Part shown: in pieces, positions 1-64,000 of the stretch
How positions within the stretch are numbered: position 1 is the first letter of the stretch
Layout: each line of letters opens with the position of its first letter
Assembly (NCBI GenBank): GCA_965202585.1
Contig: OZ241833.1
Location: 37,944,001-38,008,000, forward strand
From: Thalia democratica
Lineage: Eukaryota
Reading direction: 5' to 3'
DNA: 64,000 nucleotides
The notes under the pieces: generated by a model
Database searches by the model: none
Told to the model about the DNA's origin: nothing
The model's input: only the letters and a program-made list of their open reading frames with translations
Made by a program: the position numbers and the translations under genes

Positions 1-54
1 ACGTTTAAAGGTAACAAAACATCTGACTAACTGTTTCAATTTTTTATCACGCAG

Positions 55-3000
55 CAGGCTCAAGTGCAGAAGCATAACTACCAACAACAGCAACAGCAGC
101 AAGCGAAACAGAACAACATTTTCAAGAAGAGCGCAATGCAGCAGCAGGAGAATGGAATGAAGAGTGATCAGCAGAAGCAGGAACATGAGAAAGAACGTTC
201 GTTGAATAAAATATATATTTTTATTTTTTACTTTTTTTTAAGTTTAATAGGATATTTTTCAGTATATATTAAACTTCTTAACTTATTCTGTACACAACTA
301 AACTAAAGTTATGATTTTAACATATTAGAAGCTTGATGATGAGTTTAAGTTTAATATTTGAAAAAAATAAACAGTTAATGAGGTTGAGTTTGTGGAGTTC
401 AAAAAATGAAACCAGCTCGTTTATGTGGTTTTTATAAACAAAAAGTAATTATAATAAACTTTGCTTTATCAGTTTGTACAGCTTGACCTTAGTGTTTTTT
501 TCGACCTTTTAATAAACTTAAACTAATATATTAAAGTCTTAAACATATTATTTTATTTGAGTAACATACTTGGTAGCTTCCAGGCTTTTCCTATCTTAAC
601 GGAATGACTATTTTCTTTAAACATTACAAATTTACTAAAGAAGCTCCTTCTAAAACTTCAAAATTTTTTAAAACTAATTTTCCGCAGAAGAGAACAAACT
701 GTTTGAGGAGCTCATGGAGGAGCTGAACAAGGAAATAGAAACCAGCAAACCTGCGAACAGGGGGAACCACCTGGCCGGACCCGGCGTGAGTGTCGTGAGT
801 TGAAAGTTGATTTTATTAAGGAGAGAAAAAAAACGTGCGTTTGTACCATCGTAAAAATGTTGAGCGCTTACAAGCATTTTTTAATCAACCTTTTAAAAGG
901 TTGGTTACATCTTGTACACTTATGTATTTTAGTTGCGGGATTTTTATTGTTTTCGCAACTTAGTTTTAAACACGCAAAACTTTGAACTTTAAAAAGATTT
1001 TTTCACACAGTTTTGTTAACCTTTAGTAAAAGACTTAAACCACCATTTGGTCTACTGGGAATTTATTTTAATTTTTACACTGCTTTTAAACTCATAAAAA
1101 ATTGTAAATTCAGCCTTAGAGGACTTGTTACCACTAGTTTTCTTTTTGTGTTTTTCTTTCTTGGATAAAGGTACCATTTATGTTAAACTATATAATTCTA
1201 AATCTTTAAAACTTAACAGGTTTTATTAAAACTTCTTGCAGATCTAGTTAAAATAATTTACCAATATTTCTTTTTGTTTTTACTCCTTTTTCATAACAAA
1301 TCTAAGCAAAAAGTAGACTATTATTAACTCTGGTAATTATTTTTTTACCGATTTTTTAATTTACAGTCCGGAAACGCAACTGAGTATTTTCCTCCGGAGC
1401 TCAACGATTTAAATTTGTGCCCGCTGGTCTCCGTGAACACATCTCTGGAAGACCTTTGCAAGGAAGTTTGTTGTATTTTTATATATTTTTTTTTAAATAT
1501 AGGTTTTAGTAAGTTCTGCATATTTTTACGAACCAATTTTAGAAATTGCTTCGAAAAGATTTTTTTTTAGCTCTTTCAAAAAGGTTAAGTGTTTGTGTTA
1601 AAAAGTTATACTTTTCCATCAACGCAACCTAATACGTAACAAAATAATTTTCTGCACGAATTGAAACTTGCAACTCAACCGCTCGCACACTTAAACTGTT
1701 CTCACCTAAACAATAACACGTTTCGTTTTTACAAATTAGAACAAAAACCAACAGGAAAGCATCAAGAAGGCGCCCACCCCTCATTCACAGAGAACGACCC
1801 CGTTGAGCCTTCCCAACCGGTCCCCACTCGTCCAGCAGGTCAACCAGGAGGTGAAGGTCAACCAGAACGGGATGATCGGCGGGATGAACAAGCTGCAGCA
1901 GGTTTTTAACTTGTCAACCTTTTTTTGGTTTTGTTTTTAACTTACTTTCGCCCTCTTGTTTCATGATAAACCTTTGAGGTTTTTGTTCAAACACCTTCAG
2001 TTGCGTTACTATTAACCATTAAGTTAGGTCAGTTTTAAACTTTAGAATAAAAATAAAACTTTGTTTTCTTTTGTTTTGTAAAAGCTAAAGACATTTAATT
2101 ATGTTCAATCTTTTAACAAAATTATATCATACTTTATATTAACCAAAAAGTCTTACACACCACCAAACTGATTTTTACGAACACAGCAGAGCAGAATGCA
2201 GCAAATGAACGCTTCGAACCAGCAGGCCAGCCAAAAGCAGAAGATGATTCAAATGAACCAATCAGCGCAGATGCAGATGAACCAGCCGGCCAATCAGAGG
2301 GCGCAGCAGCTTCAGTCGCAGCAGATGATGAGCGGCAGCCCTCAGCAGCAGCAACTGCAGAATCCCACCAACACCAGCAAGTACATAGAAAAGTGAGTGG
2401 CTTTTCTGTACCCCTGTAGACAAAACGTTAATCTGCGTCCGTGGTGTGCAAATCGATAACTGAAAAGTTTTTTTGTAAATAAAAGGTCCTTGGATCAGTC
2501 GTTGTGAGCGCTTCTTTGACGTTTGATAAACAATTATAAATAAAGGTGTGTATTTGACCGTACAAATCTTGTAAAATTTTGTATATCAGATTTATAACTT
2601 TGGAAAAAGTGAGAAACTGTATTTAGTCTAATTCTTTTTTTGTACTGTTCTTTAAACTAGAAAAAAATATCCTTATTTTTTTTATTTTAAGGTAATTAAC
2701 TACTAAACAAAAAACATAACAACTAACCTTAATACAGTTTGAACTAAAAATGATAAACTGTATGTACTTAAACCTTCTTTTGACACCGTTTCTTACTCTA
2801 GAAACTCTTCTATCAAACTTTTTTGCTGCTAAAATAAATAAAAAAAAAACAGATAAAAAACTATTAGCAAATTTCTCACACAGTTTAAGACAGTTTGGTA
2901 CAAGTAATAATTAGTTATACTTTTATAAACATAAACAGTTAACAAGTTTTTTACTCTAGTTTGGAGCAAACCGTGAACACCTCGCTTGAGAGGTCCGTCC

Positions 3001-6000
3001 CCATGTCACCCATGAAGCAAATGGTCGACTCTATGACGTCACAGTCGCCCGTCATGACGTCACAGTCACCCAGCATGACGTCGCAGATATCGCAGATGCA
3101 GCAGCAGCGTCAGATGCGCATCGGGCAGAACGTCGTTTCTCCCCAGCAACAGATGACGTCACAGAGCCCGTTCATGCAGCAGAAGAGCCCCCAGATGACG
3201 GCGCCCTCCCCCGGCAACCACCACCCCGGTAACCAGGTTGCCAGGGGCCAGATGATGGCGCAGGGGGCGAGGGTTTACCAACAGGGTATTCCCCAACAGC
3301 AGGGAGGGGAGTTCCCGCAAGTGTCCGCCGCTGAGATGATGAGGAGAGGTTTGAATTGCTCGATTTATTTCAATTGGTTTTTTTAAGTGTATATTTTTAA
3401 CTATTTTTTAGCTATATAAGTAAAACTGATAAAAAGATATTTAAAGTTTTTTAGTTAAAATATGTGTATAACTAAAACTAGAGGGTGTTGGTGACCCAAT
3501 ATTCAAAGGTTTAGTTTGGTCTGTCTGGTCATCTGAGTTCAGATTGACGACCAGACTTTTTGTTCACACTTTTCCTGCAGGCGGTGCGATGCCTCAGGGC
3601 GTTTACGGCCTACTGCTGGCGAAACCTTACTGTTAAGATTCGACATGGTAATTTTTTTATACAAGGCCTAATAATACAAGGTACCACTTAATTAATATGT
3701 GTACTAGGCATGACAATTTTGTTAAAAATGCTCTATATAGGAATTTGATTGGACAAAAAGAAAGAAATTACACACTAGTAAAAAACAAGTATCTTTAGAA
3801 AATAATAATGTATTTTTAATACACACACAAGAAAGATTTTTTTTAATGTCTATTGTCTAGGTAGCATGCAAAATATTAAATAGTAAACTTTTTTTAAGTT
3901 TTTTTATTTCGAATTTTAAATTTAATTAGTCTTAGGAGCTGTAGATAAACATGTGAAAAACCTAAAAAATGTTAGAAGTATTTACTATAAATAGAATTAA
4001 TTGCAGAACTACGCGTAATTTGGCACACATGCTTCTCTTAAAGCGTGTGAAAAAATTTTGACCTAAAAGTTTACTAATTTAAAAAAATAATATTAGAAAA
4101 GTCAGTTGACCAAAGTTTAACAGTTCAATTTAATTTATTTTCGAAACGAAAGTATGAAAATCAAAACTTTGCTATCAAAATTTCAAATAGTCTTTGGAAA
4201 AATTTTACTTTTCACCAACTCATAGTAATCTCAGTACCATGTTAAATGTTTTAACATTCAGAAAGTTAAAAATTGTTTTAAATTCACAAAAAAAAGACTT
4301 ATACCGAAAGGTGTGTTTTCGGCGCGCCCAGTTTGATTGAGAGACTGCATCCGAAAATTTTGTTAATCTCGAAGACATTTACTACTTAATGGAACAATTT
4401 TTATGTGAATTGACGTGTGCTATTTTTACAGAAAACTTGAAGAAGATGAGACATGAGGAAGAGATGAAGAAAAGAATGCAAATTCAAAGCATGCAAGCAG
4501 GGTATGTTGTTTTATTGGAATAAGTGTATAATTGTTAAAATTGTAATAAAAATTTGTGTTTTTCGTTTATTTCTGTTTTATATAGTGCTACTAATTGATA
4601 ATGTGCTAATAGAAAGTATTTTTCTAACCTTTAAAAAAACTGATATGTGTTTGAATTTAAAAAATAAAACTTGTACTAACTTGTTTATTAAAACCTTCCA
4701 TGTTGCACTACTAATGATTTATCCGGTCATGTTTTCTTTATTACTGTTCAAAATTTAAAGCAGCGCAAGAATGACAAAATGTAATTTAATTTTATAAAAT
4801 CATATGTATATAATTTAATATTCAAACTTTAATTGACAAGACGCGTGCTCAATCACTGGTTTGATTTATTTGCGATTGATTAGGTAAGATTACTTTATTA
4901 AAAGTTAATTCGCAGCAGCAATGTTCAAATTGTAAATAAACATCTGTGACTGTGAGTTTTAATTGTTAAAAACAACATTGCTGACTAAATAAGCTGAATG
5001 TTTTAAGCAACAAAACACTTATTGGAAATTTCAAACAAAAAATGTTCAACAATTTTTTTTTATTATATTTTATCATGCGTTGTAAAACCGTTTACTTAAA
5101 ATAAACTGGGAATTTTTTCTTAAAAAGAACTAGAGTATTAGTAGAAAGTAGAGTATCAATGTGTTTGCAAACAGCAATTCTTAATTTTGTACACTGTGAG
5201 CAAAATTTTTTTGCTTAGTTTCTCTAGGTAAACGAATTCGAATGCTAAAGAAGTCACTTTACAGAACAATATGGCATTTATTAAACTTTTAAAATTATCT
5301 GTATCTAAACACTTGTGAGCTACTCTAGGTATTTTTTAGTCTTTATTTTTACTTTTAAGTCCTTAGTTTTGCACAACAGCTCATATGTTACTGCAAAAAA
5401 CACCAATGTTGATAGATTAGTAATAGGTTTCAAATATTTAAGTAAAACATGGGAACTATCAATGCTTTTGGGCGACAATGTTAGCACAATCTATATAAAA
5501 ACAAACAAATTTAGTTAATAATAATTTCAGGATAATTAATAATAATAAATAATTATAGACAATTAATAACAGATAATTAATAATATACAATTATTAAAAC
5601 AAATTTAAATAATTCCAGGATGGTCCGACCAGCAACCGGTGGAAGGATGATGCAGAACGGCATGGTCGTGACAAACGGTTCCAACGGACAGCAAATGGTC
5701 CAAGCAAATGGTGTTAATGGTCAGAATGGCGCGTACCCGGTCATGCAGAACGGCGTGAGGGCCGGGTTCGCCAAGACCCAAGCTCAGAAAGGTAAAACAA
5801 ACAGCAGAAATGTTTTTTTTTTTGTTTTAAAAAGACATAGAATTATTATTAGAACTGTTGCTTGTTGTTTATGAACACTTTTTTTATGATTTTATAACTT
5901 CAAAATTGAAAGACCTAGACTCAAAAAGATTTAAAAGTCAAAATTACACATAGTTTCACTAACATATTGTTTTAAGTTTGCGGTTTTGTGCTTTCTTTTT

Positions 6001-9000
6001 TAAAAGGCATAATAAATATATGAACCAAACTGTTTTACCTAAAAGTTATGTTCAGTTTATCTGCTCCTTACTTAATAGATAATTTCCTCTGATTAAAAAA
6101 AAATAGTGCAAGGCTCGTTTAGTTTTTTTCATTACGAACTCAGTTTACAACTATAAAGTTTTATTGGAGCAAAAAAAGTCTTTTGTGGTTGCTCAAACAT
6201 GTGATTGTGTACACATATTTTTAAAGAACACAAAACTTCTATTTAAAAAATTACTGAAAGTGTTTTTGTATAATGTAAAGTTTAACTTTTTTTTAAGTTT
6301 CATTCTTAACGCGTATTTTTTCATCTTTAACACATTTAGAATAAGTATATTTTTTTTACATTTAAATACTACAAAAGACATTTCAAATAGAGATTTTTTC
6401 CTTTTTTTTAAACTAAGGACGTTTCAACTTTTTTCCACTATAATTCACTAATGACGTTTCAACTTTTACTTCTTTTTTGCAAAAAAATGACGTTTGTATT
6501 TTTTCCATCATAACTTAATAACGACGTTTCAACAGAGGCGATGATGCGGCAGCGAGTGACAAACCAACAGCAGCAGATCGGCCAGCAGATGTCGCAAATC
6601 CCGCCCAACGTCACCATGCCGACGTACAACTCCCGCATCAACGGGCAGGTTTGTGACGTCACGATAATACTTATGACGTTGATACGTCGCTTTAGAGATG
6701 TTACACCAAAGTTGAAAAATACGTTTCGTTGTAACTGTGAAAACTACTTAACATGCAGTTCATTGTATTAAAAATATACAGAAATGTTACTGTGAAATTT
6801 GCAACTTTTATATTTTGTTATTGTTGTATTTCCCTCGCTTTCAACAAGACGACAGAATAACGGATGAAAAATAAAGTTACTAAAGTAATTCAAAAATAAA
6901 ACATTTTTGCCTTACTTTATAAATGTTACATCCAAGTTAAAAAAAAACTTGTGTTCAATTACGATGCAGCTTGTTGAAAAAGTATAGTTTCCAAGTATCC
7001 AGTATAACAAAAACTAAAATGATTTTTTCAAGAAAACAAGCTTGATCTGTTGAACAATTCATAAAAACTAAAGTTTCACGTAAAACCATTCACTGTCATT
7101 GAAAATTTGCGTTAAAATAAAATGAAAAAATTTGCTGAGTGAAAATACTTACAATAAACTATTTTTTTATCCATGTTTTGTTGTAATTAAGTTACAAAGT
7201 AGATTGTTGCGTCAAAATGCAAACAAAAATCAGCAACCTACGTCATAATAAGACTTGAAACAAGTGTATTACGTTACTGTGAAAACTTTCAATGTGTTTT
7301 TAAACAAAATCAAGTCATAAGTTCAACACAATTATACAGCTTTTGTAATAAAACTAAACATTAAACACTAAAACACGATTTGTTGCAAAAAGAGTGTATA
7401 TTATATATTATACAAACTTTTAACATCTTAAAAACTAGAATGATACAATTTTAACACTAGTTTGAGCAATATATTTTTGATTTTTGTTTTAGTTTAAAAT
7501 TTTTCTCCAAACATTTGTTAATGTAAATACCAAAATTCCGTTAAATAAAAGCTTAATATGCTTAATTATTTTTCTCGTAATTTTTTATAACACTATTGTA
7601 TACTACTTTACAAAGCCCAAAACACTATTTTAGTTTGTATATAATTAAACAGATAATAAAATACTTATATGTTTATTAATATCTTTGACAACATTACGAC
7701 TCATGTAGAAAGCATTAATATATATATTTCTAGTAATTATACCTTTTAAAGCAATGTTAAGTGCTTTATTTATAGAAACTTTCTAAAAATAAAAAACGAG
7801 GTAGAAACGTGTTTACAGAAATAACATTTGTTCACTAAATAGATATAAAAAGTATAAATTGAATTATTTACTAAACGACAATTAGTAATTTGTAGAAAAC
7901 CAATATGCAAAAGTGGTTCAGCAGCCTTTTTCATAAAGCATATTTACATTTAAACACTGTGTAGGCTGAGCTTTTGTAAATTAAATTCTTCTCATATTTA
8001 TGTTAAAAGTCAATTGCCTTATATTCAGCGGTTTTAGTTTGCCGAAAATAGTAACTTTTCTGAAGACCTAATAAAATTTATGCTCATTTATTTTATGTGT
8101 TGCAGCTTAGTCACAAGATGCAACTATTTTAGTCCTGTTAGTGGTTTCTTTTTAATTTTACAAGAACTGACAGAAATATATTTGTGTTAAAAAACTAGTT
8201 TTGTATTTATAGTATTGACGCAGAAGTTTTACTCAATTCAAAGGATGCTAAAAACAGTATAAGCATAAAGCTTTAAATTTTAAATAAAAACAACAACTTT
8301 TTTTTGCTTATGTTATAGTGGAGTTTTTTATATAACTATAAAAAAAAATTGTCTTTAAATTATTTCTCTATTTAAGACTAAATTTTTTTATTTATTACAA
8401 ATCAAATGGTAGCTTTAAAAACAAAGTAAATACATAAACAAAAAACAAAACAAAAACCAACATGTTTTTACAATTCACCAGCACGCAAAGTGTGGCAGCT
8501 AAAAATATTTTTATCAAGTTGTGCTGTTTGTGTGGCCTGAAATAGTTGAGAAATTTTATTTGGCTTAAAGCTAATTTTATTTCTGCACCGAAGATTGACG
8601 TTGTCTAACATAACAGCTACTTTAGCGAATTTGTGTGCTTCAGAACGAAATGTAAACGTGTTTTATTTTTTATCCAGAGTTGCAAATTTTCAAAAACTTA
8701 TAGTTTTTTAGCAAACAGTTTTTAACAATTTATTGATCGTTAGCTTAGATTAAAAACATATGTTCATTTTTTTTAATTCTCATATTGTTTCAAAAATAAG
8801 GCTATTTTTAATTTTTCAAGTTTAAAATAGTGATAAGCCCTGACTATAAAAACACTGTTATGTATTTCCTATAGAGTTGAGATTATAAAAAAATAACTCT
8901 CTGTTGTTTAAAGTTATATTGGCTTAATCCTTAAACTTTAAAAGAGAAGGTTTGAGTATGAAATACCTGCTAAAGATATGAAAAGCAAAGTCATGATAAC

Positions 9001-12000
9001 TTAACAGCAATCGAATTCAAAATAATTTCGTGAAAGAACCTGATGTAAAGAGCTAAAAGTAGTTTTAGTTGTTGCAAAACACGTAAAGGTTTTTTTCTAG
9101 TGGTAAAACTTGAGTAAAGCCTTTTAAATGGAGTTCACCGTAAGCTTTAACACTTTTTTAGAGTAAAAATACAGCTATGATAACTTACTGAAATAAAATC
9201 AATGTAGTAATAGAAGCAAAATTTATAGTTAACAGTTAACAGAATAAACAAAATGTCTAGAAAAAATATCTTGCTCTTATTTTTTTATCTTTATCTCAAA
9301 TTACTTACGTTTTGTGGGCAAGAAAAATCTTAAACTTTTGTAAGTTAAACAGTTCAACACTAAAAAACAAACAATGCACTTTTAATTTTTGTTTATGTTT
9401 TTACAAAATTGCACATACAAAGTAACAATATGCCTGTACAACTCCAAACATCCATACATCAAAAAGAATTGCTTTGATCATATGGGCACACAGAAATACA
9501 AAGTGTTTTTCCTTACATTATTCTCCATTCACGCTTATAATATAATATCTGTGTAAAGCAACAACTTGTGTGTACACACAAACATGTTTTACCTTCGAAA
9601 TGTGTGGGCTGCTAATTTGCTTCGATGCAAAACAAGTTGTGATATTTTGATTTTGATTAAAAGGTGGTACATGTGTTTTTTTAGTTTTATGAAAATTTTA
9701 CTCGTTGTAGACAGTTTAAAAACTTTAGAAAAATAAATCAAGTTAACTTTAAAACAAATTTTACCTCCGTAATGTGTAAGCTGTAAAATTAAGATATTTT
9801 AATTTTGATCTAAATCCCCTGCGGTAGCAAATAGTTATAGAATAAATTATTTCTCAAGTTCTCTTATAAATGTTTACACTTATTTTCGAACAGAATACCA
9901 TCAAGTTAATTTTAAGACACCTTTTAATTCATTAATACTTCAATTCAATCAATGCAAATATAATTGGGTTAAAACAGTCATTGAGGAGAAATAGATGTAA
10001 ATACTTCTACAAAAACTGACTCAAAAAAAAGCTAAAAACAATTAACTATAAAACAACCTTTACACATTTAATGTGTGAGCTCTCATTTTAAATCTTAGAA
10101 TATTTTTTTTTAATCACTGACAACAAATGTATGTAAGCATATCCTACATATACATACAGAAATCTACATAAATTGAAAAGTGAAAATTAAAATCGAAAAT
10201 TAAAAAAAAAATACTTTTTAACAATTTTTTACCTTCTTGATGCGTGTGGCCTTCAAACTTCTCACACAACAATTTGTTTACGGCGCGCTGGAGCGAAACG
10301 AAATATCAGCCAATCACGACAAAGCATTCTCAGACTTTCCTGCCGACCTCTGTCGCCGATATTTCCGCTCGACGGGAAACATTTTCGCTGATAAAGCGAT
10401 TTGATGTTGTTTTGATTTGCTTCTGACACGAAATTCTTGAGTGTTGATTTTTTATTGTATCTACTACTTTTATGAGAGTACACATTTTACTGAGATTTTT
10501 TCTGATAAAATGATTATGTTTAGCTTGAAAAATATTTTGACTTATTTCTGACACGAAAGTCTTGATTGTTTGTTTTTAAATTTTTCTGTCAATGAATGCA
10601 CAATGTTTTAAATCTTCAAAACCTGAATAAGTACATTTCGCCATTATCTCAATACTTTTACTGTAATCAATTATTGTTTTCCTTCGATAGCTTATTTCTT
10701 TAAATCTGTTTCATTTAACATACCTGATACAAAAGTCTTTGGCTGTCAATAAGTTAATATTCTTAGCTAGACTAACGTTTTTCTTAACTTTTAAGTTTCA
10801 GCACAATACCAACCAACAAGCTTATTTTTCTTCTTAAAATCATCTAAGTGACTCAAAGGTTTCAAAAGTTACGACAAAGCGTTTCTCAAAGACATTTTTT
10901 GTCTCTCTCTTTAATCTAACAAGACGTAAATCTTAACTACTGATAAGTGCATGCAGTTTTAGTGTGCATTGTCGGAAGCTATAAACGAAAATGCGAATTC
11001 TTTAGATGCTAAAAACTTGGTGACAATTTGTTTCCGGTTTACTTACCATACTGCTCAAGTTTGCAGAATAACTCAGCAGAAACGCATTGATACTTCGGCA
11101 TTGGCCTTGATAAGCTTTTATATCAACAATTATCAAACGCTTATGGAGCACATTCAACAAAGTCTTCTACTCAGCACTCAATTGCAGCCTTTTACAGTAA
11201 AAATTCTAATCTTTGGTTTTTAAATACTCAAGTTTGAAGTGCTCATATATACACTTTTGTTTTAATCCGAATCTTTAAACTTGCCAATAAGCTTTCTTTT
11301 TGATGTTCTAAAATTCCTGCAGAATAAGTAGCTTTGAATTTACCAACACTAAACTGTGAGATTAGTTAGATTCAATACAAAACTTGCATCATCGAATTTC
11401 AAGAAACATTAAGTTCCAACACCTTAAGTTTTGATAGTATTCAGAAAATTATGCACACCATAGCACTTGAAATATTAATATGAGAGAACAAAACGAGAGA
11501 ACAAAACGAGAGAATGGACGATGCAAACGAGAGCAGTTGAAAGCATTAAGATGTCGTACCTTATAATCAAGAGGAAATTTATCAACATTGTTTACGTTTC
11601 GATTTATTATAAGCTGGGATGATTTATGTTGAAACTTCTCATACTAAAAAGGGCGCCAAATAGAGCTATGCAAGTATTTTCTAAAGCTCTTTCTATATCA
11701 AAATTCTGCGAGTGCAATACTACTTGTGGGACAAAAAGGTGTCTTTTAAGCACGAAATATTTACTCACAAATCAAAACTCCAAGAGTTTGATGTCGGTGA
11801 TAAAAAGCAAACTAAAAGTTTAAAACAGTTGTTGATCAAAGAACTTACATAAAAAAAATCAATGAGACATCACACGGGTCATTTGAGCTATAATTTTAAT
11901 TATGCTATTACATAAATATGTGACTTAATATATTTATGTTAAAACTTTGTAATTCTCAATAATATTGTTAGTCTATGTTTAAACAAAACTTAAACCAAGT

Positions 12001-13876
12001 GCTATTATACAATTCACGGATATATTTTATGAGTGAGGCAGCAAAACTTTTTTGTTGTAAAGTTAATCACTTACTTGTATAACTTATTACGTTTAACGCA
12101 TACAAAAAAGTATTATGTTATCTGATAAGCAAAATTTCCCAAAAACACAAATAAAAATCCCCTCAGCATTTTTCCTTTACAAAGGATAGTTATAATAAAA
12201 TACTGTACATACTTTAATCGAAACTCTTACATATATTATTTCAATTTCAAAAACGAAAAAAAGTGTACCTTTTTAAAATAAATACATATATAATATAGTT
12301 CCCCTTTTCAGATGTACAGCGGTCACCAGGGCAACGCTCAGATCCCCACACCCCAGATGGGCCGACCCCAACAAATTCTCCCCGGCAACCAACCCAGTAA
12401 CCATGGCAACCAGGTCGTCTGCCACACCTTCAATAACCACAACGGACAGTCGGCCCAGATGTACTACCAGCGCAACATGACGTCACAAATGAACGGCATG
12501 ACGTCACCGGTCGTGACTGGGATTCCGGGTCGCCGTGGCAACCAGCAGCAAGTGGTGCAGAACGGCCACTCGATGGCGGGTAATGGCCACGTGGGGGCAC
12601 AGATGGTGCAGAACGGTGGCCATGGCAACCAGGTGATTCACCACAACGGCAGAGGTTTTTTTAATTACTAAATTAAGTTTTTATATGTTATTTTTTAGTT
12701 TGTTTTCTTAATTAGCTTAGTTTTGCTTGTACAAAATATCATAACTACAATAGTTCTGCTCAAACAAACTTTTTTAAACTTTTAGGATTTTAATCAGGGT
12801 TATAGTGATATGACTTTTTTTGATTTAATAATTTTTTATAAGAATTTTTTTATAGTTAAAAACTATTTAATAAACAATGTTATTAATTATAAACAATATT
12901 AAGGCATTAGTATAACTAATGTTTGATTAAAAATTTGAATAACCTTTAAATCTATTTTCATAAAAACAACACTTATTTTAATAACTCATACTTTTTTAGT
13001 TTGTATAACGTTTTGGCTTCTTAACGTTGAATTTGTAATAAGAGACGCAGAGTAGTTAAAAAGAAACAACAAAACTATATTACATTTTAAAATACTAGAG
13101 AGCGGAAGTCATACTAAATATAACGCTGAGAGCTAGAAAACATTGAAACAAAACTAAATTTCTCCATTTAGTAAAAACTATAGCTAAATTCACGCCTTTA
13201 GCAAATACTGGTTTATTTTTAAACTCATTATAAACACAAGCAATAGCAAACACTCGCTTGCAGTTTATTTTCGTGTTTATTTTCCCATTTACTGGTGATA
13301 AGGGTCGAAAATAAAATGGATTTTTTAAATAGTTTTTGTTTTTGTTTCTTACTACCGTGCAACTCTTTAAAATTTATCGTGTTAAAACAAATAAAAACTA
13401 TTAGATAACGTTTTTGGATGTAAGATTTTTTTTCTGCAAAGTTTTTAAACAAAAAGTAACTAAAATATAAAACTCCCTACTATCTGAAACTATCGTTTTA
13501 TTTAAGTAGCTTATTTATTTTAGAGTTTTTTTTTATTCTACCACATTGTTTAACTAAAACAAAAATACTTATAGATACTTTTTTTCATCTTTAAATATTT
13601 TCAGTCGGCGGCAGCTTCAACCAGATGCCTAGCAACGGTTACCACGCAACCAACCAGAACTTTGGGGGTTTTACCCAAAACAAGATGAAAACCGGCCAGC
13701 AGGGGCGCCAACAGTTGGGGCAAATGTACAACCACATGGGGGCGCAACAGCCGTCGCAACAGTACCCCAGCAACCAGGTTGCCATGGTGACCAACCAGCA
13801 ATGCGGATCCATAGTGACGCAACAGGAGTCGGCTGACGTCATCAACACCTTTGAGCAGTTCGTCAACTCCAATTGA
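55..13876 (+). CDS. Q/N/M/G-rich low-complexity protein, 5'-partial, 11 exons, ~683 aa in window; possible Mastermind-like coactivator (unconfirmed)
   Basis: Exons 55-196, 688-785, 1367-1465, 1755-1901, 2187-2392, 2960-3348, 4432-4501, 5619-5791, 6536-6648, 12312-12654, 13605-13876. All introns GT-AG, phases match at every junction (1,0,0,0,2,1,2,1,0,1), total 2052 nt = 684 codons ending in TGA. Protein has polyQ, MTSQ and HGNQ repeats plus an acidic helix ENKLFEELMEELNKEIE. The start lies upstream of the window. Confidence 0.85.
2409..2531 (+). mobile_element. ~120-nt SINE-like dispersed repeat, copy 1 (intron 5 of gene 1)
   Basis: Aligns to the copies at 26521, 28447, 28962, 29742, 37688 and 61491 (GACAARACGTTAA..TCCGTGGTGTGC..TCGATAACYGAAARGTT..GGTCCT.GGA..TGAGCG..GATAAAC). 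Confidence 0.7.
3581..3647 (+). other. Candidate alternative (stop-containing/poison or terminal) exon of gene 1
   Basis: Acceptor tttcctgcag|3581 and donor ATG|gtaatt at 3648. In the incoming phase 1 it reads GGAMPQGVYGLLLAKPYC then TAA (3634-3636). Flanking exons 6 and 8 join in frame without it. Confidence 0.45.
6418..6535 (+). repeat. ~35-bp tandem repeat x4 ending at the exon-10 acceptor
   Basis: GACGTTT(CAAC) starts at 6418, 6453, 6489 and 6523; the last copy supplies the acceptor CAG. Confidence 0.7.
11482..11514 (+). repeat. 13-bp tandem repeat x2.5 (GAGAGAACAAAAC)
   Basis: Read directly from the sequence. Confidence 0.8.
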
Positions 13877-13885
13877 TGACGTAAC

Positions 13886-13891
13886 AATAAA
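13886..13891 (+). promoter_or_regulatory. Candidate polyadenylation signal of gene 1
   Basis: AATAAA 10 nt after the stop codon; the motif is common in AT-rich DNA, so support is weak. Confidence 0.3.
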
Positions 13892-14189
13892 CAGTTGAAC
13901 TCAATTGGAAGTTAGCCTTTTTTAAGGTTTTGACGGTTTAAAGTTAATAAGAAAATAACAAGTAAATAACAAAGACTGTCGTTGAAAAGTACTAACTTTT
14001 TTTAGACTCATTATAACTCGTAGGCAATTTCCGCAAAGTTCAAAGTGCAATTTGCATAAAAAGTTTTCTTCACAAAAAAACAAAAATTTCACAAAACCAT
14101 CAAAAAATTTTAATAGCAAGTTCCCACAACATGCAAAACGCCAGTTCTGTGGATGCAGAAACACATTTTACTTGATAGCATTACACGTT

Positions 14190-14286
14190 GTTCATTGGCG
14201 CAGAACTAGCTGAGATAGTTTGATCGCTACCTACGACAGATCATAGCTTGTTCTGCCTCCGAAACAATCTTTAGTGTGAAACGGCC
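14190..14286. mobile_element. Possible PIF/Harbinger-type MITE end fragment
   Basis: Ends in TTAGTGTGAAACGGCC (reverse complement GGCCGTTTCACACTAA), which resembles Harbinger-type termini. No partner TIR was found. Confidence 0.3.
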
Positions 14287-17200
14287 AAGAGAGTTTCTCC
14301 GCGAATGACTTTGTTGGCACGAAGCTTTTTGGTCCGGAAAAACCCGGTGCTGTAACTTTTCTTTACAAAATGCTAAACGACCCTGTCCAGTGGTGCTAAT
14401 TTTTTTTTTGTGTGAAATTGCACTTTCTTATACTTACTCTCTTTCACGATTACACATAACACAATTTTGAAATATGAAAACCAAGTGCAATTTGAACGGA
14501 ACATGGTGCTAAGAGTTGTACGTTTACTTTCCCACTTTCGGGTAATCACCCTTGCTGAGAGTTTTTCGCTTTTTTCTTGTATAGTATTTCCTTTTAACCG
14601 GTTTGCCAACCTAGACGCGATTTGTACAACTTTTTTTCTGTTACCAATGCTTTAATTCAGTTTGTTTTTTGTATTGATTATCTTTCGTCACAACCCTAAG
14701 AGATATGGTATAATTTTTTTAACTTTAGTTTGAACTTTTGTTTCTAACTCACAAAAAGTAATATTAACAAACTGGAAACAACGCTTCAAAAATTCCTCTC
14801 TAGGAAAAAACCGTTACAAAATCTTCTCAGAGTTCTAGCTTTTTTAAACGTTAAGGAGTTCCAAAATAACACCTTGTTTTGACCAAAATAGTTTTTGTTT
14901 TCCTCGCTAATTTGAGATAAAAGTCATAATGATTAAATTTCGTTGTCTATTCCAACTTTGAGCATTTTTTTGCTTATTTTTTTTCCTCGGCTACTATTCT
15001 TTTATCGGCTTTTTATTGTTTTTTTTTCGTTTTATTATCTATTTATTATTTTTATTGAAATAAATATTTTTGTAAAAACAAATGTATGTTTCGTTTTATT
15101 TATAGTTAATCAAAACTAGATTAGATGTATTTTACATTTTTAGGTTTATTAAGAAAACAAAACAAGTATTAATTAAAAAAAACAAAACTGGATAAAACGT
15201 TTATAAAAAGTGTACCATAAAAGTTTGAAAATCTTTAATTATGTAGATAATTTATTTTCAGTTATAAAGGATTTTTTTTTGTAAAATTTTGCTTTCTCTG
15301 CAAACAAGGTAATTAACAATTCTCAATTATGACGCAAGAATAGTACGCAATAGGAGCACGAAATCATATTAGTTTCTTATTGAAATTTTAAACACAACTA
15401 CTTAATAAATATTCTCGGCTTTCTTTATAAAAACATATAACACTTTTGTTTGTAAACTAGTTCTGAAGTTAATGTTTTTATTGCTTTTCTGAAATACGAT
15501 TAAAAAAAAATCTGATGACTTTTGTGATCAGTTTAACTTTCAAATAAATTTGTTTTTTAAATATTAATCACAACTGCTTTATAATTAATTTAAGCATACT
15601 ATTATAAAAAGAACCGAACTAATTTTGAAATTAGTTATGAAGTGAGTTTTTTTTTAATTAATACTTTAGAAGCAATATTATGTTAAAATTAAAAAATTTA
15701 AGTTTGCATTACATAACTAATTCCGTTGACCGAACAAAAAAACTAGCTAACAAAAAATTTTTAAACTTTTACATTAATTTACCCATTTGCAATGAGTTGT
15801 TTAATTTTTTTGATATTTAATGCTATTTTATTATTTCTAGGAATTCTTTAAATGAAACAACACTATTTTTTTGACAAAAAATTTTGTTCTAAACTCAAAA
15901 CAATCAGCTTAAAATAGTGCCATAAAACAACATAAAAGTGTTTTAAATAAAGTGTAGATAGATTAAAAACTTAAAAACCGTTTAATTACTAAAACCTAAA
16001 AAACCTATTAGATTTTATGAAAATTTATTCCTACCAAAAACGATTAAAAGGTAGCCTTATAATGCAAACGTAAAAATTTGTTTTAAAGCTAACCCAAGTT
16101 ATTCTGTTACACATACTAAATTTAATACCACACAGATTTCTGTTTAGTTAATAACATTAATACGTTTAAAATGTACAAACTAATAATTTCACTATTTATT
16201 GCCGCTACAAGGGTGTTTTTATTTAAGTAAACACTTACAAAAGCTATAGTTCCCTCGCACTAGGCCGCACTGAAAAGAAAGTCAAAGTCGCTCACACTTT
16301 TAAGCAAAGTATAAAGAGAGGCACTAAAATAAAAGTATTAATATTTACATAAACACGCAGCTTCAAGTTTATTAGCTGCCAATCGATTTTCGGCCGTGGC
16401 GGCTGTAAATAATTCATGAAAATTGTTTCTTTTTTTTTTGCAATCTTTGTGCTGCCGTTCTTGCTGTGAGCGGCTTAAACTCGCACCAGGAGAGAAAGGA
16501 GAGCATAAGTTTTTATAGATATTTAACTGCTTGTAAATATATAGCGCGATGATAACAGAGTATTGATTTTTGTTTCGCTTTTCTTGTTCCTCTTCTACTA
16601 GGTCTTTTGTTAGTTGATAAAAGCGATATTTTTTTCATATTATTTTAAAGTTTTAAAAAGCTAACTTGTTTTTAATTGTTGTAAACTAATAAATAAAAAA
16701 AACAATAAAAACAATAACAAATTAAAGTTTTATAGTGTTTAAAAATATTATCTAAAAGGTTTTTCAGCCAAAATTTTTAAAAGATGTTTATTTAAATTCT
16801 TATTTTTTTAAAAAGATATTTTAAACTTTAAACTTTTTTGAAGTACTAATAAAAAAGTTTCAGACTATTATATTTTTCAAAACTTCATTACAAAAATTTA
16901 CTTTTCTTTTTTTAAACCATGATCACTATAATTGAGATTTCTGTAGTTGTTTTTTACAAAAAAAATTAAAAAGCATTTTAAAAAACATCATAAATTTACA
17001 ACAATAAAGTTAGTTTAATCATAACTCATACTATTGTTTATTAAAACCATAATATTTTATATTAAAACGACAAAACATAGAGCTCAAAGTTTCTTGTCCT
17101 AGTACCTGATGTAATAGTTTGTGTAATAACTAGTTTCAAATTTTATTGAAAAATATAATATAAAGTGCGTAAATTTTTTTTTTCTTTGCGAAAAATTGTC

Positions 17201-18304
17201 AATAAAAAGTAAACAAAAACTTTTTATTGAAGGCATGACTCTTTTATTTTAATAAAACAAATTCTAATACTTTTCTTAATACAAATATTGTCCAACTTTA
17301 AACCTAAAAAAAAACTATTTTCAAACAATTTTAAAAAGTGAGAGTATGTAAGTCTACAAAACGATGATTGACGACAATTCAAAAAAAAGTCCTAAATGTT
17401 TTCAACTAAAGTTTTAAAATTTAGTCTTGCTTGTCAATTATAAATTTTTAATATTTTGTTTGTAAACGCTTTACTAGTAACAGTTGCTATCCAAGCAAAA
17501 TTTTCAAATGTCATCAATAATTACTGAGTTAATACTGGTGTTTTATTTATATTTAGATATTTAAGTTTCCATTGGTTGATGGTTTTTTAAATTTTTATTG
17601 TAAAATTATATTATAATCTTAACCTGACATCATAACAATATTCTAACGTGTTTTAGACATCAAGTTTTAATCTTAAGTTATATGTGGACTATGTAATTCT
17701 TGTTTGAAGTTTGTTACACAAAAGTAAATAAGTTTCCTTTTGGGTTCATCTAATTTGGAGTAAATAAATGAATAGCTTTAAAAGTCAATGATGTTGTTAT
17801 AAGAGTTTTTGATTTAAATATTGGTAGTTCAAGATAAAATGTAAATAATTTTCAATTTTAAATCATTATATTAGTATAATTACTGCTCAATACCATTAAA
17901 TTACTGAAAATTATTAATTTTGTTTCACCCAAATAAATAAACATGAAAAACAATAATATACCATCCTTTTCTCAAAGACCCAATGCTTGTATGTCTAAAA
18001 TGAAAAACATACAACTTCAATCTATTGATAGTACATTACCATTTGATGACCTTATAGGTGAGTTTATCTAAAGTAAATCTAATTTGAATTAAAATTAATT
18101 AAAAAGATCTTATGTGTATGCTTTAAAAGGCATAGGCAAATTTTCTAGTGGATGGGCCAAATTTACCAGAAAAAGTCTTTTGATGACCAGAATTGTTTAA
18201 AAAATGTCTTAGTGAGCCTCATTATTTTAAGTTTACATACTATAAAGAACTAAAAATTATCTTAAGCAAAATTGCCATAAAAAATGGGTAGCTGTCAAGT
18301 TTGT

Positions 18305-18540
18305 GGAAGAGGATAAAATTGCACAAAGATACTTTTGCGCAAAGACAATTTTGCACGGGTTGAATTTTATTCAATTTTTTTATTAGTTTTAATATTTTTT
18401 TTCTTACTATCACTGTTACCTATAACGCTTATTTTACTAATTTATCTTTTAGTTTTGTGTTTATGTTATTTTTTACTCTGTTGCAAAATTGTCTTTGTGC
18501 TCTTGTGCAATTTTGTCTTTGTGCAGTTTTGACCCGTTCC
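18305..18540. mobile_element. Degenerate foldback MITE with internal TGCACAAAGACAA repeats
   Basis: Left GGAAGAGGATAAAATTGCACAAAGA versus right (reverse complement) GGAACGGGTCAAAACTGCACAAAGACAAAATTGCAC. No clear TSD. Confidence 0.5.
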
Positions 18541-18711
18541 CTCAAAAAAATAGTTTAATTAGCTCATCCATGAAATAGACCAATTTACAAAGACTTTTCA
18601 AAACAGGTGCACAATTAATCCAATTTGTACAACTCAGATTCTTAAGATAATTTTCAAGGCTACAACTTAAAAAGTAATACACATTTCATAAAAAAATTGA
18701 GCAATTATAGG

Positions 18712-19061
18712 CAGGATGGCCACTAAGCCTGGAAAAAACCTGAAATTTGAGAAATTAAAAATAAAACTAAAATTTTAACAAAAATAACTGAAAAACCTGG
18801 AATTTTAAACAATGTTTACATGTTAAGTAGTAAAACTTTGATTTGACAAAAAAATATGTTATATAGCAAAAAAGATTTCTCATCATCAATATTAATTTTT
18901 TTTAAATCACATTTAAAGAAGCTGTGCAGTATTTTTTCAATGTTGTTATACTATTAAACACAGATTTTTACATTAAACTTAAGTTTAGACTAAAAATAAA
19001 CCCAAAAGCGTATACTTTCTAAAACCTGGAAGAAATTTCTCAAAAATCATCAGCCACCCTG
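18712..19061. mobile_element. hAT-like MITE
   Basis: Termini CAGGATGGCC / CAGCCACCCTG; flanks TTATAGG / TTACAGG are TSD-like; internal AAAACCTG(G/A)AA repeats. Confidence 0.6.
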
Positions 19062-19606
19062 TTACAGGTATAATTAATACCTACAGTAACTTTTTTTCAA
19101 ATTTTAAATACTTTTTGAGATATGCTTAAAATTAGTTTTGAATAAAAATAATTTTTAGTATTTTTAAAGTGCAATTTTAATTTTCAAATAAATACTAACA
19201 TAATCTTATTAAATAGACTTACAAACTTTTTTTAATAAAAGAAAAATACTTATTGAGTTGTAACTTTTAAAAATATTTTCTCAGAATTTGAGTTGTACAA
19301 ATTTTAATACTTGTGCACCTGTTTTGAAACGTCCTAGTTTTTTGGTTACTTGTTTAGTTATTTTTTCATTACAATTTTGCTTATAGTAGTTTTTTAATAT
19401 AATAATAAATGTTGATTTATATTTGATTTATATAAGTTCAATATGAAATTTTAATTCATGTGGTTCACTAAGATTTTTTTAAGTACTTAAACTGCCGGAA
19501 TGTGATGTAACCTTCAAAACTTACATTATAAAAAAACTAAATTCTATTTTATTTCACAAAATGTCTTAAACCTAAAAAGTACAACACAAACCAAATATTT
19601 TAGTTG

Positions 19607-19626
19607 GTGGGCTGGATCCAGCCCAC
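19607..19626. repeat. Perfect 20-bp GC-rich palindrome
   Basis: GTGGGCTGGA|TCCAGCCCAC; probably a TE remnant. Confidence 0.75.
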
Positions 19627-22227
19627 TGGCTGTATTGCACACTCCAATTATTTTTATAGCAAGTTTTCTAAGTGGTTCAGACTTACTAAATAATTCTTTT
19701 GGTGCTTGACTTGTTCAAAATTGTTAAAAAAAGTCTTGACATGCCAAATAGTTTTGAAAAGTTGTATCATAAAAAAATGAAAAACTCAAGTAAAATCACA
19801 TTAAAATAATCATATAAAAACCACCTTGGTTTACTAAAATCAAAGTAAGAGCACACTAAACAAATATATAAATAGCTCAGTTTTGTTTGACTTAAACAAG
19901 ATATTTTCAAGCTAAAAAATGGTCATAGGACAGAGATTTTTGTTGGTCTATAGCTGGCCCACAGGCTTACATTCTTGAGCCCAAGATAAAAAACTCTTTG
20001 TAAAATTTGTAATGACTACACTAACTTTACAAATAACTTTAAAATAAAGTTATAAATCCAACACATGGTTATTACTTTCTTATGCTGACTTGTGTTAGCT
20101 TATGGTTTTTTTAAACAGTCTAAGTTTTAATCAAATTAAATTTCATATTTCAATGAAGTCAGACTGTGTTTTGAAACAAACAATGGTAAGCTTGTCATAC
20201 AGCACACTATATTTACAAGTAGGGAAATATTTTAAGCTTCACAATGAAAAGAGTTTGTTACTTATTTACACTTAACTAAGATAACACTTAGTAAACAATT
20301 AAGGTAAATATTTTGGAATGGGTCTACCTTGCTTTTTGTAGTTAGATCATAAATTGTAAGTACATACACTTTAGCTACAGGATTTTTTTAGTCTACTAAC
20401 TCAAAGAAACTTTTTAGATATCAGAATAAGAAATCAAAAAGTTAAACATATTCCTTGTAGAAATTTCCAAAATTATACATTTTTTATTTACTAACCAGGT
20501 TTTCTTAATTTTTTTAATATTATTTTAAACCTAGCATGTTAATGCTTTTAAAGTTTTCAATGAACATTTTTTGAAATCTTGAAAACGCTTACTTAAAAAA
20601 AAGTAATTAAAAATATGCATATAGAGAAATTTCAAACTTTGAAAAATTAATGATTACAAACTTAGCTGTCTATATTTGGGGTCGGTCAGATATGCAAAAA
20701 AAAACACCTTTACCTGAAAGATAAAACAAATACCCACAAAGGGTTACTTTTGCACAAAAAGTCATTTTTTCTTGACAGTAAATAAATAGATAAAATGATT
20801 GTAATTTACCGACCAAGTAAGAGTTCGGGTGACAGTGATAGTATTAAATACAAAATAGATTTATATTAAACTTATAAAAAAAGTGACCCTTTCTGCATGT
20901 TTGACACCTACCTGTCTACTAGTGTTTTACCGGATCTAGCCATAACTTGCCAAAATATGGATCTAACTAAAGTTATACTTGAAAAATAATTTGTGTCAGG
21001 TCTGGCTTTACCTAGGATTGATAAAGCTTTTCCTGATCTGGAACTTTAATATAAGTTTATATCTAATCAGATCAAAGTAGGACCAATTTATCAAATCTTG
21101 ACTCAGCCCTGTTTAGATACAAATTTCGTTTAAAAATGAAGTTTTTTTTTATCTGGTAGAACACTAGTTTATACCTTTGTATGTTTAACTTTATTTATGT
21201 GAAATAATTTTAAGAAAATATTTTGAATTAAACTTTTATATAGTTACCAAAAATATTTATAGTTCATGCTTTAAACTTTCATATAAGAGGTAGTTTTAAT
21301 TTCAAAAAAAATGTTGATCTTAATATTTAGAGTGCATTGGGTTTAAAATGTAGTATAAAGTTTGTCTGTTTTTATGCATTATTATACAGGTATATCTAAA
21401 AAGTTTTAAAAGCTATATATTTAACTATTATTTTTGAAATACTCGTATATATTCTTTGAATTTGTTGTAACTCCCATTAAGCTTATGCTAGTATAAACTA
21501 ATAATAAATTTAATAGTTATTTTATGATAATTACATTTATTATTGTCAATTTATTTTGAAGTATGTAATTTCAAAATAAAGTGGTTTTTTCAATAAAAAT
21601 GGGTTTCTAAAAATAAAACCATATGTACCTAAAATAAAAAGTATTAAAATAACTTGACTGGGTTAGAACTGTATATGTGAATTGTTAGCATGTCGTTTCC
21701 TCACATGTTACCTTTTTGTATAGTATCTAGTTTATTCAGTTATTTTACTGGTGGACTATTTTGTATTGTTACTTAGGTATTAATTTATTGGCTCTGGATT
21801 GAGAATTTAAGTTTTTTAGTATTTTTTTAACTAGTTTGTAGGACTAATTGTAATATGAAAACAACTATACCATTGATAAACATTTTTAATATCAAAAAAA
21901 TAATTTATTGTATTCATCAACAAAATGTTTTTTTAGAACATGCATTATTTTTAAATTTTTGATTGTAATAAAAGTTAGCCTTGAAGATTTGTAGCAAGAA
22001 GTTGAATCTGGTAAGGACTGTTTGTTCAATAGTTTTTAGTCTGCTTTATAATGTACAAATTAAAATGCTAACATCATTTCGGTAGGAAAAAGTACTAGTA
22101 GTGTGTAATATGTAGTACTTAATACTTTTAGGTTTTAGCTTGTTTTATTTCTTCTAAAAAGTAACTTAAAATAATCCTAGAGACAGATATTTTAATAGAA
22201 TAACAAAAAGTATTTTTTGCTTTTGAC

Positions 22228-22473
22228 TAGGAGTGGGCAACGTACCAACAAAAATCTCTGGCTTGCTACTTTTCAGCTTAAAAGAACTTAGTGTAAATTA
22301 AACAAAAGTGACCTTTTTAACAACAAACATTTTCATAGGTGCTCTTAGTTTTTATGTACAGATAAAGTTTATTGTATTTTTAATTTTAAAAGTTGTTTCT
22401 ATTTTGATTGTACAATCTTGCAGATTTATGCACCTTTTTTTCACAGTCTGACTATAGAAGTTGCCCACCCTTA
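22228..22473. mobile_element. hAT-like MITE (246 bp)
   Basis: TIRs TAGGAGTGGGCAAC / GTTGCCCACCCTTA; 8-bp flanks CTTTTGAC / CTTTGAAC (6/8 match). Confidence 0.65.
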
Positions 22474-22690
22474 CTTTGAACTAAAGTTTTTTACTTGTTG
22501 AATAAAGTGTTTTTAAACTTAATCTATCATCATGTGAGGACAAAAATATTTACACAGCAATTTTTAAAAACTCTCCCGCTAAGTAGTACAGCTTTGGACT
22601 AAATATGTACTTTTTTATAATAAAAATTTTAAGTATACTTTTACATTGTTTATTAGTCTATATTAATAAAGTAACGATTTCCATGATAAC

Positions 22691-22777
22691 TTGTGATCTA
22701 CTGTATCTGGCCGGGTTGTATGTTTTTAAAAGATCAGGATCCTTACTTAAAATAGATCCTGATCCGGTAGATCACTA
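22691..22777. mobile_element. 87-bp hAT-like mini-MITE
   Basis: TIRs TTGTGATCTACTGTATC / GATCCGGTAGATCACTA; 8-bp TSD ATGATAAC / ATGATAAA (7/8). A related end, TAGTGTTTTACCGGATC, is at 20920. Confidence 0.7.
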
Positions 22778-22871
22778 ATGATAAATCATATGCTCTGTGT
22801 TGTATTCGTGTTTGAACCCAAACCTAGTACTAGTTATTTTCTTGCTTGCTAACTTGATTCAAAATAAACAG

Positions 22872-25202
22872 TAGAAGAATCAGAGCAGCAAGAGCAGATT
22901 CAAATTTTGAACATACAGCAACTGTTCGACGAACACCACAGAAGACAGCAGGAATTTGACAACAAACTGTTCATTGTACTTCTTGTTGTTGTCTCAATTG
23001 CACTTGTTACCAGCTTGTACTTTAGTGTTAGTTCTGATATTGGTTTAGTTTTTCATTTTGCATAAGTTTAATAAAAGTACTAAAAATATCTGTTAACGTT
23101 TTGGTAGATTAGTAGTTTTTTTTCAATTTTTTTAATGAGCAACTATTTTATAAGTTGTCACTAAACTGAATAAAACTCTCAACTTAAATGGTATTTTAAA
23201 TACTTATTACCATTAGTATTTTTTTTGAAGAAAAAGTTGTAGAAACTTTTTTCAAAATAAGTTTGATTTTGGTAAAAAATAGTTTTGCTGCTGAAAACTT
23301 CTACTGACAGCTGTTTATTTTTTATACGGCATTTCTTTTTTCTTTCAACTAAAGCACATACATCATTTAGTACTAAGCTTTCGTAAATTTCTGGTTTAAG
23401 TTTTTTGTTTAAGTTTATTGACAGTACGCACTACTTTTCTGACTTTTAAATATTAAAGTCTTGGCAAAAAGACACAAGCCTAGCATCTGAAAGAAAGAAA
23501 ACGTTTTAGTTTTAGTATATTAGTTTTATATTGAAGTTTTTTTTGTAAATTTTTGTAGATTTTACTTTTTTGTTAACTTTCTAAATTCCATTTTACTTTG
23601 GACTTTTAAGCATGTAGAGATCAATACCATAATAAACAAACAAAAAGTATTCTAAACAATAACTACATAATAACATGTCTATCTTTAATAAAAATCTTCA
23701 AGTTTTTTAATTTCAACAAATCTACAGCAGACGCAATGAGTGGTGTGCAATCGGCCTGCTCAAGAACATCAAACAACCAGTCACGATCCAGGACGTGCCA
23801 ACAATCGCGTTCCAGAACTAACCAATCGCGTTCCAGAACTAACCAATCACGTTCCAGGACCAATAACCAGTTGAGTCCACCAGCCAACGCTTGCCAACCA
23901 AGAAGAAATGTAGAGATAGTGGATGAAGAGGAAGAGATGGAATTCAGCTTGTTTAGGATCGGATGTGCTTCCGGAGTGTGTTTAGTCATCATGCTTGGAA
24001 CTTACAATATGATTTTTGCACCTGTAACTGATAAAAATCCGTGAGTTAACATTTATTTTTTGTTGTAAAAACTAGTATTTTTAGTTTTCTTACAGCTTAT
24101 ATCAAAAATTTTTAGTTTGTCTCATTTGTTTTTGTTAGACATTTTATACAAAATTTTCTATAGAAATCACCCTCCAAGAAGGCCTGCTTTAAAACCCAAC
24201 GACTACCCGAAATTTCCTCCCGTTGACAGACCTCCAGTACAAAAACCATTTCCTGCTATTGACAGACCTCTAGTACAAAAGCCATTTCCTGCCATTGACA
24301 GACCCCCTGTACAAAAACCATTTCCTGCCATTGACAGACCCCCTGTACAAAAACCATTTCCTGCCTTTGTAGAACCTGATGTTGTAGGGTTTCCAAGTGA
24401 TTTTGGTTACGTTAAAAAACCTCCTGTTAGTATTCCGGATCCAAAGAACCCAAACAACAAACCTCCAAAAAACCATCTTCCCAAGAAAAAGTGGTGGGAA
24501 GAGGATTTTAGCAAAAAATCTTTTGATGATGTTACTCCTGGTTATGATCCCCTTGCTGATATTGACCCTTTTGTTTGGGACGGTACTAAAAAATCAGAAA
24601 AGAGTGTAGAGTATCCGAGAGTTTTTGACCCAAGTTGTAATTGGGACGGCACTAAAGAACCAAAAAAGAAGGATGATAAAAGCCCGCCTCCGTTGCCTTT
24701 AAAGATCGAACCTGAAGGCTTTGTACCTCCGATCTGGAATAATCCGAAAAAAGTTGATGATGGAAAATACGATCCAAACTGGGATAGACCCAGATTTGTA
24801 AAAGAAGAAAAAACTCCGTCTGAATTTGACGACGATGATGTCTATTTGCCTGGTTTTGACGATGACTACAAACCGCCGGTGTGGGAAAGTCCGAAAAAAG
24901 TTAACAACGGAAAATACGATCCAAACTGGGATCGCCCTAGGTTTGTAAAAGAGAAAACTATGTCCGCTTTTGATGACGATAACTTTTATCATGAAACTGA
25001 CAACGAATACAAACCGCCGGTGAGGAAAAATCCAAAAAAGGTTGTCAAGGGCAGCTTCGATCGCCCTGGATTTTCGGCCGGAAGAAACCAAGCTCCTATT
25101 AAAAATGATCTGGCTCCGGAATGGGATGATGAAGACTATTACGCTCCAAAATACTCAAGTAAGAAAAAAGAACGTACTTCTTTCCAAGCTGTAGACTGGT
25201 AG
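22872..25202 (+). CDS. Paralog A: membrane-anchored Ser/Arg-repeat, Pro/Lys-repeat protein of unknown function (447 aa from ATG 23736; longer if the upstream TM exon is used)
   Basis: Exons 22872-23042 (phase 1-1; RRQQEFDNKLFIVLLVVVSIALVTSLYF, a TM segment), 23728-24040 (SRSRTNQ repeats, acidic run, TM FRIGCASGVCLVIMLGTYNMIF) and 24164-25202 (DRPPVQKPFPAI x4; 49-aa repeat x2.5; TAG). Phases are consistent. The start exon for the first exon was not identified. Confidence 0.8.
24225..24366 (+). repeat. 36-bp coding tandem repeat x4 (DRPPVQKPFPAI)
   Basis: Read directly; the same array is present in paralog B at ~34399-34540. Confidence 0.9.
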
Positions 25203-26291
25203 TAGATAATATACTGGTGCTGTTTAATGTAAAAAAGTAAACTGCTCTATTAAATGTACTTAATCTAATTAAAAATGAAATCAATAATAAATTTAATCAA
25301 CCAAAACTTGTACTGCTTGATTATTATTTTTTACATAAAGTCATGAGGTTTTTAAAAGAAATAAGTAATAAAAACAACAATTTATTCATAAACCCTTGAT
25401 AACTTATTAAAGGTCTTCAACAAAGTATTTTTAGTTTGTATTGTTTTTTCATAGCTTTGGTATATATTCATCTCTTTTACACAATGTAAAAGTAGTTCGA
25501 TACTAATTAATAATAACAAGATTTGCATCATGCCACTAAATTCTGTCTGTAAGGTTAATGTTCTTTAAACAACTGTTACTTACTTTTTAAGTCTTTTTTC
25601 TAGTTTTATTTATTTATTCAGGACATTTATCAGACATGTATGTAAGCCACTATCTTATTACGAATCCTTGAGCATGAAAATTTTATGGAAAAGTTCTTAA
25701 ATTTATAAAATTCTCTAAAGTCCTTGAATTTTGACTTTTATAGAAACTATTTGTTATTTTTCACAACTTTTTAAAGATTATTAGTATTTGGAATAATTAA
25801 GCTAAATACTCTTCAAGAATATGATGTTGAAAAAAAAAACTTAAAAAAGAGCACTATTTTAGTTTCAAAATTTTCAAAATGGTTTTCCGTTTTAATTCAG
25901 CTGAAAATATTACGAAAACGGTATAAAAATACAATTTATCTTAACATTGATATTGTTGAAATTAAAGTGTTTAAAGATTTTATTAAAGGTAGACTTGTAA
26001 TTATTGTTTAAAATACTTTTTGTTTGTTCGTTATAGTATTAGTCTTTCCTTGCTTAAAAGTATACAGTAAAATGGAATTTGTAAAACTACTATAGCATTT
26101 AATAAGTTTATGTGTATAGTTTAAATTCCAGTTTTTAGTACTTATAACATAAGAAAAAGATTTTTTACCAAAAAACTCATTTACTCATAATAAAAAGACT
26201 TGAATATAAATTTTTAAGTTTACTAGCTAATAGTTTGTTACTATATATCTTAAAGAAACAAGTTCGTTGGAATGTATAATAATGTCAACAG

Positions 26292-26450
26292 TCTGCAAAG
26301 TAATATTCTTTAATCAACTAACATATGTTTCTCTTTGTTAAACAAGTTAACACAGTTGCAGTACTTTTTTTACAGAACTCCGTGGAACTGTGTTATTTTT
26401 TTAACACAGAGAAACATATGCTAGTTGAATAAAGAAAATTACTTTGCAGA
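26292..26450. mobile_element. ~160-bp hairpin MITE
   Basis: Inverted arms of ~65 bp: TCTGCAAAGTAATATTCTTTAATCAACTAACATATGTTTCTCT... versus ...AGAGAAACATATGCTAGTTGAATAAAGAAAATTACTTTGCAGA. Confidence 0.7.
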
Positions 26451-26520
26451 TTAATGTTATTAAATGTTAAGTTAGTTATATTAATTGTGATATTTGAAAG
26501 TATTCAGTAGTTTATATTGC

Positions 26521-26632
26521 TTATTGAACGACAAAAAAACGCTCAAAAAGTTTGGTCTAAGGACCTGGTGCACGAAAAAACCTTTCAGTTATCGAGTCCT
26601 ACATCAGAACAGTTTATGTCATGTCCATGACA
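26521..26632 (-). mobile_element. SINE-like ~120-nt repeat, copy 2
   Basis: Homologous to the other six copies. Confidence 0.75.
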
Positions 26633-28446
26633 TATTATAGTTTTTCAATATATTGTTAAGTTTTTCCTGCTAAATCTTAAATTAATTAAATATTCATAAA
26701 AACTTTTCCTAGATACTGAACTAATTTTTTCTAAATGGAACATGAAATTTAGCTAATGTAGTGATCATTTTAAACAGTCTAAAGTATATTGTAATGCTTT
26801 TAAGTTACCTACAAATAAATCACAATGTAGTTTGTTAAGAGTCAGGAAAACTACTACGATCCGGGAGTATTTCAACTGAAGGTAACCATTTTAGTGATTT
26901 GTTTTTTGATTAATACTTAATGGTATTAACAAGACATTAAGTTTAAACTGTTTACTTGTAAAGATTACCTGTAATCTCAGCAAACGTTATTAAACTTGTA
27001 AATTCAGCTTAAAAAGTCTAAATTTTAACAACGCACCGCAACTTAAAACTGTTCATTCTTTCTTATGGTTTTGTAGTTTTTGCTACAGTATAAACAACGC
27101 AGAGTTTTAACCCATTGTCTATAATGATGTCTCCTTCAAAAAGAAGTTGCTAGTTTTTCTTTTATAAAATCTTTTTGTAGTTTAAGAGAAGGTTATTTGT
27201 AAGATAAAAACATCAAACACTGTTCTGGGTTCGCCAAATAGTGATTATCGCCCACTTTTAAGCAGACACTACTTATGACCAGCTAGTTTTTCTGTTAAGA
27301 TCAATTCAGGCAATATCGCCATCTTAGCTTCAGGAAGTACGAATTTAGATAGCCGTAGTTTCTGAAGCAGAATTTCCATAAATACAATCCTTGTCTATGG
27401 CGACTTCAGCTAGACTATTGAATTGACCAACTATTTTTAACTTTTTTTCAAACTAAAAGTAATATTACAGAAGTTAAACTTTATTTTCAAAATAATAGTT
27501 AATTTCTTTATTTGAATACGATTTTTAGTCGTTCATAGTTTTTAAACATTTGTGCAGGTAAGCAAACTTACTAAAGTTGAACTAAACTGTTAGAAAACTT
27601 AAGCTGTGTTTCTTTTTAAGTTTGACTTGCTTAAAGCTTTTTGCAAATAACTATGTTTTTTTTCAACTTAAACTTTACTAAGTCGATCTACTCTTAAATT
27701 TTTTCTGTGCATAATTATTAAAAATAAAAATCAGTTACTGTTAGTTCCATAAACTTAACAGATCTCAATCAGATATGTTATAATCTTGCAGTTAATACTA
27801 CTTTAATAAAAAAATTATTTTAAACTATTTTAACTTCTAGCTTGAGCAGCAGTGCACTACTTTCTTTAAGCTATAGCCCGTTTTCACAAATATAATTGCA
27901 GTATAAAATATTAATTCAGTCTTACCTTATCTTAGTTTATTGAAATAAGCTTTATTTATGTTAAACGTAAAAAAAATACATTTTAATTGTTTTGTATAGT
28001 GCTTTGTTCTGTTTTTTTTAATTACAATAGTGTGATATAAAAAAATAAGTTTATGAAGTTTTTTTTCAACTTCAATGAAATCTTCAGAACTGTAGTAATA
28101 AGCAAGTTGTTGCACATAATATAATATTTAAATTAAATAAAGTTAAGACTAATTTTTTTCATTAGTAAACGCTTAGAAAATGTTCTAGTATTATTAGTTA
28201 GTCAATATTTTTAAGTTAAATAAAACAAGTTAGCGTTTCATGTAAGAATGCTTGAGTTTGTTTGATGTTGTTTTAAAACTCTTTTGACAATTGAAATTTT
28301 CAGGATATGTAATCAAAAAAAAATGACTTTAAGTTTATAATAGGATAGTTAATGTTTACATTTAGAGTTATCGTTTCACTACTAACTGTTAGCATGAAAA
28401 TTTCTTGTACAGATATACCAGCATATTTTGTTTATTAACAGTACAG

Positions 28447-28564
28447 TTTATTGAGCGATAAAAAAAGACGATCAAAATATTTGTTTCTAAGACCTGGTGC
28501 ACGAAGAACCTTTCGGTTATCGAGTCGTACACCACGGATACCATTCAACGTCTTGTCCAGGACA
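28447..28564 (-). mobile_element. SINE-like ~120-nt repeat, copy 3
   Basis: Well-preserved copy; on the minus strand it ends CAATAAAC followed by TGTACTGT. Confidence 0.8.
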
Positions 28565-28961
28565 GTAACTAAATCAAAAGACACAACTTAGTAGTTACTA
28601 CACTATCACAAATAGAAAATTCTAGAAAGTAGTTCTAAGTAAAGTTTTTTAAAAGTATTCTATACAGTGTTCTGTACTGTGCAAAAAGCTAACTTACTGA
28701 GCACAGGAAGTAATAATTTAATAAAACTTTATATTTACAGACTGTTTTTGTAATAACTTTTTTTAGAAATTGATCAGCAAAAGACTTTAAACTAATACAT
28801 TGGATTTTTTTTTGAAAGGTATTTAATAAATACTCCAGTTAGCTCAGTTATATTTTAGTTATCTACCTTATACAGCTTTTTAATTTACATACAGACATTG
28901 TTTTAACTTTTAGTCACTAGCTCTCAAACGTTTAACTACAATATAATTACCTTTAGCATCG

Positions 28962-29042
28962 TTTATTGAACTAAATAATACTAAAAATTTTGGTCTAAAA
29001 ACCTGGTGTACGAATGAGCCTTTCGGTTATTGAGTTTTACAC
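28962..29042 (-). mobile_element. SINE-like repeat, copy 4 (shorter, decayed)
   Basis: ACCTGGTGTACGAATGAGCCTTTCGGTTATTGAG matches the family core. Confidence 0.65.
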
Positions 29043-29741
29043 TATTTACATCCAATCTGTAGCTCATAAAAATTATTACAAACTGTGTAAAAGTAACGCG
29101 ATCATATATTAAAACTGACTCGTATTGGTGTTGACTTGTTGTTAATCTTTATTTAATTTAACAGAAGTTCTAAAAGTTAATAGATTGTACAATAGAATAA
29201 GTTGCAAAATCTAACGCAAAAAACAAATTTTTCTGCTTTGTTAGACCAGTAAACGATATAACATAATTATTTAAGTACTAGGTTTATTAATAATTAGATT
29301 TTACACAAAACTAACAAAATCCGCTTTAACCCCGATACCTGTTTTTTTATGTAAAATTGTTGGATTTTAAAAAGTTAAAGCTTAATTTATTGGTGAAATA
29401 AAAGTTTTTTTTTCTAAACAGAAAACATAAAAGTATTCAAAACAGCCAGGCAAACATTAGTCTCTGCTTTTAATACGAGCTAAACAAAGCAAATTTAGAA
29501 TGATTGAAAGCTAAAATACTAAACGTTTTTTGATGATGACGAAAAATTAGTGAGGAATTTTATTGCATGCGACTACTAAAAAGCTGGGTACTAGCTAGAA
29601 CTGTGTTCTGTCGAGTTTCCCAAACTTTTTTTCTGAAGTCTCCTTTGAAAAAAAAAGATATTTTTCAATGGCAGAGTAAGTTTCAAAAATACCCTTAAGC
29701 ACGCTTAAGTCATTTTTTATCGTGAACTTCAGAATATCTAG

Positions 29742-29854
29742 TATAAACGACAAAAATACGCTCAAAATGTTTAGTACAAGGACCTGGTGCAAGAAAAATC
29801 TTTCGACTATCGAGTCGCACACCACGGATACCTTTTAACGTCTTGTCCAGGACA
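29742..29854 (-). mobile_element. SINE-like ~120-nt repeat, copy 5
   Basis: Homologous to the other copies. Confidence 0.8.
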
Positions 29855-31505
29855 AATAAGTTTAAAATTAGGGCCCTAACTTTCTAAAATGGCCCTCAAG
29901 GGGAACGTATGACCCACTTTAGAAAACCCTGGTGTACAGCATCCTCCCGCGTAACTTTGAAGGTCAACTCTAAAAGTGCGGAGATACGCGGCAGGTGCGG
30001 ATAACCGAGGCACAACTGAACTCAGGTTTGAACCAAAAAGATTTGTTTGAGTGCGAAGACATGCGGGGTGGCTAAACTTCCGATACCAAGCTTGGTCTTG
30101 GCCCAGTAGAAACTATTTTTCCATACAAAAGTGACACCCATGAAAACCTGACTTAAGTAAGGAGAAAATTGTTTTTTAAGCTAATTCAAACGTAAAGGCT
30201 GGTTTTCGAAAAAAAAGTATTAAACCCATCGTAGTGAAAAAATTAAACTGAGTTAGGAAGTTTTTAATGGTAAACTTTCATGTTGGTAAAAAAGACTATT
30301 CGTGGTTTAACTATTTATATTTATACAGGTTTTCGTTAAAAGACAATCAAAATAGTGACAACTTAAACTCCTTTAAAACTTTATAAGGCCACATCTCCAA
30401 AAGTATCTTTACGTTCAAAAAATAAAGAATGTTTATAAAGATCTTATCAATAAAATTGTGGTTTTGGAAAACTAGAAACTACTTATTAAAATCTACATTT
30501 GCTAAAAATAACTATATTAAACAAGTTGCAAAACTTCTTTTAGTAATATATCAAAAAAAAAAGTTTAAATTTAGAAAATAAAAAAGGTCACCATGATCTA
30601 ATACATTTGTTTGATATAAGTATAATTTAGAAGATTATAATGCTATTTTTTTATAAAAAATGTATTTCACAACAACTCAAAACTAATAAACTTTGATTTT
30701 CGGAAATTTAATTGGTTAGAATTTTTATTGTCGTGCATAATTGTTTTTTAAATTGCAGCTACTTTTTATGTTTCTTTTAAAAAAGTGAAATGTTTTTTTT
30801 ACTGTATAACATACAATATAGGTAATTGAAGCTTTTAAATTTTTGGACACTTATAGGTTTGGACACTAATAGGTTAAATTACTATTTGAACATGTTTTTT
30901 TTTGCAGTTGTCTTTTATTTATTTTCCTATAGCACGATAGCGTACCAACAAAGAACTTTAATTTATAAAGCTAAAAGAAGCAAGTTTTTCGTGTTGTATA
31001 TTACTTTGTTTGTGTATTTTCAAAACAATTTTTTTTAGATTAAGATATCAAATGACCATCATTTTTCTAAATAAGTGTTATTTTATTAATTCATACATCA
31101 GTTTTACGTTTGTTTTTTTATTGAAACTAATTTTTGAAAACCATCAAGATTGTCAAACTACGGCCTGTCAAGCAAAGATTGTTGGTTCGCTACTTATCCT
31201 TTAATTTTAACTGGCATTGAAAAAAAAACTGACTTAATAATATGCTGTTAACTTAAACTTGAGTGAAAATTGATTAAAATTTAAAACAAGTTTATTACAA
31301 TATTTTTTTAACAAATAAATCTTATTCATGTATGTATTTGATTCTATATTTATTATAACACGGCCGCTATTATTATACATAGCCACTTAACAGTTTTTCT
31401 ATATAGTTTGGCCTGCAAAAGACTGTTTACTAATCTTTCCCGTTTCTTATAAAGGGCTGCCGACTTTTGGTTTAAATGTATTTGTCATATAGTAAGCATT
31501 TAGAC

Positions 31506-31819
31506 CAGGGGTTGGCGAACCGCGGCCTTCTTACCAAATGTGGCAAAGGAAAAATCTGCTATCCGCGAGGTACTTTTATCGAAAACAAACATACTTGAAA
31601 AAAAAATGTTGTAAAAACTAAGCTCTTAATTTACTAATTACTTGTACTCTGTTAGACTTTAGAGACTGTTTTGGCGCTTTATTTTTAAGTTTTTATTACT
31701 ATTTTAAAATAACTGCGGCCCGCGGAAGAATGTTTTTCTTTACAGTGTGACCCGCGAGCAAACTTTTTACATAGACAACTGGAGTTGAGACTTAAAAAAA
31801 GCTGGAGTGCCGACCCATG
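31506..31819. mobile_element. hAT (Charlie-like) MITE, 314 bp
   Basis: TIRs CAGGGGTTGGCGAAC / GAGTGCCGACCCATG; 8-bp flanks ATTTAGAC / TTTTAGAG resemble the nTCTAGAn target of Charlie elements; internal GCGGCCCGCG motifs. Confidence 0.7.
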
Positions 31820-32051
31820 TTTTAGAGTTTTATGTGCAATTATTCTCCATTTTACGGAATTTTAAAACATACGAAAATTATTATAATTTATTTAATTTAG
31901 AATATTTCTATTATTACATATAATAGTAAAAAGTGGTCTCCATGGCAATTCACGGACACTTGAAACTATTTTTTTATTTTGTTTACAAATACAAAAACAT
32001 TTTAGTGACAGCTTCGTGTTTACTAACTGAAATTTTGATCAAAGCTATCAG

Positions 32052-32196
32052 TGAAAAAAGCAGAAAGACAGAATAAGACTGAAATCGTCAGCATCTATAA
32101 TCTAATAACGAAAACCATAAAAGAACCAAGGAATTCAAAAAGAAATTGGTCATTTCTATTCATATTGTTGTCTTCATTGCAACTTGCAACTTAAAG
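32052..32196 (+). pseudogene. Frameshifted pseudo-exon of paralog B, homologous to the TM exon 22872-23042 of paralog A
   Basis: Retains cag| and |gttag. It aligns as VKKAERQNKTEIVSIYNLI-[1-nt deletion]-ENHKRTKEFKKKLVISIHIVVFIATC versus A VEESEQQEQIQILNIQQLFDEHHRRQQEFDNKLFIVLLVVVSIALV. The incoming frame hits TAA at 32192. Confidence 0.6.
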
Positions 32197-33119
32197 GTTA
32201 GTTTTTTTTTTGATGTATGTATCAACTTAACCTCAAATCGTTGCTATTTAGTATTTTAGTTAGTTATTAACGAAATGCAAGAATATTTTACAGTTTTATT
32301 TCACAAAATAAGCTATATTTTTGTAAATAAACTTGTTTTCAAATTGCTGCCAGTTTTGTTTAATAGACATTAAATTAAACTCTGTTATTATACCAAATTT
32401 TTTAGCTCAATTATCAGCTTTCATTTGTTTAAAAGAGTGTTAATAGCTAAATATCATTTTTTTTTTGTTTCATTGAAAGGCAATAAACGTTTTGTAGATT
32501 AAATATAACTTGATTTGTAAAAAAAATTGTTCTCTTACACCTTAAAACTTTTAAAGTTAACTACCATTTGCTTCTTACACTTTACTAAGTTATTTTGATA
32601 AAGAAAATAAGTACATAAACTGGTATAAAGCACTAAAAGGTTTTTTTTACTTCAATTAGTAGACTTTTACGTAAAAATTCAAACTTAAAAATTACTTGTA
32701 ATAGTATTTGTATACAAACATATCATAAAAACACCAGTAATAAAACTATAACAGTATTATGTAATTGAAAACTACCAAAGAAAAAAACTAATGATGTTTT
32801 AACAAAAAGCAAGTGAGAAAGTATTTGTTTACATTAAGTTTAAATTAACCAAGTACATATATCAAATATAAAACCTCTTGGCATACTTCTTAAACATTAA
32901 AATAATTTATAACGCCTTAAACGAATTGTAAAATAGATTTTTAAGAACTAAATAGCTAAAACAAGCATTTATCTATAAAACCAATGTATCATACAAGCAA
33001 ACAATCATAAAAAAATTTAAAAATTCAAGTAAATTGTAGCTGGTTAGCTTGAAAACTCTGTAACACTTTTACTTGCAACTTGCATCAAATTAAATTTCAA
33101 CAAATTCACAGCAGACGCA

Positions 33120-36100
33120 ATGAACACTCTGCAACCGGCCCGATCAAAAAGGTCCAACCGGTCAAACAACAACCAGTGCCAGCCAGCACGGTCCAAAACC
33201 AACCAGTCGCGCTCCAAAACTAACCAGTCGCGCTCCAGGACCGACCAGTCGCGGTCCAGGACCAACCAATCGCGCTCCAAGACGAACCAAGCGTGCTCTA
33301 GGACGAACCAATCGCGCTCCAGGACACTTCAATCGCGCTCCAGTCCGAGGAGGAACGGTCAAGCGCAGACGGAGCTCGACTACGAAGATGACGAAGACGA
33401 CCTCGTCTTCAGCCCACTGAGGATCGGATCGTTCTTGGGAGCGGTCCTCCTTCTGATGTACGGAACGTACGGCATGTACGCGTCAATCGGAACCAGTAAC
33501 AATTACGTTAAACCGTTAGTTGGTTGTTTTATTTTGATTTAGTCTTTTTTTTTGCTCCTCATCACTGACTTCCTTCTATTTTAGGTTAAGTTTTAATTTA
33601 GTTACATCTTATTATATTAAATTTAACTAAAATCCCACATTTTAAACGAGTTATTCTACTTTGTTTTAATAATACCATCGTTTTTTTAAAACATAAAAAA
33701 AAAATTAAGTTTTTTTTTTTTTTAAACCACAGCTTATCAGTTTATTTGTTTAAAGCACACCTGTTTAGGTCAAATATTTTTTATATAAAACGTTTTGTAG
33801 AAACCCCCGGTTGAATCCGAGACCGTTCCCACGTCCGATAATCAGTACTCCGACACCGTTAGTTGATACTTTTGTTTCAGTCTAACTTCTAAATATAACT
33901 ACACCTCCTTTAGTTTGAACAGATAAAAAACCTTCTATTTTTAGCAGACTTTTTTTTTACATTGTATTAAGTTTGAACGTTGTATTTTTAATGAGTAACT
34001 GAGTTAGTCAATTAATAATATTTGAAAATTGTTTTTTATTAAGCACTTTTATATTTCATATAACATGTTGCGATTTAGTTTATTATTATTTTGGTCATCA
34101 TTTTAAAAGTTACTGGAAAGTAGACCAGATATTTTTTTGTAGACGACCTCGCTTAATGCCTAGCCCTGGAACAGACCCGAGTTTGAAACCGGCAGGCCCC
34201 ATCATCCCTCCATTTGGAAATCCCCCAGCGGGCAGACCATCGAAAAAACCCAGGCCCAAGAACCCTCCAAAGTTATGGCCAATAGGAGAGCCGATGCCCG
34301 TTACAAAACCCAATCAGAACCCTCGATTTCCTCCGATCGGCCAACCTCCTGCAGGCCGACAATTTCCCGCCAACGACGGACCAAGATTACCTGCCACTGA
34401 CAGACCTCCAGTACAAAAACCATTTCCCGCCGTTGACAGGCCTCCAGTACAAAAACCATTTCCCGCCGTTGACAGACCCCCTGTACAAAAACCATTTCCC
34501 GCCATTGACAGACCCCCTGTACAAAAACCATTTCCTGCCCTTGTAGATCCTGACGTTGTAGGTTTTCCAGGTGATCGAGATTACGTTAAAAAACCTCCCG
34601 TAGGCAGACCAAGGAACCCCAACGACAAACCTGCGAACGGCCCGAAGAAAAATCCGCGGGAAGAGCTGCCTCCGCTGCCCAGGTGGGAGATACTTCCCGG
34701 TGGCCTCGTCAAAGTGCATCCCGGTGAGCTTCCGCATGTTGAGATCGAACCAAAGAGGAGTGTGTTAGATGAAAACATGTACCCGAGGAACAAAGACTTT
34801 GTTTGGGACGGCGGCGAAAAAAAAAAGTACAAGCCAGTCGCCGTCGACCCGAGCGACAAATACCATTACCCCGTCGACGGTAATCCCGTCGAAGGCAGGT
34901 CTTACTCGAAAAACCCAAGTCCCAGGTTTACCAGGCAATCGAAAGGGGAGCCCAAGCACGAATACGGCGAACCCGAATATCCTGTCAACAAAAAACCTAC
35001 GGGTGGAAATCTACGGGATGTCAATGATAGAACCCGTGTTGGGCGGAAACCGTCCAATCGAAAGCCCAACATCAAACTACCTTTTCGTAAAGTTCCAATA
35101 AATATCAAAAAACGTCCTGCTTATCGGTTTCCCAAAGACCCCGTTAAAAAACCTTTTGTCAGAAGATTTCCGGAAGATCCCATCAACATACGTATAACAG
35201 ACCAGCTCGAAGGATATGTTTATGATTCTGATAATCCGTATGGTAACAAACCTGCAGATTTTGACCTAAAAGATTTGATTGAGAAGCGTCTTGCTGCTAA
35301 ACGTTCTCCAAATAACTCGAACAACAAACCACCTTTTGGTAAAATTCCAAAAAATCTCTCCAACCGTCCTCCTTATAGGTTTCCGGACGTTAAATTACCT
35401 CTTCCCCGAAAGTTTTCGGAAGATCCCATCAACATACGTAATATAGAGCTCGAAGGGTATGTTTATGATTCTGACAACCCGTATGGTAACAATCCTGCGG
35501 GTGGAAATCTACGGGATGTCAACGATAGAACCCGTGTTGGGCGGAAACCGTCCAATCGAAAGCCCAACATCAAACCACCTTTTCGTAAAGTTCCAATAAA
35601 TATCAAAAAACGTCCTGCTTACCGGTTTCCGAAAGATCCCGTTAAAAAACCTCTTCCCAGAAAATTTTCGGAAGATCACATCAACATACGTAATATAGAG
35701 CTCGAAGGATATGTTTATGATTCTGACAACCCGTATGGTAACAAACCTGCAGATTTTGACCTAAAAGATTTGATTGAGAAGCGTCTTGCTGCTAAACGTT
35801 CTCCAAATACCTCCAACATCAAACCACCTTTTCGTAAAGTTCCAATAAATATCAAAAAACGTCCTCCTTATAGGTTTCCCAAAGACCCCGTTAAATTACC
35901 TCTTGTCAGAAAATTTCCGAAAGATCCCATCAACATACGTGAAAAAGACCAGTTCGAAGGATATGTTTATGATTCTGATAACCCGTATGGTAAAAAACCG
36001 GGAGAAGTTGATCTAGATGATTGGATCGAGAAACGTCTTGCTGCTATACAATCTCAAAAAACCTCCAACAAAAGACCAACGAAACACCGGCTTAAAGATC

Positions 36101-37232
36101 ATGTTGATGGTTCTAAACATCCTTATGGTGATCTGCCCGTAGAAAGCTTCCGATCTCCCAAAAAAAGTCCTAAAAGATATCAAGTCCGAAAGAAAAAGTG
36201 GTATGAGGAGGACTTTAGCCGGAACGCAGATGATTCTTACGTTTATGACGATGTGGACTCTGATTTTTTTTGGGATTACCTCTTACCAATTGATAGAAAA
36301 CGCCCTCAAAAATCCGGATCACCTTCGAAAGCTCCAGCCGGTGAACATCTAGGTGACATCAATAACCGGGGCCGCCTCCTGTTCGAAAAAAAGAAGCGAA
36401 CACAACCCCATTACAATCCCCTTGACGGTGTTGACCAGGGTTTTGTTTGGGACGGAACCAAACAACCAAAAAAAAGCGTAGAAGATGAATACAGGTATCC
36501 CAGGAATAATGACTTTGTTTGGGACGTCACCCAACGGGAATTTCCGAAAAAAGCTAATAAGGGAAGACACGATCGAAACCAGGACCGCCCCAGATTCGAA
36601 AAAATTATGCGATCTTTGCGCGGGGAAACTGAACCTTCGTTTGGTGATAACGATTGGCACACTGCTAAGAAATTTGACAATCAGAAAAAACCCAATGTGA
36701 AAGATTTCAATCGCCAGAGATTTTCAGCCGGTAAAAGCCGAGATCGCTTTGAAAATGACTTGATGCCGGAATGGGATAACGAAGACTTTGAAAACCAAAA
36801 CTACGGTCAAGGTAGAAGATACTTTATTTTTTTGTTGATTTTTTTTTGTTTTTGCACAGCTTTTATTTGAACTTTAATCTCATAACAAAATTTAGTCTCC
36901 TACACTGACAGATTTACGTTTTAAAGCAGCATAAATTTTAAACACTGTTTAAAGGCGGAACCAACCCAAGCAAGAGGAAACGTTCTTCTTTCGCCAGAAA
37001 TTCCAGGATGGCGAAAGACGAAAAAAGCATCCGGTTCCCGCGCTCGACCGGAAACCCCCGTTTTCGAAACCTCGAGAACGCAGACGGGATGAGAAGCTAC
37101 CGGCAAATGAGGAATGATGCAAGGGACGAGGGAAATCTCCGGGGCATTCCCAGGAGAAGCAGGGGAGTTCCCAGAAGAAGGAAAATGAATGAGGGGTTCG
37201 GAAGAAACCTGAACAAAAATCTAAATTTTTAA
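33120..37232 (+). CDS. Paralog B: 1132-aa membrane-anchored Ser/Arg-repeat, Pro/Lys/Arg-repeat protein of unknown function
   Basis: join(33120-33514, 33801-33857, 34143-36811, 36955-37232) = 3399 nt, phases 2,2,1 consistent, GT-AG introns. NQSRSRT x6-7, acidic run, TM LRIGSFLGAVLLLMYGTYGMYASIG, 12-aa repeat x4, ~82-aa repeat x4. Confidence 0.85.
35002..36070 (+). repeat. Higher-order coding repeat: four ~82-aa units arranged as 2 x 166 aa (498 nt)
   Basis: GYVYDSDNPYG codons start at 35212, 35455, 35707 and 35959; GGNLRDVNDRTRVGRK starts at 35002 and 35500. Confidence 0.9.
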
Positions 37233-37687
37233 AAAAGAAGCACCGTCGCAGTTAAAATAAATAAAAATAAGTTAAAGTATATAAGCAGTAAAAATAAGTA
37301 TAAATAATAATAAAATAACTTGAAAAAATTGTTTGTTTTTATTTGCTTTATACCACGAAAATAATAATTAGTATTTACTTTATGTAGGTACAATTTCAAA
37401 CTCTTTTATATAATTGCTTTAAAAAAACTACCTAGCAAAGTTAGTAATAAAATTACTGTTGAAATAAAACTTGTAAACTTCCCAGCTAGATTTGTGTTTA
37501 TTTTTTCTAACAAGGAAATTCTTGAGGTGAACTTAAATTAAAATATCTTATCAGTAAAAAATAAGAACATTAAACCAATATCAACGATTATAAAACAATT
37601 TAACTAAACTAGGTTGTTTTTGTACTTTAAATATTTTTAGTTTATTAATTTAGTATTTCTTGTATATGCATATACACATATATATAG

Positions 37688-37803
37688 TTTATGGAAAGAC
37701 AAAAAAAATCGCTCAAAAAAGTTAGTCCTGGGACCTGAAGCACGAAAACCTTTCAGTTATCGAGTCGCACACCATGGATACTTTTTAACATCTTGTACAG
37801 GAC
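37688..37803 (-). mobile_element. SINE-like ~120-nt repeat, copy 6
   Basis: Homologous to the other copies; a (TA)n-like tract adjoins its 3' end. Confidence 0.8.
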
Positions 37804-40800
37804 GTTATAATATATATAAATATGTAAGTACATTTGCACGGTCTTTTATAAAATTTATTTATAAATGTTGCGCAGTTAAATTAGTAACTCAATTACATTT
37901 ACTGTAAAAGTAAAAAATATCTCAGCGCTAGTATTGTATTAATTTATTAGCAAGGAAGCTATTGTAGCCAACAATTTTCGTATATTTCTTTTCCTATTTG
38001 CTTACTTAGCTTATCTTGTTCTAAATTAATCTAATGTTATAAGTATTTATTTGCATTTATAAAAAGTTTAAAACAAGTCAATAGACCTAAGTTATGGTTT
38101 TAAGCAAAATTTCTTCTACAACTTAACTACCGATTAAATATTTTTGTTTGTTACTTGTTATTCTGAAAAAAATATTATATTGTGAATTGTTTCCTTTTTA
38201 ATGTGTATTTTTCCCTTTTGATAGGTATTTTTCCTCTTCTAACTTTTTTTTCAAATTACCAATTGTCATACTACAAAAAAAACGTTTTTCTGTTTGTCTT
38301 ATCACACTAAAACATGAAGTATAAGGTTAGATTGTTGCTCAATGACCAAAAAGTCTTTGCATACACCAAGCCCTTTAACGGAAATTTTTTGTGTTAAATA
38401 AATTATATTATTGGGCTAAACTACTTTTACCAGTTTTAAAACTAACTATTACTACCAAACTTAGATTCGTTCATACTAAATCATATATCATGTTCGAATA
38501 CTTTTATCAAAAAAAAACTAATACTCTTTTTCGTAAACTAAGGATATACTTTAGCATAGACAAACTTACTTAACGAGTCAGACTCGGCCCGAAAATAATA
38601 TATCCTCAGCCTTTATTTAAAGTTTTTCCATTTCTAGCTATTACCAGCTTTTTTACTATTTTGTTTTTGTCAACTAAGTAATCGAGTATGAAAAATAAAC
38701 TAGTCTAGCTTTTTTAAACATCAAAGTTCGATTTTTTTTCTAGTTCAAACCTATTTTACATGAAAAAAATGGTTTAGCTAACAAGGAGCGACGCGTCAGG
38801 ATGAAAACTGTAGTAGTCTTTCTTCCTAAAAAGAGGTATAAACTGTATCAGTTTTATTTTTTAATTAAGCTTTTAATTTCTCTGCTAAATTTGTTTCTTT
38901 AAGCGTGATTTTATTTTACTGAATATCAAGTTACTTTTCCCATTGTTTTAAATGAGCAGAACATTAACTGAAACATATTTCCAGGTTGAAATGAAGGCTA
39001 AACTACCGTTTATTTTCTACTTTATTTAAAATAAAAAGAGTTGAAAAACGTCTTTAAAAAATTTGTTTAGTAAATTTTGTACAAACAATTTTAACTCGGG
39101 TAGAAAACTTCGTACCAAAGGTTTCTGCTTGAAAGGCCGTACGTTTCTTCACATACTATAGTTTTACTGATAAACTGTTTTTAATGAAGGAGTAGTTTCA
39201 AAAAATGCGTTAGTTACATGCAGCAAATGAAAAAAAAAGTGTTTATTGTCAGATTAAATTACAAAATGTATAGCTATGCAAAAATAAACTCTGTTATCAA
39301 TTACACATAAATTGTTAACAATTATCTGTTTTAAGCAGTTAATGGCAAATAGCCAGAAAAATTTACACAACTGTTGCATTTCTTATGCAGTCTCTATAGT
39401 TTGCAGTTTTATAACTTTTAGTTTGGACTAAAACTTTTTAAAGCATTGAGTCGCAGTCACCCAAGTAAGTTCAGAGTTTTTTTTTTGTAAACACAAAATT
39501 CGTTTTACAGTACGGCTTTGTTCTTTTAACTTTAAATGTAAATAAAACGAAGTATATAAAATAAACTTAATATTTCATGCAGTAGAAAAAACTCAGAAAG
39601 TTTTTAGCTTCTTAGTACAACTTTAAAGTTTTTATTGATTTAACTTCGCAGTTGTATTTTACTTATTTATGAAAACTAAAACAAGTTTATTTGTTTCAGG
39701 AAAGTAATAGGCAACGTATGGACTTTTCAACAAAATCCCTAACCCGCGACGTATTATTTGTTTATAACTAGCCTAAACAAAATTTTCACAATTTGTTTTT
39801 TTTTGAATTTGATATTCAGTAGGTACAGTATTGGTGCTTTTTAAATGAACAGTCCATTACATTTGTGAAATTAAAGAACTACTTTAAATGTTAGAAAAGT
39901 TTTAATAAATACATGGCCCTCAAAGATTTTATTCAACAAGTCTAACCCGCGAAAACAAATTTCTAGTAAGTATGGTTGTCGACTAACAAATGGCCAATAA
40001 CTATTTTCGAAATTATAAAAGATTGACTTTCTAACTAGATAGGTAATTTTGTAACAATTTGTTGTAGCCCCAAAATGTAAAGTTGTGTTCAGGATATAAG
40101 TCCTAAAGTTTAATAGATTTCGTTAAATGTACACATTCAGAGACAGAAAATACTACTTCATTAGATTTACTTTTCTTAACAGGTTTTAGAAAGCGTTAAA
40201 ATTAGTTATTAAATACTTTTAAACGGTTTAAATTTTAACGCTCCTATAAAAGGAGTCAAAACAGCCAGAAATCAAAACAACTAAAAACGATAATTTAGGA
40301 ACACGTTCTGAAGTATTTGTTAGACTTATTAAATCAAAAACACCTAAAAATTAACTCAAACTATATTGAATACTGCAAAAATATCATCTATCAGTGAGTG
40401 TTTAATTTTAAGCTATAAAGTTGTTTTTCATTTAAAACTAATTGTTCACAAATTCTAAATGATAATTACCAAGTAAATTTACAATCAGTTTCGATAAACT
40501 AAATTCACATGGTGCAAAAGTAGTTACTTATTTGTAATAGATTACTTTACTGTAATTATAATAAGAAATAATTGTTAGAAATTAAAAGAAGGTAAAACGT
40601 TTACAGATTGAAAAATATTTTCAGCTCAGAGTTTGAACTGAAAAAGTTCCGGTGTAACAACTGACAAGAAAATAGGAACTTTGGTGATTAGATAATAAAA
40701 TAAGATGTTGTACATATTTTTACTAAATTTCTTGTTTTCAAAACTGGTTTGGTTTTTCCAGAAGAAATATAAGTTTATTTCAACTATGGTCTGCTACATT

Positions 40801-42621
40801 TTCTTTCAAAAATTATCATATCTATTTACTAGATAACTAATATTAATATAACTTATTCAAGAACTCATCAGTTTGAGGTTTCTCTTTACAAAAACTTTAA
40901 TAATCTTCAAGAGATTGCATATCGAAACCAAGTCTGCAAAGACAGAATTGCCTGTTAATTTACTATTACCTAAAAAATAACATAATATTGTATAGATTTT
41001 AGAGCAGGGTTTCCCAAAAAAAGCCAAGTGGCCCCTTTAGGGGTCATAACACATATTCACGGGGTTATTAGCGGTCATAAATTTTAATTTACACTTGATA
41101 TTCTGGAGTTGCTAATGAAGAGTGGAAAAAAAGGTCCTAGGTGTTTCTTGAGTACAAGGGAGCCATAGCCTTTTTAATTTCTTATAAGGGACCATTTGAA
41201 AAAAATTATGGGATATTTGGAGCTGTATGACCTTATTGAATGTACCCTTAAGACTTTCAGAAAAATTTATTTTTAAATGAAAAGTGTATCTCATTAAAAT
41301 AGTGAAAACTGTAGTTATACTTAAATGTTTCAGAGTTCTTCATAGCTTTTGAATGCATTAACTTTCAAGGTACTCCGAGTAGTTTTAAACTAAAATAATC
41401 CCCATATTTAAACCTACACAAGTTTTATATATTTAGAGCAAAAAATGTATGAAAAAACAATATCTTCACAACTGACTTCAAAACTTAGATACATTTTTAA
41501 TAACCAAATTATTGATTTTGCCTGCAAGTCTAACGTATGTTAAAGGCTAAAAGTAATCGGTTGAGTAAAAAGTATTGAGCTTAAAATACTAGCAAGTTAC
41601 AAAAGTGTGGCGGCCTAACATCTGTAAGTATGTATCCTGTGAGTATTTCTTTTTATCTTAAAACTTAATATTCAAGGTTTTAGAGCAGCATTAAAACTTA
41701 GATTGAAAAACAAATATCACAATTTTTTGTTATGAAAAACTTGTTAATTTAAAACTATTATTTTTTTATGAAAACTTTTTTAAATTCAATAATACTTTAA
41801 AGCAAAATCTTATTATTTTGAAAAAAACTATAGTTAACGCTATTAGCTTTAAGATGATAAAAAAGATAATTTTATTAGTAAAACTGACATAATGGACTCT
41901 TCAACTTAATGCTAAATTAAAAATTCAATTAATATACGTAGGACTATAATAAGAGGTTAGCGATTCACTGGTTATAATTAATTTTAATTCGTTAAAATGT
42001 TTGTCTAAACAAAAGTTAAAAACATGTTTGGCACACAAATAATGAAAATTCTTATGTTTTTAAAAATAATGCTATAAACTATAAGGCGAATTTTTATAAC
42101 TTTGAATATTATTGGTAACAAAAAAAAAGTGATGTAAATAAAACTTCATAATTGTTTAAGGTATTAATAATTTCTTATTTACTCGTCTCATTTATTACAC
42201 TTATCTACTTATTGGTCTTTACTTATAAAACTAAGTAAACATTTTATGTATTATATCTTGTGCAGTAAAATTAAGTTTCAAATTCAAACATTTTGAAGAA
42301 CTTAATTTAGTGCATAACAATATAAATAAAAGTTATTTAATATTTATAATAAGTTAATAGACAGAGCTAGCTAGTAAGATTTTTAAATGACTGCATACAT
42401 AGATAACAAATGTAAGGAAATGTTTCTCAACAAATAAAATTATTAGCTGTTAAGAATTTGATTGCTTTGAAAACAATAAAAAAAAAATCACAAAATAAAA
42501 CTATTAAAAACTTACAAAACAACTAATCAAAAATTATTTCATAAACAATTTAAAATTAATTTATTAAAATTTACTTTTATTTAAAAATAAGACAAAAAGT
42601 ACAAATTGTTTAAATTGTCTA

Positions 42622-42627
42622 TTTATT
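42622..42627 (-). promoter_or_regulatory. Candidate RPS29 polyadenylation signal
   Basis: AATAAA on the minus strand ~55 nt downstream of the stop codon. Confidence 0.45.
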
Positions 42628-42680
42628 TAAGGCATGTTGAAAAAATGCAAAAAAAAACAACATTGGTGGATTCTTCAAAA

Positions 42681-45600
42681 TTAGTCCAACTGTAAATAAA
42701 ATTAGATTACATTTTGTAAAAAAAAAGTTATAACAATATAAACCTTGATCATTAATATTGCACTTCGTATACTATTTTTAAGGTTCTAAAAATGAAAGTC
42801 AAAATTGTAAAATGTTCTTTTAAAAATCCTACTTATCACTTCTGAGAAAACAAACTTGTATGATTTATCAATATCATGAACTTAAATAAAAGTTATACTA
42901 TTAAAAAGTTTGAATATTGTTTTTTAATTTCATGAAAACAAAAAAAATTAAAATTAAACTTTCTAAAATTAATTGCGTTTTGTTAAAAAAATCTTTTAGA
43001 TACTTTTTTAATTTAACTAAACGTAAATGTTAGCAAGAAAAATATAGTACTCTAGACATTGTAAGTAAATAAATTGTCTAGTTTATTTAAATACAATAAA
43101 AAACAATTATAAAGTCAACACTTGTAAAAAATTGTAGTACAACACTTAAACATAAAAGAACACTATCATATTGAAAACCAAAAGAATAGTTTTTCTTTAT
43201 AGAAAACAGAAAAAACGAACCTTTTTGAAACCGATTTTCTCAGCGTACTCTCTGAAGCATTGCCTGGAAATATTCAATCCGTATTTGCGAATCAGACCGT
43301 GCCTGTTTCCACTGATGCGACTGTTGAAAACAATTATAAATTATCAATTTGATGATAACAATGAAAATTTGTTTTACACAGAAATTAGCTAAAATAATAA
43401 AATAAATATCTAACAATTGAGAAAATAACTGTTGAAAGCATTTAGTATCAAATGATAATGTTTCAATCAAAAATTCTTTTTACATGAAACCAGGAAATTA
43501 ATTCAGTTTTATTAACAATTTATCTTCTTGTACAGTTTCTAAGCAACTGATTTAAGTGGTTGGGTGTCACTTTTGCACGAGGATACTGTTTGATGTTACA
43601 ATAACAAATTTATTTTAGAATCAGGAACATTCAGTTTAATATAGGTCGTAAAGGGTAAAAGAAACTAAAAACAATCACAGTTTTAAAAAACTGTAAAAAG
43701 AAACTGATAGTTTTTTATTAAAAAAAAATACAAGTATTTAAAAAGTTGTTTATCCCTCTACCTATGGCCTTAATAAGTATGAGTTGCTACTGTTTATGTC
43801 AAAAAACTATCATGGGGTTTTTAATTTCTTTAAGAGTTATTTCAACTTCTCAAAACTAACAAAAACCATCTTTCTAACAAAACTGGTTATATAATAAATA
43901 TATTTTTGGAACTAACTTAATTAAATTTCACTCAAAATCTATAAAAAAAAATGTACTGGGAACTTATAAAAACGTTGAAACTATGCAAGTTTATAAAAAA
44001 ATTCCAGAGTCTACCTGTGTAAAAAACTCAAAATATCCAGAGTAATCCTGAGCTGTCCTGGGTTTTCAATAACTCAAAACATCCTGAATACCCTGATAAT
44101 CATAAGTGTGTGGTAACCCTGATATGAACATTTAGTACTATAAATACAGTGAAATTGAGTATATAGCTAAAGAATTATTTGCACTTGGCAAACACCACCA
44201 AAACACACTGGGCAGAATTTTAGATGATTTGCAGAAAATTTCACTTTGGCAGCATTTGATTTTCTGAAAACCACCCAATGCAAACAGTAGGGGACTCAAA
44301 AAACAAAACCTTTCAGTTTTTTACTCGAAGTAATTTTGTTAAGCAATTATCATAAAAAATATTGTGCTTAATTTAAGACAATTTAAAAAAAATTTATGGT
44401 GGCACTATTGATATTTTGAAAAAAAAAAAGACAATCAAGAACATTTACAAAAATTTATAAAAATTACATTAAATCAAGAACTATTTACATAAAATTCCTT
44501 CTTTGAATTGTCTTAAACTCTGCACTGTGTTTTTCTATGATAATTGCCAAATATAAAGCAACTTACGGCTAAAAACTTTAAGATAAAATTTTCTGGATCT
44601 TATACAGTTTGCATTGGGGTGATTTTCACAAAGCCAAATTCTGTCAAGGTGAAACTTACTTGAATTCATCTGAAAATTTAGCAATGGGGTGTTTTTGTGG
44701 CATTTGCCAGGAATTTTTTTAGCTCAAAACCCATAAGTTGCCAGATTTATAACCACCTTAATGTACATAGACTTCATTTAAAATGTGAAATCAAAATACA
44801 ATTGTTTAATGTAGCTTATTGCTACAACCATACAGTACTTACTTAAAAAGTGAATAAATAAACACAAATAAAAACCTACCTCTTACATGTTTTTTGAGAT
44901 TAATAACTCAACTTTTCAGTTTTTTTTTCAACTTTTGTTAAAATCTTTAGTGCCAAATTTAGACACTATATCACTTAATCTTTAGACATAAATTAGTAAT
45001 GAAAATTTATGTCTAAAAAAAACACTAAGCTATTTTTTAGGTTTACTTTTCAAAAACATGCTTTGTGTTGTTTAAATTTTTAATTCTTAGTATAAACACT
45101 TTATGTAAGATTTTCTGGAAATTTTTGGTATGTATCTCAAAAAACATAGAAAATTTAATTTTAGTAGAATAGATTATTTTCATCTTTTTAATTTGCACCT
45201 CTTTTAAAAAACCAATTCAACTATTAAATTTTAATCCCTTATATCTCACACCTATTTTGAACTTAATAAAAGGTAAACAGTATCTAATAGCTTAGTTGCC
45301 GCATATGTAAACAACAAGATTAAAAAAGTGTTTACCCCCTATGCCCTAAAACTAGCCAGAGATTTAGGATAAAATATCCACTTTAAAACAAGCTTGAATC
45401 AGCCTGAGTTTTTCAAAAAGACTTTAACTAGTCTGATTTAGCAGTTGGGTTTAAAAAACCTCAAACTACCCAGATTTCTCTTGGGTGTGTGGCGACGCTC
45501 ACATTAAAAACAAGCCTGACAACTACAAGCATGGGAGTATTTTAAACAGGGTTTCCAAAAGTGGGCCATATAGCCCCCTGAGAGCTATGAGGTCATAATT

Positions 45601-48600
45601 TGAAATAGTTTTTAGGTTTATTTAAGAATTTTTATAGTCTTTTTTTTTGATACACCTGTTTGAAGGAAATAATTGCTTTTTAGAATTTTTAAAAGGAGCA
45701 TTATGAAAAAAAAGTTTGGTAAAGACCATTTTTAAAATGAACTTATATTTTAAAACTTTTGTAAACAAGAAATTTAAACAACTTTGCAAAAAATATGTTC
45801 AAGAAAATTTACAAACATAAAAAGTATTTGATTTTATATTTAGTTTTATTTTTTAAAGAATTTATAACTTATGCATTTTTTTAAATACATAAAAATGTTA
45901 TTATTCTGAAGACAATATTTCTTTATTTTATAATTTCAAAACTGCAAGAAAATTAAAAGGGTTGCTAATCTTTAACACAAAAAACTAAGCCTGAATGACC
46001 AAAAATCAGGAGTTACATCTAGCTAGCTTGAAAAAGCCTAAATTGATGAGAAAATTGAAAAAATATATATTGACTAACAAAAAACTTATGAACTATACAG
46101 CTTAAAATGGTTAAATACTTAAAATACCAGAATAATGGCAAGACAACATAAAAAAAAGTTTCTAAAACTCAAACTAGCCAGAGTTATCAGAAGTAATTTG
46201 AAAAGTCTGAACGGGTTGCAACTCTGTAACTAAGAAGAAAACTTGACTGCTTAAATGAATTAAAAAACATTTACCCTTAAAAAAATATAAAAGCTATTAA
46301 CTAGTTTAAAATAATTTTAAGCACAACAATTTTCACAGGATTAGTACTCTTGAGGCAAAAAAGCCAGCATGAGTAAACAAAAACTAGACTGAGTCTATCT
46401 GAGTTTCAATAAAAATTATATATATAATTAAGGGCATAGGGGGTCCACCTTGATTTTTACAAGTTGATCTTATTTTGTCTGAGCTATCAGACATTTTTAA
46501 CTGCTTGAAAAAATTCAAAGTATTTTTTGAGATATAAGCATTCAAAGTCGGTGACCTCAATAAGTTTCTAATGGAAGGCGCAAACTAAAAGCGAAAAAAA
46601 AGACCATTTCACTGAAAATTTATCTCCTCCTTCATTTTTCAAGCAATCTTCTTCATATTTTCACAGAAAGTGTATTACTAAATTTAAAAAAAATTGAATG
46701 CAGGATATTTTAAAAGAAAATTTAATTTTTTATTAAAATAAAAACCACTTTTTTTTTTGTTTTTTTATCTAAAGTTTTTATTTTTCAATACTTTATAATT
46801 CCAACATACCAAGTCTTTTAAACTATAAAAGGAACATTTCCTGGAAGTTTGAGGTCTCTAGCTCAAAAGATGAAGGAGGAGATAGGTTTTTAGTAGTTTT
46901 TAAAATTTCCAAAAAAACCTCACTCCAAAAAGTTTGCAGTCTATACATTTGTATTGGAAACTTTTTATAAAAGTTACAATATTTCAAAAGTTAAATAAGA
47001 TTTTGTTATTCTATAAAAACTGACTTGTAGTTTGTACTCCAAGCTTTCATATAAGATCCAATGTTATTTATAGAAAAAAATGTTGGACCCCCCTATGCCC
47101 TTAATATGATTTAAAATCTTAAAAACTACTTTTATGCCAGCTTTTATACCTAAAAGTATCATAAGAATAACAAAAAATAATAATAAACATATTTTTAAAG
47201 TTATACAAAGTTTTGTTAAGAATACAGTCTGGCTTATAATTAATAATTTTTATACTTATTCTATAAAAGAGCTTAATTTTTAATTCTCTTTTTTAATTGC
47301 TCTTTTTTTTTAATTCTTACCCCTTCTATACCCTTTAATTTTCTAGTCATAAAATATACTTTTTATGCTCCTTTTCCTTTTTTGCCATAGAAATTCAATT
47401 TTTTTCTTAAACACCTTATTTTAGGGAATAAAAAGTGAGGGGGTAAGGCATTTTTATAGATGTTTATCTTATTTTAAATACCTTTAATTAAGCTAATAGT
47501 TGCTTTTCACTGTTTCTTATAACAAAAATTAGTTTTTGAGATATGAGAAGACAAAGTCAAAATGTTCAACAGGGTCCTTATTGATAGGAGAAGTTAAAAA
47601 GGCATAAAAACACTAGTTCATTAGAAAATTATCTTCTTCAGTTTTTAGGAAATTTTTCTTAAATTTTCTCAGTTTATCTTACGTTAGTTATAAACAATCC
47701 TATAGTGGCAATTTAGAAAATTTTAAGTAAATTTTTATTTTTAATTAAATTTCTTCTAATGGTCTGAATATTTTTACTGTTACACTAGGATTTTTTTATA
47801 ATGCAAGGAACATTTAATGAAATTTTAAGGTTAATAGCTTAAAAAATGAAGGAGGAGACGGAAATTTAGTGATTTTTCCAAAATTCTCAGAAAATTGGCC
47901 TTGAAAGTTTGAGTTCATACTGTTGTATGAGATATGTATAGACATTTTTTACAAAAATGGTTATACCTCAAAAGTTAATTGAAACTATTTTATATAATTT
48001 ATAAGCTTTCAAATAAGAGCAAATGTAAAAGTTTGTTATTATGTTTTTTTAATAAGCATGTACGTTACAGTGCACATAATAAAGTTTGATATTCACAAAA
48101 AATCTTAATTTAAAATTGAATAATTTAAATGCCTTTCTTCTACCTAAAACCTTAATATGTCATGTAACTATAAAAACAACTAAACATTAAACAAGTACTT
48201 TTGTTAATTAAAAGTGTAATAATATTCAGGCAATAAGGGGAAGTAAATAACTTTTTTCACAACTTGATCTTATTTTGTAGAGTTTTATTTATTTAATTAC
48301 AAATAGCTTTTTACATCATTTTAAATTTTAAAATATTTTTTTAGATATAGCTAGTGAAAGTTTAAGAGTACAACAGGTTCCTTATAAGAGGAAAAATCTA
48401 AAATAGCAAATAAATCAAAATCACTAAATATATATATTCTCTTAGGTTTTTGAGATAAATACCTTAAACTTTTAGGAAATGTTACTTGCAATTGTTAAAA
48501 ACTCTGCAAGATCAATATTGTTTAAAAATATAAATAAACATTTTTAAATAAAATAAGAAGTGAAAATAAATTATAATCATTAAAAATATACCCCTAAATT

Positions 48601-49156
48601 TTTTTAGTACGTCTTACCCCTAACCAACCTTACAACTTATAAGGGTTGCCACTGACTTTTGGAAAATTCTCTCTAGGTTTTCAAAATTTTATCCAGGTTT
48701 TTTAAAGTACATGTTTTTGGGTCTAAATTTAGTTTAAGGGCATTAGGGGGGTAAAACACTTTTTACAATTCGATCTTATTTTATATAGTTTTTACTAAGC
48801 TTCAAGATGCTTTTCACAGATTTTATAATTTTGAAATAAACTTTGACATATAGCTGGTCAAAGTCAGAGGCAACAATAGGCTACTTATGGGAGGTGCAAA
48901 CTAATTTACTGTATGAATATAATGTAATATATTTAGCACCACCAACTTACATGTTTATGATTAAAAATTGCAAGAATATATTGTTACTTAATTTTACCTA
49001 CCCAAAAATAATTTTTTTGTTGTGATAAAAAGTAATACAATCATACAAAACTTTATTAAAATAGTAGTAATATGATAATAATAAATAAACTAACCATTCT
49101 CTTGAGCCACGGCCATATTTGCGTGGATGACTGTACCAGATGTTAGCATGACCCAT
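42681..49156 (-). CDS. RPS29: 40S ribosomal protein S29 (uS14), 56 aa, with C24S and C39S substitutions
   Basis: complement(join(42681-42689, 43221-43320, 49095-49156)); exons of 62+100+9 nt, the coding exon sizes I recall for vertebrate RPS29. Protein [56 protein letters not shown], recognisable from [35 protein letters not shown]. Splice sites are GT-AG. Confidence 0.96.
44184..44711. mobile_element. Foldback MITE in RPS29 intron 1
   Basis: Imperfect inverted arms of ~105 bp: CTTGGCAAACACCACCAAAACAC...CCAATGCAAACAG versus CAGTTTGCATTGG...GTGTTTTTGTGGCATTTGCCAGG. Confidence 0.7.
46432..47100. mobile_element. Non-autonomous TTAA-specific DNA transposon (Kolobok-like), 669 bp
   Basis: TTAA|GGGCATAGGGGGTCCA ... 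TGGACCCCCCTATGCCC|TTAA, with subterminal inverted TATCTCCTCCTTCATTTT / AAAGATGAAGGAGGAGATA. A TTAA TSD with purine-purine termini fits Kolobok rather than piggyBac (CCC). Related ends are at 45327-45346 and 48738-48905. Confidence 0.8.
48738..48905. mobile_element. Truncated end of the same Kolobok-like family
   Basis: TTAA|GGGCATTAGGGGGGTAAAACAC followed by sequence homologous to 46455-46590. Confidence 0.6.
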
Positions 49157-50513
49157 ATTGATTTGTCAGTATATTGAGTAAGCTTTGAGATACCAAAAAT
49201 GTTTCTGACTTAAAAGGATGTAGTGGATATGAATTCATAGTAATAGTTATTTTATGGTCTGATGAACACATGCTCAACATTCTTATTGTTACCTTTGAAG
49301 CATTTTTCAAAACTATGTAGGTTAAAGTAAGATTTATATCTAACTACTGTATCTAACATGTATTTAAATTTACAAAAACTTTAACAACATTTTATAACCG
49401 AGGTTTAATTTTTTTATATAATTAATATTTATGAGAAAAAAACAACTCTTTCTCCGATATAAGCTAAAATATATTTTACAATAACACACTTTAATGTGAA
49501 AACTAAAGATGTTTCTTATTCTTAGCCAAGGACCAGACGTGCCAAAAATAATAGTGATTATACCAACTGAATATTAAATTCTTTACAAACGTTGGTTTTA
49601 ACTTTAAAATTCATGCTCGAGTAATTTTTCATAAATTAAATAACTGAAAATAGCAATCCTGCTAAGGACTATAAAGTAAGACGACAGAGTATAAGAACAA
49701 CGTTTCTTTAAAGTTTATATTGCAACAAAATATTTACTTTATAAAATATTGAATACAAACTATTGCCAAATATAAAGACTTTTTTTAAGTTTTAAGTTAC
49801 TTTAAAAACAGCATTTTAATAATATTTTAAGTAGTAGTAGACTATCTACTTCTTTGCAATAACAACTTTATGATGTACTTTTTAGTTTAAAAAAATTTTT
49901 GAAGTTTTATAACATATTTATTTTAAACAATTTTTTAAAATAGAGCAATTTAATCTGTTTATTAAATAATAATTTTTTATTTTTAATATTTTTTAACCAC
50001 TTTATATATCGTTTTTTATATTATTTGTTAAACCAAAGTGTAAGCAAGCCTTGGTTATGAAAACTATTAAGTGTCGTTTTTTAATACATATTGTCAAGAT
50101 AACATAAAAACTACTTTTAAAAAAACAAAAGAATATTCTACTTTAATATTATACAAATTTTAAATTCAAAGAAATAATTTAAAACATAAAGTTTTGTGAA
50201 TTGTTAAAACTACTAGTTTATTTAATCAATTTAAAACTTTTTTTAAGTCTTTTTTATTAGAAATATAAACTGCTGAAAGAAAAATAAAAATTGCGTGTAT
50301 TTTAAGTCTATTATCTTAGATTTTTTACTGTTTACCTATCTCCGCTCATTTATTTTACATACCAAAGTCTTATTATTGTCAAAAGCCATTTAAGAAAATA
50401 TCTATCACAAAGATTAGTATGCTAACAATCAAACTTAGTACTAAAGCGCTGAATTAACTTCATTCTAACTCACAATTTTTGTCTGCAACAACTTGAGCAA
50501 AGTAAAAACAGGA

Positions 50514-50831
50514 ATGGCAAACTTAAACGGAAACGCTGATCTATTTCGAGTCCGTGTAGTCAATGGAAACTTCATAAACTTGGCGCGCGAAGACGTGCTT
50601 GCAATGACAGCTGGCTTCCACGACTTCAGTGCCCTTTACAGGCACCTCTTCTACACTCACAACTGCTTCTCCTTCTACAAGATCGGTGTGGACCAGGCAA
50701 ATACGTATGCGGTCATATTGAACCTGAGAAATGAAGTGGTTTGTTCGGTCCGGTTCGACAACAGACTCTGGGCATTAATTTGGCTTCAAGGAGATATCAT
50801 GGGCCAGTTTGAAATTCAAGATGTGGACTAG
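50514..50831 (+). CDS. Orphan 105-aa protein, tandem copy 1 (single coding exon)
   Basis: ATG 50514 (AACAGGAATG, same context as copy 2) to TAG. GC-richer than its flanks, ~72% aa identical to copy 2 with identical length. Confidence 0.75.
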   Translation: MANLNGNADLFRVRVVNGNFINLAREDVLAMTAGFHDFSALYRHLFYTHNCFSFYKIGVDQANTYAVILNLRNEVVCSVRFDNRLWALIWLQGDIMGQFEIQDVD

Positions 50832-53390
50832 TGTTTCCGGTTTCCAAAAAAGTTTTTCAGAGATTCCAGTTTTGAGTGTTAAAAACTGTTTGCTGAAATT
50901 AGTGTTTTGTTTTGGCAAAACATGCACTGGATGTGGGTTTATTATATAATGTATTATAATTTGAATTAATGTCTTCTTCGCAATTTTAACATTTCTTGTA
51001 GTTTGGGTATTTTAAATTAAGTATTACTAATATAATTATTAGCTGGTTTAAGATCGTATTTTTAAATTTTAATATAAATTAAATTTAAATTTTAACGTAC
51101 AACATATTTTTTGTTAAAAATAACTATAAACTGGACACTATAATATGGTTAAAACATTTTTTCCTTATTATCACAATATTTGTTCAATAAATCCTCATTA
51201 AACAAAAAAATGTAGTTAATTTATATACTTCTAGTTTGATATAGTTACATACTTTAATAAGTAATTTTAGTTTATTATAAACAACTAAGCATGAAATTAT
51301 AAGCAGAAAAAAGCAAATAGAGGCAGCCTTATATTTAGAATAAGGCAGATAAGATTAAAATTTTACAATAGTATACCTTTTACATTGGATGATGAGTTTT
51401 ATTTGTAATAGTCATTTAAGTATTACTTAAGTGAAAAAAATGGTCAACTATCTACGTTGATAATAAACTGACAAAGTAACAAGTATACAGCTTCTAAAGT
51501 GTTAGTTAGGACTACATTTGAAATAAAAGCATAAATATGTGAGTTTTATAGACTACCTTTAATATGTAACAGTCAAGAAATTCTAATATAAAACCTTTAA
51601 AAGTCTGTAAAGAAATCAAATAAAGTAAGAATAAGTTTTTTTAAAACGTTGTTATATTTTAAGTATTTAGAAAATGGAATAGTTTAACGATTTTCCCTAA
51701 AAAGCATTAAACTTTGATTAAGAAATTTTTTTCGTAACAAAAAAATTTATGTTACAGGATGATTTCTAAAACAGTATTTTATAAACCAGCTTTTAAAACT
51801 TTTAAATATTCAATTTAAATTCGTTAGTTGTACATTCATATTTTCAAACTTACTGTTTGTGAGCAAGCACGTTTGTTTTTTTTTTGTGTTTTCTTGTTTT
51901 TATTTAGAAGCGTATAAGGTTAATATTCTAAAACAACTATGTTAACTTAGTATTATGGTCCAATTAAGGAGAAATAAAAAGTTTTAAGAAACAATATCAG
52001 TTTATTACCAAGTAAAAAAAAAACTTTTCAAATTATATGACCATTGTTCTAGATTAAAACAATTTTTTCTACTTAAACAGATATTTTTGGTTAACAATTA
52101 ATTTAAGGTTTATAAGTAGTTGGTTGAATAAGAATACCTAGTTCAATTAAAACAAACTGGCAAGTAAAGCTTTTAATTGTTAAGCAGGAATATAAAGTTA
52201 AAAGATTTTATCAAACATTAAACCATTAGTTTGAAAATCCAAATATTTTCAAACTTTTTTATTACTTTCAATATTATCACAAAGTGCTTGTCTTAAAAAA
52301 GTGTTTTTTACTTAATCAAATAAAATCAGATATTTTATTTTTAAATTAAAGGAACACTTTTATGATAGAAGTGAACGAATCTATGATATCCTTTTCAATT
52401 GCGTTTAACATTACTGTTTTTTTTTCAGTTTCTATTTAAATTTGTTTGGAAGCATGCTCAAAATGTTAAGCTGAATGTTGCTTGGTTATAGTTGAAAAAA
52501 GTATGCGTTGTATTTAAAAATATTTTTTAAGTTTAATACCAAAAAAATTTGAAGTGATATTCGTATTAAGACATTTTTTTTGTTTTAAATATTTTATTTA
52601 CTTTACAATTAAAATAAGTTTTGTCTTTCGTACGAGTTGTTTTGCTATCGTATTAAGCATTTTTTGTAAAGTTAAACTAACTAAAAAGCCAGAATTTTGA
52701 TAATATTTAACTAGTTATTTTTACTTGATATGAAAATTAAACATTGAGGAATCTGTAAGTTTTAAAATAAGCAGTAAAGTTTATTTTTCAAGTAAATACT
52801 CACAGTAACAAAATAAAAACTGTTTATTTAGTATTAACACTCAAGCTTAAGTATTTTAAAACTAAGCTGTTTTTTTTTGTGGTTTATACTACTTCTTATA
52901 CAGTTTATAGCAAGAATAAGACATAAAAGTTTTTAAGTTATTAAAAAACAATTTAAAGATAAAAATAAAAACTACTATTAAAATATGTCATTACAACAAA
53001 CTATTACATTAGCGTTTTATCTTAACAGTAAAATACCTATATTTGAAAAAAACAAAAAGCCTAAGAAACTTATTTTTTAGAAACGATAAAATTAATATCC
53101 TACTAAGCCTTTTTTATTATAAGTACTGCTACTGACGAAAAAGCTAGGTTTTTACGTTTTAACAATATGTTATCTTAGTTCTTTACTACATATTTATGTA
53201 TCGACGTTAATTCATTTGACATGTTAAAGTTTCAATACTGTCATAAGCCGTTTAAGAAAAAAATCTATGACAAAAATTAGCATACTGACAATCAAACTTA
53301 GTATTTAGGTGCTTGTTAGCTTTACACTGAAACACAAGGTTTATCTGCACAGCTTGAGCTAGTTAACAAAAGGGCAAAGTAAAAACAGGA

Positions 53391-53708
53391 ATGGCGAGCT
53401 CAAACGGAAACGCTGATCGATTTCAAGTTCAGTTACTCAACGGAAACACAGTCAATTTGGCGCGCAGAGAAGTTATTGCAATGGAGGCTGGCTTCCGCTA
53501 CTTCAGAGCTCTTTACAAGCACCTCTTCTACACTCACAACTGCTTCTCCTTCTACAAGATCGGTGTGGACGCGGCACATACGTATGCGGTCATACTGAAC
53601 CTGAGAAATGAAGTGGTTTGTTCGGTCCGGTTTAATTGTAGAGTCTGGGTAGAATTTTGGTTTCAACCGCAGATCATGGGCCAGTTTGAAATGCAAGATG
53701 TGGACTAG
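53391..53708 (+). CDS. Orphan 105-aa protein, tandem copy 2
   Basis: Intact ORF, colinear with copy 1; shared core HLFYTHNCFSFYKIGVD...YAVILNLRNEVVCSVRF. Confidence 0.75.
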   Translation: MASSNGNADRFQVQLLNGNTVNLARREVIAMEAGFRYFRALYKHLFYTHNCFSFYKIGVDAAHTYAVILNLRNEVVCSVRFNCRVWVEFWFQPQIMGQFEMQDVD

Positions 53709-54292
53709 TATTTCCGGTTTCCAAAAAAGTTTTTCAGAGATTCCAGCGTTGAGTGTTAAAAAGTGTTTCCTGAAATTTGTGTTTTGTTTAGCAAAACATG
53801 TACTGGATATGTTTTTTTTTTATAATGCATTATAAATTGAATTTAATGTTTTCTTAACAATTTTTTAGCTTTTTTTGCAGTTTAGGTATTTAAAATTAAG
53901 TATTACTAATATAATTGTTAGTTGGTTTAAGATCGTATGTTTTAATTTTTTTGTGTAAGATGCATTTAAGTTCTGATGTTCAACATATTTCTCTTAAAAA
54001 TATCTAAAAACTGGATTTTAATTTAAAATTCTTATACTGTAATATGATGAAAACATTATTTTTTTATTAACACAACATTTGTTCAATAAATCCTCATTAA
54101 ACAAAATAATGTAGCTAATTTATATACTTCTAGTTTGAAATAGTTAAATTTTTTAATAAGTAATTTCATTTTATTATAAACAACTAAGCATGAAATTGTA
54201 AGCAGGAAAAAGCAAATAGAGGCAGCCTTATATCTAGAATAAGGCAGATAAGATTAAAATTTTATAATAGTGTACCTTTTACATTGGATGAT

Positions 54293-54583
54293 CAACAAAA
54301 TCGGCGAAAGTCTGCAGAACAAGTCCGGACTTTCGTTTGCCGTGAGACAAGCTCAAATTTAACAAAAAGGTTGATCATGCCAATTCGATCATCAGACCAC
54401 AAGTTTCGGTAGACAAACACAAGCAAATGGTTGCTTCATGCGAAAGCATGATAAACCGTTTGTAGATTGACGACTACAAGTTTTTCGGTTGTGACTGACT
54501 GATGAGTCTTAATAAGGACGAAACCGGTCTCAGTCTACCGAAACTTGTGGTCTGATGATCGAATTGGCATGATCAACCTTTTT
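54293..54583. mobile_element. Penelope-like element pseudo-LTR fragment (inverted structure) inserted in duplicate unit 2
   Basis: Absent from the paralogous site at 51376-51396. Flanked by a ~16-bp duplication (TTTTACATTGGATGAT / TTTTACATAGGATGGT), contains a perfect 51-bp inverted repeat (54364-54414 / 54533-54583), and carries a hammerhead ribozyme. Confidence 0.75.
54493..54535 (+). ncRNA. Minimal type I hammerhead ribozyme
   Basis: Stem I GACTGA/TCAGTC; core CTGATGA (54499-54505); stem II GTCTT-AATA-AGGAC; GAAA (54520-54523); palindromic stem III ACCGGT; cleavage triplet GTC, cut after 54529. Confidence 0.9.
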
Positions 54584-57500
54584 ACATAGGATGGTGAGTT
54601 TTATTTGTAATAGTCATTTATGTATTACTTAAGTGAAAAAAATGGTCAACTATCTACGTTGATAACAAACTGACAAAGTACAAGCATACAGCTTCTAAAG
54701 TGTTAGTTAGGACTACATTTGAAATGAAAGCATAAATATATCAGTTTCATAGTTTACCTTTAATATATAACAGTCAAGAAATACGAATATAAAATCTTTA
54801 AAAGTTTGTAAAGAAACAAACTAAAGTAAGAATAAGTCTTTTGAAACGTTGTTAGATTTTAAGTATTAAGAAAATGGAATAGTTAAAAGATTTCCCCTAA
54901 AAAGCGTTAAACTTTGATTAAGAAATTTTCTTTTGTAACAAAAAAATTTATGTTACAGGATGATTTCTAAAACAGTATTTCATAAACCAGCTTTTAAAAG
55001 TTTTCAATGTTCAATTTAAATTCGTTAGTTGTACATTCATATTTTCTGACTTGCAGAATGTGAGCAAGCAAGCTTGTTTTCTGGTTTTTATTCAGAAGCG
55101 TATAAGGTTAATAGTTTAAAACAACTATGTTACCTTAATATTGTGGTCCAATTAAGAATAAATAAAAAGGTTTTAAGAAAAAAAATCAGTTTATTACCAA
55201 ATAGAAAGAACTTTTCAAATTGTATGATGACCATTGTTCTAGATTAAAACAATTCTTTTTCACTTAAACTGATATTTTTGGTTAACATTTAATTTAAGGT
55301 TTATAAGTAGTTGGTAAAATAAAAATATCTAGTTCAATTAAAACAAACTGGAAAGTAAAGCTTTCAATTGTTATGCAGGGATATAAAATTTAAAGATTTT
55401 ATCAAACATTAAACCATCAGTTTGAAAATCCTAATATTGTCAAACTTTTTTATTGCTTTAAGTACTATCACAAAGTGCTTGTCTTATAAAAGTGTTTTTT
55501 ACTTTATCAAATAAAATCAGATATTTTTTCTTAAAATTGAAGTAACACTTTTATTATAGAAGTGAACGAATGCATGTTATCCTTTTCAATTGAGTTCAAC
55601 ATGACGATTTTTTTTTAATTTCTATTTAGTTTTGTTTAGAAGCATGAAAGTTTTAAGCTGAATGTTGGTTGGTTATAGTTAGAAAGTATGCGTTGTATTT
55701 AAAATTATTTTTTAAAGTTTGATGTCTAGAAATTTTTAAGTAAAATTTGTATTAAGACATTTTTTTTCAAATATTTTATATGCTTTACAATAAAAAAAAG
55801 TTTTGTCTTTCGTACGAGTTGTTTTGCTATCGTATTAAGCATTTTATTTAAAGTTAAACTTACTAAAAACCCAGAAATTTGATAATATTAACTAGTTATT
55901 TTTAATTGAGATGAAATTTAAACATGGAGGAATCTGTAAGTTTTGAAATAAGCAGTAAAGTTTAAACAAGTATTTTTCAAGTAAATATTTACAATTACAA
56001 AATATAAACTGTTTATTTAGTATTTACACTCAAGCTTAAATAGTTTTTAATTTATATTTCTCAAAAATTTTTAAACAAATTTGTTTTTAGTTACCAAATA
56101 TCTGTTTAATAAAAATAAAGACTAAAAGAAAAAGAATGTTTTCGACAGTTGTTAATTTTAGATATATATTTATGCATTAGTGTACTTGAGAATTTTATAA
56201 TAAACAGAAATCAAACTGTGTCAGCTAAAGGCCTTTCAGTTGGAGTAGATAGTATTTAAACTATGTAAAAGTATAATATCTACATTAGATAAGGATTTAC
56301 CATTGTAGTGTTATAATTAAAAAATGCAGCAATACTCCTTCAACGAACTGATTCAAAAAAAAATTAATCCTCTACGAAAACAGTTATGTAACACAGTAAC
56401 AAACAAAAAATTTCTAAAATGATTGTTTGGGTCACACTTTAACAGTTTTCAATACAAAATAGTTTTTAGAAATATACGTTATGTATTTACCATCTCAATT
56501 ATTTTACAATATATAAAATACAATTTCAAGGTTAGTAAACACGCAAGTTAATATCAATAAATATACGTCGTGGAATTTATTAACTAAATGGTTGAGTACT
56601 GAAAAAGTTAACCTCGAAAAAGTTTCAACTAAAATCTGTGTAATGGCAACTTTTTAAAAACTTTAAGTTTTAACACTGCAGCATTAATACCAAACATAAA
56701 AAAATTAATATATAAAAAATGAGCTTAAGAAACGTTAAAATGTTTAATTAAACTTTCTTAATTATAAATTTTAAAACTTTTAACTTTAGATTTATATCGT
56801 GATTTTTATACAGAAGCGAATAAGCTTAACATTTTGAAATGATTGTGTTAATTTAGTGTTGTTGTTTAGCAAACAAGAAATGAAGAAGTTCAATTAACCA
56901 GTTCTGTTTATTATTAAATTGGAATAAAACTTTTCAAGATTTTTACATTTTGAAGTTTTTAATACTTTTCAAAATCATATGATCATAGTTGTAAATTAAT
57001 AAAACTGCTTTAACTACACTAAATATTAAAGTTCAGAAAATTGTTTTAAAGTTTATAAGTAATTGAATAAACAAATACATTTAAGTGTCTTTATGGTTAC
57101 AAAAGGATGTAAAACAAACTGATAAGTACAGTTTTAAAAGGTTAAAAAGAATTACAAAGTTGAAAGATTTTATAAAACAATCGAAATTATTTTCTTTAAA
57201 AACTATTAGATAAGAAATCTAGATTATATGTGACTCTTTTAAAACACAAACTGCAAGTGTTTTTCCTTATCAAAAAAAATCTAGAATTTTTGAAAAACTA
57301 AATTAAAACTCATTTTATGATAAAACCTCATAACAATTCTGAATAAGTAATAGTTAAACAATTAAAGAAAAATTATCAATAGATATGTTTATTTGAACGC
57401 CTACAAAATAACAAAAATTTATTTTAAATTGTTATTTCATTTGCCCGTACAATTATTTTAAAGTGTACTTAAAAATTGTCAACTCTATGTTCATTAGTTG

Positions 57501-58384
57501 GTTATGTTTCAAAATTTTTTTAAAGTTTAATGGTAGCAAAAAGTTGCATTAAGTCTGATGTTTATTTCGTTATGTTCGTTTAGTTTGAAAATTAATATCT
57601 TTCATATAAACTGTTTTCAATTATTATGCTAAATAATTTTGAAAAGTTACACTTGCTAAAAACCAACAAATGATATTTAACTAATTATTTCTTACTTTGA
57701 TACCAAATTATAATATTATGCTGTAACCTTTAAGTTTTAGAATAAATAGTAAAGATAAAAAAAAATATTTAAAATCAAACTAACACGATAACAAAGTTTA
57801 AAGTTTTATATCAAATAATAATATTCAAGCTCAAGTATTTCTAAACTAAATTGCCTTTGTAGTTTATATTACTTTTTATACAATTTTTAGCAAGCGTAAG
57901 AAATAAAAGTTTTTAAGTTTTTGATAAAAATTGTCTAAATAGAAATTACTTTTTATTTATGTCATCAAAATAAGCTAATAAATTAGCGTTTAACTTAAAC
58001 AGTAAATTATACATATTTCAAAACCATTAAAAACCTAAGAAACTTATATTTAAGAATTGATGAAATTAAAACTCTACTAAACAATGTTTTTATTAAAAAT
58101 TTTAAGATTAGTATACAGACAAAAAAAAAACGTCCTAAAATCTGTTATCTAAGTTTTGTACTACATTCTTATGCATATACGTTTTTTTTATTTTTTATGT
58201 TATAGTTTTAGTACTGTCAAATGCCATTTTATAAAACTTTTACAAAAAGTAGAATGCATTACACAGAGATTAATGTGCAGATAACTAAGCTTAGTACCAA
58301 AACGCTGAATCAACTTCATCCTTACACACAATTTTTATGTGCAGCAGCTTGAGTTAGTTAACTAAATTGCAAAGTGAAAAAACA

Positions 58385-58684
58385 TTGGCCAACTCAAACC
58401 AAAACGTTACACATTTTTTGATTGAAGTGCTGAACGGAGACAGGTTTATTACGTCATACAGAGAAGTTCTGGCAATGGAGGTCGATTTTTGGAACTTCAG
58501 GAATCTCTTCTACAACTGCTTCCCCTTCTACAAGATAGGTATTGGGAGAACGCTATCAGGAAGATGGCGGTCATGCTGAACCTGAGGAGCCAAGTGGTGT
58601 CCTCGGTCCGGTTTTACAGCAAAGCCGTCAATTTTGTTTCAACCAGAGATCACGGGCCAGTTCCGGATGCAAGAAGTTGACTTA
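58385..58684 (+). pseudogene. Pseudogenised third copy of the orphan family
   Basis: ATG replaced by TTG, an internal deletion around YRHLFYTH, and homologous peptides split over different frames (NCFPFYKIG / AVMLNLRSQVVSSVRF / FQPEITGQFRMQEVD). Confidence 0.8.
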
Positions 58685-60144
58685 TCAGCCAAAAAGTGTT
58701 GAAACTAATAGTTTCGAGTGAACGGTGATAAAAACTGTTTACTGAAGTTTGTGTTTTAGCTAATGTTTTTTAATGGGGTATAATATGGACTTCATTTATG
58801 ATTGCAGATTCTGTCGGCTTTACCTGCAGTTTAGGTTTTTTGGTATTTGGTGTTGACAATGCAATTTTTAGTTGTTATAAATTTTGTGCTTTTATTTTAT
58901 AGATGAAACATCTTATATGTATATGCATTAAAACTTATGAGATTTACCAGTTATTTTTATTAATATCTTATAAAAACTGGTTGTTCATTTGAATTTCAAA
59001 AAAGGTTTTTATAACAAAACTATTTTCTTAGTGATTGAATACTTTTACTTTAAATCTTGATAAAATATAAGAGTGTAGTTAATTTATTTTTTATGTAGCT
59101 GGATATAGTTCTATACTTTTATAATGTTTTTAGTTATGTTAAAGTTTAAGCAAAAACGTTTTAAAGCATTTGACAAAAAGCTGAAAAATTTAAATTGCTC
59201 TTTTAGGCTTATACAAGTAGATCAGATTTAAAATTTTTTTAAATATAAAATTTATATAAATAATGAGTTTTATTTTTAGTGTTGTTTAAGTAGTAAAGCA
59301 GTAAGCTTTACTACTATAAGCTTACTAAATAAATAGTAGTTAAATAATTAACTATCATAGTGGCTAGTATAGTTTTACAATCTAAATTCTTTATTTTTAT
59401 ATATATAAAGTTGTAAAGTTTAAAAAAATATATATAATATCTCAAACACAACATATTAAAAAAAAAAATGTTGCAGATTTTATTAATTTAAAGAGTAAAA
59501 TAATCAAAAAGTATTCTTTTAATATGCATTATTACTAAAAGCTTTCTATTTAATAATAATCTATATGGTTCTTATTTTATCGATATTTTCTAGTATTTTA
59601 TTTGGACGTGTATGAATATAACATTTTGAAATAATTAAACTTATGTGTAAATTTATTATTATTTTACAAAAGAAGTATTAAAATTTAAGAAACTAAATCT
59701 TAATTTTTAAACTTTAAGCAACTTTTACAAGTCATATGATCGTTGTTCTGAATTAAAGCAATAGTTTTTCTTATAAAATAAACACTTATTGTAATAATGG
59801 TTTAAAGTTAAAATTTAAATGAAAACTTTAGTACAACCTATAAAATGCACAGAATGAGACATAAAGTTCGATTCAAGTGTTGAAAAGAAGTTCAAAAATT
59901 TTTTTTGCACTTAAACTTATTCTTCTTAGAAAACTATCAGCAAAGAAATATTGTTATTAAGCAACTCTTTTATAATTGAAAAACTATAACAAACTGCGCA
60001 TATAAAAAAAGTTTTAGTTTTAAATGAAAATCTTGACTAACTATAGAACTGCGATTAAAATTCATTCGTAAAAAATCAAAATCACTTGATAGTTTTTATA
60101 AAACTATCAGCGAAAAAAATCAAAGCCAAAACTTGACCTTCATA

Positions 60145-60285
60145 TGCCGTGAGACATACTCATGTTAACATAAAATTTTGATCATACCATTTCGATCATC
60201 AGACCACAAATTTCCGGTAGACTTAGACAGGATTTTGTATTTTATTAAAAATCGTCGTTTAGTTGCAACCGAAGAAACTTGCAGT
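60145..60285 (-). mobile_element. Decayed second copy of the Penelope-like pseudo-LTR with a degenerate hammerhead
   Basis: TGCCGTGAGACA..TTGATCATACCATTTCGATCATCAGACCACAAATTTCCGGTAGAC matches 54338-54414, then continues as a decayed reverse complement of 54470-54535. Confidence 0.7.
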
Positions 60286-61490
60286 TTTGGTAATAAATAG
60301 TTTTAGTATATTTTTTAAGTTAACTTTTAAATGTAAGAAATTTTGTAGTAAAAACTTAGTTTTCAAAACAAGACTACCAATAAGGAAAAACAAGTTTAAA
60401 CACTAGCAAAAAAAAGTAATTTTTGTTATAAATATAGTAATACAAAAAGTTTGTGTAAGTTGTTGAGTATCTAACTAATTACTATGATTTTTAAAGCGAA
60501 ATTAGTTTGTAACTTATGCAAGTTTAATGGTTGAAATTTAGAAACCTAAACCATTTCTACTTATATGAAGTGTACGGCTTTAGAAAATTGACAGAAAAAT
60601 AAGCATCTCGTATAAAATGACTGTTGTTATTAGTTTTGCTACCAAACTTTCATACTCAAAGAAGACCTTAATTAATACAAACAATTGTTTTTAACGTCAG
60701 ACTTAAGTTCTAGAGTTTTACTTTAAGTTTCTTGTAGTTATAAAAAGTGCATACCTACTCTTTTATGAGGTTTCTTTATTAATTAATTTTTTTCAAAAAG
60801 TTAATAAAATAAAAATAAATCTGCTAGTCTTAACTTTTTTGCTAAATGATTTACTTTAAAATAAACGTTTTTTAAAGAAGATAAACTCCTAAAACAACAC
60901 AAAAAAACTGTTTAGAATATTATTTAACTAAAATGTATGTTTTTCTACAAGAGAACGTTAGAACTATTGGAAAGATAAATAAGTTAAATTTCATTTTTAT
61001 CTGTATGTTGTAAACTATACATAGAACTGTACAAAATATTAAAGCTTTCAAACTTGAACTTTCTTTTTATATTGTTAACATTTTTTTTTTGTTTTACAAA
61101 AATAAAGAGAAATACATGCGTACCAATACTAACAAAATTTGAAATAAACTAAATAAGTTGTTGTTTATATTGCAAAATACATTTAGCATCTACTACCGCT
61201 TACCACTGCAACAAACACAGATAGAAAAGCCTAGCTATTTTAAAAGTGTTTATTAAACTTTTACAATATGTTATAGTTTGTCAACTGAAATGGACGATTA
61301 GAACACTTTTGTTGTTTTTAAGTAGTCGTTACTTTACAAAAATAGATATTTTTCTGAATAACCAATAATCACCAATAGTTTTTCTGATGAGTATCAAATA
61401 CTTTATCAAATTTTATTTCTTTTCTTTAGGTAGCTTGTTTAATTTTCGTAGTTTAAAACTAAATAAGCTCGTAATACATTGTAAAAACTT

Positions 61491-61554
61491 GTGGTGTAGG
61501 ACTCAATAAACGATTTTTTTGTATACCAGGTCCTAGGATCAATTATTTTGAGCG
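61491..61554 (+). mobile_element. SINE-like repeat, copy 7 (partial)
   Basis: GTGGTGTAGGACTCAATAAACG..TGTATACCAGGTCCTAGGATC..TTTTGAGCG. Confidence 0.65.
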
Positions 61555-64000
61555 CTTTAATGTTTTCATCTCACAAAATATTATCAAATCACTTTTTATC
61601 ACATTAATTACACTTATATTACTTACACCATTAAACTTTGTACGCAGTCATTACTTTTGTTTTTATGTTAGATCTAGTCTTATAGAAATAAAAGTTTAAT
61701 TTTCAAAAATCCACGTTAATAGTTTTACCCAAATTTTAATACTTTTAATTATATTTTTTGTTTCACACGAACCTTTCATTGAAAATTTTTACACAAAATC
61801 AACATTATTTGAAAATTTTAAGTAAAGGATGGGATACTTGAGCTTCTGAAAACCATTCCGAAGAGATACACATTAGAATTTTATATTAATTTCATGTAAA
61901 AGCCGTTTCGACTTTTTATCAGTCATTATGAAAAACAAAATTGTGCAAAATAACTAGAAATAAATGATAAACATCTAAATGCAGTTAAGTAATAAGACAT
62001 ATATAAAAAATACATATTACAGTAAAACTAGTAACAAAGCACATAAATACTCATACATGGTAAAACTTTTTGTGTATCTCTTTGAAAATTTTTAGCTTAA
62101 ACTGTTAAAAAAATTATTTAAGCTAAAACTTTCAACCTTGAATGAATAGAAGTATTACTGCCATCAGATATTTTTAAGAATTTAGAACTTGACGATCAAT
62201 TTAACCTTTTAAACATCTATATTTTTTTATGTTTGGTTATTTCAATGAAGAAAGAAAAGTTTTTTATATTGTAAAACAATGAGCGAACATTTTAGCTAAA
62301 AAATTGTAAAGGAGTATTTTAATAAATTAATTAATGTAAATTTGCTTCAAAGACTTTTACGACTCACAACTGATTTTTTTAAAAGTGATTAGAAATTATT
62401 TCAATGTTTTATTATATAGAAAATATCTAAATGATTAAAGCGATTTTTTGATAGTTTAATGAAAAGTAAAATTAAACTTCATAGTGTGCATGGAAACTAC
62501 TTTTATTTATTTAGTGGGTAACAAAAGTTTTAAAAAGGCTAATTTATGTACTATAAATCTCTGTTTGTTTGATAATATTTTTAAATAAACGATTTTTTAA
62601 TTTAACATTTACCTAATACAAATGGTTTTGTAGTTTTTTTTATAAAGCAGGCATTTTTGATAAAACAAACTACTTTACTTTGACTATTATTATAAATATA
62701 AAAAATATTATAGCTACTCTAGCACTTAATAATACTTAAAAACTTATTTTAATCAATTGTAATTTTTATGAAATACTTATGTGAGAACCAAAAAATAAAC
62801 AAAACTTATTTGATAAAAACCAAACACTGTAATAGTTGTTGAAAGAATATATTATTAAAATTTTATCTACCAACTAGTTAAGTAAGTCAGGATTACTTGA
62901 AATTTATAGGTTAATAAATTATTTATAAGGAGCTAAAAAAATATTTTTTTTAGTAAAAAACAACTATGATCAACAAAAACTAAAATTACTTATTAGATAT
63001 TTTAGTAAATCTTAACTAAAACTATCATTCATACATCAAACTGATCATGAAAATTTTTTTTTGCACTAATGTGTAAAAATTTGCATGAAATTAAATTGTA
63101 TCAAGTAATAATTGAAGAAGTACTACAAATTTTAAACAAAGTAAAATACAATAAAAAACAAGATGCATTTAAAAATACTATAACGACTAAAGAAAAGATT
63201 GTTACTCTATAAAAATTAACTTAATTAAAAAGAACATAAAAAAGAAAATCTTTGTACTAAACAATGAAACTACTTATGATAGATGGAAAATAAACAACTA
63301 AAACTATTATCAATTTTTTAAAGAGTATTATAGGCACCTAAAGAGTATCATTATAGAGATAGTATAGAAAAAAAAATCAGGAAATTCTTTTTAATGTACT
63401 AACAGAAGAAAATCTACATGAAAATGTTTGCAACAAATAGTAAATTAAGAAGTACTACAACACGTTCAAAAACAAGAAGTACAATATAAGGTAAGTTGCA
63501 ACATACATTTATGATTAAACATCTTTATAAGCAGTATGTTTTAGTACATTAGTAAACAAATGTAAATTTTTGACACAATAAATCGAATTCTTACAACTCA
63601 AGTAGCTTAAAATTCAGAAGTTTGCAATTAAAGTAATTTAAAAAAGAAAACCGTAATAAAGTACTTGGTAATGTAACTAAACTAGTTTTTAAACTTTAAG
63701 ATGCATTTAAAAACAGTTTAAATGTTAAAGTAAATTTATATAGTTAGAGTTCAGAAAAAAGCAAAACAGCATACTTTTTATACATAATTTTCTATTAAAA
63801 GTGTAGTAATTTGAAACTAAAAAAATTAAAATAAATTACATACTACTACTGTATAAAGTATAACGATACAAAACTATTTCGTGAAAAATAACAAGCTAAA
63901 CGTATACACCTTTTTATACTAGTCTTGAAAACAAAGATAAAACTAGAACGTGAACTTTATCATAATTTATCTAAAGGTTTTAAGAAAAAAAAAGAATTGT

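What the first reader, a model, noticed from the sequence alone, without database searches (positions are those of the whole stretch)
43221..43320. RPS29/uS14 that has lost half of its zinc ligands (CxxS-x14-SxxC)
Seen: the spliced gene gives an intact 56-aa RPS29 with C21 and C42 kept but C24->Ser (AGT, 43313-43311) and C39->Ser (TCC, 43268-43266), each one base from a Cys codon. All other hallmark residues, the exon sizes and the splice sites are intact. Established: eukaryotic uS14 normally binds Zn via CxxC-x14-CxxC, and Zn-free (C-) S14 paralogs are known in bacteria as a Zur-regulated zinc-sparing response (e.g. Bacillus subtilis YhzA). Inference: this may be a metal-independent animal uS14, either the lineage's only copy or a specialised paralog; the two remaining Cys could form a disulfide or bind metal weakly. 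I cannot tell from sequence alone whether relatives share this state.
Basis: partly seen in the sequence, partly recalled or inferred. Interest (0 to 1): 0.8.

Follow-up and report, generated by a model that had tools for sequence, protein, structure and literature searches.

The report
Salp RPS29 lacking two zinc cysteines
This pelagic tunicate's ribosomal protein RPS29/uS14 really has lost two of its four zinc-holding cysteines, but the change is old and shared with sea squirts, and it repeats what many fungi and protists have done, so it is a normal working gene and not a special zinc-sparing copy.

Summary
Observation confirmed. A three-exon minus-strand gene (49156-49095, 43320-43221, 42689-42681) encodes an intact 56-aa RPS29/uS14. 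The zinc-ligand positions 21/24/39/42 read C-S-S-C.

It is not an assembly error or a pseudogene:
- Marine JGI contigs from another species carry the identical protein as an uninterrupted ORF.
- Those contigs differ from the window CDS at 35 of 168 bases with no amino-acid change.

The state is lineage-wide:
- Ciona, Styela and Clavelina have the same exon structure and read C-T-S-C.
- The window protein and these three are the only ones of 188 relatives compared with Arg16.
- If the change arose once, Cys24 and Cys39 were lost before about 390 Mya.
- No four-Cys tunicate copy appeared in two database searches. No whole genome could be searched.

Zinc-ligand loss in eukaryotic uS14 is not unprecedented:
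- Kluyveromyces lactis (C-S-D-S) and Schizosaccharomyces pombe (C-T-S-S) have solved ribosome structures.
- Many other fungi, a diatom and an environmental protist clade have it too.
- Cys21 is kept in every case, Cys24 becomes Thr or Ser (Asn once), and Gly25 usually appears.

Among the animals sampled, only tunicates show it, and I found no paper that mentions it. The "Zur-like zinc-sparing paralog" reading is not supported. Moderate interest.

The parts
49095..49156 (-). RPS29 exon 1: the ATG, codons 1-20 and the first two bases (tg) of the Cys21 codon. The donor GT is at 49094-49093.
   Evidence: Sequence read. The spliced translation gives the 56-aa protein. tblastn matches residues 1-20.
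43321..49094 (-). Intron 1, 5774 nt, GT-AG, phase 2 inside codon 21.
   Evidence: Ciona, Styela and Clavelina have an intron at the same position and phase. No Rfam family matches inside it.
43221..43320 (-). RPS29 exon 2: the last base of Cys21 plus residues 22-54. It carries Ser24, Ser39 and Cys42.
43311..43313 (-). Ser24 codon AGT, at the position of the second zinc ligand (Cys in most eukaryotes).
   Evidence: This position is Thr (ACC/ACT) in ascidians and Ser (TCA) in the related marine species.
43266..43268 (-). Ser39 codon TCC, at the position of the third zinc ligand.
   Evidence: The codon is TCC or TCT in all five tunicate coding sequences compared.
43257..43259 (-). Cys42 codon TGC, the retained fourth ligand position.
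42690..43220 (-). Intron 2, 531 nt, GT-AG, phase 0 after Lys54.
   Evidence: The ascidians have an intron at the same position.
42681..42689 (-). RPS29 exon 3: Leu55, Asp56 and the TAA stop.
42622..42627 (-). AATAAA, a candidate polyadenylation signal about 55 nt after the stop. It is followed by TAGACAATTTA, which also follows an AATAAA in the related species' contig.
   Evidence: This is an inference from sequence only.
49212..49217 (-). CCTTTT, a pyrimidine tract about 60 nt upstream of the ATG. It is a candidate TOP-type start of transcription, as is usual for ribosomal protein genes.
   Evidence: Similar C/T tracts lie upstream of the Ciona, Styela and Clavelina genes. This is a weak inference.

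Best explanation
This is the ordinary, expressed RPS29/uS14 gene of a pelagic tunicate, probably a salp. It inherited a degraded zinc site from an ancestor it shares with the sea squirts.

In that ancestor Cys24 became Thr (later Ser in this lineage), residue 25 became Gly and Cys39 became Ser. The Zn(Cys)4 knuckle can therefore no longer form. The 56-aa protein is otherwise unchanged, and I infer that it takes its usual place in the head of the 40S subunit. There the small knuckle would be held by hydrogen bonds from the new hydroxyl side chains and by its contacts with 18S rRNA and neighbouring proteins, not by a metal ion.

Shown here:
- the gene structure and the two Ser codons;
- purifying selection on the protein;
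- that ascidians share the state;
- that other eukaryotes with one Cys left at these four positions have this protein in solved ribosome structures.

Inferred:
- that no zinc is bound;
- that this is the only copy in the genome;
- the way the fold is stabilised.
For: 1. The gene is intact, with GT-AG introns at the same positions and phases as in Ciona, Styela and Clavelina.

2. JGI contigs L001-L003 encode the identical 56-aa protein without introns. Against the window CDS, 35 of 168 bases differ with 0 amino-acid differences, and the proportion of synonymous sites that differ is 0.81. The Ser24 codon is TCA there and AGT here. This rules out an assembly error or a decaying pseudogene.

3. 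All three contigs end at the same base just after an AATAAA, and two differ upstream of a ...cag acceptor. Both features fit transcripts.

4. Ciona, Styela and Clavelina proteins read C-T-S-C and are 84-88% identical to the window protein. Arg16 is found only in these four among 188 relatives.

5. Those taxa span the Stolidobranchia / (Thaliacea + Phlebobranchia + Aplousobranchia) split, dated at 389 +/- 32 Mya (PMC5899321).

6. The top 120 rows of each of two protein searches, one with a tunicate profile, held no four-Cys tunicate protein. None of the 80 metagenome loci kept encodes a four-Cys protein with the tunicate YGRGSR motif.

7. K. lactis uS14 (C-S-D-S; PDB 3j80, 5it7, 6fyx, 4v92) and S. 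pombe uS14 (C-T-S-S; PDB 9axt) sit in solved ribosomes with a single Cys left.

8. The AlphaFold model has pLDDT 81-86 over residues 21-56. It matches uS14 chains at TM 0.6-0.7 (query-normalised), including those two.
Against: - No genome-wide search of this genome or of any ascidian genome for a second, four-Cys copy was possible. The protein searches show only 120 rows each, with one name per 90% cluster.
- Zinc content was not measured, and AlphaFold does not model metals.
- A 56-aa tree does not resolve the window protein with the ascidians. The tunicate assignment rests on shared derived residues, on membership of the same 90% cluster, and on other agents' unchecked notes.
- That JGI sample 3300018893 is a metatranscriptome is my recollection, not a tool result.
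- The state in Appendicularia (Oikopleura) is unknown.
Confidence: 0.72

Rival explanations
1. Specialised zinc-free paralog. The genome also holds a canonical C-C-C-C RPS29, and this copy is used in particular tissues or when zinc is scarce. That would parallel bacterial C+/C- S14 pairs, or the zinc-free duplicates reported in the microsporidian Encephalitozoon cuniculi.
For: - NCBI names the ascidian proteins 'uS14-like'.
- Zinc-free paralogs of some ribosomal proteins exist in one eukaryote, E. cuniculi (PMC8807834).
- I could not search the whole genome.
Against: - The gene keeps the ancestral three-exon structure at one locus in each of the three ascidians.
- No four-Cys tunicate protein appeared.
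- The protein is identical across species whose synonymous sites are saturated, as expected for the housekeeping copy.
- Pyrimidine-rich, TOP-like tracts lie upstream of the gene.
Confidence: 0.1
2. The site still binds a metal or forms a disulfide. Cys21 and Cys42 would act together with Ser/Thr hydroxyls, water or an rRNA phosphate to hold Zn2+ weakly. Alternatively, the two Cys would form a redox-sensitive disulfide.
For: - Cys21 and Cys42 are both kept in all tunicate sequences seen.
- Cys21 is kept in every Zn-less uS14 found, about 48 sequences counting the two seen only. It is therefore under some constraint.
Against: - Ser and Thr hydroxyls are poor zinc ligands (general knowledge).
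- In other lineages Cys42 is replaced by Ser, Thr, Ala or Val while Cys21 stays. Cys21 is therefore not conserved as half of a pair.
- The cytosol is reducing (general knowledge).
Confidence: 0.13
3. Artefact or dead gene. The two Ser codons would be sequencing errors, or the locus would be a pseudogene.
For: Each Ser codon is one base from a Cys codon.
Against: - Ser39, and Ser or Thr at position 24, appear in independent assemblies of at least five species, with different codons.
- The reading frame, splice sites, start and stop are intact.
- There are no amino-acid changes against a relative whose synonymous sites are saturated.
Confidence: 0.02

Closest known systems
Ascidian RPS29 ('small ribosomal subunit protein uS14-like': Ciona intestinalis XP_078492783.1, Styela clava XP_077970374.1, Clavelina lepadiformis XP_076806183.1)
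   Same: - 56 aa and 84-88% identical.
- Same three exons and intron phases.
- Arg16, Ile23, Gly25 and Ser39 shared; Cys21 and Cys42 kept.
   Different: - Position 24 is Thr (ACC/ACT) in the ascidians and Ser (AGT) here.
- Seven to nine residues differ in all, position 24 included (for example A4, Y8, E20, E48, K49, K53 here).
Kluyveromyces lactis uS14 in solved 40S/80S structures (PDB 3j80, 3j81, 5it7, 6fyx, 4v92)
   Same: Eukaryotic 56-aa uS14 with CRISG at residues 21-25, exactly as in the window protein. The zinc ligands are lost, and the protein is present in a working ribosome.
   Different: - It has gone further: C-S-D-S, with only Cys21 left.
- It is an independent fungal event. Saccharomyces cerevisiae Rps29A keeps both CxxC motifs (CRVC and CRQC in the alignment).
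Schizosaccharomyces pombe uS14 (PDB 9axt, 'Non-translating S. pombe ribosome')
   Same: C-T-S-S with Gly25 and NISRQ. This is the same replacement residues as in the ascidians.
   Different: Cys42 is also lost. It is a fungal lineage and an independent event.
Bacterial C- S14 paralogs (e.g. Bacillus subtilis YhzA; Zur-regulated zinc sparing; described in PMC13090322 and, from my own knowledge, by Makarova et al. 2001)
   Same: A uS14 family member that has lost cysteine zinc ligands.
   Different: - The bacterial C- forms coexist with a C+ paralog and are switched on by zinc starvation.
- They are longer proteins (from memory).
- Here the state is fixed in what looks like the single orthologous gene, and the length is unchanged.
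Zinc-free duplicates of ribosomal proteins in Encephalitozoon cuniculi (PMC8807834)
   Same: A eukaryote with zinc-free versions of ribosomal proteins that normally bind zinc.
   Different: There the zinc-free genes are extra paralogs, and the cryo-EM map showed the zinc-binding isoforms in the ribosome. Here no zinc-binding isoform was found.

Membership tests
Eukaryotic/archaeal-type uS14 (RPS29; Pfam PF00253 Ribosomal_S14) | Significant match to the family profile | tested here: met
   55.5 bits against a cut-off of 27, E 4.5e-15. Matches 61 PDB uS14 sequences, best E 4.9e-28.
Eukaryotic/archaeal-type uS14 (RPS29; Pfam PF00253 Ribosomal_S14) | About 56 aa with the invariant core residues (R32, K33, R40, F43, G51, F52) | tested here: met
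   All are present.
Eukaryotic/archaeal-type uS14 (RPS29; Pfam PF00253 Ribosomal_S14) | CxxC-x14-CxxC zinc site (positions 21, 24, 39, 42) | tested here: not met
   C-S-S-C here. 195 of 229 relatives collected are C-C-C-C. This feature is typical of the family but clearly not obligatory for it: K. lactis and S. pombe uS14 in solved ribosomes lack it too.
Eukaryotic/archaeal-type uS14 (RPS29; Pfam PF00253 Ribosomal_S14) | Orthologous gene structure (three exons, phase-2 intron in codon 21, phase-0 intron after Lys54) | tested here: met
   Identical in the window, Ciona, Styela and Clavelina. Three exons are also reported for tilapia RPS29 (PMC7072992).
Eukaryotic/archaeal-type uS14 (RPS29; Pfam PF00253 Ribosomal_S14) | Incorporated into the 40S head | not testable with these tools
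   Only indirect evidence: the predicted fold matches uS14 chains at TM 0.6-0.7.
Zinc-sparing C- S14 paralog system (bacterial, Zur-regulated) | A C+ paralog coexists in the same genome | tested here: inconclusive
   None in the window. No four-Cys tunicate protein in the lists. Whole genomes could not be searched.
Zinc-sparing C- S14 paralog system (bacterial, Zur-regulated) | Expression induced by zinc limitation | not testable with these tools
   No expression data under zinc limitation. Zur is a bacterial regulator.
Zinc-sparing C- S14 paralog system (bacterial, Zur-regulated) | Distinct, longer protein form than the C+ type | tested here: not met
   The length is the canonical 56 aa. The length difference in bacteria is from my own knowledge.
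Zn-less eukaryotic uS14 orthologues (informal group seen here: tunicates, several fungi, a diatom, an environmental protist clade) | Cys21 kept, Cys24 replaced by Thr/Ser, Gly at 25, positions 39 and 42 variable | tested here: met
   C21, S24, G25, S39, C42 here. Gly25 occurs in 29 of 33 sequences that lack Cys24, against 16 of 196 that have it (the counts are not corrected for relatedness). Cys21 is kept in all Zn-less sequences.

The most novel reading that the evidence does not exclude
Tunicates are the one animal group whose cytoplasmic ribosome runs on a zinc-free uS14 as its only copy. They reached it by the same narrow route that fungi, diatoms and other protists took independently at least eight or nine times:
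- Cys24 becomes Thr or Ser, and Gly appears at 25.
- Cys39 and Cys42 are then lost in varying order.
- Cys21 is never lost.

This would mean that there is a defined metal-free way to build this knuckle, and that Cys21 has an essential job unrelated to zinc.
Probability: 0.45. Interest if true: 0.5.

Novelty: new member of a known kind. Interest (0 to 1): 0.35.

Why it matters
A 2026 analysis treats the Rps29/uS14 CxxC pairs as a conserved zinc site across six model organisms, from yeast to human (PMC13090322). The data here show that the site is evolutionarily dispensable:
- It was lost about 390 Mya or earlier in the closest invertebrate relatives of vertebrates.
- It has been lost many times in fungi and protists, by a repeatable substitution pattern.

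This gives natural test cases for what the zinc ion contributes to 40S head assembly. Ciona is a tractable animal, and K. lactis and S. pombe already have solved ribosome structures. It also bears on how much of a cell's zinc is tied up in ribosomes, and on why Cys21 is kept when the metal is gone.

The finding does not reveal a new mechanism or a regulated zinc-sparing system.

Tried and rejected
- Exon 2 alone (33 aa) was too short for the homology search, so I used the spliced 56-aa protein.
- The first homology search missed the tunicate relatives. Their 90% cluster is represented by an unrelated 517-aa ATP-synthase beta sequence that falls outside the length filter. The exact-sequence look-up recovered them.
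- My first dN/dS run used a wrong exon 1 end. It was corrected.
- Rfam gave nothing at gathering threshold over the whole window, so no described intronic snoRNA was detected.
- There are no copies of exon edges and no second RPS29 in the window.
- There is no conserved synteny with the Ciona, Styela or Clavelina loci beyond RPS29 itself.
- The maximum-likelihood tree of 29 uS14 sequences is unresolved. The window protein is nearest to Styela, Ciona and Clavelina by path length, but no supported clade holds it.
It returned mostly non-tunicate RPS29, plus one set of ascidian-like exon 2 contigs reading RITG...NISRQC.
- P0157 (C-T-S-V, with an animal-like FQKLD tail) could not be assigned to any organism. 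It cannot be used to date the loss in Appendicularia.
- The look-up of earlier findings by sequence was blank, and the words RPS29/uS14 occur in no note.
- Seven paper searches found no paper that mentions zinc-ligand loss in tunicate, K. lactis or S. pombe RPS29.
- I considered zinc scarcity in the open ocean as a driver, given the diatom and the marine protist cases. I rejected it as a general explanation because benthic ascidians and many terrestrial fungi show the same loss.

Full report
**The gene**

On the minus strand the window carries a three-exon gene.
- Exon 1 is 49156-49095. It holds the ATG, codons 1-20 and the 'tg' of codon 21. The donor is GTtagt.
- Exon 2 is 43320-43221. The acceptor is ...caacAG and the donor is GTtcgt.
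- Exon 3 is 42689-42681 (Leu-Asp-TAA).
- The introns are 5774 and 531 nt.

The spliced product is a 56-aa RPS29/uS14. It scores 55.5 bits on Pfam Ribosomal_S14 and matches 61 PDB uS14 sequences.

The four positions that bind zinc in canonical RPS29 read Cys21 (TGT, split by intron 1), Ser24 (AGT, 43313-43311), Ser39 (TCC, 43268-43266) and Cys42 (TGC). The window holds only this one copy. Its G+C content is 28%.

**Real and under selection**

The exact 56-aa sequence is present in the public collection on three JGI contigs of 1.1-1.4 kb (sample 3300018893).
- The ORF there is uninterrupted.
- The DNA differs from the window's coding sequence at 35 of 168 positions without a single amino-acid change. 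The proportion of synonymous sites that differ is 0.81, which is saturated. So this is another species, and the protein has been held constant over a long divergence.
- Ser24 is TCA there and AGT here. These two Ser codon families cannot interconvert in one step, so position 24 has passed through another residue. Thr is the likeliest, because that is the ascidian state.
- All three contigs end at the same base just after an AATAAA. Two of them diverge immediately upstream of a ...cag acceptor. Both features fit transcripts. That the sample is a marine metatranscriptome is my recollection, not a tool result.

An assembly error or a pseudogene is excluded.

**Whose gene, and how old**

The first homology search showed no relative above 84% identity. 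The reason is that the protein's 90% cluster is headed by an unrelated ATP-synthase sequence.

The cluster look-up revealed its real neighbours: the 'uS14-like' proteins of Ciona intestinalis, Styela clava and Clavelina lepadiformis.
- They are 84-88% identical to the window protein.
- All three read C-T-S-C.
- Their genes have the same three exons and the same intron phases.
- Among 188 relatives aligned, Arg16 occurs only in the window protein and these three.
- Unidentified ascidian-like genomic contigs from JGI metagenomes carry the same exon 2 ([21 protein letters not shown]).

A 56-column tree cannot resolve the grouping.

Other agents' notes on this genome call it a very AT-rich pelagic tunicate, probably the salp Thalia democratica. 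These notes are unchecked, but they agree with what I see.

Thaliaceans are sister to Phlebobranchia + Aplousobranchia, with Stolidobranchia outside that group. That split is dated at 389 +/- 32 Mya (PMC5899321). The loss of Cys24 and Cys39 therefore predates that node if it happened once. Amphioxus, hemichordate, echinoderm and vertebrate proteins are C-C-C-C. The state in Oikopleura is unknown.

**Only copy or paralog?**

Two searches of the 5.8-billion-protein collection, one with the salp protein and one with a profile of four tunicate proteins, listed 120 proteins each. Neither list contained a tunicate four-Cys protein. None of the 80 metagenome loci kept encodes a four-Cys protein with the tunicate YGRGSR motif.

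This is fair but not conclusive evidence, because the lists are truncated and whole genomes could not be searched. The conserved intron-bearing structure and the pyrimidine-rich tracts upstream of all four genes fit the housekeeping copy.

**Not unprecedented in eukaryotes**

Zinc-ligand loss in uS14 turned up repeatedly.
- Schizosaccharomyces pombe: C-T-S-S, chain Aj of PDB 9axt.
- Kluyveromyces lactis: C-S-D-S, PDB 3j80, 5it7, 6fyx, 4v92.
- Starmerella: C-T-S-C.
- Diaporthe, Hortaea, Venturia, Neofusicoccum, Pseudocercospora, Jaminaea, Smittium and the diatom Chaetoceros.
- An environmental protist clade reading C-T-S-T.

The changes follow a pattern.
- Cys21 is kept in every one of about 48 Zn-less sequences.
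- Cys24 is always the residue lost. It becomes Thr in most, Ser in a few and Asn in one.
- Gly25 accompanies the loss in 29 of 33 sequences, against 16 of 196 that keep Cys24 (not corrected for relatedness).
- Position 39 is usually Ser.
- Position 42 may stay Cys or become Ser, Thr, Ala or Val.

The window's CRISG...NISRQC has the same residues 21-25 as K. lactis.

Among the animals sampled (arthropods, nematodes, flatworms, rotifers, molluscs, cnidarians, sponges, ctenophores, echinoderms, hemichordates, amphioxus and vertebrates), only tunicates show a genuine loss. Two of the other odd animal entries, Trp21 (Daphnia magna) and Thr21 (Strigamia), look like mis-called splice junctions. A third, Diorhabda (C-Y-C-C, named 'S29-like'), was not examined.

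**How it most likely works**

With two thiolates replaced by hydroxyls, a tetrahedral Zn(Cys)4 centre cannot form. Yeasts with only one Cys left assemble this protein into ribosomes that have been solved, so the fold does not need the metal.

The AlphaFold model of the salp protein is moderately confident over residues 21-56 (pLDDT 81-86). It superposes on uS14 chains, including those of K. lactis and S. pombe. AlphaFold cannot speak to metal binding.

I infer a metal-free knuckle held by hydrogen bonds and by rRNA and protein contacts.

A Cys21-Cys42 disulfide or a residual weak metal site cannot be excluded. Both are made unlikely by the free replacement of Cys42 elsewhere while Cys21 stays. 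Why Cys21 is always kept is unexplained.

**Comparison and verdict**

It differs in having a paired zinc-binding paralog, regulation by zinc, and a different protein length. None of these is seen here.

The closest matches are the ascidian orthologues and the Zn-less fungal uS14 proteins.

I found no paper that notes the loss in tunicates or in those yeasts. A 2026 analysis lists Rps29 as zinc-binding in all six model organisms it compares.

The finding is real and slightly under-appreciated. It is a lineage-wide substitution state of an ordinary ribosomal protein gene with ample precedent outside animals. I class it as a new member of a known kind, of moderate interest.

Noticed in passing
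window 24117-25202 and 34156-36870 (+), with upstream ORFs 23610-24041 and 33048-33539 (+): Two neighbouring long ORFs (361 and 904 aa) share proline-rich repeats (DRPPVQKPFPA...). Each is preceded by an ORF with SRSRTNQ repeats. They look like a locally duplicated, lineage-specific secreted or structural gene pair. The region 34-36 kb is the G+C peak of the window (44.6%).
   Followed up: no
window 1640-3400, 5584-5871, 6514-6768, 12294-12668, 13595-13873 (+): A series of Gln/Met/Asn-rich open frames with raised G+C (0.42-0.57). They look like exons of one large low-complexity gene, of the transcription-coactivator type.
   Followed up: no
window 50493-50831, 53367-53705, 58358-58576 (+): Three related ORFs of about 110 aa (...FYTHNCFSFYKIGVD...).
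   Followed up: no
protein collection, cluster of P0121: The 90% cluster that holds the salp, Ciona, Styela and Clavelina RPS29 proteins is represented by an unrelated 517-aa ATP-synthase beta sequence (P0122). Most of its listed members are other 515-518-aa sequences. This clustering artefact hides tunicate RPS29 from the length-filtered homology search.
   Followed up: partly
L002 and L003, bases 1-53: The 5' ends of two JGI contigs are an inverted copy of bases 470-522 of the same transcript (the CDS). This looks like a hairpin or strand-switch assembly artefact.
   Followed up: yes
all Zn-less eukaryotic uS14 sequences collected: Cys21 is retained in every uS14 that has lost the other ligands, even where it is the only Cys left of the four. 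Its zinc-independent role is unexplained.
   Followed up: partly
P0241 (112 aa) and P0242 (103 aa), from the representative search: Two database proteins contain two uS14 units in tandem. In P0241 the second unit has Tyr at position 21. In P0242 the first unit is partial. They may be fused tandem duplicates or gene-model errors in unknown organisms.
   Followed up: no
P0094 (Daphnia magna), P0067 (Strigamia) and several metagenome loci: Apparent Trp or Thr at position 21 arises where a gene model reads through the phase-2 intron in codon 21 (tg|gt gives TGG). This is an annotation artefact that can mimic ligand loss.
   Followed up: partly
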